The notes under the pieces are model-generated. The model ran no database searches. It had not been told where the DNA came from and saw only the letters and a program-made list of their open reading frames with translations. A stretch of DNA of 64,000 nucleotides, taken from Amphiscolops sp. MND2022 (taxonomy: Eukaryota). The stretch is taken from the NCBI GenBank assembly GCA_964187785.1, contig OZ076414.1, positions 53,010,001 through 53,074,000 of the forward strand, written 5' to 3'. How positions within the stretch are numbered: the stretch's first letter is position 1; each line of letters starts with the position of its first letter. Of the stretch, positions 1 to 64,000 are shown piece by piece. A program made the translations under genes and the position numbers.

Positions 1-2335
1 TATTGTAAAACATTAGCAAGCATTTTTTGTTGTAGTAATGTCGAATTCTATAAATAAGTCCACAAAATTTATTTAATTTTTTCACAACACGATTAATATG
101 TTCATGAAATCGTAATCGACTATCTATATGCACACCTAAGTACCTGCATGATTTATTAAACGGTATCTTTTTGGACATCATTGTTATTTCAAGTGGCTTT
201 CCTGATCCAAACGGAACAACTTCACATTTATCCAAATTAACCGATAATTTATTTTTTGTAAACCAGTTAGTCAGTGAGTTTATATCTTCTTCAATTGAAA
301 TATCATTTCTGTTACCCGCTTTTATTACACTGGTATCATCCGCAAACAATGCAAGTTTGCTACTGTGTATACCTTCACTGAGGTCATTGATATAGATAAG
401 AAAAAGCAAAGGACCCAGCACAGAACCTTGTGGTACGCCAGTTAGTAGTGTTTGCATTTTGGTTACTTTTTCATCATGATAAACATATTGTGTTCGATTT
501 TCCAAGTAAGATTTCAGAAGATCATTGACGGGTCCACGAAAACCTAAAAAATTTAGCTTTTTCAAAAGAATGCTATGGTCAAGGGTATCAAATGCTTTCT
601 GTAAATCTATGAAGCAGGCATGTCCAGTATGTTTCTTTTCAATGGCTTCCCTAATATATTCCGTTACCGTAGATATTGCATCGACACATGATCTACTTGA
701 ACGAAACCCATATTGATCAGAACTTATCAATTTATGTTTTTTACAAAACTTCAAAATCCTTTTATAAAGTAATTTCTCAAAAACTTTACTGATTGAGCTC
801 AGCAAACTAATCGGTCGATAATTTTCAGGTTTTTCATAATCCCCCTTCTTGTATAGCGGAATGACTTTTGCAACTTTCAATGTTTCAGGGAATACATGTT
901 CATTAATAGCTTTATTGATGGCGTCTGCTAAAAAACAATCTACTACAGGTGAACAACATTTGAGTATTTCATTACTGATGCCGTCATGGCCAGTACTTTT
1001 CTTATTTTTTAACTGCTTGATTATTTTTGAAACTTCTAAATGGTCAGTAGGGTGTATAACCATTGAATTTAGGATCTTTCGTGACTCATAATTGAATGGA
1101 ATGGATTGCAACTTGGATGACAGAAGCGTTCCGACAGAAGCAAAATGATTATTCAGATTTTCCAAATCAGGCATTTTCCGCGGTTTTTGTTGCTGTTGTT
1201 TGAAAGTTTTAAGACTTTTATAAATCATTTTAGACGTTGGAGTTGGACCTAATTTTTTGATATTGGCATTCTTTTTTTCAGATCTTATCAACGATGTAAC
1301 TTTGTTTCTGAATGTTTTGTAAGCTCGTTCGCTATCCGTCGTCGGACTTTTTATCCACTTTTGGAAGAGTTCATCACGTTTTACAATTGCATTCTTAATT
1401 TTGTTTGTTATCCAATCGTTTTGATCGTAGTGCGAATTGAGTTCCCGTTCAGGAGCAAATCTATCCACACATTCCATTATTATTCTTGATATCTCATGAA
1501 ATTGTATATCTGCAGCGTTATTTTGTGAAATTGTTTTCAATTTTTGATACAAAACGAATAGAAAGTTCAAAGCATTTTCACCTTTCAGTTTTTTCATGTT
1601 TCTTGCTTTCATTGTTTTTTTACTTTCAACATTTTTACTTTCAGGTAGTTTCAGAATAACTGAATAATGATCACTGATAGTCGTTTTGATCGTATCGGTT
1701 GCAAACTCATTAAGTGAAATGAAATGATCGAGACAACTTTTGGTTTTTGCGGTCACTCTAGTGGGTTCAACATTTCTGAGTTTGAAATCATATGCAGCTA
1801 ATAATGACTCGTAGTTTTTTTTATCATTATCGTTTTTTTGTGTATCGATGTTGAAATCGCCAAAAATAATAGTTTCATTTTTCAACATTTTCAATTGGTG
1901 AAGTAGTTGCTCCAATTGGGGAAAAAATTGCGTCAGGTAAAATTTCTCGTTTCGATACAAAATACAAAGATTAATAGTTTGAACTCCTATCTTAAATTCG
2001 AAAACACAGCACTCAATCTTTGTGTCTACTTGAATTTGCTTATACTCTATTCCATTTTTTGCATAAAGAGCTACTCCGCCTGATCGTCGTTTGGCATTTT
2101 TCCGTGGCGTTGATTCAAGTGGTTGATAACCTGTTATGTTAAAATCTTCCATGTCATCGCTTTCTGTCATCCAAGATTCAGTTATCGCAATTATTTCTGG
2201 TTTATGTTCCAATGTTTGTAGAAGGATCTCAAGTTCGTTTAGATGTTTGCTTAAAGATCTAATGTTCATTCCTAAAATCGTTTTGCTTTCATTTTCGAAG
2301 GGTACCAAGGATTGGTTTTCAGTATCGTTTAACAT
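1..2335 (-). CDS. LINE ORF2 (APE endonuclease + reverse transcriptase), 3'-partial
   Basis: The ATG at 2335 reads MLNDTENQ...ILGMNIRSL...IIAITESW...RSGGVALY...IIFGDFNID (APE motifs). Near 340 it reads KLALFADDT (RT catalytic motif) and near 1-260 SVNLDKCEVV...RYLGVHIDSRLRF. Start and end frames agree, and the track lists no minus-strand sub-ORFs here, consistent with one unbroken frame running off the edge. Confidence 0.88.
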   Translation of the reverse strand, partial: MLNDTENQSLVPFENESKTILGMNIRSLSKHLNELEILLQTLEHKPEIIAITESWMTESDDMEDFNITGYQPLESTPRKNAKRRSGGVALYAKNGIEYKQIQVDTKIECCVFEFKIGVQTINLCILYRNEKFYLTQFFPQLEQLLHQLKMLKNETIIFGDFNIDTQKNDNDKKNYESLLAAYDFKLRNVEPTRVTAKTKSCLDHFISLNEFATDTIKTTISDHYSVILKLPESKNVESKKTMKARNMKKLKGENALNFLFVLYQKLKTISQNNAADIQFHEISRIIMECVDRFAPERELNSHYDQNDWITNKIKNAIVKRDELFQKWIKSPTTDSERAYKTFRNKVTSLIRSEKKNANIKKLGPTPTSKMIYKSLKTFKQQQQKPRKMPDLENLNNHFASVGTLLSSKLQSIPFNYESRKILNSMVIHPTDHLEVSKIIKQLKNKKSTGHDGISNEILKCCSPVVDCFLADAINKAINEHVFPETLKVAKVIPLYKKGDYEKPENYRPISLLSSISKVFEKLLYKRILKFCKKHKLISSDQYGFRSSRSCVDAISTVTEYIREAIEKKHTGHACFIDLQKAFDTLDHSILLKKLNFLGFRGPVNDLLKSYLENRTQYVYHDEKVTKMQTLLTGVPQGSVLGPLLFLIYINDLSEGIHSSKLALFADDTSVIKAGNRNDISIEEDINSLTNWFTKNKLSVNLDKCEVVPFGSGKPLEITMMSKKIPFNKSCRYLGVHIDSRLRFHEHINRVVKKLNKFCGLIYRIRHYYNKKCLLMFYN

Positions 2336-2375
2336 GAGTCTGTAGTCAATGATAATGTACGTCATTAGATCACAC

Positions 2376-3275
2376 TTAGTTAGTTTCCATGCCTTCAGTT
2401 TCCTTGTTATTCATCATTTTGGGTACTGGCGAATCTTTTTGCAAGGATTCTATGAAATTGACCAGACCATCCCTGTCATCCATAAGTTGCTTCAATTTTT
2501 CAGCAATGTTCATTGTCTCAGCGGTCCTTGGTGTCTGCTCACGCTGTCTTTTATCTTTGTTGTTCTGCAACTTCAAATTGGCATCTTTGTTGTCCATGTT
2601 AAACATTGAAGGATTTCGTCCAGTCATTTGTTGTTTAAATAACAAAGGTTTTTTCTTTTGGAAAATATCATCTGCATCTTTGAAATCAACTAAAGTATGT
2701 CTTTGATATCCACCGTTGGCGTTGGGAACCAAAACTTGAGGTGCAGAATTGAATGTTGTTGTATACATGCCTAGACCTTTCGCATAATCTTCCAGTTCCA
2801 AATCGCGTTGTGTCAGCCTTTCATTGAGAAATACTGGTCGTTTATTTGCAGGATTCACGTAGTTTTTCAAAAACTTTTTCCTTCCCCAAATTCGGTTTTT
2901 AATATCAAAATATACGAACTTTGTAATCACAGTACAAGGTTTGTTTTTACTCACGACACCCAGTGGATGAACTGCTTTGAGGTCATAGGCCGTCACCTCC
3001 ACTCCAAGTACATCGTTGAAAAGAGCCAGGACATCTTTTGTGTAATCTCCATTCAATAATGGTAAATTGTTAATAATTAGGCAATCTTTTGACGAATATC
3101 TTTCTAGTTCATTGACTTTATTTTCCAGAAAAAGAACTCGATTGTGGAGTTTTGTTATGACGGAAGACTGTTCTTGAATCGCGTTGATAAGGTTTTCAAA
3201 TAAGGCAACAGTTTTGGAGTCCAATGTTTCTTGAACAGTTGAAAGTATTTCTTTTGCATTCTCAGTAGTATGCAT
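2376..3275 (-). CDS. LINE ORF1 protein (coiled coil + RRM-like + CTD), 299 aa
   Basis: Heptad-like N-terminus (ITKLHNRVLFLENKVNELERYS), then DCLIINNLP...AVHPLG...VITKF...VFLNERLT, typical of L1/CR1-type ORF1p. It lies directly upstream of ORF2. Confidence 0.85.
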   Translation of the reverse strand: MHTTENAKEILSTVQETLDSKTVALFENLINAIQEQSSVITKLHNRVLFLENKVNELERYSSKDCLIINNLPLLNGDYTKDVLALFNDVLGVEVTAYDLKAVHPLGVVSKNKPCTVITKFVYFDIKNRIWGRKKFLKNYVNPANKRPVFLNERLTQRDLELEDYAKGLGMYTTTFNSAPQVLVPNANGGYQRHTLVDFKDADDIFQKKKPLLFKQQMTGRNPSMFNMDNKDANLKLQNNKDKRQREQTPRTAETMNIAEKLKQLMDDRDGLVNFIESLQKDSPVPKMMNNKETEGMETN

Positions 3276-6200
3276 TTCTTACAGCGCAGTTTCAATATTT
3301 CAAGTGTGGTAATCCAATGACGTAACAATAAGAATTAGAGCTGACTGTTCGCTAGCATCAAGTTGTGTGTTGTGATCAAGTTATTTCTGGATCATATTAA
3401 TAAGATTCCTAAATTAAATTAATTCCTGGATCTTGTAAACATCAGAGATTTTCATTGTTTATATTTTTTTCATGAAACGAAAATTAAACTCAGTATACAA
3501 TATTTGGAACACTATTGGACCGTTGCACTAATTACTCTATTGTTTCTGAGCGGTGTTGACTCCGCTATGTCCTCCTTAGTTACAGTGTTGTGAAGAGTTG
3601 TAAAGTACACCTAAAACAGTATAAAGTAGAGCCGAAACTGTCTAGATAGGAGACCATTGTCCTAAAAAACATCCGGTTTCCAGCCAAAAACACTCCAAGT
3701 CTCGCAAACATGCAAAAATGGTTCCTAACCGTTACTGAATGTTCCTACATACACCCGGGGGTCTTAAAATGAGAAATAAGCAAAATACATTGACTCAGAC
3801 ATTCTACTAAGAAAGACAAATCTAAATCTACAAGATCAGAATTCAAAAAAAACTGTAGAAAATGTAGAAAAGCACCAAAAAATCTTCCTTTGTCCTCTGC
3901 ATGGTTTTTACAAAGAAAACGATTCAAATCAAGGCCTCAGCTAAAACCGGATCTGCGAGATATTCAACTAAATATAAAGAAATTCCGGCGTCAATTATGT
4001 TGACTCTCCATAACTCTGTGTTTCATACAGCTATTGAGATCTTCTCTAGTTAGGCGGGTTGTCGGGGTGTATTCTCATTTCAGTTTTCCCTACTTGTTTT
4101 GGGCACCTGCCAAGTTGCAAAGACAGAAAGTACCTCATCTGTACGTGAGAGATGTTGTTCTGTCACCATGGTTAGTAATCGCACCCTTGAAATATGCAGA
4201 CAAAGACGCATTGCGTTGCCCCCCAACGATGGTTTTGTTGTAGATACAATGATGTGTCGCAGAAATTGGTGAAAAGTTCTACTCCAAACTTTGACGTAGA
4301 GAACAGAAAAACTGCTAAAGACACTATATACCGGTTCTAGCCCCACAGTTTTGATGTATTTTAGCGAAATGCTTTTAGTTGTGTGGTCTTCCATTTCGAT
4401 GTATGGTTGCATGGATTATCACTGTTTATATCTCTATTTCTGAGCTTGAGAGCTACTTTTGGTGATTTTAGTTCATAATCCCCTGCCATCCAGGAATTAG
4501 AAATTTACCTCATTCTTTGCCCAGTTTGCCGCTACAGTTGACATTGAAAGTTACAAAAATCTAGTTTATAATTTTTTTCAAAGTTTCATTTTCAAACACA
4601 GTGTAAAGTACTTCAAACTATGGTACATTTAAGTAACTGGTTATCGAATACGAAAAAAGTGTTTGATAGTTTCAAGAATGTTACAGTTCAGCGAGACACG
4701 ATTTTAGTTACAATAGTGACTGAAAGTTGCATTTCCTCCTTATGGATTAGTCCAAAACAGTAAGAAAAAGTTTACTCACAACCTTCGCAATGTGTGCGCC
4801 GAATAGGCTGCTTTGCTTTCTTTAAATCGGTGTCTCCTCATAGCTTTACCAAAGTGATCATTAATATCTGTAGCAAAAGTTAACCAGCGCTCAAAATAGC
4901 TCCGAAGTCAATTGCTGAAGGACATACAAATCTGCCCTCTTGGTAAGATCTAAGAGTGAATTAAAAAAGACCTTAGAAACTTTTCAAGTTCATTCTTTGC
5001 CATGGCTTGGTATAAGAGCTAGTTGTTAACATAATTCAGTGAAATGCAACGTCCAGCAGCCTTGTGACATGGTACCCGTTAAAAAATTTTGAAAGATTCG
5101 AAATGTGACATGGCCGATCTGACAGGTACACCAAAATCAGTTTGGAAGACGAAAAAGCGAGATCGGAACGACCCACCCCCAGCAGCCGCAAGAAAAGAAC
5201 GGTATACACTCAGTGACAACACCGAAGAACCCAGAAGTGACGACTGCAACAGAAACTCCCGAAATGCCAAAATCATATTATTCCACCAAAAAAACCCAGA
5301 AACTTCAGTGTGTGCTCTTTCGGTATGCAGTATCACGTAAGTCAAAGTCGCGGTACCCTGAATGAGACTGCCGGAATTTTTTGCATGCTGCAGGCCTGCA
5401 TGCGAGGAAATTATTTATAAAACGTAGAAAATTCAGTGGTAATTCAGGAGGTAAATCTTGTAGAATTACTACTGCATTTACATTTTCCACTACTGCAATT
5501 ACATTTGAAAATAAATCCCACTTCATTACCGACACAATCACTTTATATTTAAACTTTGTTTCTCAACTGCTCATCTGATGTGATCACCGCTTCTCAAATA
5601 AGACGCTAAACACTGCGCTAATTTGCAATTTTTTCTTGACGGAAGTTGTTTTGCGTGTTAAACTGAGAGCCATTTGTTTGCTTTCAAAATTAGAACTGCT
5701 TCTTAATGAAACCTGCAAAATTTTAAGGCGGAAAATTGCCGCCCAAACTTTGATGAATCTTTCAAGTAGCTTGTTAAAAGTCGAATACAACAGGTAAATA
5801 TTTTTGCATGAAAGTTTCCGTAAGTGCTCACGAAAATCATAATAAAAGTTGCTGGCAAAATTAAAGTACATATAAAAAGTTCAAGAAGTTTCAACAAGGG
5901 TAAGGCCTTGACTCCATGTTTTATGACAGTAAATTTGTCAACAGTGGAATAGTTCAGGTAATTGGAAATGTATGATCTGTTATATTCCGTAATTTTAGTA
6001 TATCTGGTCAACAGCTAATTGCCTTTTTGGACCTCGGGAGTACGTAGTAACACACGCTAGGAACTTTAGAATTCGTTTTTACATGCTTGAGGGACTTGTC
6101 CGACGTTGAGGTTGCCGACATGTCGCCACAGCGCTTTAAATGAGGAGCCTCGTTGACGTTTGAGAAGTGCCCCTTTTCGGGAGAAAGAGTGTCTAGGGTT

Positions 6201-6813
6201 GTAGTGAGACCTGGTCTCCTGTCTAAGCAACGTAGACATTGTCCCGGCTCTAGGATGTACGCTACTACCTTGACGTTACAATGTCATGACTTTCACTAGC
6301 GATACAAGGTTTGGAAGACTTGGTTTCAATCAAACTTTCCAATATCCAGGAGTTCTCCGCAGGATGTCCTCGGATAGATTGAATTTCTGTTTTTGATCAA
6401 AATGTCAAATTTTTAATATTGTTTGATGTGTTTCGCTCAGAAAAAGGAAGTGACTTCCCAATTGCTACAAGGAAGATGAGTTTGCGTGTAAATTTTCAGT
6501 CGGCGCTGTTTGAAAGAAAGCGTGACTATTATAGTCGTTTTTCGTCGTGTTTTTTCATTTGTCAATCCGGTCGAAGTGACCATTCGTGCCAATTGCCGAA
6601 TTGGCTCAATTGCTCAGACCAAAATCCTAGTGGCTAGCTCATTCGCAGCAAAAGCATGATGAGTGGGTGCTGGAAAAGGCTTTATCTTTTGATTTCGTTT
6701 TGAAAAACCAATGATGATGTTTTGGATTTTTTGTCAGGTTTGAAAAATTTGGGTGGTCGTTGACCTGTGGTCGTTGAAACGAAGTTTGACAGGAATGAGT
6801 TGCTTAGGGGTTG

Positions 6814-7031
6814 TGTGACTAATTTACGTTGACACACACATATCTAAATGTCAATCATTCTCGCCACAACACTCCTCTTAACCTTTTGCTTTTTGACAGC
6901 GTAGTACCTGTCCATGAACTACAATACATTGTAGAATGCTAATTCAAACATTGTTTTCTTCATGCTGAGCAGAATAGATTATTGAACACGCTTCATCTTC
7001 TTTATATCATTCATAATCTATAGATAGAACA
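6814..7031 (+). repeat. 5' LTR (218 bp) of the degenerate Mag-like element
   Basis: TGTGAC...AGAACA, immediately followed by the PBS; alignable by eye to 12411-12626. Confidence 0.85.
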
Positions 7032-10000
7032 TGGCGCAGTAAAGCAAGATGAAAGAATCGAAAACAGGAGAAAGTACAGGCTCAAGCTCATCGAGCGGAG
7101 AGAACCCAGCAAAAAAAGCAATTGCAAAGAAAAAGGATACATACAGGAAGCGAAACTATTGTGGAGATGCTTCACACAATATAAAAATGCCGTAAAACAC
7201 TGATTTAAACGTCATGACAAACGACCGAGAGATCCTACAAGAACATAGAGACGAGCTGGAACACCGGATAAAGGATCTGTTTATCTGGGCGATAGGCGAG
7301 TCGGCAATAACGGAAATGACAAGGACAGAATACATTCCACAGGAGAGCTGATTTCGTTGGAATAACCAGAGTAAAACACGAAACGACCGAAGACGTATGG
7401 ACAAGGACAATACAGGTGGAGAAAAATTGTGACTTCCAAAACGTCATGAGGGTCGAGTAAATGGCTTCAAACTTTCTCTCAGTGATTGGAAGGTCAACAG
7501 GAGACTACGAACTCAAGAAAAAGATTCGAAACAGTGGTATGGCCATCGAGATCAGAACAGCCCTGATACATGAGCACATATATGACCGGCTGAACGATTC
7601 AAACGATTCAAATGACGGAAGAGAAAAAACATGTGCACGAAAGATCACACAAACGGAAATGTTAAGAAAAGACCAGGTAAGAGAAAGTAAAAACAAAACC
7701 AGACACTCTAAAGTTCACACAAAGAAATAACCGATGCGGACGATGAGGGGCACCAAATTGGACCAGACAACACACATGCCCACAAAGAAAGAACGGTAGA
7801 TGCAAAAATTGCGAAAGAAAGAAATTGCGAAAAGATGTGCAGCTCTTTGAAAAGAATTCAATACGTAAAAACGGCAACCTTATCAGCGGAAAAGGACAAT
7901 TTGGACTATGTCAAAATTCAGAATATCCACAACACAAAGCACAAAAAGGGATTTTACCACGCAAGACTATTGGTTGATAACGTACCAATGAAATTCATCA
8001 AAGGCAGTGGATCACCGGTATGACTAATTCCCGAGTGCTTGTTCAACGAAAAAACCAAATTAAAGCCACTTGAGACCTCTTACGAAGAAGTAAGCAACCA
8101 AAAGGTCGAATATAATGGATAGGCCAAGCAGAAGCAGCAGCAACAGTTAGAACAAATAAAAAACACTCGAGTTGACGTCATTGATTACATAAACTCAAAC
8201 ATCCCCGTTAGCCGGACTGGACTGGATGGAATGGCTGAAAACAAACCCAAACTCAAGTAACGACGCAGTACAGATCAACAACATGAATTTGGACACTACG
8301 GAAAAACGGATAATAAAGCTCCAAAATGACTTCAAGGACCTATTTTACAACAACCGGGAGATAAAGAACCTATCTGTGAAGATAAAGATGGAAGAAGGAG
8401 CACAAAAATTACAGCAAAAAAGAAGACCAATTCCGATACTTCTCCAAGAACAAGTAGCAAAAGAACTGAAGCTTTTAATAGACCACGGATACCTGGAAAA
8501 GGCAACTGCAGTTACCGGAGTCTGATTTGTCAGCCCAACAGTCATAACAGTGAAGGAAGAAAATCGCATTAGATTCAAGGAAACTAAACGAAGTAACAAT
8601 GAAAAGAAACACCCAAGTTCCGACATGGAAGAACTGATTTTACGGATCTCACAAACGACACCAGAGGGACTTGAAAGCGAATTTCTAGCCACGAAATTAG
8701 ACACCGATTACGCATAGGGAAAGATCAAACTGGACGAAAAAAAACCAGGAACCTCTGCATATTTACCGTAACAGAAGGCAGCAGGCGAATTCACAAGTTT
8801 CTACCGATTCTTGAAAAGAATCTACGGACTGGCCAATATCCCAACAATTTTTCAAGAACGGATAGACACTACACTAGAACATGAACATACAGCTAGCCTA
8901 GACGACATTATCATCGTAAGGAACGAAAGGAAACATGGAAAAACACGAAGCAGAGGTGCGAGAATCAAGGACTACTTTATAAAAATCTGGATACAGACTG
9001 AAACCAAAGTAACGTGAGTTTTTCAAAAACAAATTGAATGGGTGGGTCACAAAATAGACCATCAAGTAATACGACCACTGTAGGACAAATTGGACGCAAT
9101 AACAAAGATCATTATCCTTAAAAAAAAAACGAAACAGAACTAAAATCATTCCTGGGGGGATACAATACCTCTCGAAATACATTTAAAATCTGTCAACAAA
9201 CACAGAGACATAACGCAAACTACTAAAAACGCAGAAAGATTGGATCTGGACGGAAGAACACACAATCGATTTCAATATTTTGAAAGACTGTATAACGAAA
9301 CCCCCATGTTTAGCACATAATAACGCAAAAAACGACAATACATTAAGAACAGATACAACCACAAAAGGTCTAGGAGCAACACTTTGAGGTAGACAAAAAG
9401 ACGGAAATTTAATGCCGATTGGCTTAGCAAGCAGGTTTTTACCGGATCCTGAAAGGAAAAATGCAGTCAAGGAATAAGAACTACTAGCAGTAGTTTGGGG
9501 TTTAGAATATTTCCGTCTGCATATATACGGAAATTTGATTGAATTGCTATCAGATCACCAGGCCCAGAACCTTTGATAAAAAGCACACGATCAATTGAAA
9601 CAAACACCTCATGGCTCACAAGATGGCTGGATCGGTTGGCGTGCTTTGATATAAATCTAGCACACAAAGCCGGAAAACATTTGGCCCTGTCTAATTATTT
9701 GACCAGAAAGCCGGTATCGAAGAAAGAACCAATAGAAATTTACGGAGAAGAGTACGTCATTCATGCATGATACAATTACATGAGTTATTAACACTCACGG
9801 TAGCAGCAACGGTTCAACACAAGAACAAGAGAAATACAAACGGACAAGGACGAGCAGTGTGAACAGAAAATTAGCCAATCAGAAGCGAGATGCCAAAACG
9901 AATGAAAGTCAGAAAAAGACAAACTAACCAAGCACAGTTCGTTGCTAACAAAACAAAATACAGTCGAACACGTGAAAAAACAAACACAGAAGGACATTGA

Positions 10001-12410
10001 AAAATCGAACAAATCGAGAAAGAAGATCCGTCAGAAGAATCTTTAGAGTTAACAAACCGCTAGAAAGAACTCACAAAAACTGCCCAACGGAGTGTGGAAG
10101 AAATATAGCCCCACAAAATCACAGACAAGATATAAGAAGAATCGAAATGGAATTACATCAGAAGAGAAACGGAAAAAGTTGGGAGAAAATGGAACGACGA
10201 AAGTCTGAGTCGAAGGAAGAGACACTAATATGTGAGGAGTTACAGAGAGTAATCCACAAATAAATAAACACCCCCATTAAACTATCAGATGACCAACCAG
10301 GACCGAACAAATTGATCCAAATCGAAGAAACCTTAGAAGCAAATAAAACCCCGGAGAGTTTCAAAACCGGATCCACAAGCTCCAACAATTCCATTGACGT
10401 CCCTGCACCCAATTTTACATAGCACTTGGGAGCAACAGTGGTCCGCTCTATACAAATGGTGCAAGCGAGCCACATACAGACCGATAAGTCTTGGGACTTA
10501 GAAGAAACGGCCAGACAGGCGGAACAAAAGTTCACAACGGAGTGAAAAATTAATTGCGAATGAAACAACCGATGATGAGAAATTGTTAAAAACACTATCT
10601 TTCCGGAACCGAACACACTTGATCAATTACCTGAAGAATACAAACCATCCCAGAAGCACCTCTCAACCTGATTCGGAGTACTTTGTTACGATGATCGAAT
10701 CATTACACCACGAACACTACCACGAACAATCATAACGCTGCTACCAGAGGACAAGCGGCCATAAGCAAAATGACGTCAGCAGCGAAACTGTTTTGGTGGC
10801 CAGAACTACGAAAAAAAACTATCAACAAAAGTGTGAAGAATGCATCCTCTGTAGATGGCAGGTAAGAGTAATAAAGCTCAAATACCGATGACGTAAATTA
10901 CTTATCTATCACCGGCTGAAAATGCGAATCAAGAAATCCAATTGGATTTCGCCTGCCCAATAGATTCAAGCACCGTTGCATTTATCTACTATTTCTAATA
11001 AACAGTTATTGCAGGTGGCCGGCCGCGTGCTTATCCAAAACACCAAACAAAAAAACAACAAATGTTTTTTGGAACAATACATTACAATAAACGGCCTGCC
11101 ACAGACAATCGGAATGGATAAAGGCACAGCTTCTACCGGAAACTAACTCAGGGAAACTGAACATCGATTTAATACACAAAACACTGTAAATACACACACC
11201 AACCGGATTAGTAGAAAGAGGAAGGAAAACCCTCAAAGACTTTTTACGAGCGAACCTCGAAAGTAAAATTCGAATGAAGCATTAGGCCGTTAACTAAATA
11301 CAATGAGGACAACGGTCCGTTCGAGCATGAACGATTATCAGTTCGAACGATATCACGGGAGAAAACCGAGAACGGAGATACCCAATTAGTTGGATATATC
11401 TCCGAAAAACAATATATTGTTTCAGCTGAGCTGAAGACTCTACAGGTCTACAAAGTCTCCAACGGGAGTGGAAAGCAAGACCAGCTGGTGATGAAAGCTC
11501 TCAGAAAAACGAAAGACGTTAGTAACAACTTTCCATACAAATTTCTAAAGAAACAAAGTCTTACTAAATTTGGATGTATGCACGACCAAAAACCACAAAC
11601 AGCGATAGATGGTACAAAACACAAATACTACAAACGAAAATAAAAAAAGACATCGGAAAAGAGTCACCAAACCATTGAATATGATATTTCAGAATCCCTT
11701 ACCGAGGAGGGGGTAAAATGCCAGAGGTCCAGACGGAAGATTTACGACCAAACACAAAAACACCAGCGCTGAGCATATCGAACGAAGAAGCACCATAGTA
11801 CTAGTAGAAATCTTCAATTCAACAATCGATGGGGGAAGCACTCTAGCAAGTCCCGGCATCGGAAGAGGCAGGAAAAAATGATCCGCATCAGGTCAATCCA
11901 GAGCTCAGGAGACAACATCCTGAGGGTCTACGTTGAAAGTATGACAACAACAAAAGGACTAGGCATTACACACATAGAAGAAAATCCAAACATCGTTACA
12001 GTCGCCGATGGAAACCGATTCAAAAACAAACAAGTGTTAGACAACATAAATTTGAACGAAACTAATAACCGAACAAACTATTTTACGAAAATCTTCCCGA
12101 CTCAGATCCAGAAACCCTTTGATTCGGTACGGAAACCCGATCACATTTTGATTATTACAGGTAACACAAGTGGAATTGAGAAGCTGAAGACCGTTCAACA
12201 GAGTGAAGAAGAGCGACCGCAGGAAGAAACTACTTTGACGAGTCTTATACCGTCAACAATCAAAGAAGAAGATTGAAGTAGATAAAACTCCAGAAAACAT
12301 TTAGCTTTTTCGGTGCCTGACCGTCTACAAACACTGCTCATTCGGTGCTACTTGAACGGTTTGCTAAACTTTGTTTTGTCGTGGAAAATTTCGCTTAGAT
12401 TGCGGGGGAA

Positions 12411-12626
12411 TGTGACATCTATACGTTGACTTACACACATATCCAAATGTCAATCATTCCCACCACAACTCGTCTATTAACCTTTTGCCTTTTGACAGCG
12501 TAGTACTTGTCCATGAACTACAACACATTGTAGTAGGCTAACCTATTCACTTACATTGTTATCTTCATACTGATCAGAGATTATTGAACACGCTTTATCT
12601 TTCTTTCATTTTCTATCGATAGAACA
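12411..12626 (+). repeat. 3' LTR (216 bp) of the degenerate Mag-like element
   Basis: TGTGAC...AGAACA, preceded by the PPT; clearly diverged from the 5' LTR. Confidence 0.85.
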
Positions 12627-14712
12627 GGTCTTATCGTCAAAATTGCCTTCGAAACGTTTTTCGGTAAAATTTGAAGAAAAATATTCACTCAACATCTATC
12701 TCTAAGATGCCCGCTGAGCAGCCGTACTGTTTCAGCTCTAATATTTTTCAGCACCAACAATCATTCGAAGACCGTGCGTAGCTGTCGGGAATTAATCAAG
12801 ACTGAAAATTTGACATTTTTGCTCTATTCAATCTATCCTGTTTTTGGCTTGAAAGCTTACACGATAATGCTAAGCAGCCAATGTCGTGGAAGAGGTTTTG
12901 ATTTCTTCAAATGAAAAACGCTAAAATGAAACTCTTTGAACTTTGGACAACATTTGGTTCTTTTCACAGAAGTTTTACTCGTCGCTTGTCGAAGAACCGA
13001 ATATTCCAGTAACTTGTTTGCGACCAGGTAACTGACAGATTTTTATAAGCATTTTTCTTAATGTTTTCAATCTAAGTGAAAACAATGTTTTGAGAGCATA
13101 GAGGGCCAGCATATGTTTTTTAAGGCAACATACTAATTGCAAAAAAAAACTTTCGAAACAAGTTGTGAACTTTTGGCACTGTGAAACTTTTCTCCGAAAA
13201 AAACTTTTAATTGTTCAAAGGGTACCCCCTTCATTTCCAAGTCTCCGGCCTGAAAAAAGCGTTTTGCGAGCTTGAAGCTTCTCTTTCGACACGAGATTTT
13301 TCCTGATTAAAAAAATTCCCGAGAAAATCTTTTTTCCGAGCACTGAGGGTGACCTTTGTTTGGTCCTGTGGAAGTGATGAGATTTTTTCAATGAGCGTGA
13401 TAGTTTTATTTGGTCAATGATTACTTTTGAAGAAATTTTCAGGTTGGAAGACGCGTTTTGCCAACCTAAAGGATGTCTTTTTTGGGGTTTTCCACACAAT
13501 CAGACTTTCCCAACAAAAATGGTTCAAAAATTAAGATTTATAGTTTTTGTAGTCTCATGGGTCTTTTTGGGTATTTTCCAGGTTCCAGGCTTTCCAAGGT
13601 TCGTTGAATAAAAAATCCTATGTTTCTCAATACAGTATGTTCAGTTGCTAACGTTTTTGAACTCTGTGCATATTCATACCCAAATAAATGCAATATACAG
13701 AAACACCGGAAACTGTCAAAACTTTTCAATTTTTGGCTTTTTTGCTGTTTTGGTCATTTCGAGGCTTTGTAAAGTAAACCTCGGGATTCGCGCTTAAGTG
13801 TTCTTCGTAGGAACTTATTTCGTCTTCAATTTTTATGTAAGGAAAAACCAAGACAACTTTGAAACATCCTTTCTCCTGGCTGGATATATGTTTTTTTCCA
13901 TAAAAATGATGAGTTAAAAATTTAAAAAGATGAAAAACGCATATTTGCGTTTTGTGCAGTTGTGAATAATGAACTTCGGTTTTTCGGTTTTCTCTCCGAA
14001 GGTACATATAAAAAAAACAAAATTGAACAAATTCTACAAAAAAGGTCGAAATTCAAAAGAAATAATTTCACTGTGGGTTCCTTGAAGTTAAAAACATCGA
14101 ATCAATGTTCTAAGAAGCATGTTGGGGATAACCTATTGTTTCTTCTCGAATCTTTAACTTTGGGAAGAATTAGAAAAACTTCAAAAAGTGCATGAGAAAA
14201 ATTTTGGAACTTTTGGCATTTTTTGGCTTCGAAGCACGTTTGGTCGGCACTGTTTCCAAAAAAGTTTGAAATAACTTGTAATAAATCTACTTTTCATATA
14301 CTCATCCCACCAGCCTAAATTTTGGCGGTTACATTTCGTGAAACAGCCTCTATAATTTAGTATTAAATAGGAACATGGCAAATTTTTGGGGAAAAGCAGC
14401 TGATTAACTGATTAATTTTTTTTCTTATAAAGAAAGATGCGCGGGCAATAACAACGTTTATAGCCAAAAAGAAACTTGTTCGAAGTATTTTCAATTAACA
14501 AATAAACAACCGCAAATGAGTTGATCATAAACGTCCTATTGACGAGCGTAGTTTATAACAAATTATAACTAAATAGTACAAAATCAGTGGAGAACGTGAC
14601 ATGTTTCTGTGTCGAAAATGCCTGTTTTCTGTTACCACAGCTTCATTGCTATTGTGAATAATGTAATTAAAATATCAATCCTGGGATAAGGATTTATAAA
14701 CAAAGGTCGCCC

Positions 14713-14961
14713 TTATTTCCCCCCAACTTTCTTCTTGGGAATAAGGCTATCGATCGATTGTCCCTTCTCCAATTTTTTCTCCATTTCAATCAACAAGTTG
14801 ACTCCATCGACCACGAACTGTACCAGCTCCACTTCGGAAAATCCCAGCCTATCAGCGTTTGACACGTCATAGACTCCGTCGTCGGCGTCTGTGTCTACGC
14901 CACCAGTTCCTCGCTTTTGCAGACGAAGTAGCTCCATGATTTTGTCCATTTTCTTTTCATC
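14713..14961 (-). CDS. CK: Creatine kinase last coding exon
   Basis: [75 protein letters not shown]; acceptor CACAG at 14962-14966. Confidence 0.95.
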
Positions 14962-17900
14962 CTGTGCATGAACAGAAGTGAAAAATTTTTGAAATGTTTT
15001 ATGATTGAGGTGAAAAAAATTGGTTCTTCAAAAGATAACAGTTTAGAATACTTCAGACGTACAACAACATGCAAAAAAAACGATTTTTCTCAGAGGTTTT
15101 AGAACGCAGATAATTGTTACGACATGCTATCGGGTCGTTTTGAGTAGAACTTATTCTCACTGATTTTGTAGGAGTAAAGAAACTTCTAGTTTCCTCTTCT
15201 ACCTCTTCCTCGGTATTTTCTCTAATATTTCCTCTTGTTTCAGGTTTAAGGAGTTTCAACATCTCCTTCTGAGATTCGACAAGAAGATTCTTAATTTCTG
15301 ACGTTATTTCCTCCTTTAAGGAAGTCCTCAAACTTTCAAAGAGACTGTTTTCAATCCGGGGGGATTTTGGTCTAGAAGGCCCCGCTACCCCATCGTCCTG
15401 GTTTAGAGAACAAGGATTCCCTACTCCTATTGGTGAAATCAAGCTTTCACTTACGTTCTCACCGGTGCTTTCTTGCTGGTTGTTTCTTCTTTTCTGGCTT
15501 CTTGGTGTTGACATTTTGCTGCAGAAAGTTTTATCTTGAAGAATTGAATTTCTTTCAGAGATATTTTCAAGCAAAGTTAGATAGAAAATTAGAGTTTGGC
15601 GAAATTGGGAATTCAACTGAATCACACAATTACAGAAGACTGAGTCCCTTCGTCAACTAAAATCACCGTATATATACCCTCCTAGCATCATTTGATCACG
15701 AGTTGAAACCTTAATTTCCTTCAGATAATTAGTCATTTCCTGTATTTTCGATGAAAAAATTATTTGTTCCCAATTTTACGTCGACTTTTCGTCAACTTTT
15801 GAGACACGGTGATCTTCATCTTATATTAGTCATCAAGCATAATCATATCATTTCATCCCGGCGTCCTTTTTATTTCCTCCCAAGCAGGAAGTAGATATTA
15901 CTTCAGTCTGTCAAACCGGAAATACTTCCCCGTTTTTCTGCTTTGGTTCGTTAGAAATTGACGCTGAGGTGACGCTAACGTGAACAACTAATGCTTGATT
16001 TTGAGTTTTAACTTGGAAAAAATGCGATGACTAATGATTTCAGCCTTAAAATTTCCAATGATGCTAGGAAGAATGGAAACGAAAATTGTAAGATTAGCAA
16101 CAATTTCTAAATTGAACTCAATTTAGATGGTTATCAATTAATTAGAACAATTCAACGACGCATTAATGTTTACATTGGAGTACTAAACTGATTTAACTGC
16201 AACACTTGGCTATTACTAAATTGTCTAAAAGTTTATGGAAATATAACGTGATAATCATGAAATTTAAAGCGTACAAATCCTCACAATTAAGCCTTCATAA
16301 AATTACGAAATTATAGGTTAACGTCCTAACGTCGTCAATTTAGGTCAACGGAACAACACAACTTGTTACAATGATAGTTACAAATTTTAAGGTGTTCAAA
16401 CGTGGTTTTCGCGTACAATTTGGGCAACAATGAACATAGATATAGTGAAAAGATACAAATGTAGACAATGCATTAGGAAAAATATGATTACGTTATTAAA
16501 ATATAGTTCTTTCCAGTTCATATTTCACTTCTGCACAAACACGTCCGAGAGTCGACAAGTTATTTGAATAGCATTCAAAGACTGTAATATTTGATACAAA
16601 ATGCACAGTGACAGCCTTCTCTCCTAGAATAAACTGTGACATTTTATGTAAAGAGTAGGGAAGCACTAATTAGGTTATTTTGTAACGTGATTTTAATCAA
16701 CTAGCATTCAAATAGGCGAGTCCTGGACGTAATCTATTAGGTTTTGTTTTTATCTTTGTTGAACTTGGTATTGTCCTTAGACGCAACCATTCCGTCAAAT
16801 CCGTAATACCGATATTTATTTCACTATCCTGAATGGACTAGAACCAGCTACTTTGGATTTTGGACGTAACGTGGACGTACGTATTAGTATTAGCCTTAAT
16901 CCGCTGGTATTGACGTAGCTTTGACGTAAATTTGGAGTAAAATCTAGCTAGCTGTTATAGCTGTGACGTCACACTGACGTCTGATTTGGAATACTTTCTA
17001 CCTCGTTAACTAGTTAGCGGCGGAGTGCTGACGTCACAATTATAGTAATATTTGCATGTACCTTTTAATATTTGTTTGTTCAGCGACGCAGTTCCGTCCT
17101 ATTTAGAATTAATTGCTGTTCAAAGCGCAATTAAGTTGCCTTTCTTAGAAAAGGCGTGAATGTTTCGGCGTGCCATCTCGATGTATTTTTTATTTTAGAT
17201 CTGTTTGTTGTACGTTCCCGATTAACAATTTTGGATATGTTTTCGTTTAGATCGGTCTATGGTCTTTATTCCAAGACGTATTCTTAATTAAGTTTTCAGG
17301 TTGCGAATGATTCTATTTTGACGTGATAAAAGCGTCCTGCCGGAAATGTATGAAATCATTTTGGTTCATTTTGGTTTCTGTTCTCATTTTCATTTAAACT
17401 TTACGTAAGTTGGACGTTCGTTTTCGTATTTCTAGTCACAGTTTATTTCAGAGATAAAGTTTTAGAGTTACCAGTCAAAATAAGATTTGGGGAATCTCAG
17501 ATTGTCTCCATGTCCTCTTCCGATCTTCAGTCGTCGGCAACCGCAAGCCAGACCGGGAGCGGGCTGTGACAGGGCCGCTCTTGTGAGAAGATTGACGCTG
17601 CCCGGGGTTCTGAGTTGTGAGGCTATTGTCTGAGTAGTGGTGACCGTCTGTACTCTCCTCTCCAAGTCGTTCATAGGGCTTGCCTGCAAGAAACTTATCT
17701 TCTTTGGCGTTCCCGGCGGGGTGTTGAAGTAAGAGGATGCGTCTTCCTGGTGCACCTTTTCGAGATATTCTGCTACTTTGCTGCTTGATATTGATCCTTC
17801 GTTACTGTTGGGTTCTTCTACGACGAACACATCTGACGACATGCTTTCGTCCGGGCTTTCAGGACTGTCTGGAATTTCTTCACTTGTTTGTGCTACTTCG

Positions 17901-20900
17901 TTCCTTTCTTGCTGTGGGTAAGAGTTAGAATCGATGGACGACAGACTCGAGTTCAGCTTTATTCTTTTGTAGCTTGCTTCAAGCGAGTCTGCTGACACAT
18001 CAAAATATTCTTCTTCATCAGCTACAGCTTCTGCGGAGGAGAGGGAATTTTTTAGTATTACTCTATAGTTGGGTATTGCCTCTCTAGGAAGAGGAGTTGA
18101 AGCTCTTTCCGCAAAGTCACTTTCGTCTTCACTTGACGAAATGTCGATTAACTCAAAGACATTTTTGAGAGAGTTCATTTTGCGCCGTCGTTGTTGAGTC
18201 GTATGTTGTAGAGTTGCTGAATTTCTCCTTTAGTTGTTCCACAATGAATTTCGGATTGATTGGGATTAAGGAGAATATTGGGATAAATCCCTCCATTCTG
18301 ATTGGTTAAACAATCGTTTTAATCCTTTTTAATCTTCAGGTGTTGACGCTGTGCTAACGCCGTTTTTTATTGGCTGTAAATTAAATTATTTCGTTCAGCC
18401 AAGTTTGTCAACGTTATGCTGACGTCATTTTCGCTAGCTTAGCTAACTTTTGTTTTGTCACCGTTATGATGACGTCATTGTAGGTCATATGATTAGTTTT
18501 CTAACCTTAATGACCTTTTGCCGACGTTATGCCGACGTCAATTTCGTTGGTTCTCATCCAACTTTAGTTTTGTCACCGTTATGATGACGTCATTTTTGGG
18601 TTTGTTTTCAGATTCTCAGCTGTTTCTTGATGGATTCCCGTCCAATTGCTTCTGTTGCTGATCCTGGGGCCCAGAGTGGTCATGAGACTCAGTACGTGTT
18701 CTCTGAGGGAGAAATGCGTCTTAGTGACGCGGACAACGTTCGTTCGCGGGCAGTTGGTAAGTACTTTTTATTCCCTGATCCATTAAGCTTTAGTGAATGA
18801 TACTACTTCCAGATAGGCCTTTTCTGTTTCATATCTTCACAGCTTAGTTTTTCTTGACGCGTCGATGTTGGGATTGTACTTTTCTTTCAGAGCCCGAGGT
18901 GGTACCTCCTCCTCCTCCTCCTGACGTAGGTTTGGACGACACTCCTGCGGTCAGCTCTAGTGTGGTCCCTTCAGTGGGTCCAGCTTGTACTCCTTGTGTT
19001 TCCTCTGTTCCCGTCTCTGGTGGTGCTGAGACTCCTGATGTGTCAGGGTCAAAACCTGGCGTTACTCTTCCTGAGCCACCTGTTGGTTCTTCTTGCGGAG
19101 GCGAGATGACATCCCCCCTCGCGGGCGGTGATGACGTTTTCGGGGCGACAACTCCAAGAGCTGGGATCCTTAGTCAGACCTCCAGATCTCCTCGGTTGTC
19201 ATCTTTCTTGCCGGGTTTTGGAAAAACTTGTGCTGCCCTAGCGCAATCAGAATCGCGGAAAAGAGGTAAGCTTGAAGTATCATCTTGGTTTCTATATTGT
19301 GTGATAGTTTTGGTGTTTCATTTTTCTTTCTCTTTCCTCTCTTCTTCTAACGATTGTATCTTCGTTTGTATAATATATTGATGTTATAGTCGCGTCTACT
19401 GCTGCTGAAAGAACTGGGACAGGGTCTTCTGGCAAGAAAAAACGACAAGTGCGCGTCCAGACGGCTAACTTGCAGCTTGCTCAGCTGACTGTGAGCGGTA
19501 ATAAAGATTTCTTTTCTTGTAACCATAACTTAGAGAGTCGTGATGACAGTTTGAGTATGGATCTATTTTGTTTGTAGATTCTGGTGATTGTACTGCTCAG
19601 GTCATCTCTGGAGTTAGCGATATTCCGGAGGTTGAACGTGCTGCAGTTGGACCTGTTCTGGCGAGTGAGTATTTGTATTATGATTGTGTTCATTGTTTTC
19701 TCTTTTTCCTTTCTTTTCTCATTGGTACGTTTCGTAATCGTCATTTGGGCATTTTCTGTTGTCGTGCGGTTGCTATAGTCATGTTTTGGGTGGTATTAAT
19801 TCGTAGTTGTGTCGTTACATAGGGATGCAAGATCTCATGTCCCGAATGGAGAGTAGCCTGGAGGCTGTCGCCCTGCGTGAGAGTCCTGTCAGGAAATATA
19901 GCAGTCGTCACCACTTGCGGAAGGACATGGTGGGCAGTCATCCAGTCTTCAGTTTGTTCGTCAGTGGGGCCAGCAACGGGTCTGCACCGCGTTTCCACTG
20001 TATGATCTGTAAGCGCGATGTTTCGATGCAGTCTCGTGGTGCACGAGAGTTCGTTCGTCATTTCTCCGGAGATCGCCATTGGACACGAGATGTGGCATAC
20101 CGAGTGCAGCATGGTATGCCAGTCTTTGATCAACTGATGAAACCTCTCGAGTTGACGTCTGAGCAGCGGGCTGAGTATCTCAGTCAGGACGTGGTCGAGA
20201 AAGACGAGGGCTTCAGTTTCCCCGAAGATTTGTTGCCTGCGTGCACTCGGGTCGATTCGACGATTCCTCTTCTCACCATGGAGAATTGTGTCGCTGAATT
20301 GTGTAGGTGGGGCGGCAGCTACGTCTTGCTTCGTAAACTGTGGGGCAACTTTCGTGCTACTCTGGGACCTGACAATCCCCTATACAGTCTTCATTGGAAT
20401 CGCCCTGAGACACTGGTCAGTAGGTTTTTATAGTATTAGTCTTCAGTATACGTAACGTAGTCGTCATATTTAGATAGTTGGTTGGTAAAGTGGATTGAGG
20501 GATTTGTGTTTTAGTCGTTGATTTGTCGTGCCTTGTTTCCTCGGGTGTTGCGCTTCATCACTTCCCGGGTGACAGCTTTCAACTGCTACAGTGTGCGATT
20601 TGAGGAGCGTTCAGATGGCCAGTATTGTTTCGTGCAAACTTGGGATGAGGAGACCTTCCTGGACATTTGCATCAACGTGGAGCCTTTGGGTCAGCGAGTG
20701 CCTCGATCAGAGTTGTCGTCGTTGTCACGTATTGTCACAAGTCTGCCCTCATCTCCTTTCCCCATCAGTGTCCGTGGTACTGGTCCTTCGGTTCTGCGGG
20801 TGCTTAGTGACGAGCGTAGCGACGGTCATCGCTTTGTGTATGCCCGAGAGTTCTCCCCAGATGTGTTCCTCCATTGCTATCGTTTGGCCCATCAGGAGAT

Positions 20901-23900
20901 TTTTGGGCTTTTGGAAGTCACTACCATGGTTGATTTCCTGATGCTGCGTCTGCGCGGTGCATTGCAGGAGCCCTGGATGGAAGACTTGCCGGAACTTCGT
21001 CGCTGTGTAGTTGCCGGAAAAGTGGCCTTCGATGAGCTTCGTGGGGTCGTGGCAGAGTTGATGTCAATCTGGGAGACTGTCAGAGAATACGTCCGATACA
21101 CGGGTCCCCGACACATCAAGAGCGAGTCCGATAAAGTGGGTATGTTTTGTTTCGCAGGGGTATTTGTAGTCTTGTGGTAGGGTATTGTCACTGTGTCGGT
21201 TGAGCTAGGTATTCATTCTGCTGTTGTTATTTAGATGCGAGGCACTGACACGCTCGTCTATTCCGAGACAACGAACAAATTGCGACTGGGGACGTTGCTT
21301 CATGTACTTGATCTGTGTAAGTTGTTTTTGGTTTTTTCCTTTCGTCGTTAGTATGGCCAGTCTTTTGATAGGTTGTGTAGTATGGTGGTCACTTTGTCGT
21401 GTTTTCGTCTAGGTGACGTAGTCTTCGATAGTTTGTTCTTAGTTTTCTCTTGTGTTTAGATCATTGCACTTTCAAGAAGCAGAAGTCTGGACGTGCTGAT
21501 TACGCGTTCCATGCGTATAATGAAGTATGCCAGTTTGTGTACTGTTTGCTGACCCGTAGCCGCAAGTTGTCTAGTCTGCCACCTCTCGACGATTGGGAAT
21601 CTTACATGGATTCTTCAAAATTGGAGTCGTTTGAAAAGATTAGCAGTGACGACTTCTTGACCAATCATGAGTTCGGAGCTGAGTTGCATCGGTCAAGTAC
21701 CAGCGAGGTGTGCGAATTTCGTAATCGCTGTCGGGAATTCGTCGATCGTCTGGTTGACGTGATCTTGAGTCAGCTGGTCGTGTCCTCCGATTTCCTTCAG
21801 GGTCTGTATTGCTTCTGTCCTGAGTTGTTGCTAGAGGGGGACGACCGCCATATCTTCCAGCTGTTCTCTCGGCTGGTTCGTGTGCTTGAGCGTTGTGGCT
21901 GTCTTTCTAGTAGTGATGCCCTGACTAGTCGTGAGGAATTTGCTACGTTTGTCGTCAGTGCTAGGACGCGACATCGTGACTCAGAGAGAAGCGCAGAACA
22001 GATTAATGATGTTACTGTTTATCTGCTCTCTGATTACAGTTTTATGTCGCGAAGGAGTCTGGTGCGAGTCTTGAAAGTATGCTGCTTGGTGATAGATCGC
22101 CCTCAGAGGAAGATGCCTGATATTGAGATTGACTTGAAAGATTGTGCTGTTCCTGCTGCCGTCGTGATGTCGTGTTTGAGGGGCGTGCAAAGTCATGTGT
22201 CCTCTCCTGATTACAAACAGGGTGCTTTCTTCACTCAAGGCACGATGGAGAGTGTTCGTGATGCGATCGCTAGTAGTCGCAATTTCATGTCGTGTGCTGG
22301 TTTTGATCCGTGGGAGGGCTTGACGATTGGCGAACGTTCATCTTTCGTCCAGAAGTATTCGTCAGCTTTTGATGCTTATTTGAGTCGCAAGAAGAGCGAG
22401 GCTACTAAGCAGCTTCATAGTGCGAATCGGCAGCCGCGTCATGTTCAGTTCTCTGATTCGGGTGGTTCAGGCAAGTCAAGTGCCTGTAATTCTCCTCGTG
22501 CTGTGTTGCCGAGTTCCTCATTTGCTGTTGCTTCTTCGGAGTCAGGGTCTGAAGTTGGATCGTCAAAACAACGCTCATATACTGCTGAGACTGCATTAGC
22601 TGCTATTTTGGGACAGAAGAAGGAGGCGAAACCCACTAGTAAAGAGTCAGCTGTGCGGAAAGAGGCCTCCCCTAAGCTTGTCGTCAAGGATTCGGCGAAG
22701 AGTCAGAAGAGGGATGCCACGAAGAGTCCAAAGCCGTCTAGAAAACGGCCGGGTTCCAAGTCAGAGCTCGATTGAAGCTTATAACTGAGACTTTGATATT
22801 GCTGTTATTTTGAAAACTCTAGTGGTAGTCTTTGTAGTTCCATAGTTCATCCTGATGTATCGGGTTGTATTTGCTGTATGTTTGATGATTTTATTTTGCT
22901 GGCATTGGAATTAGTTGATGATAGATGGCTCCTCAGCAAAAATAGTATAGAAGTATTTGGAGTCAAAAAGAAAAAAAATCCAGAAAAAGGGAAGAAAAAA
23001 GGCCGTAGTATGCCAATAATTAAAGTTGTCAGGTCGGTTCGATCTGGACACTTAGTGATACTGTTTTCTTTCTAGTGAGTCGTAGTGATAGCGTCAAGTC
23101 GTCTGAAGTCAGGATTAGCGTTAGGTTTAGGATTAGGTCGTAAATTGTATTTTGCTATTTTCCTTGGGTTATATCCGACAGCTGTAGGCGGTGATCTTGG
23201 GGGAATAGGTGGACTTTCAATGGGTGGGGGGCGTCGTATGTATGGGTTATCCCCCACGTCTGTTGTAAGATTTGAAAAGTCCGGAGACAACGGCGCTGTG
23301 TCATTTGTATCTTCGATGTAATTTTTTGGCGTTTGCGACGTTGCGTCTTCGTCATTTGTATTTGTCGCTTCCTGTGTTTCTGCGTGGTGGTTGTTTCTTG
23401 TGTTTTCTGATGTTTCGTGTTCATCAATCTGTTTACCAAAATCCATTTCCCATGATACTGCATACCATTCATTGTGTGCGATTTTAACGTCTGGATCAGG
23501 AAGGTAGCCGTTGGCTCGTACTGTGACGTCAGGCAACCGTTGTTCAGGTACGTAAGGTCGTATTCGGACTCTATGTAGCGTTTGTGTGTATCTCGTTCCA
23601 AGTTTTCGTATTGTGTAGTTGTTATTTGATAGTGCTTTTATCACAATATACGGTCCTGTCCAGATGCAATCTTGGAACGCGAACTTTGTCGACTGATTGT
23701 CGGCTTTCGGGTTCAGAATGTAGCAATAGTCATTTACTTTGAGCGGGGCTGCCGACGCTTTGCGGTCGTAATATTTTTTGTATTTGAGATAAGACAGCAT
23801 GATGTTGTCCTTCGCTGTCGCCCTCACTTCGTTGATTTGTTTTTGTAGTTGTTCTGCTATGTCCGAGTTAGGGGTGGTTTTCCACTTTGGCTTGATGCCC

Positions 23901-26900
23901 AGTTTTAAATCAAGAACGTTGTAGGGTATACGTCCATGGAATACTGTGGATGGTTCACAACCCAGTGTTTCATGATACGTTGTATTGTAATTCATGACTG
24001 CAATTTGAACATATTTGTGCCACATTGAACGTCTTTCAACCCGTCGATATTTTTAGGGCAGTTTTGATTGAAGCATGAGTTCTCTCCAAAATTCCGATTG
24101 TTTGTGCATGTTTCGTAGACGCGTGGCTAATCTGGATTTCGAGTATCTGAGTTATTTCTGCAACGACTTCTGATCGGAATTGAGATCCCTTATCCGATAA
24201 TATCAGTGTTGGCAAGTATACGTGTCTTGTCATGACGTCGACAATGCAGCGTCCGATTGTTTTCGCTGTGACATTCTGTTTTGGGTATGCGAATAGGTAG
24301 CGTGAAAATACGTCAATCATCGTAACAATGTTTTGGTATCCTGCAGAATTGGGTAGGTTCGGCAAGATATCGATTTCGAGAATGTCCTCCGGGCCTAGGA
24401 CGTGTTCTGTATTGTTGATCATCTTCGGTCTGATTTGACTGTTGTTGATTCGTTTGTATTTGATGCAGTCTTCGCATCGCATCACCCATTGTCTGATCCG
24501 TTTTGCTAGTCCGGGATAATAGTATTTTGATCTGCATTCTAGGATCATTTTTGTGATCCCAGGGTGTTTTCCCATTTGTCCATGGAGTGCTTTCAGAAGT
24601 TCAGTAATCAAATGCTCAGGGATTAGTATTTGGTGATGAGTAACCTGACCGCACTCTCCGTAATATTTGCGCATGAGTATTTCATCTTTGACTATGAGTC
24701 TGTTTTCATGGACTAGAAGACGTTTTGCTGTCGGGTCAGTTTGTAAGAGATGTTTGTCATATTATTCGCATATCAACTTCTTTTTAATTGCTTTGAAAAC
24801 TTGGTTTGAGTCTTGTTCTACTCTGATGCGTGCGTCTTCTTTTATTGCCCCAAAGGTGTAAGAGGCTTTTTTTATCGGGATTGGTGTTGTTTCTTTTATG
24901 GCTAGTTTTATTTTTGTCGTCTCTTCATCGCGCGCATTTTGTCTTGCTTGTTCTTTTTGTAGGAGGATTTCTTCTTCGGTTTCAATTGTTTCATCTGGAA
25001 GGAAGAAAATTTGTTCTTCATCTGCGACGTCAGTAGATTGTAGGTTGACTTGTATTGGTCGGATTGTAATGTCCTCTCTTATTTTCAATTCAACTCGTTC
25101 TTTGGGAGTAAGTTCAATGCGTGATAAAAAATCGGCTGCAGTGTTTTGCGTACCAGCGACGTGCATTATGTGAAAGTTGAATTGTAGCACAGTCACACGC
25201 GTTCCACAGCGTAGGCGGTATGGCTTTTGTTTGGAAGAAACGCGTGACTGACCTATTATCGGTCATTACGAGTGTCGGTAGCGTCGTTTCCCACAGTATG
25301 TGGCTGTATTCTAGAAATGCATGGTAAATTGCCAAGAATTATTTGCAATATATAGACATTTTTAGTTGAGCTGGGGAAAATACTTTCGATCCGAATGCGA
25401 CTGGGGCGAACGTTTTCTTTTTGGAATTGATTTTTTTGTCATTGTCCTCTTCGATCATTAATGCATAGCCGGAGGCTCGAAAGCTGGCATCCGTCATTAG
25501 GACGTATTGTCGTCCTGTGATTGGTTGTTTGAGAGCCAATCCGCAGGCTTGCGACAGCGCTGCGTTGATTGCCTTGTAATGGTCGAGTAGCTCTTCAGTG
25601 ATTTTGATTTGTTTATCTGCTTTCAGCAGCTCATTGAATCCGAGTAATTTTTCAGATAATCGCGGGATGTAGTTGCGATAATAATTGACAAAGCCGATGT
25701 ATCTTTGTACTTGTTTTTTTGATTTCGGAAATCGTACATTTGCCAAGAATTTTTGTATTTTATGATCTTGGGGAGCGATTCCTTGCGGAGTGATTGTTCT
25801 TCCAAGGAATTCGACTTCAGTTACTCCAAAATGGCATTTGTCGATGGATAGTTTGAGTCCTGCTTGTCTGATGCACTCGAAAACAGCTCGGATGTTACGT
25901 ATTAGCTGCGTCACTGAATTGGCTGCAATCCCGATGTCATCCACGTATTGTGCGCACTGGTCTGCTTTGATCACTTTGTCTAGGTATTCTCTCATGAAAC
26001 TTGAGAATGCTGATAAGGCTCTGCTCAGTCCCTGTGCTAGGCGTTTGCAGGCGAACGTCCTGCTTGCGAAATTGAATGCTAGCATTTCTATGGATCTTTG
26101 ATCAGCCATTTGTAAGCAGTGGTATGCTTGCGAGCAGTCTAATTTGCAAAACAGCTTTTTAACAGCTAGGTGTTGAACTGCGTCTGACGAGGTACTAACT
26201 GGATGGTTATTGTTGATATAGTCATGTGAGATCAGTGCGTTTATTTTTCGCAGGTCGACAAGTAGACGCAATTTACCGTTTGGTTTGCGTTGGGCGAAAA
26301 TTGGGCTCGCGTATTTTGAAAACGGCAGGGTCGTTATGATGCCGTATCTGTGCATTAGTGCTAATTCAACTGTCAGGTCTTCTTTCAAGTTTATTGGTAC
26401 TGGTAGGCTTTGCGTGTAGATTGGGCGTTCATCCTTCGGGGTTAGCTTAACATTGAAGTTGTTGTTGATGCCAATGTCAAGTCGATGACGCGCAAAGATG
26501 TCATTGTATTCGATTATTGTTTGTTCAAGCTGTTTCCTGTCATTACCTTCGATTTGGGAGCCTTCCCACTGGAACATGTCTAGGAATTTCTTTCTTGATT
26601 CTTGATCTTTTGTTGGATCTAGTTCTTCTTTCTTGATGAGTTCGCGGATTTCTTTCAATATTCGCCGCTGGATTGGCGTATTCTCGTCCTCGTTTCCTGG
26701 ATTCTCAGGTGTGGGAAACCAGAAATTTTCGTCATTTTGTTCAGTTTCGTTGGCTTTCATGAGTTCATTGACGTACATGTGGGTGTCGTCAGGATCTTCT
26801 AGCAGTTTGAGTGCGGCGGCATCTATTGGTCGTATTTGTTTCGTGTCCTCTGGTTTGAGGATTTGTAGTTCTGCCAGTTTTGTGATTCTTTATTGTATGA

Positions 26901-29900
26901 GGGAAATCCGTTAAGTTGGCGATTCGGATGTTGAGCCTTTTGTTGTGGGCTGTCGCTAGTGCTGGTGCGACGATGATTGTTGCTGTTTCATCAAATTGTG
27001 GCAGTGGTTGTACCGCACCGGTGACGTCATTCATGTTTGTGGTTATTACTATTGCGTTCACTGTTGTTGTTTGTTGTGGCGGTAGTGTTTGATTTCCTTC
27101 TGCCATTATCTGGAGCGGTTTCGGATTGCATTTTTTCATTTCGTCTGTCATGTCTAGCGTCTCTTCGACGTGCGGGAAATTGATGGTTCCGTTGGCAGTG
27201 TCAATTACTGCTTGATGGTTTCTCATGAAGTTCAGTCCTATGATAGGAAATGACGTTTTCGATAAGATGACGAAGGTATCTGTGAAAGTGTATGTTCCGA
27301 TGTTGAACTGAATGTCCGCTGTGGCTATTGGTTGCTCTAGTTGTGCGTTTGCGCATTCAATCTTGAAGGGTGGTTGAGGATATTCTTTTATGACGCAATT
27401 ATCGCTGTTCATTTTGATCGCGTTGTAGTCTGACCAGGACATGGCGTTGATGAATGCGCCTGAGTCGACGAGTCCATCCATTGTTATCTCGCCGAATTCG
27501 AGTGGCAAATACAGCATTCTCCTTCTATTCTTGAGGACTATGGTGGAGTGGAGGGGTATGTATGTTTCCCCATCCTTTTCGGCTACGTACTCCTTGATTG
27601 AGTTGAGTGATGTGGGAAACTCGTCTGTGGACAGAAATGCTGTGGAGGAGTTGTGATTATTTCCTTCATTCTGTTGTGACGATGGGCGGTCGTCGGGGGC
27701 GTTTTCATTTTGTTCTAATTGGTTTGCAACGGGGAGTTCTCTGTTGATGAGGGGTGACTTGGTGGGAAGAATTGCATGCTGCTTAGGGTTGTCTCTGTAA
27801 TCTTTATCGTGGATGTAGGTGTTTTCTTGTTCAGTTTGTGGATATGGCCTTTTTATAGAAGCGAGTGCTTGTCGTCTTAGCCAGTCCTCTGTTGGTGTAC
27901 CGTTGCATTCAATCGTTGTGTTGTTGACGTATGTGGTAGGGGGATCCTCGGTTGAATACGCCCTCGCGTCTACTGTTTCCCCAAAACGCAGGCGCGGCGT
28001 AATTAGTTTTTTGGTTCGGTGTCAAAGTCGGTTGTTGTCATTTGGGCCGGAGTGTCCCTTTTTTGTTCTTGTGTATTGTGGCGTTTGGGGCGCTGGTCGT
28101 TGGCAGCATTGGCTCCATTCCAACAACTTTCCGTTTTGTGGGGCCTGCCACACGTGTCGCATTTAAATGGTTTGCCTGAGCTGCTGTTGGTTTGGCCATT
28201 ATTTCTCTTGGTTTGCATCCATTTATCTCTTTTCATCTTCCTACACTCCGCTTTGTAGTGTCCGAATTTGTTGCAGTAGAAGCAATACCCTTTCTTGGTG
28301 TTTTGCGTCGTGTTGTCGGCCTGTTTGGACTCAGTGTTTGGTGGGGCTGGCTCTACTTTGTTTAGTGGTACCAGGGTTACTTCATCTGGCGCTCCAAGGC
28401 CCTTAAGTCGCATTTCCCTTTCTAGGTGAAGTACGATGTCATTGTAGGGTTTATCTTCCAGGTACGCCCTGTTTAGTATTTTCTTTACGTGGTCTGGCAT
28501 TTTTGCGTAGATCGCCTTATCAATAAATTGTTGGGCTTCAGAGCCGAAAGCTTCTTTGGCAGTTTTTTGAAGTACATCCAGAAATTCGTGGAGTTTCTGG
28601 TTCGAGGGATCGAATTTAAGCGCATCCCATTCGCATCTTGCCTTGGCCATGGACAAATAGTCTCCGAAACGTCGTTTGAAAATCGTCATGATTTCATCAA
28701 GGGAATCCTTCTTCGTATCTTCGATATTGCGAAACGCCTGTAAAGCGTCCCCTCTGAGCAGGGAGTGGAAATAGTTTATTTTTTGGATTTCCGTAAGGTG
28801 TGGGTACATTTTGATATTATTACGAAAAAGGTCTTCGAAGAGTTCGAATTTTTCCGACTTCCCGTCGAAGGTTGGAAGTGACGCTGTTAGTGCTTTTGGC
28901 ATGGGCAGTGTAGTACTATCATGTTTATCCGTTGCGAATAAAGTCATTGCCACTGTTGGACGTTCTTTTGACGTCGGTTGGCTTTGTGACCGGGCTTTTG
29001 TTCGTTTTGGCTGGTTTGTGGAGTCAGTTAGGACTCCTGTCACCATGTTACGACATGCTATCGGGTCGTTTTGAGTAGAACTTATTCTCACTGATTTTGT
29101 AGGAGTATAGAAACTTCTAGTTTCCTCTTCTACCTCTTCCTCGGTATTTTCTCTAATATTTCCTCTTGTTTCAGGTTTAAGGAGTTTCAACATCTCCTTC
29201 TGAGATTCGACAAGAAGGTTCTTAATTTCTGACTTTATTTCCTCCTTTAAGGAAGTCCTCAAACTTTCAAAGAGACTGTTTTCAATCCGGGGGGATTTTG
29301 GTCTAGAAGGCCCCGCTACCCCATCGTCCTGGTTTAGAGAACAAGGATTCCCTACTCCTATTGGTGAAATCAAGCTTTCACTTACGTTCTCACCGGTGCT
29401 TTCTTGCTGGTTGTTTCTTCTTTTCTGGCTTCTTGTTGTTGACATTTTGCTGCAGAAAGTTTTATCTTGAAGAATTGAATTTCTTTCAGAGATATTTTCA
29501 AGCAAAGTTAGATAGAAAATTAGAGTTTGGCGAAATTGGGAATTCAACTGAATCACACAATTACAGAAGACTGAGTCCCTTCGTCAACTAAAATCACCGT
29601 ATATATACCCTCCTAGCATCATTTGATCACGAGTTGAAACCTTAATTTCCTTCAGATAATTAGTCATTTCCTGTATTTTCGATGAAAAGATTATTTGTTC
29701 CCAATTTTACGTCGACTTTTCGTTAACCTTTTAGACACGGTGATCTTCATCTTATATTAGTCATCAAGCATAATCATATCATTTCATCCCGGCGTCCTTT
29801 TTATTTCCTCCCAAGCAGGAAGTAGATATTACTTCAGTCTGTCAAACCGGAAATACTTCCCCGTTTTTCTGCTTTGGTTCGTTAGAAATTGACGCTGAGG

Positions 29901-32900
29901 TGACGCTAACGTGAACAACTAATGCTTGATTTTGAGTTTTAACTTGGAAAAAATGCGATGACTAATGTTTTCAGCCTTAAAATTTCCAATGATGCTAGGA
30001 AGAATGGAAACGAAAATTATAAGATTAGCAACAATTTCTAAATTGAACTCAATTTAGATGGTTATCAAATAACTAGAACAATTCAACGACGCATTAATGT
30101 TTACATTGGAGTACTAAACTGATTTAACTGCAACACTTGGCTATTACTAAATTGTCTAAAAGGTTATGGAAATATAACGTGATAATCATGAAATTTAAAG
30201 CGTACAAATCCTCACAATTAAGCCTTCATAAAATTACGAAATTATAGGTTAACGTCCTGACGTCGTCAATTTAGGTCAACGGAACAACACAACTTGTTAC
30301 AATGATAGTTACAAATTTTAAGGTGTTCAAACGTGGTTTTCGCGTACAATTTGGGCAACAATGAACATAGATATAGTGAAAAGATACAAATGTAGACAAT
30401 GCATTAGGAAAAATATGATTACGTTATTAAAATATAGTTCTTTCCAGTTCATATTTCACTTCTGCACAAACACGTCCGAGAGTCGACAAGTTATTTGAAT
30501 AGCATTCAAAGACTGTAATATTTGATACAAAATGCACAGTGACAGCCTTCTCTCCTAGAATAAACTGGGACATTTTATGTAAAGAGTAGGGAAGCACTAA
30601 TTAGGTTATTTTGTAACGTGATTTTAATCAACTAGCATTCAAATAGGCGAGTCCTGGACGTAATCTATTAGGTTTTGTTTTTATCTTTGTTGAACTTGGT
30701 ATTGTCCTTAGACGCAACCATTCCGTCAAATCCGTAATACCGATATTCATTTCACTATCCTGAATGGACTAGAACCAGCTACTTTGATGGATTTTGGACG
30801 TAACGTGGACGTACGTATTAGTATTAGCCTTAATCCGCTGGTATTGACGTAGCTTTGACGTAAATTTGGAGTGAAATCTAGCTAGCTGTTATAGCTGTGA
30901 CGTCACACTGACGTCTGATTTGGAATACTTTCTACCTCGTTAACTAGTTAGCGGCGGAGTGCTGACGTCACAATTATAGTAATATTTGCATGTACCTTTT
31001 AATATTTGTTTGTTCAGCGACGCAGTTCCGTCCTATTTAGCATTAATTGCTGTTCAAAGCGCAATTAAGTTGCCTTTCTTAGAAAAGGCGTGAATGTTTC
31101 GGCGTGCCATCTCGATGTATTTTTTATTTTAGATCTGTTTGTTGTACGTTCCCGATTAACAATTTTGGATATGTTTTCGTTTAGATCGGTCTATGGTCTT
31201 TATTCCAAGACGTATTCTTAATTAAGTTTTCAGGTTGCGAATGATTCTATTTTGACGTAATAAAAGCGTCCTGCCGGAAATGTATGAAATCATTTTGGTT
31301 CATTTTGGTTTCTGTTCTCATTTTCATTTAAACTTTACGTAAGTTGGACGTTCGTTTTCGTATTTCTAGTCACAGTTTATTTCAGAGATAAAGTTTTAGA
31401 GTTACCAGTTAAAATAAGATTTGGGGAATCTCAGATTGTCTCCATGTCCTCTTCCGATCTTCAGTCGTCGGCAACTGCAAGCCAGACCGGGAGCGGGCTG
31501 TGACAATAATGCCTAACTTTTTAGCATACTCTAGTTGATAAGTAATGACCCGGTCAAGCCGAATATAGTCTGAACCTTATATGACACAAGACAAATTTTT
31601 TTTACGATCTTTCTATGATAAGGCTGAAATTATATATCGCCCGTACTATGATCAGCCTGGATTCATAAATTGCCCAGGTTACCGTTCAATCCATTTTTTT
31701 CATTCAGTTAATCCAATTCATTCAGTAAAAAAGTGAGCTACCAATTCATAAAGCTGAAAGTAGAATCGGCAATGAGGTCACTTTTGTCCTTATGACTCAA
31801 TAAAAAACAATGCGGGTCGAAAATCCGTAGATTCTTGAATCGAATCTTGCTCAACTCACTAATGTGTTCGGTCTTGAGCAAGTCCTTCATCCTTAGCTTA
31901 GTGGCATGGTCATTGACAAAAAATAACGCATTTGTTGGAGAAAAGCAAAACATAAAAGAGCAACGGTGAGCAGTCGGACTTGACTACGTTATGCTAATTT
32001 GTCATTTGTGGTAACGGTTTGACAAAGATTATCGCCAAGTGTTTCAACAACATCCAAAATTCTTGTCAAGAGTTTCTAGAGTTTTCACACTGAGAGTGGA
32101 CTTCCCAGTATCAATTCATCCACAATTATGTTTTTCCTTCCGTGGATTCCTCATTTTATTATTACCGAAATACGTTCAAGAAGACTTTTCTTACTTTTCC
32201 CAAATTGGGCAGTTTGACGTGCACGCCACCCCTGAGACCCGTGCCCAAGTTACTGGGACAGGTCAAAATATAGCCCAAGTGGTCGTTATGCATGAATTCG
32301 TGTCCCCCTTTCTTGATTGCGCCCTCGAACTTATGCAACCCTTCCACGAAGCGCTTGAACACTGCGTGCATATCTCCCCCATCTTCCATGGAAATGACCC
32401 TAATATGGTCTTCCTCGTTGAGCCACACTACGAATGTTTTTGCTTCATTGTAGTAGATCCCTGAAACAATATTTTCAATGCATACTGTTACAAATAATGG
32501 TTTTATCCCCCTTTCACGTGCTATTTTTTTAATTTTATTGAAATTTCTAGATGTAGAAACATATTTAAACTGCTAAAACACTCAATTATGCAGGCATTTA
32601 TCGGACTCTCTTCAAAACGGCCTTTAGAAATTGAAAATTTTATAGTTTGAACTCTAACCTCTGGCATCGGGCCAGTCTCTGGCCATTCTGGACGAGTTCA
32701 GTAGAGGAGAGACTGGTTTGTCGAAAAGGAGATGCTCCTCGATCAACTTCTCTTGATCCTTCTTGCTCATCGTTTCCAGGGAATAATATTTACCCTAAAA
32801 CGAAGGTTGTTCGAAAATTATTGATTGTATAGTTTTCTGACAGTTCAAGAAACACTGCAGTGACTACGAGCTTTCTCGACTAACGTATGTGGAAAATTTC

Positions 32901-35900
32901 ATTGGACTTATGCTAAGTTTACTCGGATTCCTGCCGTTAGACGGGAAAACGGAATAGTATCTAAGGGAATAATATCTAAAAACACTTGATTGGTCGAAAC
33001 ACCCTCATCCATGTCAATTCGAGTGATCGGATTGGTTTAGATATTATTCCTTCAGATACTGTTCCTACTCCCCTTGTTGGACTAACAAACCCCAAATTCA
33101 GTTTTTTTCACTCAAATATTTTGAATCGATTTCATTGAGAGGACGAAAAAGTTCGAAACAAATTGCTCAATAGTGTTGTAATAGATTTTTCAAAACCAAA
33201 AAATCCACTGTGACCTCAGAAAAGGTACCCAAAAAATTGTTTTATTAACGTATGCATACTCTTGTGTCAAATACCCATGGGAAATACATGAGAATACTCA
33301 CTTTGAATTCTCCATCCAATGTCTCCAGTGCTTCCACGCATACTTTTTCCACCTTCCTACGCTCAGCACGCGTGCAGAAAGGGGGCAGACAGATTCCTCG
33401 AATAGAGCGACCAGTTCTAACTCGACTGCTCAGGACGTATTTATCATCAAACGGCTCGCCTTTGACCTGGGGATCAGAAAAAAACCATTTGATATCCTTC
33501 CAAACAAGGTGGGTAGAGGAAAACGTTCTTAAGGTTCTTTTCTACCGCCACCGCCAAAAGTTTTTATTAAAATCAGTAGAAATATAAGGACAAAGAGAGA
33601 CCTTCAATTTTAAATTCATTTCGAGATGACAGTTTAGGATCCAGATATGAACTTTGTTAACACTCGTTGTCCTTATGAAGTCTGATGTCATGCATTTGTG
33701 GTTAGAAAATCAACAGTGAGTCACAAATGATTGGAACGTAATCACAGTCAGAACTGTGGAAAGCGTTTTGTTCAAACGGAAAACTATCGCAATAGACGTT
33801 AACTTCATGCTATTGAAAAATTCCGTTTTAATATAGCCTGTTTGAAAAAATTCCCAAGTTTCATTTTGAAAATTTTAATGATGGAGGACAGAAAAGAGCC
33901 GTTTTTAGTCGGTGCGTTTTCCTTTAAGGAAAAAAACACGTGTATTACAGTGGCAGGTTTCTTTTCGTCAGATAACAGAATGTATGCGTAGTGGACACTT
34001 TTTACATAACTACTAAACTACTGGACCGGCAAGCGGAAACTCATCTAAGTTTATGCAAGGGGCCCCCTTTAATTTATTCCTTTTTAACGTAATATACAAA
34101 ACCGGACGAGAGTGTAGGGTCCCCTTTTGATATTTTTGGCATTGTGCTACTATTTTTCGAGTTTTTTTGTCTCTAAAGGGTCCCCTTCATTTCCGAAATT
34201 TTGACGTAAAATCCGGAGTAAAGGGCTATATCCGTACTTTTGACGTTATATCCGAACTAATTTGCGTTTTACTGAGAAGGAGGCGTATAATCGAAAACGG
34301 AAGTTTTGATGAACACGTCCTACGCATATTTTGAAATTGCGCTTTTTGAGCCTTAGATATAGCCCCGACTTTAGACGTTCCCGTCTTGCTGGGATATTTA
34401 GAGTTGAAAACGAATCATTTGAAGCCAAAGGGTCCCCTTTGGATTTTTTTGGTATTCAGACTTTTTTATTTTTAAACTTAATCGAATAGCTCTTTTATGA
34501 AATGTTTAGAGCATTCGGCCTTTATGGGCGGTACCAGGTTCGAAACTCTCTCAACTCACAATTGTTGGGCCTTAAGCAAGTCCTTCATCTCTAGCTTAGT
34601 GGTTTGGTCAATTACAAGAAAAACCACGCATTTGGCGGACAAAAGCAAAACAGAGACCATTACAGTGCAAAGGCAAGCTATTTTGCTGCTTGTCGTGGAA
34701 TCCGGGACACGAAAATTGAGAAAAGTCGTGGAATCCAGGACAAAATTTCCCTTTTAATGTTGAGCGTGTCTTGTCCTGGATTCCACGCCAAAACTGCTGC
34801 TGTAATGACGCTTTTGCCGCTGCTCTCTGATTGGTCCGCTGATGTTGAGTGATTATTGGAAAATGACGTAATTTGTCAATTTTGCACGGTTAAAAGAATG
34901 GTCGTGGAATCCGAGGTATTGAAAGCACAAAATTGTGTTTGCTTTGAGCAAATTTAGCTTGCCTATGCACTCTAATGAGCTTTGAGACTTTGAGCAAGTC
35001 ATTTTGAAGCCACAGCTTCAAGTTGACCAATTGCTTGACCATTTGGCTGCAAACATGGTACCATAGCTTGCTACGGGGAGATAGTAACTCATAAGGCGCT
35101 GACTTAGAATAGCGGAATTGCTTATTTGGCGTCTATCCCGCAGAATTTGGGAAAATAGCCTTTTTTCTAAAGGCACATTCGATGAAAAACTCGTATGTTA
35201 ATGGTTTTCCTTTGGAGAATATGACTTGGGTAAAAAAGCATTCCTGATGAAGCCTTGTATGATTTTCGTGAAGATAATGCATTTTTCTTCAAGACATCTT
35301 GCAAGATTCTATCAAGGAATGAATTTCCTTGCAAGAATCTTTCAAAAAACGAATTTCCTTGCAAGAATCTTTCAAAGAAAAAACTTCCTTGCAAGAGTTT
35401 CGTCAAGGCAAACATTCCCTTGCCACAGTCTTGTAGGGAAAAACCTACCCTTGAAAGAGGAGTATTTTAAAGGAAGGACTTTCTCCACACACATAGGATT
35501 AAAAAAATAGGAGATAGGTACCATTCCATTCGTTTTAGTGACTTTTTTAAATCTTTTCAGATCTGAGACACTGTTCGCTTTCAAGAGCCCAATGTTGAGA
35601 CCACGTATCAACTTCGAGTAGATTAACCTCAGGCACAAGTGCCCTGGGAACACCCCGGGCTCCTACGGCATTGGACATCTTACTTCGATTGTCAATTTAA
35701 TACAAAAAATTTTGTTTGGCACCATACATGTCATCAGTCAGAAGGTCTGATCGCCTATCCCACCCGGTTTCAGAAAATCTATTTTAAATGAATTACGTTA
35801 CCCGTACTGACAACCCAGGGAAATCCATCGGTGGTCATCGGTGGACCACCAATGGCCGTCGGTGGGGGGAAATTAGCTAACGTGGAGGCTTTCCCACCGG

Positions 35901-38900
35901 TGGCCACCGGTGGTCCACCGATGGACCATCGGTGGAAAATTCGAAAATTTCGAAAGTGAAAATTTCGTTCAACATTTCTAGCAACTGAATGTTGGTACAC
36001 AAAATACCTTGAGACGATATTCGCAACCTTTATGCATCAAAGCCTAATAAAATGGGCAAATTATAAGGACCGGTTCTGAAGTATCTGTAAACCCTGTTTG
36101 CAGTTTCAAATCGTGTCCGAAAATCCTTTTACACTGGTTATCCAGTAAGTTTGAATCTTACTCTAGTGATTTTTTTTGGGTGATTTTAGATCTTTTTCTG
36201 GTGTTTTTCCAGTCATTTTAGATCTTATTCCGGTGTTCTTTGGGTGACTTAAGATCTTATTCCAGTGGTTCTTCGGTAATTTTAGATCTTATTCCACTGG
36301 TTTTTGGGTAATTTTAGATCATTTTCTGGTGTTTTTCCAGTCATTTTAGATCTTATTCCGGTGTTTTTTGGGTGATTTTAGATTTTTTTCTGGTGTTTTT
36401 CCAGTCATTTTAGGTCTTATTCCGGTGTTCTTTGGGTGACTTAAGATCTTATTCCAGTGGTTCTTCGGTAATTTTAGATCTTATTCCACGGGTTTTTGGG
36501 TAATTTTAGATCATTTTCTGGTGTTTTTCCAGTCATTTTAGATCTTATTCCGGTGTTTTTTTGGGTGATTTTGGATCTTATTCCAGTGGTTCTTTGATCT
36601 TATTCCACTGGTTTTTCGGTAATTTTAGATCTTATACCGGTATATTTTTTCCAGTGATTTTAGATCTTTTTCTGGCGTTTTTCCAGTCATTTTAGATCTT
36701 ATTCCGGTGTTTTTTGGGTGATTTTGGATCTTATTCTAGTGGTTCTTTCATCTTATTCCACTGGTTTTTCGGTAATTTTAGATCTTATTCCGGTATATTT
36801 TTTTCCAGTGCTTTTAGATCTTTTTCTGGTGTTTTTCCAGTCATTTTAGATCTTTTTCCGGTGTTTTTTTGGGTGATTTTGGATCTTATTCCAATGGTTC
36901 TTTGATCTTATTCCACTGGTTTTTCGGTAATTTTAGATCTTATACCGGTATATTTTTTCCAGTGCTTTTAGATCTTTTTCTGGTGTTTTTCCAGTCATTT
37001 TAGATCTTATTCCGGTGTTGTTTTGGGTGATTTTGGATCTTATTCCAGTGGTTCTTTGATCTTATTCCACTGGTTTTTCGGTAATTTTAGATCTTATTCC
37101 GGTATATTTTTTTCCAGTGCTTTTAGATCTTTTTCTGGTGTTTTTCCAGTCATTTTAGATCTTTTTCCGGTGTTTTTTTGGGTGATTTTGGATCTTATTC
37201 CAGTGGTTCTTTGATCTTATTCCACTGGTTTTTCGGTAATTTTAGATCTTATACCGGTATATTTTTTCCAGTGCTTTTAGATCTTTTTCTGGTGTTTTTC
37301 CAGTCATTTTAGATCTTATTCCGGTGTTTTTTGGGTGATTTTGGATCTTGAATTACGTAAATTATAATTTTAATTTTTGCAGTGTAGCTTTTGCTTAATT
37401 TTGATACTTTCAATGCAATTTCAAATGTTTTTTATAATGAAACTCAGAATGGTTCAGTTGTTTATTTACTTTGTCTGCATCAAGATCCGTTTTGTGGGTG
37501 TCATTCGGTCCGAAACCCCCGTGGCGGTCGTCGATGACGGGGTCAAACAGGTCTTTGAACGTCTCGTAAGACTCCTCGTCTCCAGCTACACACCCCACAG
37601 TCATGATATGTTCGTGTTTCGGGTTGTCCACGCCTGAGCAAACATCTCCTGGGTTCAACATTTTTTTCCGAAAATTTAATAATCATAACAAAAAGATTGA
37701 TTAACAACCTAATTGATAGACTGAAAATTGGCTTCAAGACTACGCCTTTACATAGAAAGTTTGGAAAAATTACTATAATTTTGACCGAATTCACTGTTTT
37801 TTGTGACTCAAGACAGGAAGCTGTTAACTTTTTAATCAAAAATGAGTGACTTCATAAGAAAAATAGTGTGAACAAATTTTACTTCTTAATTCCAAATTGT
37901 CACACTGGAAATGAATTAAAATTGAAGGTTTCTGGTTTGTATTTAAGTCTTTATACAATATTCAATAATTTTCCGAAACAAAAATTGGTAGTGAGGGTGG
38001 GGGTGTGGTGTAACAGAAAAGAGCCAAGTGAATCTTCGGAGAGATGCTCAAAGTTCAGCCTGTCGTTTACATGCATGTCGTTTACCTTTTAAACATAATT
38101 TTTACCTTTACCTTTTTTTTATTATCTTACTTTTCAAATCAATTCGTCAAATGAGCGAACACCTCATTTTGTAAGTCAATTGAAAAACCTTCTTGCTTGT
38201 AGGAGCAAAACCCAAACTGACTGAATTGGAGTCTGACATGAAACAAGACGCCTGCTAAGCACCTGGATATTTTCCGCCTTCAACTGAGCCATAGTAACTA
38301 AAAGAGTCAAGTAACTAAAATTGTCAAGTGAAGTGGATGGAGATCGTGGAGATTTGGCAGAATTTGGGAAAAAAAGCGACACAGATTATGAGAAACGCAA
38401 TTGAGATATAATTAATTGCAAAAACATCATCTTGAAAAGTGTGGGGGGGAAAGGAAAAAGTTCCATTATGATTTTCTTTCCCCATTATATGTGAGCGGAA
38501 AATAACCAGATGATTTAGGCCGTGGGATCAATTTTCAGTGAAATCGCAAACTCATTTTCAGTGAAACCCAAAACACTAACCGCACTGGATGACAGCGTCG
38601 AAGGTGAAGCCGTTGGGTGTTTGGACATCGCGGTACTTGGCGTACATTTCCTTGGTGAGCACTTTGGCCATGTGGTTGTCGTGGTTCTCCAACTTCGGGA
38701 AGTCGTCATCCGGTTCATACTCCTTCTGTCGTTTGTTCATGTCTTCGCTCTTTTTCGGCTCCTCTGACTGTGAACGACGCTGCTCCGAAGATTTTCTAGA
38801 AATCAACAAATCTCAAAATATGGAAACTGAAAAACAACATTCGAGATTACACTCTTTTAAGGATTTCCCCTACCCAATAGGGCTCTTTCTGCGGCCTTCA

Positions 38901-41248
38901 AAAACTTAACATTGTGCAAAAACTTTTTGTCGACGAACAAACATTGATCTTTTGTCAGTCGTTTCATTCGACAAAAATAAGGCGTGAGGGATCCGAAGAA
39001 GATTCAATTTCGCGGCTTTGAGCTCGTTCTAATCTTATTGTGATACCTTGGCATCTTTTTAATGATAAGACGTTACATATATTTTCGCTTTTTTTCGTCT
39101 TTAGTTGGTGCTGCAAGTAGAGTTCAAACAAGTGAGCACAAAAAAATTGTGATGAATTGTCGTAACCATTTTCATCATCACTCCCACAAGAATCTACTGA
39201 ATTCTCTCTCTGATGATTTATTTGGTTACTACTCATCGTTACTAACCTAGGGAAGTCTTTCTTAGTATCTTGGGACGCTTTTCCAGCAATTTGTTGCTGA
39301 GGTCCAACTGACCTAAGGTCCCTTTGTGGTCGTACTTGGCCAAAAGCACTCGGATGAGGTCCATCTGACCGAAGGTCCGTATTTGTATTTTTTGTTGAAT
39401 TTTGACTTTCCAATGCATTCCTGAGACTGGGAATCACTTTCTCTTCAATTGCAGAGTCAATTGCATTCAAAATATGCGAATTGAGATCTGATCTCATTTC
39501 ATCTAATTTCCTAGACATTTGCGAAGAAATTTCTGAATTTATTGCTCTACTGGTTTCAACTGTAATTTCACTATTCTCACTCGCGTTAGTATTCAATATT
39601 GACATAAAGTTTCCACTAATTGAATTAGTGTCTCTCTGAGGTCTCCTTGACTCTAAGTCAAAATCAGTATTACTAATATCTTCATCTCTAACTTGATCAT
39701 CTTCCTGGTAATTTCCCAACATCACATCTAGATTTTCAATGTCGGACATTACGTCTGATTGTCTTGAGCGCTTTTCTCTTGCTTTCTGCTTTCTAGTTGA
39801 AGGCATTTTAATGAGAGATTTGCGTTTTAAGAGTAAATTGAACAGTTCGTCTAGCTTTCACAGTACGTATGTGTATCGTTGCAACAGTATTGAATTGAAT
39901 TTCCAAAATCAGACTCGTCGTTTATATACTTTTATCACCATGACACTCAGTATTTCGAACGTCATAAAGTAAAAATATGAATGATGTCATCTTTAAAAAA
40001 AGCAACAACCTAATTATGACATAATATTGGCTATAAATAGAAACTAGTGTGAACTGATACAATACGTCACTTGTCCTCTAATATATAAATGGAAGCAACA
40101 ACAAAACAGATATTAATGAATACATGCAAACTGTAATATTTCATGCTTCTGAGAGTATTATACAGCTTTCAATAGCAAATTGGACCTAACGTCCGCGTGA
40201 CTTCAGCACTATACTATTGGCGCAATTTGATTGGTTAAAAGTATTTTGGACAACGCGTCAACTTGACGGCAGCGCTGTACAAGTTGAACGCGTTTCCTTT
40301 ACCTTTACCAGTTCGTTGCTTTATTCAACTGATTTCTAATTTACATTTCTAAACTGCAACAAGCAATTAATTGCATATTTGTATGTATGGATTGGTTCAC
40401 AATAGACAAAATAGTTCATCAACGTTTTTACATATCAGTATATAAAATATTAATAAAAGTAAATGATTGCGGTCAAACTGACCTTAGGTCAGAGTGTCTA
40501 GGAAAATTGCATGATTTATCAAAAAAAGCGCCATAATAACGTGAAAAAATGTTTGTTTAGTAAGATAGCAATACTCACTAATACGTTATGTAAGTTTTGA
40601 GAGTTTCATTAGATCGGTAGGACTCCTGGTCCTGGAATAGTAAAGTCGTCTTCCGGGGTGACTTGATAGAGTAGACCATCGCAGGCGGTAGCCTGCGACA
40701 TGAATATACTACCATATTTCAGCATATCAAATATACTATAAGTAAATGGTTATAAAAATTTTTTGTCCAAACAAAGCCCATTCCGGAAAATAATTAAATT
40801 TTGGGTTACTGATATTGATTTAAAAAGTCGTGTTGAATCGAATTCTGATGTAACGAATCACTGGACCTTTTTCCTCAACAACCCGCACAAACTTGAAAAA
40901 AGCTGTAATAATTAGCATAAATTAGTAGGAACAAATTCTTTAACGCTTATCATTTGCGTTTATGTGAAATCATCCAAATTGAGTAGAATATATTTACTTG
41001 TAGAATATAGAAGGAACCGAATGACGTACTTGGCTTCTGATGAGCCCCGACCGTGCGAGTTGCTTCGTCTGCGTTTGGCCGAACACGAGGGCTTGCACTT
41101 GCTGCAGCACTTCTTGCCACCGCCCGAAGACTTCCTCTCTTGAGATCCGCCCGAAGGTCTCGACTGAGATCCTGTTCCCGAAGGTCTCACTTGGGAACTG
41201 GATTTAGATTGGGATTTAGACCTTGGAGAACGAACAACAAATGTTCGG
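14713..41248 (-). CDS. CK: Creatine kinase (phosphagen kinase) gene; coding exons 41030-41248, 38581-38795, 37470-37633, 33302-33466, 32659-32794, 32195-32460, 14713-14961
   Basis: All six introns are GT-AG with matching phases (2,1,0,0,1,0). The spliced protein has CK hallmarks: GVDNPx[81 protein letters not shown]. Starting from the internal Met at 38740 gives 379 aa, the usual cytosolic CK size. The most upstream exon starts at a splice acceptor, so the gene start is not located. Confidence 0.95.
15115..17571 (-). repeat. 3' LTR (2457 bp)
   Basis: Minus strand TGTCACAGCC...GTAACA; matches 29046-31505 except scattered substitutions and a 3-nt indel. Confidence 0.96.
17468..18178 (-). CDS. 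Extra sense-strand ORF (236 aa), acidic/Ser/Pro-rich, running across the PPT position into the 3' LTR
   Basis: ATG-initiated open frame; low-complexity composition; no recognisable enzyme or env motif. Confidence 0.65.
   Translation of the reverse strand: MNSLKNVFELIDISSSEDESDFAERASTPLPREAIPNYRVILKNSLSSAEAVADEEEYFDVSADSLEASYKRIKLNSSLSSIDSNSYPQQERNEVAQTSEEIPDSPESPDESMSSDVFVVEEPNSNEGSISSSKVAEYLEKVHQEDASSYFNTPPGTPKKISFLQASPMNDLERRVQTVTTTQTIASQLRTPGSVNLLTRAALSQPAPGLACGCRRLKIGRGHGDNLRFPKSYFDW
18259..18592. promoter_or_regulatory. Putative divergent promoter with CCAAT boxes and four CGTTATG-x2-GACGTCA (CRE-type) repeats
   Basis: ATTGG at 18259, 18301 and 18369; TGACGTCA at 18420, 18470 and 18585; CGACGTCA at 18533. 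Lies between the oppositely oriented start codons at 18178 and 18630. Confidence 0.5.
18630..22775 (+). CDS. Predicted 8-exon antisense accessory gene (~1102 aa), zinc finger + degenerate hAT-transposase-like protein; exons 18630-18756, 18891-19265, 19390-19497, 19578-19664, 19823-20415, 20515-21135, 21235-21316, 21460-22775
   Basis: Seven short (80-158 nt) T-rich GT-AG introns with compatible phases (1,1,1,1,0,0,1) join track ORFs 18854, 19568, 19807, 20518 and 21450 plus three small hand-translated exons into a 3309-nt stop-free frame. A candidate ATTAAA poly(A) signal lies at 23019-23024. Confidence 0.82.
23072..28006 (-). pseudogene. pol: Pol (protease-RT-RNase H-integrase), disrupted
   Basis: LVDSGA (protease), AQYVDDIG (RT), LMTDAS (RNase H), EIDILP / LSDKGSQF / GILERTH (integrase DDE). 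Broken by frameshifts near 26880, 25195 and 24036 and in-frame TAA stops at 25339-25341 and 24762-24764. Confidence 0.93.
28003..29445 (-). CDS. gag: Gag polyprotein with CCHC zinc knuckle, starting inside the 5' LTR
   Basis: Open frame (track ORF 28003-29556; likely ATG at 29445, MSTTRSQ...). Contains [18 protein letters not shown] (capsid-like) and [14 protein letters not shown] (Cx2Cx4Hx4C). Confidence 0.9.
   Translation of the reverse strand: MSTTRSQKRRNNQQESTGENVSESLISPIGVGNPCSLNQDDGVAGPSRPKSPRIENSLFESLRTSLKEEIKSEIKNLLVESQKEMLKLLKPETRGNIRENTEEEVEEETRSFYTPTKSVRISSTQNDPIACRNMVTGVLTDSTNQPKRTKARSQSQPTSKERPTVAMTLFATDKHDSTTLPMPKALTASLPTFDGKSEKFELFEDLFRNNIKMYPHLTEIQKINYFHSLLRGDALQAFRNIEDTKKDSLDEIMTIFKRRFGDYLSMAKARCEWDALKFDPSNQKLHEFLDVLQKTAKEAFGSEAQQFIDKAIYAKMPDHVKKILNRAYLEDKPYNDIVLHLEREMRLKGLGAPDEVTLVPLNKVEPAPPNTESKQADNTTQNTKKGYCFYCNKFGHYKAECRKMKRDKWMQTKRNNGQTNSSSGKPFKCDTCGRPHKTESCWNGANAANDQRPKRHNTQEQKRDTPAQMTTTDFDTEPKN
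29032..29045 (-). other. Primer-binding site TGGTGACAGGAGTC (tRNA-Leu-like, inferred)
   Basis: Starts with TGG directly after the LTR terminal CA. The tRNA assignment rests only on resemblance to the TGGTGTCAGGAGT tRNA-Leu PBS pattern. Confidence 0.8.
29046..31505 (-). repeat. 5' LTR (2460 bp)
   Basis: Minus strand TGTCACAGCC...GTAACA, followed by the PBS. Confidence 0.96.
29570..29607 (-). promoter_or_regulatory. Putative LTR promoter: TATATATA (29600-29607) and Inr-like TCAGT (29570-29574); also present in the 3' LTR
   Basis: Motif spacing of about 30 nt, located about 125 nt upstream of the gag ATG. Confidence 0.5.
31866..31955. repeat. Dispersed repeat, similar to 34566-34655
   Basis: Shared AGCAAGTCCTTCATC..AGCTTAGTGG...ACGCATTTG...AAAAGCAAAAC, aligned by eye. 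Confidence 0.6.
32195..32460 (-). CDS. CK: Creatine kinase exon (NEEDH and CPSNLG motifs)
   Basis: [24 protein letters not shown]...[25 protein letters not shown]; acceptor TTTCAG, donor GTAAGA. Confidence 0.95.
32659..32794 (-). CDS. CK: Creatine kinase exon
   Basis: [45 protein letters not shown]; acceptor TTTTAG, donor GTTAGA. Translated by hand (not in the ORF track). Confidence 0.92.
33302..33466 (-). CDS. CK: Creatine kinase exon
   Basis: [55 protein letters not shown]; acceptor CCCCAG, donor GTGAGT. Translated by hand. Confidence 0.92.
35006..35160. repeat. Dispersed repeat, similar to 63144-63260
   Basis: Shared CTACAGCTTCAAGT...TGCTTGA.CA.TTGGCTG...ATGGTACC...CTGACTT...TTATT.GGCGTC...CGCAGAATT. 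Confidence 0.55.
35290..35440. repeat. 30-bp degenerate tandem repeat, about 5 copies
   Basis: Core CTTGC(A)AG recurs at 35298, 35328, 35358, 35388 and about 35419. Confidence 0.75.
35825..35935. repeat. GC-rich imperfect inverted repeat (about 43-bp arms, about 26-nt loop)
   Basis: Arm 35825-35866 (CCATCGGTGGTCATCGGTGGACCACC...) is close to the reverse complement of arm 35893-35935. Confidence 0.75.
36165..37349. repeat. Minisatellite of ~31-bp units (core GATCTT) with higher-order periodicity
   Basis: The unit TTTTAGATCTTATTCCGGTG recurs about every 31 nt; the variant GGTGATTTTGGATCTT recurs about every 154 nt from 36566 to 37334. Confidence 0.92.
37470..37633 (-). CDS. CK: Creatine kinase exon (guanidino-specificity loop)
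   Basis: [55 protein letters not shown]; acceptor GCTCAG, donor GTAAAT. Confidence 0.93.
38399..38465 (+). repeat. Short repeat, inverted partner of 42266-42327
   Basis: AATTGAGATATAATTAATTGCAAAAACAT...GAAAAGTG..GGGGG.AGGAAAAAGTTCCA matches the reverse complement of 42266-42327. Confidence 0.8.
38581..38795 (-). CDS. CK: Creatine kinase exon containing the canonical N-terminus
   Basis: [71 protein letters not shown]; acceptor TTCTAG, donor GTTAGT. Confidence 0.92.
38964..39806 (-). CDS. LTR-encoded Gag N-terminal region (216 codons inside the solo LTR) reading through 64 codons into CK intron
   Basis: [16 protein letters not shown]... resembles the LTR-encoded [10 protein letters not shown]... 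of the large element; the LTR ends at ...DDENGYD. Confidence 0.6.
   Translation of the reverse strand: MPSTRKQKAREKRSRQSDVMSDIENLDVMLGNYQEDDQVRDEDISNTDFDLESRRPQRDTNSISGNFMSILNTNASENSEITVETSRAINSEISSQMSRKLDEMRSDLNSHILNAIDSAIEEKVIPSLRNALESQNSTKNTNTDLRSDGPHPSAFGQVRPQRDLRSVGPQQQIAGKASQDTKKDFPRLVTMSSNQINHQRENSVDSCGSDDENGYDNSSQFFCAHLFELYLQHQLKTKKSENICNVLSLKRCQGITIRLERAQSREIESSSDPSRLIFVE
39158..40700 (-). mobile_element. Solo LTR (1543 bp) of a second gypsy family in a CK intron
   Basis: Minus strand TGTCGCAGG...GTTACGACA ends with a perfect 5-bp TSD TGAAT (39153-39157 and 40701-40705); TATATAAA at 39921-39928. Confidence 0.88.
41030..41248 (-). CDS. CK: Putative upstream CK exon encoding a Ser/Arg/Gly/Lys-rich, Cys-cluster N-terminal extension
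   Basis: Acceptor TTTTGCAG (41249-41256) and donor GTACGT (41029). The frame is open throughout, and its phase-2 end matches the phase-2 start of the 38795 exon. Confidence 0.65.
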
Positions 41249-42265
41249 CTGCAAAAGTGCAAACAACACTTCTCAGTTCAGCACAGATCCAAAAATTTAC
41301 TTAATTGCTCAGTGTATTCAATACTAATGATAACCGTGATTGACGTATTCAGTGTAATAGTTTCAAAAATTTTTTGGAAAAATTGCAGATTTGATTCTGC
41401 AAATAGTTTTCGCAGAATCAAATTTTATAAAACGTTTTTCTTTAGTTTCCAGCACCCAACAAAGCCAAACCCCCCACCCCCATACAAAAGTTTGTTTTCG
41501 AAAAATAGTGAAAATATTGGACAAAAAGACTAAAAATCAAACTAAGAACATTCAATTTCAAATTCAATTTCAAGGTGACCAGGATTATGATCCAGATTTC
41601 GATTATAATCACAGTTCAAATGTTCAAAAAAATGTTTTGTTCAAACGAAAAACTATTCCAATAGAAGTTAGATTCCTGTTACTGAAAATATTTCAATTTT
41701 AATCACACCAGCTCGTAAAATTTTCAAAATAAATTACTTGATTTAAAACTTCTCGGTGTGAGAAAAAGAAAAGCAATTTTGTTTGAAATACAAGTAATTC
41801 AAAACTAAAAAAGAAAAGTTTTTGCAGAAAAACGTTTGACCTTTAATTATGCTAAAGCGTTTCTTCAGATATATCAATTGTAAATTTTACTGTTGAAAGT
41901 TTGAAAGTCACAAAGATACTTACATGTTCTCTCAAAACAATTCAGATGCAAATCGACTTCAGATGAGAAAGAGCGTCTATTTTCAATTGCACGTGAACAG
42001 ATGACTTTTCGAAAAATGAATGGATTTCGCGCAAAATGCTTTGTGAAAAACTTTTCACGCGTTCTTGGCCATTAACTAGAAAGTTGAATAATTGTTCAAT
42101 TCTTGGAATTTTATATACTATATTTTAATGTTGAGTGTGTTTTCTCAAATCTTACGAGACCAAAGTTAATTGAGCCTCAAATTCTGAAAGCACAAAATGA
42201 AAGGAGGACCTATTGAATTCCTTTAATAGGCCTTAGATCTTAGGCTGAAAGGGGATATTTTATGG

Positions 42266-42327
42266 TGGAACTTTTTCCTCCCCCCTGCACTTTTCAAAAT
42301 GTTTTTGCAATTAATTATATCTCAATT
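42266..42327 (-). repeat. Short repeat, inverted partner of 38399-38465
   Basis: Reverse complement matches 38399-38465 with a few substitutions and indels. Confidence 0.8.
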
Positions 42328-42749
42328 AAAGAAAACAAACCCAACAGAAAAGATTAGATTTGACTATATCATTCAATATTTCTTCAAATAAGTCTTTTCC
42401 TTTGTTTTGTTGTCTCCTCATTCCACATTCCACATGAATCCACATAAAAAGTGGGGGAGGGGGAAGGAAAAAGAGCCTTTATGATCACGTCGACAGCTTT
42501 ATTTAACAAGCCGGGAACGGCCCAAGTCGGTGCAAAATCTAAGGCTCAAAAAGAGCAAAAGGACTTCAAAGTGTCAAGTATTCTCCTCTACAGTACCCAC
42601 ATGAGGTAAATATTGAAAAAAATCTGAAAACTTTATTCAAAATTTTTTCAAAATCTTTTTGGTCTCCGGTAAATCGCATAGTGCCGAAGAATGTAAAAGG
42701 GGACCTCAAAAAAGCCTAAGTAACCTCTATCTCTAGTGCCAGTAGAAGC

Positions 42750-44270
42750 AGTGTGGTAGTCATTCCCACAATCTGCTCAGAATTGTTGGCTGACTGGAAG
42801 TCAGTACATAACTATATGACAAAGACTGCTCCAACCCAAGAAATTCAAGACGTGCATCATAAGCCACAGAGTCTGGAATGGAGCATCATCGGGGATGAGA
42901 TCTTCCCCATCAATCTTGAAATCTTTGGGCGGATTGTCCGTGATTGTTAGTACTTTATTTCCATTTCCGATAGCTATCTATAGGATTGGGCTTGGCAGGA
43001 CTGGTCGTCTACGTGTTCACTATCACCACAATTTGAAAGAGAATGCTGTATTTACAGATACCAAGTGCTTCGAGTGCAGCCTCTCTCGCCGAAGGGACTC
43101 CGGGTTCATCATATACAGGGAGCTGCACCAGTTTGTCCGAAAAATGTGCTTCAGGTTCCTGTTGACAAAGCATTCCGCTGACGAATCAGACTGTACCGAG
43201 TTGTTCGCCTTGCAGGGCCAACCTCTCACCCAGCTATCTACCCGTGATTTTCCCAATTGCCTAAAAGTGAAAGGAGACCTGGACGCCGCATGTCGAGCCA
43301 AGGCTAGACGGGATGTCGATATGTCGATGAGCATCAGAGTATTCACACTTATTTTGAAACTGTCAGGCAATCAAGGCAGAATTTGTAGTCAAGGCCGGAA
43401 TAATTTGGTTTTCCTGCTTGAACGCTCCCTAGGCTATATCAGTTTCAACGCCGACATCGTCAAAGGTATGAACAATTTTGACCCTGTAGTCCTCACAGTG
43501 CCTTCCGATCAAGCTGCGCTTTGCTTCTCTGCACTTTACTGTTCCTTCAGTCTACGGGACTGGATGGTAAATACCCCCCGAAGTAGAGGCCCGCGATAAA
43601 CTCCTCGATTTTTTGGATATATTCCGGAACAAGTATCGAGATCTTCAGGATGCCCCAGAAGTCTTCGCCGATATGGTTGAGCTACTTACACCTGCATGAG
43701 TTGAGTTTCTCGCAAACATCCCTTTTTCATTTTTCAATTGAGCTGCCTCTGTCTAATATCTCGATTGCCTGATTTGCCTGCTGTCAGAATGCTGGATGTA
43801 GACAGTAGTGATCCGCGTTGTCGACTATCCGATGTCATTCTTCCGGCACAGTCATATCTTTCAAACGTGGTTGGTGCCGTCGCAGTGTGAGCTACAGAAG
43901 CCTGCCTGGATAAGTATCGAGAACTTGAGTCCAGTTTCGCCAGTGGAAATATTGCGGGGGACCCTTGGTCCCTTGTTCATAGCTTTGAGAATGCTAATTT
44001 TCATAAAACTTTAATCTCCGTTCAGAAGTCCCTAAAGAGCAAGCCTCCAACAGTTTCCCGATCTTCAGCTTCGTCAATTCTAAGTGCTGATGGACGTCAT
44101 CATTAGCGGTCTGCAGAAAAGAATAAGAGGGTTGTAACATTTGGTGCTACTTCCTATTCTCATATGGTTGCCCCTACCAAGGATTTGATGCAAGGAAGTT
44201 CCAAAAACTAAATGTACATAGAGTACATTTGTTTGATTGTCTTTGGACTCTGCATTTGTAGTATTATTCA
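42750..44270 (-). pseudogene. Possible heavily decayed retroelement pol remnant (BEL/Pao-like RT?)
   Basis: Only weak motif echoes across several frames (ETDIA*GAFKQ, LKHIF, HVDD), with many stops. Needs tBLASTn/HMM confirmation. Confidence 0.3.
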
Positions 44271-45157
44271 TTCAGCTATTTGTCAGAGTCATTTGCCTGT
44301 TGTCCCTAACTGGCTTTTGTTATATCATTGACGACTGGGTCGTTTGTCTCAGTTTGTTTTTTTTTATGTATATAATCATATAGTCAGAATAGTCCTAAGA
44401 AAAATCAACATAGTTTGATGCGGCCGTTCAGTCCCGCAGAAAAAACGGGAAGGTATTTTAATTTCTGGCTAGTATCTGTATTCATCAGTAAAGTTGGGGG
44501 TGGGATTAGGTGGAAGAATATATTTTCATCCTCGAGCTAGAATTTTTCCAGTTTTCTTCATTTTCCAATATTCCGGGCACGGTAATATCTGCGCCTCTAT
44601 TTGAAGCAATCTCCGTACTTTTGAAATCATTGGTGGCGTCATATTTATTTTGAGCCAAGTTAGGCAGTTCATTCAGCAGGGACGTCACGTCTCGACTGTT
44701 GGTCGATCTCAGGCTTATTTCGTTCTTGGCGACGTGATTGTCATTCCTTTTCTCGCTGCTACGTTCATATCATTTACGCTGCTATGTTTTTACAATTCGT
44801 GAAATCTTGGATATCTTGACAAGATTTCCGTTTTGAGAGGAGTTTAGACTTTATATCTTTGAATTTTGTAAGCTATTACTAGTTCTAGGTCAGAAATCGA
44901 AAATAAACTTTGCGAGAACTTGAAGACGTTATATACAATGCTACTGTTAAATGATTTCAATACAAGATCTTCCGGTAATGATGATGAAATTGTGCCGAGC
45001 TCGTGAAATGATTATTATGAGATTTGAATGTCAAATTCTAGAAATTAATAGAGCTCAACAACTAGTTTCTTGGCAGAGAGCTTCAATCAAATCGGATAAC
45101 CTTATCACAAAATCACATGTGAAGTACGGAAGTTGTGGTACGAAAAAAGTTTTTTTC

Positions 45158-45317
45158 TGTGGAGTAAGGTCTACAGGTCACAGTATTACGTAACCGTCTA
45201 AAGTACCTGTCAAAACAATACTCAATCTGAACGAGTTAATTGTATTAGTATACCATATGATTTGAGACAATACAGTATTACCCTTCTTATCTTTTATCGA
45301 ACATTGAGAATACAACA
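45158..45317 (+). repeat. Array LTR 1 (160 bp, variant A)
   Basis: TGTGGAG...TACAACA with CTGAACGAGTTAATTGTAT. Confidence 0.93.
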
Positions 45318-45331
45318 TGGCGCAGTAAGCA

Positions 45332-48300
45332 ATGACTTCAAACAACTCAAAAACCGTTACGAACGAAGCAACGGGACCGAATCCTTCGAGCGAAGAATCT
45401 GAAAGAAGAGGAAGAAATAAACCTCACCAAAGGATCACCCTTTACCAATCTTCGAAAAGAAAACATTCCAGGAAGCGAAATTATGGTGGCGAAGATTCAT
45501 ACAATATGTCAAGATGACACAAGACATAGACCTGACGAACATGATGACAGACAAGGAGATAATACCCGAATTCCGGGAAGAAGTAGAAGTGAAAATTAAA
45601 GATATTTTCATCTGGGCGCTAGGCGAAGCAGCAGTGACCGAAATGACAAAAACGGTCAGAGACAACGACCCGAATAAAATGAACATTAACCAACGGTACA
45701 GCCTATTTAGACTTCACTTCATACCGGAGAGAAACAAGTTTCACAGCAGAGATGATTTCTTCGGTATCACTAGAGAACCGAATGAAACAGCGGAAGACGT
45801 ATGGACCAGAATACTACAAACAGAGAAAAACTGTGAATTTGACAGAGTAACCCCAGCCGAGTTAATTGCATTGAAGTTCCTATCACTTATTGGAAGATCA
45901 ACGGGCGATTATGAACTGAAGAAAAAGATCCGGAAGAGTGATATGACAATTGAAACGATAACGGATCTGATACTCGAATATATGTACGACCGGTTGAATG
46001 ATTCCAACAATTTGAATGACGGAAGAGATATAAAACACGTAAAAGAACGGCCACAAAAAAGAAAGTGGACAGAAAGACCCGTTTACGAAAGAAACAAAAA
46101 AAGACCGGACTATCACAAAGAACGACACAAAGACAACCGATGCGGACAATGCGGAGCACCAAACTGGACTAGACAACATATTTGTCCCGCGAAATCGGTG
46201 GAGTGTAGAAATTGTAAGAAAAGGGGCCACTACGAGAAGATGTGCCGCATTCCCAGAAGAATACAACATTTGGAGAGAACAACATCATCAGCGGAAGAAG
46301 ACAATTGGGACTACGACAAAATCCAGAAGATAAATAACAACAAAAAGAAAGACGATAACATTTACGTAACTCTATTGGTCAACAACGCACCAATAAAATT
46401 CATTACTGACAGTGGCTCACCGGTAACATTGATACCCCAAAGTTTATTCAACGATATAACAAGAGTGGAGAAAATGAACACCGATTACAAAAATGTAAAT
46501 AACAACAAGATCGAATTTGTTGGACAAACCAACGCAACGGTGAAGACAAACAAAACAACACTACAACTGCCACTACTAATTACAAGAGCAAATATAACAC
46601 CGTTAATGGGATTAGACTGGATGAAACGGCTGGAAATAACAATCAACTCAAACACTGAAGCAATCAAAATACACAACATAAAAATGGATGACAACCAAAA
46701 ACCAATACTGAAACTAAAAAACGAATCCAAAGATCTGTTCTACAACAACACGGAGATAAAAGAAACAGTAGTCAAAATCAATCTAAAAGAACACGCAAAC
46801 ATAATACAACAAAAAGGAAGACCAATACCTATCCATCTACAAGATCAGGTCGCCGAAGAACTGAAGAGATTAATAAAGAACGTATACTTAGAAAGAGCAA
46901 CAGAAATTACCGAAGATTGCTCCGTAAATCCGGCGGTAATAACGGTAAAGAAAGATAAATCGATAAAAATTGCACTGGACTCAAGAAAACTAAACGAAGC
47001 GACAATCAAACGAAAGGCACAGATGCCAAATATGGAAGAATTGATATCGAGAATATCACGAAAAATATCCGAAGAAACAGAAGGCGAAATAACAATAACA
47101 AAACTGGATTTCGATTATGCTTACGGACAACTAAAACTAGATGACCAAACAAGAAACCTGTGTATATTCACAGTCACAGGCGGAGAATTCACAGGATACT
47201 ACCGTTTCCTGAAAGGATTTTATGGACTGGCAGACATTCCAACAATTTTCCAGGAACGGATAGACAAAACACTTGATTTCAAACACCCCGCTTGGTTAGA
47301 CGACATCATATACGTAACCAAAGGAAGCATCGAACAGCACGAAATGGAAAAAAAAGAAACGATGAAAAAACCAGAAATGGCAGGGTATAGACTGAACCCG
47401 AAGAAATGTGAATTTTTCTAAAAAGAAGCGGAATGGATTGGACACAAAATAGATCAGAACAGAATACGACCCTTACAAGACAAATTAGAAGCAATCACAA
47501 AAATAGAAATACCAAAAAACGAAAAAGAACCAAAATCTTTCCTGGGAGCAATACAATACCTGTCAAAGTATATCGAAAACCTTTCAGCACAAACAGATAT
47601 ACTAAGAAAACTACTGAAGAAACAAAACAAGTGGATATGGACCGACGAACACACAAAAGCATTCAACAACCTAAAGAAACTAATAACACAACTACCATGC
47701 CTAGCACACTACAACCCAAAAAGCGAAAATATCCTTACAACAGATGCCAGTACTAAAGGATTGGGAGCTACATTATGGCAAAAACAAAAAGACGGAAATT
47801 TAAGCCGATTGGATTTGCCAGCAGATTTTTATCGGACACTGAAAAGAAGTACGCGATAAACGAACTGGAGCTTCTCGCAGTAGTCTGGGGACTGGAGCAT
47901 TTTCGATTATATATGTATGGTAAACCGATCGAAATACTGACTGACCATCAAGCGCTAGAACCATTAATAAAAAAAACAGATCAAACAAAACATATAGCGC
48001 AAGGTTAACAAGATGGCTGGACAGATTGGTACACTTTGATATTCAAATAAAACACGTCGCAGGAAAGCACCTAAACTTAACTGACTACTTAAGTAGAAAT
48101 CCAATACCAAAGCCAGAACCAATCGAAAATTACGATGAAGAATACGTAATTAATTGCATAATCCCTTCACTGGAATTTATAAACACGCATGGCAGCATCA
48201 CCGATGAGAAAGAACGCACAGCACGAACGGATCAAAAGAAGTCAAACCAAACGAACAACCAATCAAAATCAAGACACGTGCAGAAGCTACAAACTAACGA

Positions 48301-50499
48301 CAGCAAACATCAACACCGCAGTTCGTTGCTATCACAACAAAATTCAGTTCGCACTTACCAACTTAAAGACAATCACAGCCAAAGCAAAGAAATGGATTTG
48401 AAAACAATCGAATTGATAGAAAAACAAGACCCTTCAGCAGAAACTTTAAAATTGACAACCAGATGGAAGGAAATCACGAAACCTGGAGATTATCGTTACA
48501 CACAGGGGCAATGGAAAAGTACAATCCCCCAAGAACATTGAAAGCTGAGCAGAAAAAGAAAGAAATTGAACTCTGGCAAAGAAAAAACAATATTCTCTGG
48601 CAAAGAATGGAGGGAATAGTAAACACCGAATCTCCCGACGAAATTGAACGAAGAAAAGAGTTCCACAGAGCAATCTACAAAATAGGAACTGGCAACGCAA
48701 CGAAACCGGTCAGGGAAGAAACACGAACAGAAGTAGAAATACCGGAAATCGGAGACACCGAAACAATGTCGTCCGGTTGGGAAAACACCATTGCGGTACC
48801 GGCAATAAACTTCAAACGCTACCTGGGAGCAACCGGTGTTAGATATATAAACATGGTAAAAGCAAACAAAATCCAACAAAACAACGAGTGGGACCTGGAA
48901 GACACTGTTCGCCAAGTGGAACAAAAATTTGCAACAGACTTAAAAACAATCGCAGGCGAAACGACGAACGATGAGAAACTGTTAAAAACCCTCGTATGTA
49001 TAGAACGAAAATCACACGAACAAATGCCGGAAGAATATAAAGAGTACAAAAACCACTTGTCGACAAGATTTGGAGTCGTCTTTAACGACGACAAAATAAT
49101 CATCCCGCAAGCCCTGAGAAGAACAATCATAAACTATTACACAAAGGACACCCGGCGATTAACAAGATGTCCGCAGCTGCAAAACCGTTTTGGTGGTCAA
49201 AACTGACGAAAGAAATAAAAAACAAGTGCGATGAATGCATACAATGCAAAATGGCAGGTAAGTCCATTAAACCACAAATTCCAATGTCCGAAAAATAACT
49301 ATCTACCACCGGCCGATAAACTGAATCAAGAAATCCAATTGGATGTCATCGGACCAATAAGATTTAAGCAGCGGAGGTTTTATATACTATTCTCAATCGA
49401 CCGGTATAGTAGATGGCCGGCGGCATGCATATGCGAAGCACCCACTGGGAAAACCGCAAAAACTTTTCTAGAACAAAACATTCTACTAAATGGTATCCCA
49501 CAAACGATTAGAACGGACAAAGGCACGGCCTTTACCGGAAATGAATTCAGAACAGCATGCAAAAGGCTGAATATAAAACTAATATATGGTACGCCATATA
49601 TTCATACGGCAACCGGATTTGTAGAAAAAGGCATAAAAACGCTGAAAGATTTGATGAAAACAAAACTGGAAAATAAATGTACGGTAAGCGAAGCCTTATG
49701 CCGATCATTAATGGTAATGCGTACAACGGTCCATTCAACAATAAAAGAAACACCGTTCGAAAGACATTACGGAAGAAAACCAAGAACGGAAATAACAAGC
49801 TACTTAAATTTACCAACGGACATAAATGAATTGGTTTCAGCACGACCGGAAACACTCCAGGTGTATTCATTCAACAACGGCGATGGTGAATACGACCAAT
49901 TGATAATGAAGGCCCCACGAAAACTGAAATGCAACGTTAGTAACAAATTCCCTTACCAATTCTTAGAGAAAAAGAAACAAAATAAAAACAAATTCGAAAG
50001 TAACTATGAAACAAAACCACAAACAGCTGTAGCGGGAAGAAAACATACAATAACCACGGATACGAACAAAATAATACATCGAAAACTAATTAGTAAACCA
50101 CTGCCTAATTCATTTCAGAATCCCCTATCGCGGAGGGGAGAAAAAAGAAGAGGACCAGACGGTAAATTCGCAACACAAAAATCACCACCGACCGAAGAAG
50201 ATACAGAAGACGAACTGGAGGAAACAGAGGAACAAGACCCAAGCACGCCAAACACGTCAATAGACACGCTTGAGGACAGCTTCGACTTCGCGGCACCAAT
50301 ACAGATAGGACGAGGAAGAGCCAAAACACAAGACAAGAAGGCAAAAATACCACGAGAAGGAAACCTAAAAATGCATGTGGAGAACATGAATGTAGAACAA
50401 TTGCAACAGGCAATGGAGACAATCGATGAAAACCCGGACAACATAACAATAGTCGACAACAAAGGTAATAATGAAAATTACAACATAAAACTGAAATGA
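45332..50499 (+). pseudogene. gag-pol: gag-pol of array copy 1 (disrupted)
   Basis: Double Cys/His knuckle CGQCGAP...HICPAK..CRNCKKRGHYEKMC (Mag type), ITDSGS protease, WLDDII RT, RNase H ELELLAVVWG, integrase LDVIGP/TDKG; several frameshifts and stops. Confidence 0.92.
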
Positions 50500-50900
50500 T
50501 AGAACCAATACATAATAATAACAATAACAATAGCAACGTACAAGTCCGAAGATCAAATCGGATCAAAAACACTAATCCAATAATTAGACTAGGAAATCCA
50601 ATTACATTCTGATATTTGCAGGAAACACCGTCGAGAAGATAAACAAGAGACAACCGGGAAAACCCACGGAAGAAAAAGGATAACGGAGAGAAAAGACAGA
50701 AGAGAAAAGAATCGGAGGGAAAGCGAGGCATCAAAGATCACCACCGGTCGTAACGAAAACAACTTTCAAAACACCAGTGCTCGATGCTAATTAAGTTCAT
50801 ATTATTCATTTGTTAACCGAGTTTATGTACACGTATTGATGTACCAAATGTAAACATGTACCTACTTTTTGTTCTTATATTTGTTACCCAGAAGGGGGAA

Positions 50901-51079
50901 TGTGGAGTAAGGTCTAGAGGTCACAGTATTACGTAACCGTCTAACGTACCTGTCAAAACAATACTCAATCTGAACGATTTAACTGTATCTGAACGAGTTA
51001 ATTGTATTAGTATACCATATGATTTGAGACAATACAGTATTACCCTTCTTATCTTTTATCGAACATTGAGAATACAACA
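50901..51079 (+). repeat. Array LTR 2 (179 bp, chimeric B/A)
   Basis: Contains CTGAACGATTTAACTGTAT followed by CTGAACGAGTTAATTGTAT. Confidence 0.93.
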
Positions 51080-51093
51080 TGGCGCAGTAAGCA

Positions 51094-54000
51094 ATGACTT
51101 CAAACAACTCAAAAACCGTTACGAACGAAGCAACGGGACCGAATCCTTCGAGCGAAGAATCTGAAAGAAGAGGAAGAAATAAACCTCACCAAAAGATCAC
51201 CCTTTACCAATCTTCGAAAAGAAAACATTCCAGGAAGCGAAATTATGGTGGCGAAGATTCATACAATATGTCAAGATGACACAAGACATAGACCTGACGA
51301 ACATGATGACAGACAAGGAGATAATACCAGAATTCCGGGAAGAATTAGAAGTGAAAATTAAAGATATTTTCATCTGGGCGCTAGGCGAAGCAGCAGTGAC
51401 CGAAATGACAAAAACGGTCAGAGACAACGACCCGAATAAAATGAACATTAACCAACGGTACAGCCTATTTAGACTTCACTTCATACCGGAGAGAAACAAG
51501 TTTCACAGCAGAGATGATTTCTTCGGTATCACTAGAGAACCGAATGAAACAGCGGAAGACGTATGGACCAGAATACTACAAACAGAGAAAAACTGTGAAT
51601 TTGACAGAGTAACCCCAGCCGAGTTAATTGCATTGAAGTTCCTATCACTTATTGGAAGATCAACAGGCGATTATGAACTGAAGAAAAAGATCCGGAAGAG
51701 TGATATGACAATTGAAACGATAACGGATCTGATACTCGAATATATGTACGACCGGTTGAATGATTCCAACAATTTGAATGACGGAAGAGATATAAAACAC
51801 GTAAAAGAACGGCCACAAAAAAGAAAGTGGACAGAAAGACCCGTTTACGAAAGAAACAAAAAAAGACCGGACTATCACAAAGAACGACACAAAGACAACC
51901 GATGCGGACAATGCGGAGCACCAAACTGGACTAGACAACATATTTGTCCCGCGAAATCGGTGGAGTGTAGAAATTGCAAGAAAAGGGGCCACTACGAGAA
52001 GATGTGCCGCATTCCCAGAAGAATACAACATTTGGAGAGAACAACATCATCAGCGGAAGAAGACAATTGGGACTACGACAAAATCCAGAAGATAAATAAC
52101 AACAAAAGGAAAGACGATAACATTTACGTAACTCTATTGGTCAACAACGCACCAATAAAATTCATTACTGACAGTGGCTCACCGGTAACATTGATACCCC
52201 AAAGTTTATTCAACGATATAACAAGAGTGGAGAAAATGAACACCGATTACAAAAATGTAAATAACAACAAGATCGAATTTGTTGGACAAACCAACGCAAC
52301 GGTGAAGACAAACAAAACAACACTACAACTGCCACTACTAATTACAAGAGCAAATATAACACCGTTAATGGGATTAGACTGGATGAAACGGCTGGAAATA
52401 ACAATCAACTCAAACACTGAAGCAATCAAAATACACAACATAAAAATGGATGACAACGAAAAACGAATAGTGAAACTAAAAAACGAATCCAAAGATCTGT
52501 TCTACAACAACACGGAGATAAAAGAAACAGTAGTCAAAATCAATCTAAAAGAAAACGCAAACTTAATACAACAAAAAGGAAGACCAATACCTATCCATCT
52601 ACAAGATCAGGTCGCCGAAGAACTGAAGAGATTAATGAAGAACGTATACTTAGAAAGAGCAACAGAAATTACCGAAGATTGCTCCGTAAATCCGGCGGTA
52701 ATAACGGTAAAGAAAGATAAATCGATAAAAATTGCACTGGACTCAAGAAAACTAAACGAAGCGACAATCAAACGAAAGGCACAGATGCCAAATATGGAAG
52801 AATTGATATCGAGAATATCACGAAAAATATCCGAAGAAACAGAAGGCGAAATAACAATAACAAAACTGGATTTCGATTATGCTTACGGACAACTAAAACT
52901 AGATGACCAAACAAGAAACCTGTGTATATTCACAGTCACAGGCGGAGAATTCACAGGATACTACCGTTTCCTGAAAGGATTTTATGGACTGGCAGACATT
53001 CCAACAATTTTCCAGGAACGGATAGACAAAACACTTGATTTCAAACACCCCGCTTGGTTAGACGACATCATATACGTAACCAAAGGAAGCATCGAACAGC
53101 ACGAAATGGAAAAAAAAGAAACGATGGAAAAACCAGAAATGGCAGGGTATAGACTGAACCCGAAGAAATGTGAATTTTTCTAAAAAGAAGCGGAATGGAT
53201 TGGACACAAAATAGATCAGAACAGAATACGACCCTTACAAGACAAATTAGAAGCAATCACAAAAATAGAAATACCAAAAAACGAAAAAGAACCAAAATCT
53301 TTCCTGGGAGCAATACAATACCTGTCAAAGTATATCGAAAACCTTTCAGCACAAACAGATATACTAAGAAAACTACTGAAGAAACAAAACAAGTGGATAT
53401 GGACCGACGAACACACAAAAGCATTCAACAACCTAAAGAAACTAATAACACAACTACCATGCCTAGCACACTACAACCCAAAAAGCGAAAATATCCTTAC
53501 AACAGATGCCAGTACTAAAGTATTGGGAGCTACATTATGGCAAAAACAAAAAGACGGAAATTTAAGCCGATTGGATTTGCCAGCAGATTTTTATCGGACA
53601 CTGAAAAGAAGTACGCGATAAACGAACTGGAGCTTCTCGCAGTAGTCTGGGGACTGGAGCATTTTCGATTATATATGTATGGTAAACCGATCGAAATACT
53701 GACTGACCATCAAGCGCTAGAACCATTAATAAAAAGAAACAGATCAAACAAAACATATAGCGCAAGGTTAACAAGATGGCTGGACAGATTGGTACACTTT
53801 GATATTCAAATAAAACACGTCGCAGGAAAGCACCTAAACTTAACTGACTACTTAAGTAGAAATCCAATACCAAAGCCAGAACCAATCGAAAATTACGATG
53901 AAGAATACGTAATTAATTGCATAATCCCTTCACTGGAATTTATAAACACGCATGGCAGCATCACCGATGAGAAAGAACGCACAGCACGAACGGATCAAAA

Positions 54001-56263
54001 GAAGTCAAACCAAACGAACAACCAATCAAAATCAAGACACGTGCAGAAGCTACAAACTAACGACAGCAAACATCAACACCGCAGTTCGTTGCTATCACAA
54101 CAAAATTCAGTTCGCACTTACCAACTTAAAGACAATCACAGCCAAAGCAAAGAAATGGATTTGAAAACAATCGAGTTGATAGAAAAACAAGACCCTTCAG
54201 CAGAAACTTTAAAATTGACAACCAGATGGAAGGAAATTACGAAACCTGGAGATTATCGTTACACACAGGGGCAATGGAAAAGTACAATCCCCCAAGAACA
54301 TTAAAAGCTGAGCAGAAAAAGAAAGAAAGTGAACTCTGGCAAAGAAAAAACAATATTCTCTGGCAAAGAATGGAGGGAATAGTAAACACCGAATCTCCCG
54401 ACGAAATTGAACGAAGAAAAGAGTTCCACAGAGCAATCTACAAAATAGGAACTGGCAACGCAACGAAACCGGTCAGGGAAGAAACACGAACAGAAGTAGA
54501 AATACCGGAAATCGGAGACACCGAAACAATGTCGTCCGGTTGGGAAAACACCATTGCGGTACCGGCAATAAACTTCAAACGCTACCTGGGAGCAACCGGT
54601 GTTAGATATATAAACATGGGAAAAGCAAACAAAATCCAACAAAACAACGTGTGGGACCTGGAAGACACTGTTCGCCAAGTGGAACAAAAATTTGCAACAG
54701 ACTTAAAAACAATCGCAGGCGAAACGACGAACGATGAGAAACTGTTAAAAACCCTCGTTTGTATAGAAAGAAAATCACACGAACAAATGCCGGAAGAATA
54801 TAAAGAGTACAAAAACCACTTGTCGACAAGATTTGGAGTCGTCTTTAACGACGACAAAATAATCATCCCGCAAGCCCTGAGAAGAACAATCATAACACTA
54901 TTACACAAAGGACACCCGGCGATTAACAAGATGTCCGCAGCTGCAAAACCGTTTTGGTGGTCAAAACTGACGAAAGAAATAAAAAACAAGTGCGATGAAT
55001 GCATACCATGCAAAATGGCAGGTAAGTCCATTAAACCACAAATTCCAATGTCAGAAAAATAACTATCTACCACCGGCCGATAAACTGAATCAAGAAATCC
55101 AATTGGATGTCATCGGACCAATAAGATTTAAGCAGCGGAGATTTTATATACTATTCTCAATCGACCGGTATAGTAGATGGCCGGCGGCATGCATATGCGA
55201 AGCACCCACTGGGAAAACCGCAAAAACTTTTCTAGAACAAAACATTCTACTAAATGGTATCCCACAAACGATTAGAACGGACAAAGGCACGGCCTTTACC
55301 GGAAATGAATTCAGAACAGCATGCAAAAGGCTGAATATAAAGCTAATATATGGTACGCCATATATTCATACGGCAACCGGATTGGTAGAAAGAGGCATAA
55401 AAACGCTGAAAGATTTGATGAAAACAAAACTGGAAAATAAATGTACGGTAAGCGAAGCCTTAGGCCGATCATTAATGGTAATGCGTACAACGGTCCATTC
55501 AACAATAAAAGAAACACCGTTCGAAAGACATTACGGAAGAAAACCAAGAACGGAAATAACAAGCTACCTAAATTTACCAACGGACATAAATGAATTGGTT
55601 TCAGCACGACCGGAAACACTCCAGGTGTATTCATTCAACAACGGCGATGGTGAATACGACCAATTGATAATGAAGGCCCCACGAAAACTGAAATGCAACG
55701 TTAGTAACAAATTCCCTTACCAATTCTTAGAGAAAAAGAAACAAAATAAAAACAAATTCGAAAGTAACTATGAAACAAAACCACAAACAGCTGTAGCGGG
55801 AAGAAAACATACAATAACCACGGATACGAACAAAATAATACATCGAAAACTAATTAGTAAACCACTGCCTAATTCATTTCAGAATCCCCTATCGCGGAGG
55901 GGAGAAAAAAGAAGAGGACCAGACGGTAAATTCGCAACACAAAAATCACCACCGACCGAAGAAGATACAGAAGACGAACTGGAGGAAACAGAGGAACAAG
56001 ACCCAAGCACGCCAAACACGTCAATAGACACGCTTGAGGACAGCTTCGACTTCGCGGCACCAATACAGATAGGACGAGGAAGAGCCAAAACACAAGACAA
56101 GAAGGCAAAAATACCACGAGAAGGAAACCTAAAAATGCATGTGGAGAACATGAATGTAGAACAATTGCAACAGGCAATGGAGACAATCGATGAAAACCCG
56201 GACAACATAACAATAGTCGACAACAAAGGTAATAATGAAAATTACAACATAAAACTGAAATGA
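51094..56263 (+). pseudogene. gag-pol: gag-pol of array copy 2 (disrupted)
   Basis: Near-identical to copy 1, with shared and private lesions. Confidence 0.92.
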
Positions 56264-56664
56264 TAGAACCAATACATAATAATAACAATAACAATAGCAA
56301 CGTACAAGTCCGAAGATCAAATCGGATCAAAAACACTAATCCAATAATTAGACTAGGAAATCCAATTACATTCTGATATTTGCAGGAAACACCGTCGAGA
56401 AGATAAACAAGAGACAACCGGGAAAACCCACGGAAGAAAAAGGATAACGGAGAGAAAAGACAGAAGAGAAAAGAATCGGAGGGAAAGCGAGGCATCAAAG
56501 ATCACCACCGGTCGTAACGAAAACAACTTTCAAAACACCAGTGCTCGATGCTAATTAAGTTCATATTATTCATTTGTTAACCGAGTTTATGTACACGTAT
56601 TGATGTACCAAATGTAAACATGTACCTACTTTTTGTTCTTATATTTGTTACCCAGAAGGGGGAA

Positions 56665-56843
56665 TGTGGAGTAAGGTCTAGAGGTCACAGTATTACGTAA
56701 CCGTCTAACGTACCTGTCAAAACAATACTCAATCTGAACGATTTAACTGTATCTGAACGAGTTAATTGTATTAGTATACCATATGATTTGAGACAATACA
56801 GTATTACCCTTCTTATCTTTTATCGAACATTGAGAATACAACA
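56665..56843 (+). repeat. Array LTR 3 (179 bp, chimeric B/A)
   Basis: Same 19-bp tandem duplication as LTR 2. Confidence 0.93.
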
Positions 56844-56857
56844 TGGCGCAGTAAGCA

Positions 56858-59800
56858 ATGACTTCAAACAACTCAAAAACCGTTACGAACGAAGCAACGG
56901 GACCGAATCCTTCGAGCGAAGAATCTGAAAGAAGAGGAAGAAATAAACCTCACCAAAAGATCACCCTTTACCAATCTTCGAAAAGAAAACATTCCAGGAA
57001 GCGAAATTATGGTGGCGAAGATTCATACAATATGTCAAGATGACACAAGACATAGACCTGACGAACATGATGACAGACAAGGAGATAATACCCGAATTAC
57101 GGGAAGAATTAGAAGTGAAAATTAAAGATATTTTCATCTGGGCGCTAGGCGAAGCAGCAGTGACCGAAATGACAAAAACGGTCAGAGACAACGACCCGAA
57201 TAAAATGAACATTAACCAACGGTACAGCCTATTTAGACTTCACTTCATACCGGAGAGAAACAAGTTTCACAGCAGAGATGATTTCTTCGGTATCACTAGA
57301 GAACCGAATGAAACAGCGGAAGACGTATGGACCAGAATACTACAAACAGAGAAAAACTGTGAATTTGACAGAGTAACCCCAGCCGAGTTAATTGCATTGA
57401 AGTTCCTATCACTTATTGGAAGATCAACGGGCGATTATGAACTGAAGAAAAAGATCCGGAAGAGTGATATGACAATTGAAACGATAACGGATCTGATACT
57501 CGAATATATGTACGACCGGTTGAATGATTCCAACAACTTGAATGACGGAAGAGATATAAAACACGTAAAAGAACGGCCACAAAAAAGAAAGTGGACAGAA
57601 AGACCCGTTTACGAAAGAAACAAAAAAAGACCGGACTATCACAAAGAACGACACAAAGACAACCGATGCGGACAATGCGGAGCACCAAACTGGACTAGAC
57701 AACATATTTGTCCCGCGAAATCGGTGGAGTGTAGAAATTGCAAGAAAAGGGGCCACTACGAGAAGATGTGCCGCATTCCCAGAAGAATACAACATTTGGA
57801 GAGAACAACATCATCAGCGGAAGAAGACAATTGGGACTACGACAAAATCCAGAAGATAAATAACAACAAAAAGAAAGACGATAACATTTACGTAACTCTA
57901 TTGGTCAACAACGCACCAATAAAATTCATTACTGACAGTGGCTCACCGGTAACATTGATACCCCAAAGTTTATTCAACGATATAACAAGAGTGGAGAAAA
58001 TGAACACCGATTACAAAAATGTAAATAACAACAAGATCGAATTTGTTGGACAAACCAACGCAACGGTGAAGACAAACAAAACAACACTACAATGCCACTA
58101 CTAATTACAAGAGCAAATATAACACCGTTAATGGGATTAGACTGGATGAAACGGCTGGAAATAACAATCAACTCAAACACTGAAGCAATCAAAATACACA
58201 ACATAATAATGGATGACAACGAAAAACGAATACTGAAACTAAAAAACGAATCCGAAGATCTGTTCTACAACAACACGAAGATAAAAGAAACAGTAGTCAA
58301 AATCAATCTAAAAGAAAACGCAAACATAATACAACAAAAAGGAAGACCAATACCTATCCATCTACAAGATCAGGTCGCCGAAGAACTGAAGAGATTAATA
58401 AAGAACGTATACTTAGAAAGAGCAACAGAAATTACCGAAGATTGCTCCGTAAATCCGGCGGTAATAACGGTAAAGAAAGATAAATCGATAAAAATTGCAC
58501 TGGACTCAAGAAAACTAAACGAAGCGACAATCAAACGAAAGGCACAGATGCCAAAAATGGAAGAATTGATATCGAGAATATCACGAAAAATATCCGAAGA
58601 AACAGAAGGCGAAATAACAATAACAAAACTGGATTTCGATTATGCTTACGGACAACTAAAACTAGATGACCAAACAAGAAACCTGTGTATATTCACAGTC
58701 ACAGGCGGAGAATTCACAGGATACTACCGTTTCCTGAAAGGATTTTATGGACTGGCAGACATTCCAACAATTTTCCAGGAACGGATAGACAAAACACTTG
58801 ATTTCAAACACCCCGCTTGGTTAGAAGACATCATATACGTAACCAAAGGAAGCATCGAACAGCACGAAATGGAAAAAAAAGAAACGATGAAAAAACCAGA
58901 AAAGGCAGGGTATAGACTGAACCCGAAGAAATGTGAATTTTTAAAAAAGAAGCAGAATGGATTGGACACAAAATAGATCAGAACAGAATACGACCCTTAC
59001 AAGTCAAATTAGAAGCAATCACAAAAATAGAAATACCAAAAAACGAAAAAGAACCAAAATCTTTCCTGGGAGCAATACAATACCTGTCAAAGTATATCGA
59101 AAACCTTTCAGCACAAACAGATATACTAAGAAAACTACTGAAGAAACAAAACAAGTGGATATGGACCGACGAACACACAAAAGCATTCAACAACCTAAAG
59201 AAACTAATAACACAACTACCATGCCTAGCACACTACAACCCAAAAAGCGAAAATATCCTTACAACAGATGCCAGTACTAAAGGATTGGGAGCTACATTAT
59301 GGCAAAAACAAAAAGACGGAAATTTAAGCCGATTGGATTTGCCAGCAGATTTTTATCGGACACTGAAAAGAAGTACGCGATAAACGAACTGGAGCTTCTC
59401 GCAGTAGTCTGGGGACTGGAACATTTTCGATTATATATGTATGGTAAACCGATCGAAATACTGACTGACCATCAAGCGCTAGAACCATTAATAAAAAGAA
59501 ACAGATCAAACAAAACATATAGCGCAAGGTTAACAAGATGGCTGGACAGATTGGTACACTTTGATATTCAAATAAAACACGTCGCAGGAAAGCACCTAAA
59601 CTTAACTGACTACTTAAGTAGAAATCCAATACCAAAGCCAGAACCAATCGAAAATTACGATGAAGAATACGTAATTAATTGCATAATCCCTTCACTGGAA
59701 GTTATAAATACGCATGGCAGCATCACCGATGAGAAAGAACGCACAGCACGAACGGATCAAAAGAAGTCAAACCAAACGAACAACCAATCAAAATCAAGAC

Positions 59801-62026
59801 ACGTGCAGAAGCTACAAACGAACGACAGCAAACATCAACACCGCAGTTCGTTGCTATCACAACAAAATTCAGTTCGCACTTACCAACTTAAAGACAATCA
59901 CAGCCAAAGCAAAGAAATGGATTTGAAAACAATCGAATTGATAGAAAAACAAGACCCTTCAGCAGAAACTTTGAAATTGACAACCAGATGGAAGGAAATT
60001 ACGAAACCTGGAGATTATCGTTACACACAGGGGCAATGGAAAAGTACAATCCCCCAAGAACATTAAAAGCTGAGCAGAAAAAGAAAGAAATTGAACTCTG
60101 GCAAAGAAAAAACAATATTCTCTGGCAAAGAATGGAGGGAATAGTAAACACCGACTCTCCCGACGAAATTGAACGAAGAAAAGAGTTCCACAGAGCAATC
60201 TACAAAATAAGGAACTGGCAACGCAACGAAACCGGTCAGGGAAGAAACACGAACAGAAGTAGAAATACCGGAAATCGGAGACACCGAAACAATGTCGTCC
60301 GGTTGGGAAAACACCATTGCGGTACCGGCAATAAACTTCAAACGCTACCTGGGAGCAACCGGTGTTAGATATATAAACATGGGAAAAGCAAACAAAATCC
60401 AACAAAACAACGAGTGGGACCTGGAAGACACTGTTCGCCAAGTGGAACAAAAATTTGCAACAGACTTGAAAACAATCGCAGGCGAAACGACGAACGATGA
60501 GAAACTGTTAAAAACCCTCGTATGTATATAAAGAAAATCACACGAACAAATGCCGGAAGAATATAAAGAGTACAAAAACCACTTGTCGACAAGATTTGGA
60601 GTCGTCTTTAACGACGACAAAATAATCATCCCGCAAGCCCTGAGAAGAACAATCATAACACTATTACACAAAGGACACCCGGCGATTAACAAGATTTCCG
60701 CAGCTGCAAAACCGTTTTGGTGGTCAAAACTGACGAAAGAAATAAAAAACAAGTGCGATGAATGCATACCATGCAAAATGGCAGGTAAGTCCATTAAACC
60801 ACAAATTCCAATGTCAGAAAAATAACTATCTACCACCGGCCGATAAAATTAATCAAGAAATCCAATTGGATGTCATCGGACCAATAAGATTTAAGCAGCG
60901 GAGATTTTATATACTATTCTCAATCGACCGGTATAGTAGATGGCCGGCGGCATGCATATGCGAAGCACCCACTGGGAAAACCGCAAAAACTTTTCTAGAA
61001 CAAAACATTCTACTAAATGGTATCCCACAAACGATTAGAACGGACAAAGGCACGGCCTTTACCGGAAATGAATTCAGAACAGCATGCAAAAGGCTGAATA
61101 TAAAACTAATATATGGTACGCCATATATTCATACGGCAACCGGATTGGTAGAAAGAGGCATAAAAACGCTGAAAGATTTGATGAAAACAAAACTGGAAAA
61201 TAAATGTACGGTAAGCGAAGCCTTAGGCCGATCATTAATGGTAATGCGTACAACGGTCCATTCAACAATAAAAGAAACACCGTTCGAAAGACATTACGGA
61301 AGAAAACCAAGAACGGAAATAACAAGCTACTTAAATTTACCAACGGACATAAATGAATTGGTTTCAGCACGACCGGAAACACTCCAGGTGTATTCATTCA
61401 ACAACGGCGATGGTGAATACGACCAATTGATAATGAAGGCCCCACGAAAACTGAAATGCAACGTTAGTAACAAATTCCCTTACCAATTCTTAGAGAAAAA
61501 GAAACAAAATAAAAACAAATTCGAAAGTAACTATGAAACAAAACCACAAACAGCTGTAGCGGGAAGAAAACATACAATAACCACGGATACGAACAAAATA
61601 ATACATCGAAAACTAATTAGTAAACCACTGCCTAATTCATTTCAGAATCCCCTATCGCGGAGGGGAGAAAAAAGAAGAGGACCAGACGGTAAATTCGCAA
61701 CACAAAAATCACCACCGACCGAAGAAGATACAGAAGACGAACTGGAGGAAACAGAGGAACAAGACCCAAGCACGCCAAACACGTCAATAGACACGCTTGA
61801 GGACAGCTTCGACTTCGCGGCACCAATACAGATAGGACGAGGAAGAGCCAAAACACAAGACAAGAAGGCAAAAATACCACGAGAAGGAAACCTAAAAATG
61901 CATGTGGAGAACATGAATGTAGAACAATTGCAACAGGCAATGGAGACAATCGATGAAAACCCGGACAACATAACAATAGTCGACAACAAAGGTAATAATG
62001 AAAATTACAACATAAAACTGAAATGA
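56858..62026 (+). pseudogene. gag-pol: gag-pol of array copy 3 (disrupted)
   Basis: Near-identical to copies 1-2; extra private lesions near 58090, 60209 and 60529. Confidence 0.92.
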
Positions 62027-62427
62027 TAGAACCAATACATAATAATAACAATAACAATAGCAACGTACAAGTCCGAAGATCAAATCGGATCAAAAACACT
62101 AATCCAATAATTAGACTAGGAAATCCAATTACATTCTGATATTTGCAGGAAACACCGTCGAGAAGATAAACAAGAGACAACCGGGAAAACCCACGGAAGA
62201 AAAAGGTTAACGGAGAGAAAAGACAGAAGAGAAAAGAATCGGAGGGAAAGCGAGGCATCAAAGATCACCACCGGTCGTAACGAAAACAACTTTCAAAACA
62301 CCAGTGCTCGATGCTAATTAAGTTCATATTATTCATTTGATAACCGAGTTTATGTACACGTATAGATGTACCAAATGTAAACATGTACCTACTTTTTGTT
62401 CTTATATTTGTTACCCAGAAGGGGGAA

Positions 62428-62587
62428 TGTGGAGTAAGGTCTAGAGGTCACAGTATTACGTAACCGTCTAACGTACCTGTCAAAACAATACTCAATCTGA
62501 ACGATTTAACTGTATTAGTATACCATATGATTTGAGACAATACAGTATTACCCTTCTTATCTTTTATCGAACATTGAGAATACAACA
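62428..62587 (+). repeat. Array LTR 4 (160 bp, variant B)
   Basis: TGTGGAG...TACAACA with CTGAACGATTTAACTGTAT. Confidence 0.93.
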
Positions 62588-62600
62588 TTTTCAAATTTAG

Positions 62601-62760
62601 AAGTTTTCAATATCCCTGTTTCATGGTAGTCGAGAGCCGGTGGGTCTACGAAGAAGAAGTTAGAATCGTGCACGGAGATTTCTCAAACACTGATATCTGG
62701 AATGTCAAGGATTATCCTTGCGCAGGCTACAAAATTCATTTCCTCTATAATCCAACCTTG
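62601..62760 (+). pseudogene. Possible trypsin-family protease fragment
   Basis: EVRIVHGDFS...KIHFLYNPT resembles the segment between the catalytic His and Asp of S1 proteases; no TAAHC motif was seen. Confidence 0.3.
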
Positions 62761-63547
62761 CAAGAAGGCCAGGGCGTGAAATCATGCAAGCTCTATAAAA
62801 AGTTAAACCAGCTAGAATTTCATTTCTAATGAAAATGTGGTGGAATTTGATCACGTTAACTTTTTTCATCTTCAAATCTTTGCAAGGAAATCGTGTAGTG
62901 GTTGAAGAATTCGACTTGTACAGTGCGGTTTCAAATCTGATTCTTTGAATTTAAATTTGGACGGTGGAAAAGGAGAAACACATTCAGTTTTGATAAAAAT
63001 AGTGTACGCTGCGTTGTAACAACTATTTTCTAAACATGCTCACGGCATTGTTCATGTTTTGTGAGAAAAATTATACTTCAATGCATTAAAAAAGCATGGA
63101 AGATTCCCCAGCTCAGATTCAACTAGGGGGATTCATCACTTTGGGACTACAGCTTCAAGTCTATCACTGCTTGATCACTTGGCTGGTATGGTACCCTGAA
63201 GGTCACTGACTTGGAAAAACACCTTCTTATTCGGCGTCCTAAGCGCAGAATTAGGAAAACTTTCTTCTTCCATAGTGAACTATAATCAGGCCTCCAACCC
63301 GATTTGGCATACCTACCGGAAATACAGATTTTTATGAATCATGGATAGAGATAAAACTCTCCGTGGTACCTCAATTTTGTTTTTTTTTATGCGAAGCAAA
63401 TTTGGACACTCTCAGGCAGCAAATGCTTCTTTGCCTTCTTTTCTCTTGCTCTAAGTTGTTTCGTTATCTCGTGATAGCCGAAAAAAACGTTGATATGCTT
63501 TTTTATCATCTTGGTTTTGATTTTCAAATAATTTATAATACCTCCAG

Positions 63548-64000
63548 TCACGCCCTTGGCATAGGCACCGGTCCCTATGATCTAGCTTTGGTAAAGTTAC
63601 AGCAACCAATAAACACAAGAAACCCTGGGAACATTTTTCTGAAACCATGTCAATATTTCAGTACCAGGAGAAAAAAACTACCATTTCGGGACTTTGATTG
63701 GCTTAGGATTGACCAATCAGAACCCAATCGAACCTAGTCAACAACTGATGGAAGTTCAGCTCAAGAGAGATAGGAGTTGCGGCAAGCATTACTCGATCGG
63801 GAACAACATTAATCCGTCATTGCAAGTTTGCTACTCTAATCCCGGTAGAGCAGCAGGTTGCATAGGGGACAGCGGAGGACCTCTGGTATTCAAAAAGAGT
63901 GGTAACCCTCTTTGCTTCATTGGTATCTTCAGCTACAGTAGCAGCCGTTGCGACAATTCAGACTATCCTAGCGTTTTTACCGGCAGTGTGTTCAAAGATT
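63548..64000 (+). CDS. Trypsin/chymotrypsin-like (S1) serine protease C-terminal part, with an apparent frameshift; 3'-partial
   Basis: GPYDLALVKL (catalytic Asp), then after a shift in the A7 run at 63671-63677 GTLIGLG...QVCY...GCIGDSGGPLVFKK...IGIFSY...PSVFT (catalytic Ser). Candidate acceptor CTCCAG at 63542-63547. Confidence 0.78.

Follow-up and report, generated by a model that had tools for sequence, protein, structure and literature searches.

A probable hAT-derived, intron-bearing antisense accessory gene in a Ty3/gypsy-type retrotransposon clade of Amphiscolops sp.

Introduction

Antisense accessory genes of LTR retrotransposons are best described in plants. In Tat/Retand/Grande elements, the region that separates pol from the 3' LTR contains aORF-3R in antisense orientation. 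All or most copies within the lineages concerned have it, and TRP28 (PF04195, 'transposase 28') was reported in 97% of the Retand clusters (PMC11963269; PMC7264820). Grande 'gene23' is cited in PMC8220671 as being transcribed from an own promoter, with a nuclear protein as product. HBZ of HTLV-1, as summarised in PMC11963269, is a bZIP protein of small size; its transcript originates in the 3' LTR and has one intron. In the open-access literature, antisense ORFs of gypsy elements were found from plants only, and introns were not described for them (PMC11963269, PMC7264820); this agrees with a preliminary description of the present locus, which knew of no large spliced cargo in an animal gypsy family.

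The window analyzed here comprises 64,000 nucleotides of contig OZ076414.1 of Amphiscolops sp. MND2022, and all positions refer to it. The antisense gene that it contains is judged to be a variant of the plant Retand/Grande antisense accessory genes, with the animal host and the introns as the new features. Antisense-intron retrotransposition reporters make use of the fact that an antisense intron is not spliced from the element RNA and survives reverse transcription.

Results

The carrier is an LTR element of 16.4 kb (15115-31505) with gag-pol on the minus strand. Its LTRs were identified by self-BLAST; the 3' LTR (15115-17571, minus strand, 2460 bp, TGT..ACA ends) is 99.0% identical to the 5' LTR (29046-31505, minus strand). 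The target-site duplication ATAAT was read directly from the flanks (15110-15114 and 31506-31510), as was the primer-binding-site-like sequence TGGTGACAGGAGTC... immediately inside the 5' LTR (29028-29045, minus strand). Based on the ORF list and Pfam, gag (DUF1759/Retrotrans_gag) was placed at 28003-29556, a protease/reverse transcriptase/RNase H region of four ORFs in this copy at 24762-27517, and an integrase of two ORFs (H2C2 finger, rve core, p58_C-like end) at 23072-24674, all on the minus strand. The gag open frame continues upstream via the primer-binding site into the LTR. The order of Pfam domains on the minus strand is DUF1759/Retrotrans_gag, Asp_protease, RVT_1, RT_RNaseH_2, Integrase_H2C2, rve and Integrase_p58_C. 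LTRs with TG..CA-type ends, a short duplication and the order gag-protease-RT-RNase H-integrase assign the carrier to the Ty3/gypsy type; the gag domain DUF1759 is also frequent in BEL/Pao elements. An uninterrupted pol frame, as in an autonomous copy, is absent from this element, in which pol is broken into at least six ORFs; in its relatives, pol is a single ORF of 1098-1714 aa. The LTR self-match, the ends, the ATAAT duplication and the Pfam domains all agree with the element boundaries and the opposed gag-pol given in the preliminary description. Creatine-kinase (CK) exons on the minus strand (near 37598, 32275 and 14913) flank the element, which therefore lies inside an intron of CK; relative to the CK pre-mRNA, the plus-strand gene runs antisense, as had been proposed.

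The antisense gene was rebuilt from the sequence, and the figures obtained were identical to those described before: eight joined plus-strand exons (18630-22775) with seven introns form a frame of 1102 codons plus stop (3309 nt) without internal stop. All introns are of the GT-AG type and 80-158 nt long, and retention of any of them leads to an in-frame stop within that intron. Exon 1 (18630-18756) begins with the ATG at 18630. A conserved acceptor-like TTTTCAG is located 19 nt upstream of it, and an additional 5'-UTR exon is therefore possible. Exon 2 (18891-19265) is Pro/Ser-rich and of low complexity, and most frameshifts of dead copies fall here. Exon 3 (19390-19497) contains the basic residues KKKRQ, which may serve as nuclear localisation signal, and is followed by exon 4 (19578-19664). 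Exon 5 (19823-20415) encodes a zinc finger C-x2-C-x17-H-x5-H and the domain preceding an RNase H-like core, and exon 6 (20515-21135) the first half of this core (strands 1-4). An alternative exon 6 donor, GTATTT at 21160 (ORF of 3333 nt), was dropped since ten divergent copies conserve GTGGGT at 21136. Exon 7 (21235-21316) contributes 27 codons, and exon 8 (21460-22775; stop at 22773-22775) encodes an all-helical insertion domain, the C-terminal part and a disordered Ser/Lys-rich tail. A pattern search revealed a putative poly(A) signal, ATTAAA, at 23019-23024 (plus strand), the sole poly(A)-signal-like hexamer past the stop of the gene in a scan of 22701-23600. The gene is convergent with the integrase, at a distance of 296 nt.

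A promoter/enhancer-like block of four repeats of about 50 bp was found upstream of exon 1 by repeat analysis (18388-18599, plus strand). The CRE palindrome TGACGTCA is complete in three of these repeats and occurs as a near-copy in the fourth, and CCAAT boxes precede the block at about 18259-18369. The window contains 11 copies of TGACGTCA at an expectation of 1.1, two of them in the 3' LTR (at 16964 and 17029). Divergent copies of the element retain the upstream CRE and CCAAT sites, and a promoter role of the block appears plausible from these motifs. A second accessory ORF of 236 aa in gag-pol sense (17468-18178, minus strand; ORF list) has its start facing that of the antisense gene, with the promoter-like block in between. 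Its dN/dS is about 0.16-0.30 in most divergent copies, and a homolog (63% identical) is located at the equivalent position in the more distant family L040.

The antisense gene is present in at least 40 copies within this genome (identity 75-100%). The integrase end adjoining the gene was included in all of the nearest 20 copies, and ten copies that are 77-89% alike were colinear from the LTR through the gene into pol; the intron positions are conserved in these sibling elements, a point that the preliminary description had named as a check. Among these ten copies, the in-frame dN/dS is 0.11-0.19 at dS values up to about 1.0, and the differences between copies amount to 149/113/420 by codon position. 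The dN/dS computed among copies, as the preliminary description had envisaged, is about 0.12; the true frame gives 0.12 and the two wrong ones, in which 41 and 109 stops occur, give 1.4-1.7. In this respect the antisense gene equals integrase and RNase H, for which 0.03-0.19 was obtained. Intron length was altered in 66 of 70 comparisons, in just 14 by a multiple of three, and exon length in 34 of 80. At least 150 matches in the genome preserve the borders of exon 6, even where protein identity falls to 57%. The frame is intact in just 3 of the nearest 20 copies. The antisense gene is thus coding, family-wide, under purifying selection as strong as that on the integrase, and conserved in its exon-intron structure.

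The same gene, again with several exons and facing pol convergently, is found in more distant families (L040, L041 and L042). The reverse transcriptases of the gene-bearing families, which include one other sample, are only 67-78% identical. In L040, exon 7 is likewise a separate exon (81% identical), and exon 1 can still be recognised (57% identity). For exon 8, 532 database relatives were found. Intronless paralogs of about 860 aa occupy the same position in other gypsy families (L032 in this genome, L033 and L031 in another sample). They align in one piece to amino acids 206-1024 of the spliced protein, without gaps at the junctions 5/6, 6/7 and 7/8, and lack a counterpart of exons 1-3 in this alignment. 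Exon 5 is 37% identical to residues 79-249 of P0142. Conserved GT-AG sites, frame-keeping exons and the gapless colinearity with the intronless paralogs suggest that the antisense gene is spliced. Since the intronless paralogs are antisense to gag-pol as well, orientation allows introns to persist, yet the introns are not the sole reason for the orientation. The earlier reading of a retroelement-borne, multi-intron accessory gene protected by its orientation was supported. The label 'cargo' is too weak, for the gene is an ancient and integral component of an entire gypsy clade and occurs in elements with reverse transcriptases of only 67-70% identity.

Pfam searches gave no domain match for the exons of the window (E-values up to 1) or for eight relatives (up to 0.1); PF05699 (C-terminal hAT dimerisation), zf-BED and TRP28 (PF04195) were among the domains left unmatched, and nothing was found when PDB sequences were searched by profile. 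Exon 8 folded alone (AF2 model, pLDDT 75) had no significant structural match. The hAT fold was demonstrated on the paralog P0212, which is 28% identical to and colinear with the protein of the window (AF2 model, pLDDT 80, pTM 0.70). With Foldseek, the best 12 matches of this model were all Hermes (probability 0.99-1.00). VIA-align superimposed residues 200-698 of P0212 on residues 135-609 of Hermes (Z 12.8-13.6, about 395 residues), with the next match at Z 6.3. Among Swiss-Prot models, the best 30 matches of P0212 were all hAT or hAT-derived, and the language-model neighbours were hAT/FAM200/ZBED5 clusters. The P0212 model shows the RNase H-like core split by a large all-helical insertion domain, and the finger C-x2-C-x17-H-x5-H is conserved in all paralogs.

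A conserved Asp was absent at both hAT catalytic Asp sites that could be placed (strands 1 and 4), and these sites do not supply the acidic residues of a DDE catalytic triad. The strand 4 site has an almost invariant Gly instead of the Asp, and the residue before this Gly varies (R/Q/V/L). At the strand 1 site no acid is conserved family-wide; the intron-bearing clade has a conserved Glu after Phe/Tyr. E608 of P0212 corresponds to a nearly invariant Glu. Because both catalytic Asp positions are without a conserved acid, the antisense protein has most likely lost the ability to cut DNA.

Discussion

We consider it probable that the antisense gene is a hAT-derived accessory gene integral to a Ty3/gypsy-type clade, with introns that persist by means of the antisense orientation. 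A single nested insertion of a DNA transposon or a transduced host gene in this element copy alone is extremely improbable. The hAT transposase fold of the protein family speaks for insertion or capture as the ultimate origin, probably in an ancestor. At least 40 copies, however, have the gene at the same site and identically oriented; this holds for subfamilies 77-89% alike and also for families whose reverse transcriptases are only 67-78% identical, including one other sample. This shared place and orientation rule out a recent one-off insertion, and ancient capture is the likely origin of the gene. Inverted repeats bounding the gene, hAT-type terminal ones included, were searched for at 17400-23300 and not found, in line with the earlier expectation that a DNA-transposon boundary is lacking. 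Their absence, together with the missing Pfam match for hAT dimerisation, also makes it very unlikely that the protein is an active hAT transposase that still catalyses cut-and-paste or exploits the retrotransposon for its transport. In favour of such activity are the entirely recognisable hAT architecture, acidic residues near strand 1 in some members (e.g., the Glu after Phe/Tyr of the intron-bearing clade) and E608, which could serve as third catalytic residue; against it, the strand 1 site is unconserved across the family, and the position after strand 4 is the nearly invariant Gly behind variable R/Q/V/L.

The gene could also be real with a wrong 5' model, translation beginning in or near exon 5 and exons 1-4 being untranslated or spurious. 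The intronless paralogs without exons 1-3, the frameshifts of most copies in low-complexity exon 2 and the faster evolution of exons 1-4 (dN/dS reaching about 0.5 within the first 100 codons) are compatible with this. We nevertheless regard it as improbable: among near-intact copies, the three that diverge most show length changes of exons 1-4 that are all multiples of three (+3, +3/-9/+6, 0, +6), introns 1-4 keep GT-AG in most copies, the dN/dS of the 5' exons is still below 1, the ATG of exon 1 is conserved with its context, and exon 1 is recognisable in L040. Marginally less improbable is a selected product that opposes the element or serves the host, either as a copy-number repressor or through an antisense transcript from which small-RNA silencing is supplied. 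Transcribed over 4 kb of the element, antisense RNA could pair with the genomic RNA as double-stranded RNA, and self-limiting regulators in other transposons provide a precedent. Selection acts, however, on the protein sequence (dN/dS 0.12) and thus beyond mere transcription, and the gene has been retained by many families that amplify actively and contain many intact copies, which agrees with a factor of advantage to the element.

For the preferred reading, a hAT-derived gene integral to the clade, the following course is proposed. The ancestor would be a hAT-superfamily DNA transposase of which the zinc finger, the RNase H-like core and the helical insertion domain were retained. In the integrated copy, RNA polymerase II would transcribe the gene from the internal CRE/CCAAT-rich block (18259-18599), and the host spliceosome would take the seven short introns out of the plus-strand transcript. 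The genomic RNA of the element would carry the introns as reverse complements (CT..AC), which splicing would not recognise, so that they would survive reverse transcription intact. With slightly more doubt than confidence, we propose further that an animal gypsy clade adopted a hAT gene and turned it into a needed, non-catalytic factor, the intron content of which shifted while the gene was antisense, so that differing versions now coexist in one genome. Domesticated hAT proteins (ZBED, GTF2IRD2) act as DNA-binding regulators. More tentatively, the protein may bind DNA sequence-specifically as a dimer in the service of the element, e.g., by regulating the LTR, the internal promoter or chromatin. 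A similar DNA-binding or regulatory role is proposed for the plant Retand/Grande antisense proteins and HTLV-1 HBZ.

If this holds, animal LTR retrotransposons would join retroviruses and the plant Retand/Grande elements in having gene sets of the complex-retrovirus kind, with a spliced antisense accessory gene under its own promoter. One class of mobile elements would have recruited and disarmed the enzyme of another class with a transposon as the beneficiary, an outcome parallel to host domestication of hAT transposases (ZBED, GTF2IRD2, FAM200). The gene would be inherited between copies solely through reverse transcription of its complementary strand. Thousands of candidate copies and paralogs of differing intron number would therefore provide a natural test, of a rare kind, for the retention, gain or loss of introns. 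In annotation, such genes are easily taken for host genes or nested DNA transposons.

With the plant aORF-3R the gene shares the location between pol and 3' LTR, antisense orientation, conservation across the element lineage, a long pol-to-LTR region with tandem repeats, and a presumed DNA-binding or nuclear product with a transposase-related domain (TRP28 in Retand). It differs in its animal genome, in the hAT fold instead of TRP28, in its seven introns, none being described for the plant ORFs (PMC11963269, PMC7264820), and in the presence of intron-bearing and intronless paralogs within one genome. HBZ is likewise an antisense gene at the 3' end of a reverse-transcribing element, with splicing (here predicted) and nuclear action (here presumed), and CRE sites occur in both, here in the LTR as well as upstream of the gene. 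A transposase-derived product of 1102 aa, seven introns and an apparently internal promoter set the present gene apart from HBZ, and the two are related neither in sequence nor in fold. With hAT transposases (Hermes, Ac) and derived host genes (ZBED5, FAM200A/B/C, GTF2IRD2, EPM2AIP1, ZNF862), the family shares the core with helical insertion domain (P0212, about 395 residues aligned at Z about 13) and an N-terminal CCHH zinc finger, and its catalytic residues appear to be lost, as in domesticated forms. Unlike in these, the sequence similarity is undetectable by Pfam and PDB profile searches, and the carrier is a retrotransposon instead of an own inverted-repeat element or a single-copy host gene. 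Antisense-intron reporter cassettes follow the same principle of intron survival; the gene described here differs from them in being natural, protein-coding, furnished with seven introns and kept by selection.

Antisense gene model and intronless relatives

The antisense gene was rebuilt on the plus strand from stop-free segments and splice-site sequences, by junction-by-junction reading and comparison of copies. Stop-free segments, splice sites and aligned copies placed eight plus-strand exons at 18630-18756, 18891-19265, 19390-19497, 19578-19664, 19823-20415, 20515-21135, 21235-21316 and 21460-22775. The spliced frame comprises 3309 nt, or 1102 codons, with no internal stop; the preliminary description had given eight exons, 3309 nt and about 1102 aa, and the rebuilt model reproduced these figures exactly. 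The seven predicted introns are 80-158 nt long, all seven have GT-AG ends and pyrimidine-rich acceptors, and retention of any one of them leads to an in-frame stop. An alternative donor of intron 6 at 21160 was ruled out, the conserved donor in the ten aligned divergent copies being GTGGGT at 21136. Exons 1-3, including the low-complexity exon 2, form an N-terminal extension that has no counterpart in the intronless paralogs; support for their junctions comes from frame-keeping and from GT-AG sites that are conserved.

A sensitive search with exon 8 returned 532 relatives, all of them unnamed ORFs from two ENA samples. One of these, P0142 (890 aa), runs colinear with exons 5, 6 and 8 in a single unbroken ORF; used as a query, it retrieved a series of proteins that are likewise uninterrupted and about 800-890 aa long. 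Because no sequence in this genome is more than 53% identical to P0142, the other sample was taken to represent a different organism. The intronless paralog P0212 (861 aa) has more than 50 copies in this genome, many of them intact, and is convergent with a gypsy pol (locus L032); the same arrangement was found for P0207 of the other sample (locus L033). Intronless frames of 861-872 aa were located at more than 50 places besides G000:C5:40514273-40516855 (loci L032 and L034-L039), and in other gypsy families of this genome the intronless paralogs are also convergent with pol. The intronless genes were aligned to the spliced model as a single piece (aa 206-1024), gapless across junctions 5/6, 6/7 and 7/8 and with an approximate fit only at junction 4/5. 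These alignments lend independent support to the predicted junctions.

Carrier element, host gene and other repeats

The gene is carried by an LTR element of 16,391 bp at 15115-31505, with gag-pol on the minus strand. Its LTRs (15115-17571 and 29046-31505; 2460 bp, 99.0% identity) have TGT..ACA ends, and a 5-bp target-site duplication, ATAAT, is present on both flanks. The Pfam order on the minus strand is gag (DUF1759/Retrotrans_gag), aspartic protease, RVT_1, RT_RNaseH_2, Integrase_H2C2, rve and an Integrase_p58_C-like end, which is the Ty3/gypsy order. The antisense gene is located in the 5.5 kb between the end of the integrase (23072) and the 3' LTR (17571).

According to the ORF list and Pfam, pol of the window copy (23072-27517, minus strand) is broken, with protease, reverse transcriptase, RNase H and integrase spread over six or more ORFs. 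The antisense gene of this copy is intact. This combination, in an element with LTRs diverged by 1%, may be due to chance. The open frame of gag (28003-29556, minus strand) extends upstream across the primer-binding site and about 130 codons into the 5' LTR, and the counterpart of this stretch in the 3' LTR is a 190-aa ORF at 15053-15625. The extension is probably fortuitous, and the true gag start is likely to be further downstream.

The host gene is a creatine kinase (CK) on the minus strand, recognized at 14850-14975, 32275 and 37598 (RGTGGVDT among the motifs); this gene marks the genome as that of an animal. The 16.4-kb element sits in a CK intron in the orientation of CK. Only about 150-200 nt separate its LTR end at 15115 from the CK exon that follows downstream, and the insertion might alter CK splicing or polyadenylation.

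Elsewhere in the window, a unit of about 5.7 kb with a strong A-over-T strand skew is present in three tandem copies at 45158-62588 (98.6-99% identity), and stretches 69% similar to it are at 7323-9631 and 10724-11142. Self-comparison revealed a tandem array at 36126-37349 with many offsets (steps of about 64 bp and 128 bp; 72-91% identity). An Rfam scan of the whole window returned no family.

Copies of the antisense gene

The region 19800-22775 has at least 40 matches in the 1.07-Gb genome at 75-100% identity. The neighbouring integrase was included in all of the 20 nearest copies, and ten copies that are 77-89% alike are colinear with the window, in the order 3' LTR, gene, pol. Sibling elements thus carry the same gene at the same place. 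With the exon 6 protein as query, at least 150 scored matches (6593 first-look candidates) were obtained down to 57% identity. Nearly all of them cover the whole exon within an open frame that is only slightly longer, which shows wide conservation of the exon borders. The arrangement of a multi-exon gene convergent with gypsy pol is shared by three more distant families (L040, L041 and L042), found on ENA contigs of a second assembly of this species.

L040 and the window align at 84% identity over gag-pol and part of the LTR, as one 7-kb piece with a sharp boundary at about 23001, and in the accessory region identity reaches only 63-70%; the values at the protein level are 94% for the reverse transcriptase and 50-56% for the accessory protein. 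Locus L021 is less similar to the window in pol (79%), yet its accessory gene is much more similar (79%) than that of L040. This mosaic pattern suggests that element lineages have exchanged the accessory module by recombination.

Selection on the gene

For dN/dS and length comparisons, the window was compared with ten divergent copies. The dN/dS among copies, suggested as a check in the preliminary description, was 0.11-0.19 for the antisense gene in the correct frame (dS up to about 1.0), versus 1.4 and 1.7 in the two wrong frames, which contain 41 and 109 stops. Integrase and RNase H of the same ten copies gave 0.03-0.19. One copy differed from the window by 149, 113 and 420 substitutions at codon positions 1, 2 and 3, respectively. 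Intron lengths differed in 66 of 70 comparisons (by a multiple of three in 14 of the 66) and exon lengths in 34 of 80; where exons of the best-preserved divergent copies changed in length, they did so by multiples of three. Judged from these alignments, the antisense gene is under selection as a protein. The whole frame is kept in three of the 20 nearest copies, including that of the window. The others have frameshifts, mostly in exons 2 and 8, as expected for dead insertions.

Predicted fold and catalytic sites

Pfam searches with all large exons and eight relatives gave nothing above noise, and the family profile had no match among PDB sequences. Structure prediction was performed with AlphaFold for P0212, and a 41-row alignment yielded a confident model (pLDDT 80, pTM 0.70). 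In a Foldseek search against the PDB, the best 12 matches were all chains of the Hermes hAT transposase (probability 0.99-1.00), and everything below them had a probability of less than 0.25. VIA-align matched residues 200-698 of the model to Hermes 135-609 over about 395 residues (Z 12.8-13.6), and the next fold was generic RNase H-like (Z 6.3). The best 30 Swiss-Prot models are all hAT transposases or derived host genes (ZNF862, EPM2AIP1, FAM200, ZBED5, Ac, GTF2IRD2 and others), and language-model neighbours agree with this assignment. A C-x2-C-x17-H-x5-H finger ahead of the core is kept in all paralogs and in the window protein.

Exon 8 of the window was also folded alone (pLDDT 75). Its model had no significant structural match in the PDB, the Swiss-Prot models or a wide VIA search (best Z 5.2), and the ESM Atlas gave no usable match with exon 8. 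Since this helical piece is unrecognizable when separated from the beta-sheet core, it is the full-length paralog that carries the hAT assignment, and the fold of the window protein was assigned by homology to P0212 (28% identity across about 800 residues; E 9e-88). By this homology, the window protein is predicted to share the hAT fold.

A hAT-like protein could be an active transposase, and the gene could be a one-off nested insertion of a transposon bounded by terminal inverted repeats, an alternative named in the preliminary description. No inverted repeats bounding the antisense gene were found, and the gene is family-wide, occurring in the same place across element copies and families; nested insertion was rejected on these grounds. 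Placed by motif and secondary structure only, the site of the catalytic Asp at strand 1 is variable across the family, and that of the Asp after strand 4 is a nearly invariant Gly preceded by R, Q, V or L. Candidates weighed for the third catalytic residue were an invariant Gln-Ser, the Asp in 'YLLxDxxF' and the nearly invariant Glu608. The state of the first two sites and the lack of bounding repeats led to rejection of an active transposase. The antisense gene probably encodes a zinc-finger protein that dimerises, binds DNA, has no catalytic activity and serves the element. Regulation of the element's own promoters or chromatin is proposed tentatively as its putative role and is considered somewhat doubtful.

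Upstream region and second accessory ORF

Four repeats of about 50 bp each lie in the 450-bp interval that separates the ATG at 18630 from the start of a minus-strand ORF at 17468-18178. Three of these carry the palindrome TGACGTCA and the fourth a near-copy; CCAAT boxes are located upstream. The palindrome TGACGTCA occurs 11 times in the window (1.1 expected), including two per LTR, and the upstream motifs recur ahead of the gene in divergent copies. The block is a putative internal promoter, perhaps bidirectional. An additional 5'-UTR exon is hinted at by TTTTCAG, a conserved acceptor-like sequence located 19 nt upstream of the ATG. Depth over the CRE repeats (18400-18553), in summed genomic contigs of four runs, was about 20-40 times that of the gene body, so the block, in whole or in part, is common to many more elements than this family. 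These contigs are fragmented at the repeat and revealed no informative joints.

The minus-strand ORF at 17468-18178, a second accessory ORF in the sense of gag-pol, lies inside and across the 3' LTR border and encodes an acidic, Ser-rich product of 236 aa. In most of the divergent copies it has a dN/dS of about 0.16-0.30, and L040 has a 63% identical homolog in the same place. The ORF starts opposite the antisense gene, with the CRE/CCAAT block between them, an arrangement suggestive of a bidirectional promoter shared by the two.

Proposed working and comparison with known systems

The antisense gene would replicate as part of the element. Its introns would be present in the genomic RNA as reverse complements, unseen by the spliceosome, and would be copied into every new insertion. 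From the integrated DNA, the gene would then be expressed through host transcription and splicing.

No animal gypsy element with such an antisense gene, or with a hAT-derived one, was found in the open-access full-text literature, consistent with the earlier statement that no large spliced cargo of this kind was known for an animal gypsy family. The plant Retand/Tat elements are defined by accessory ORFs that lie antisense between pol and the 3' LTR, and these ORFs mostly encode the TRP28 'transposase 28' domain with predicted DNA binding (PMC11963269). The antisense ORF of maize Grande is described as encoding a nuclear product and having a promoter of its own (cited in PMC8220671; review PMC7264820), and HBZ of HTLV-1 is mentioned as a spliced retroviral antisense gene (PMC11963269). 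No introns are mentioned for the plant antisense ORFs (PMC11963269, PMC7264820), whereas the antisense gene of the window has seven.
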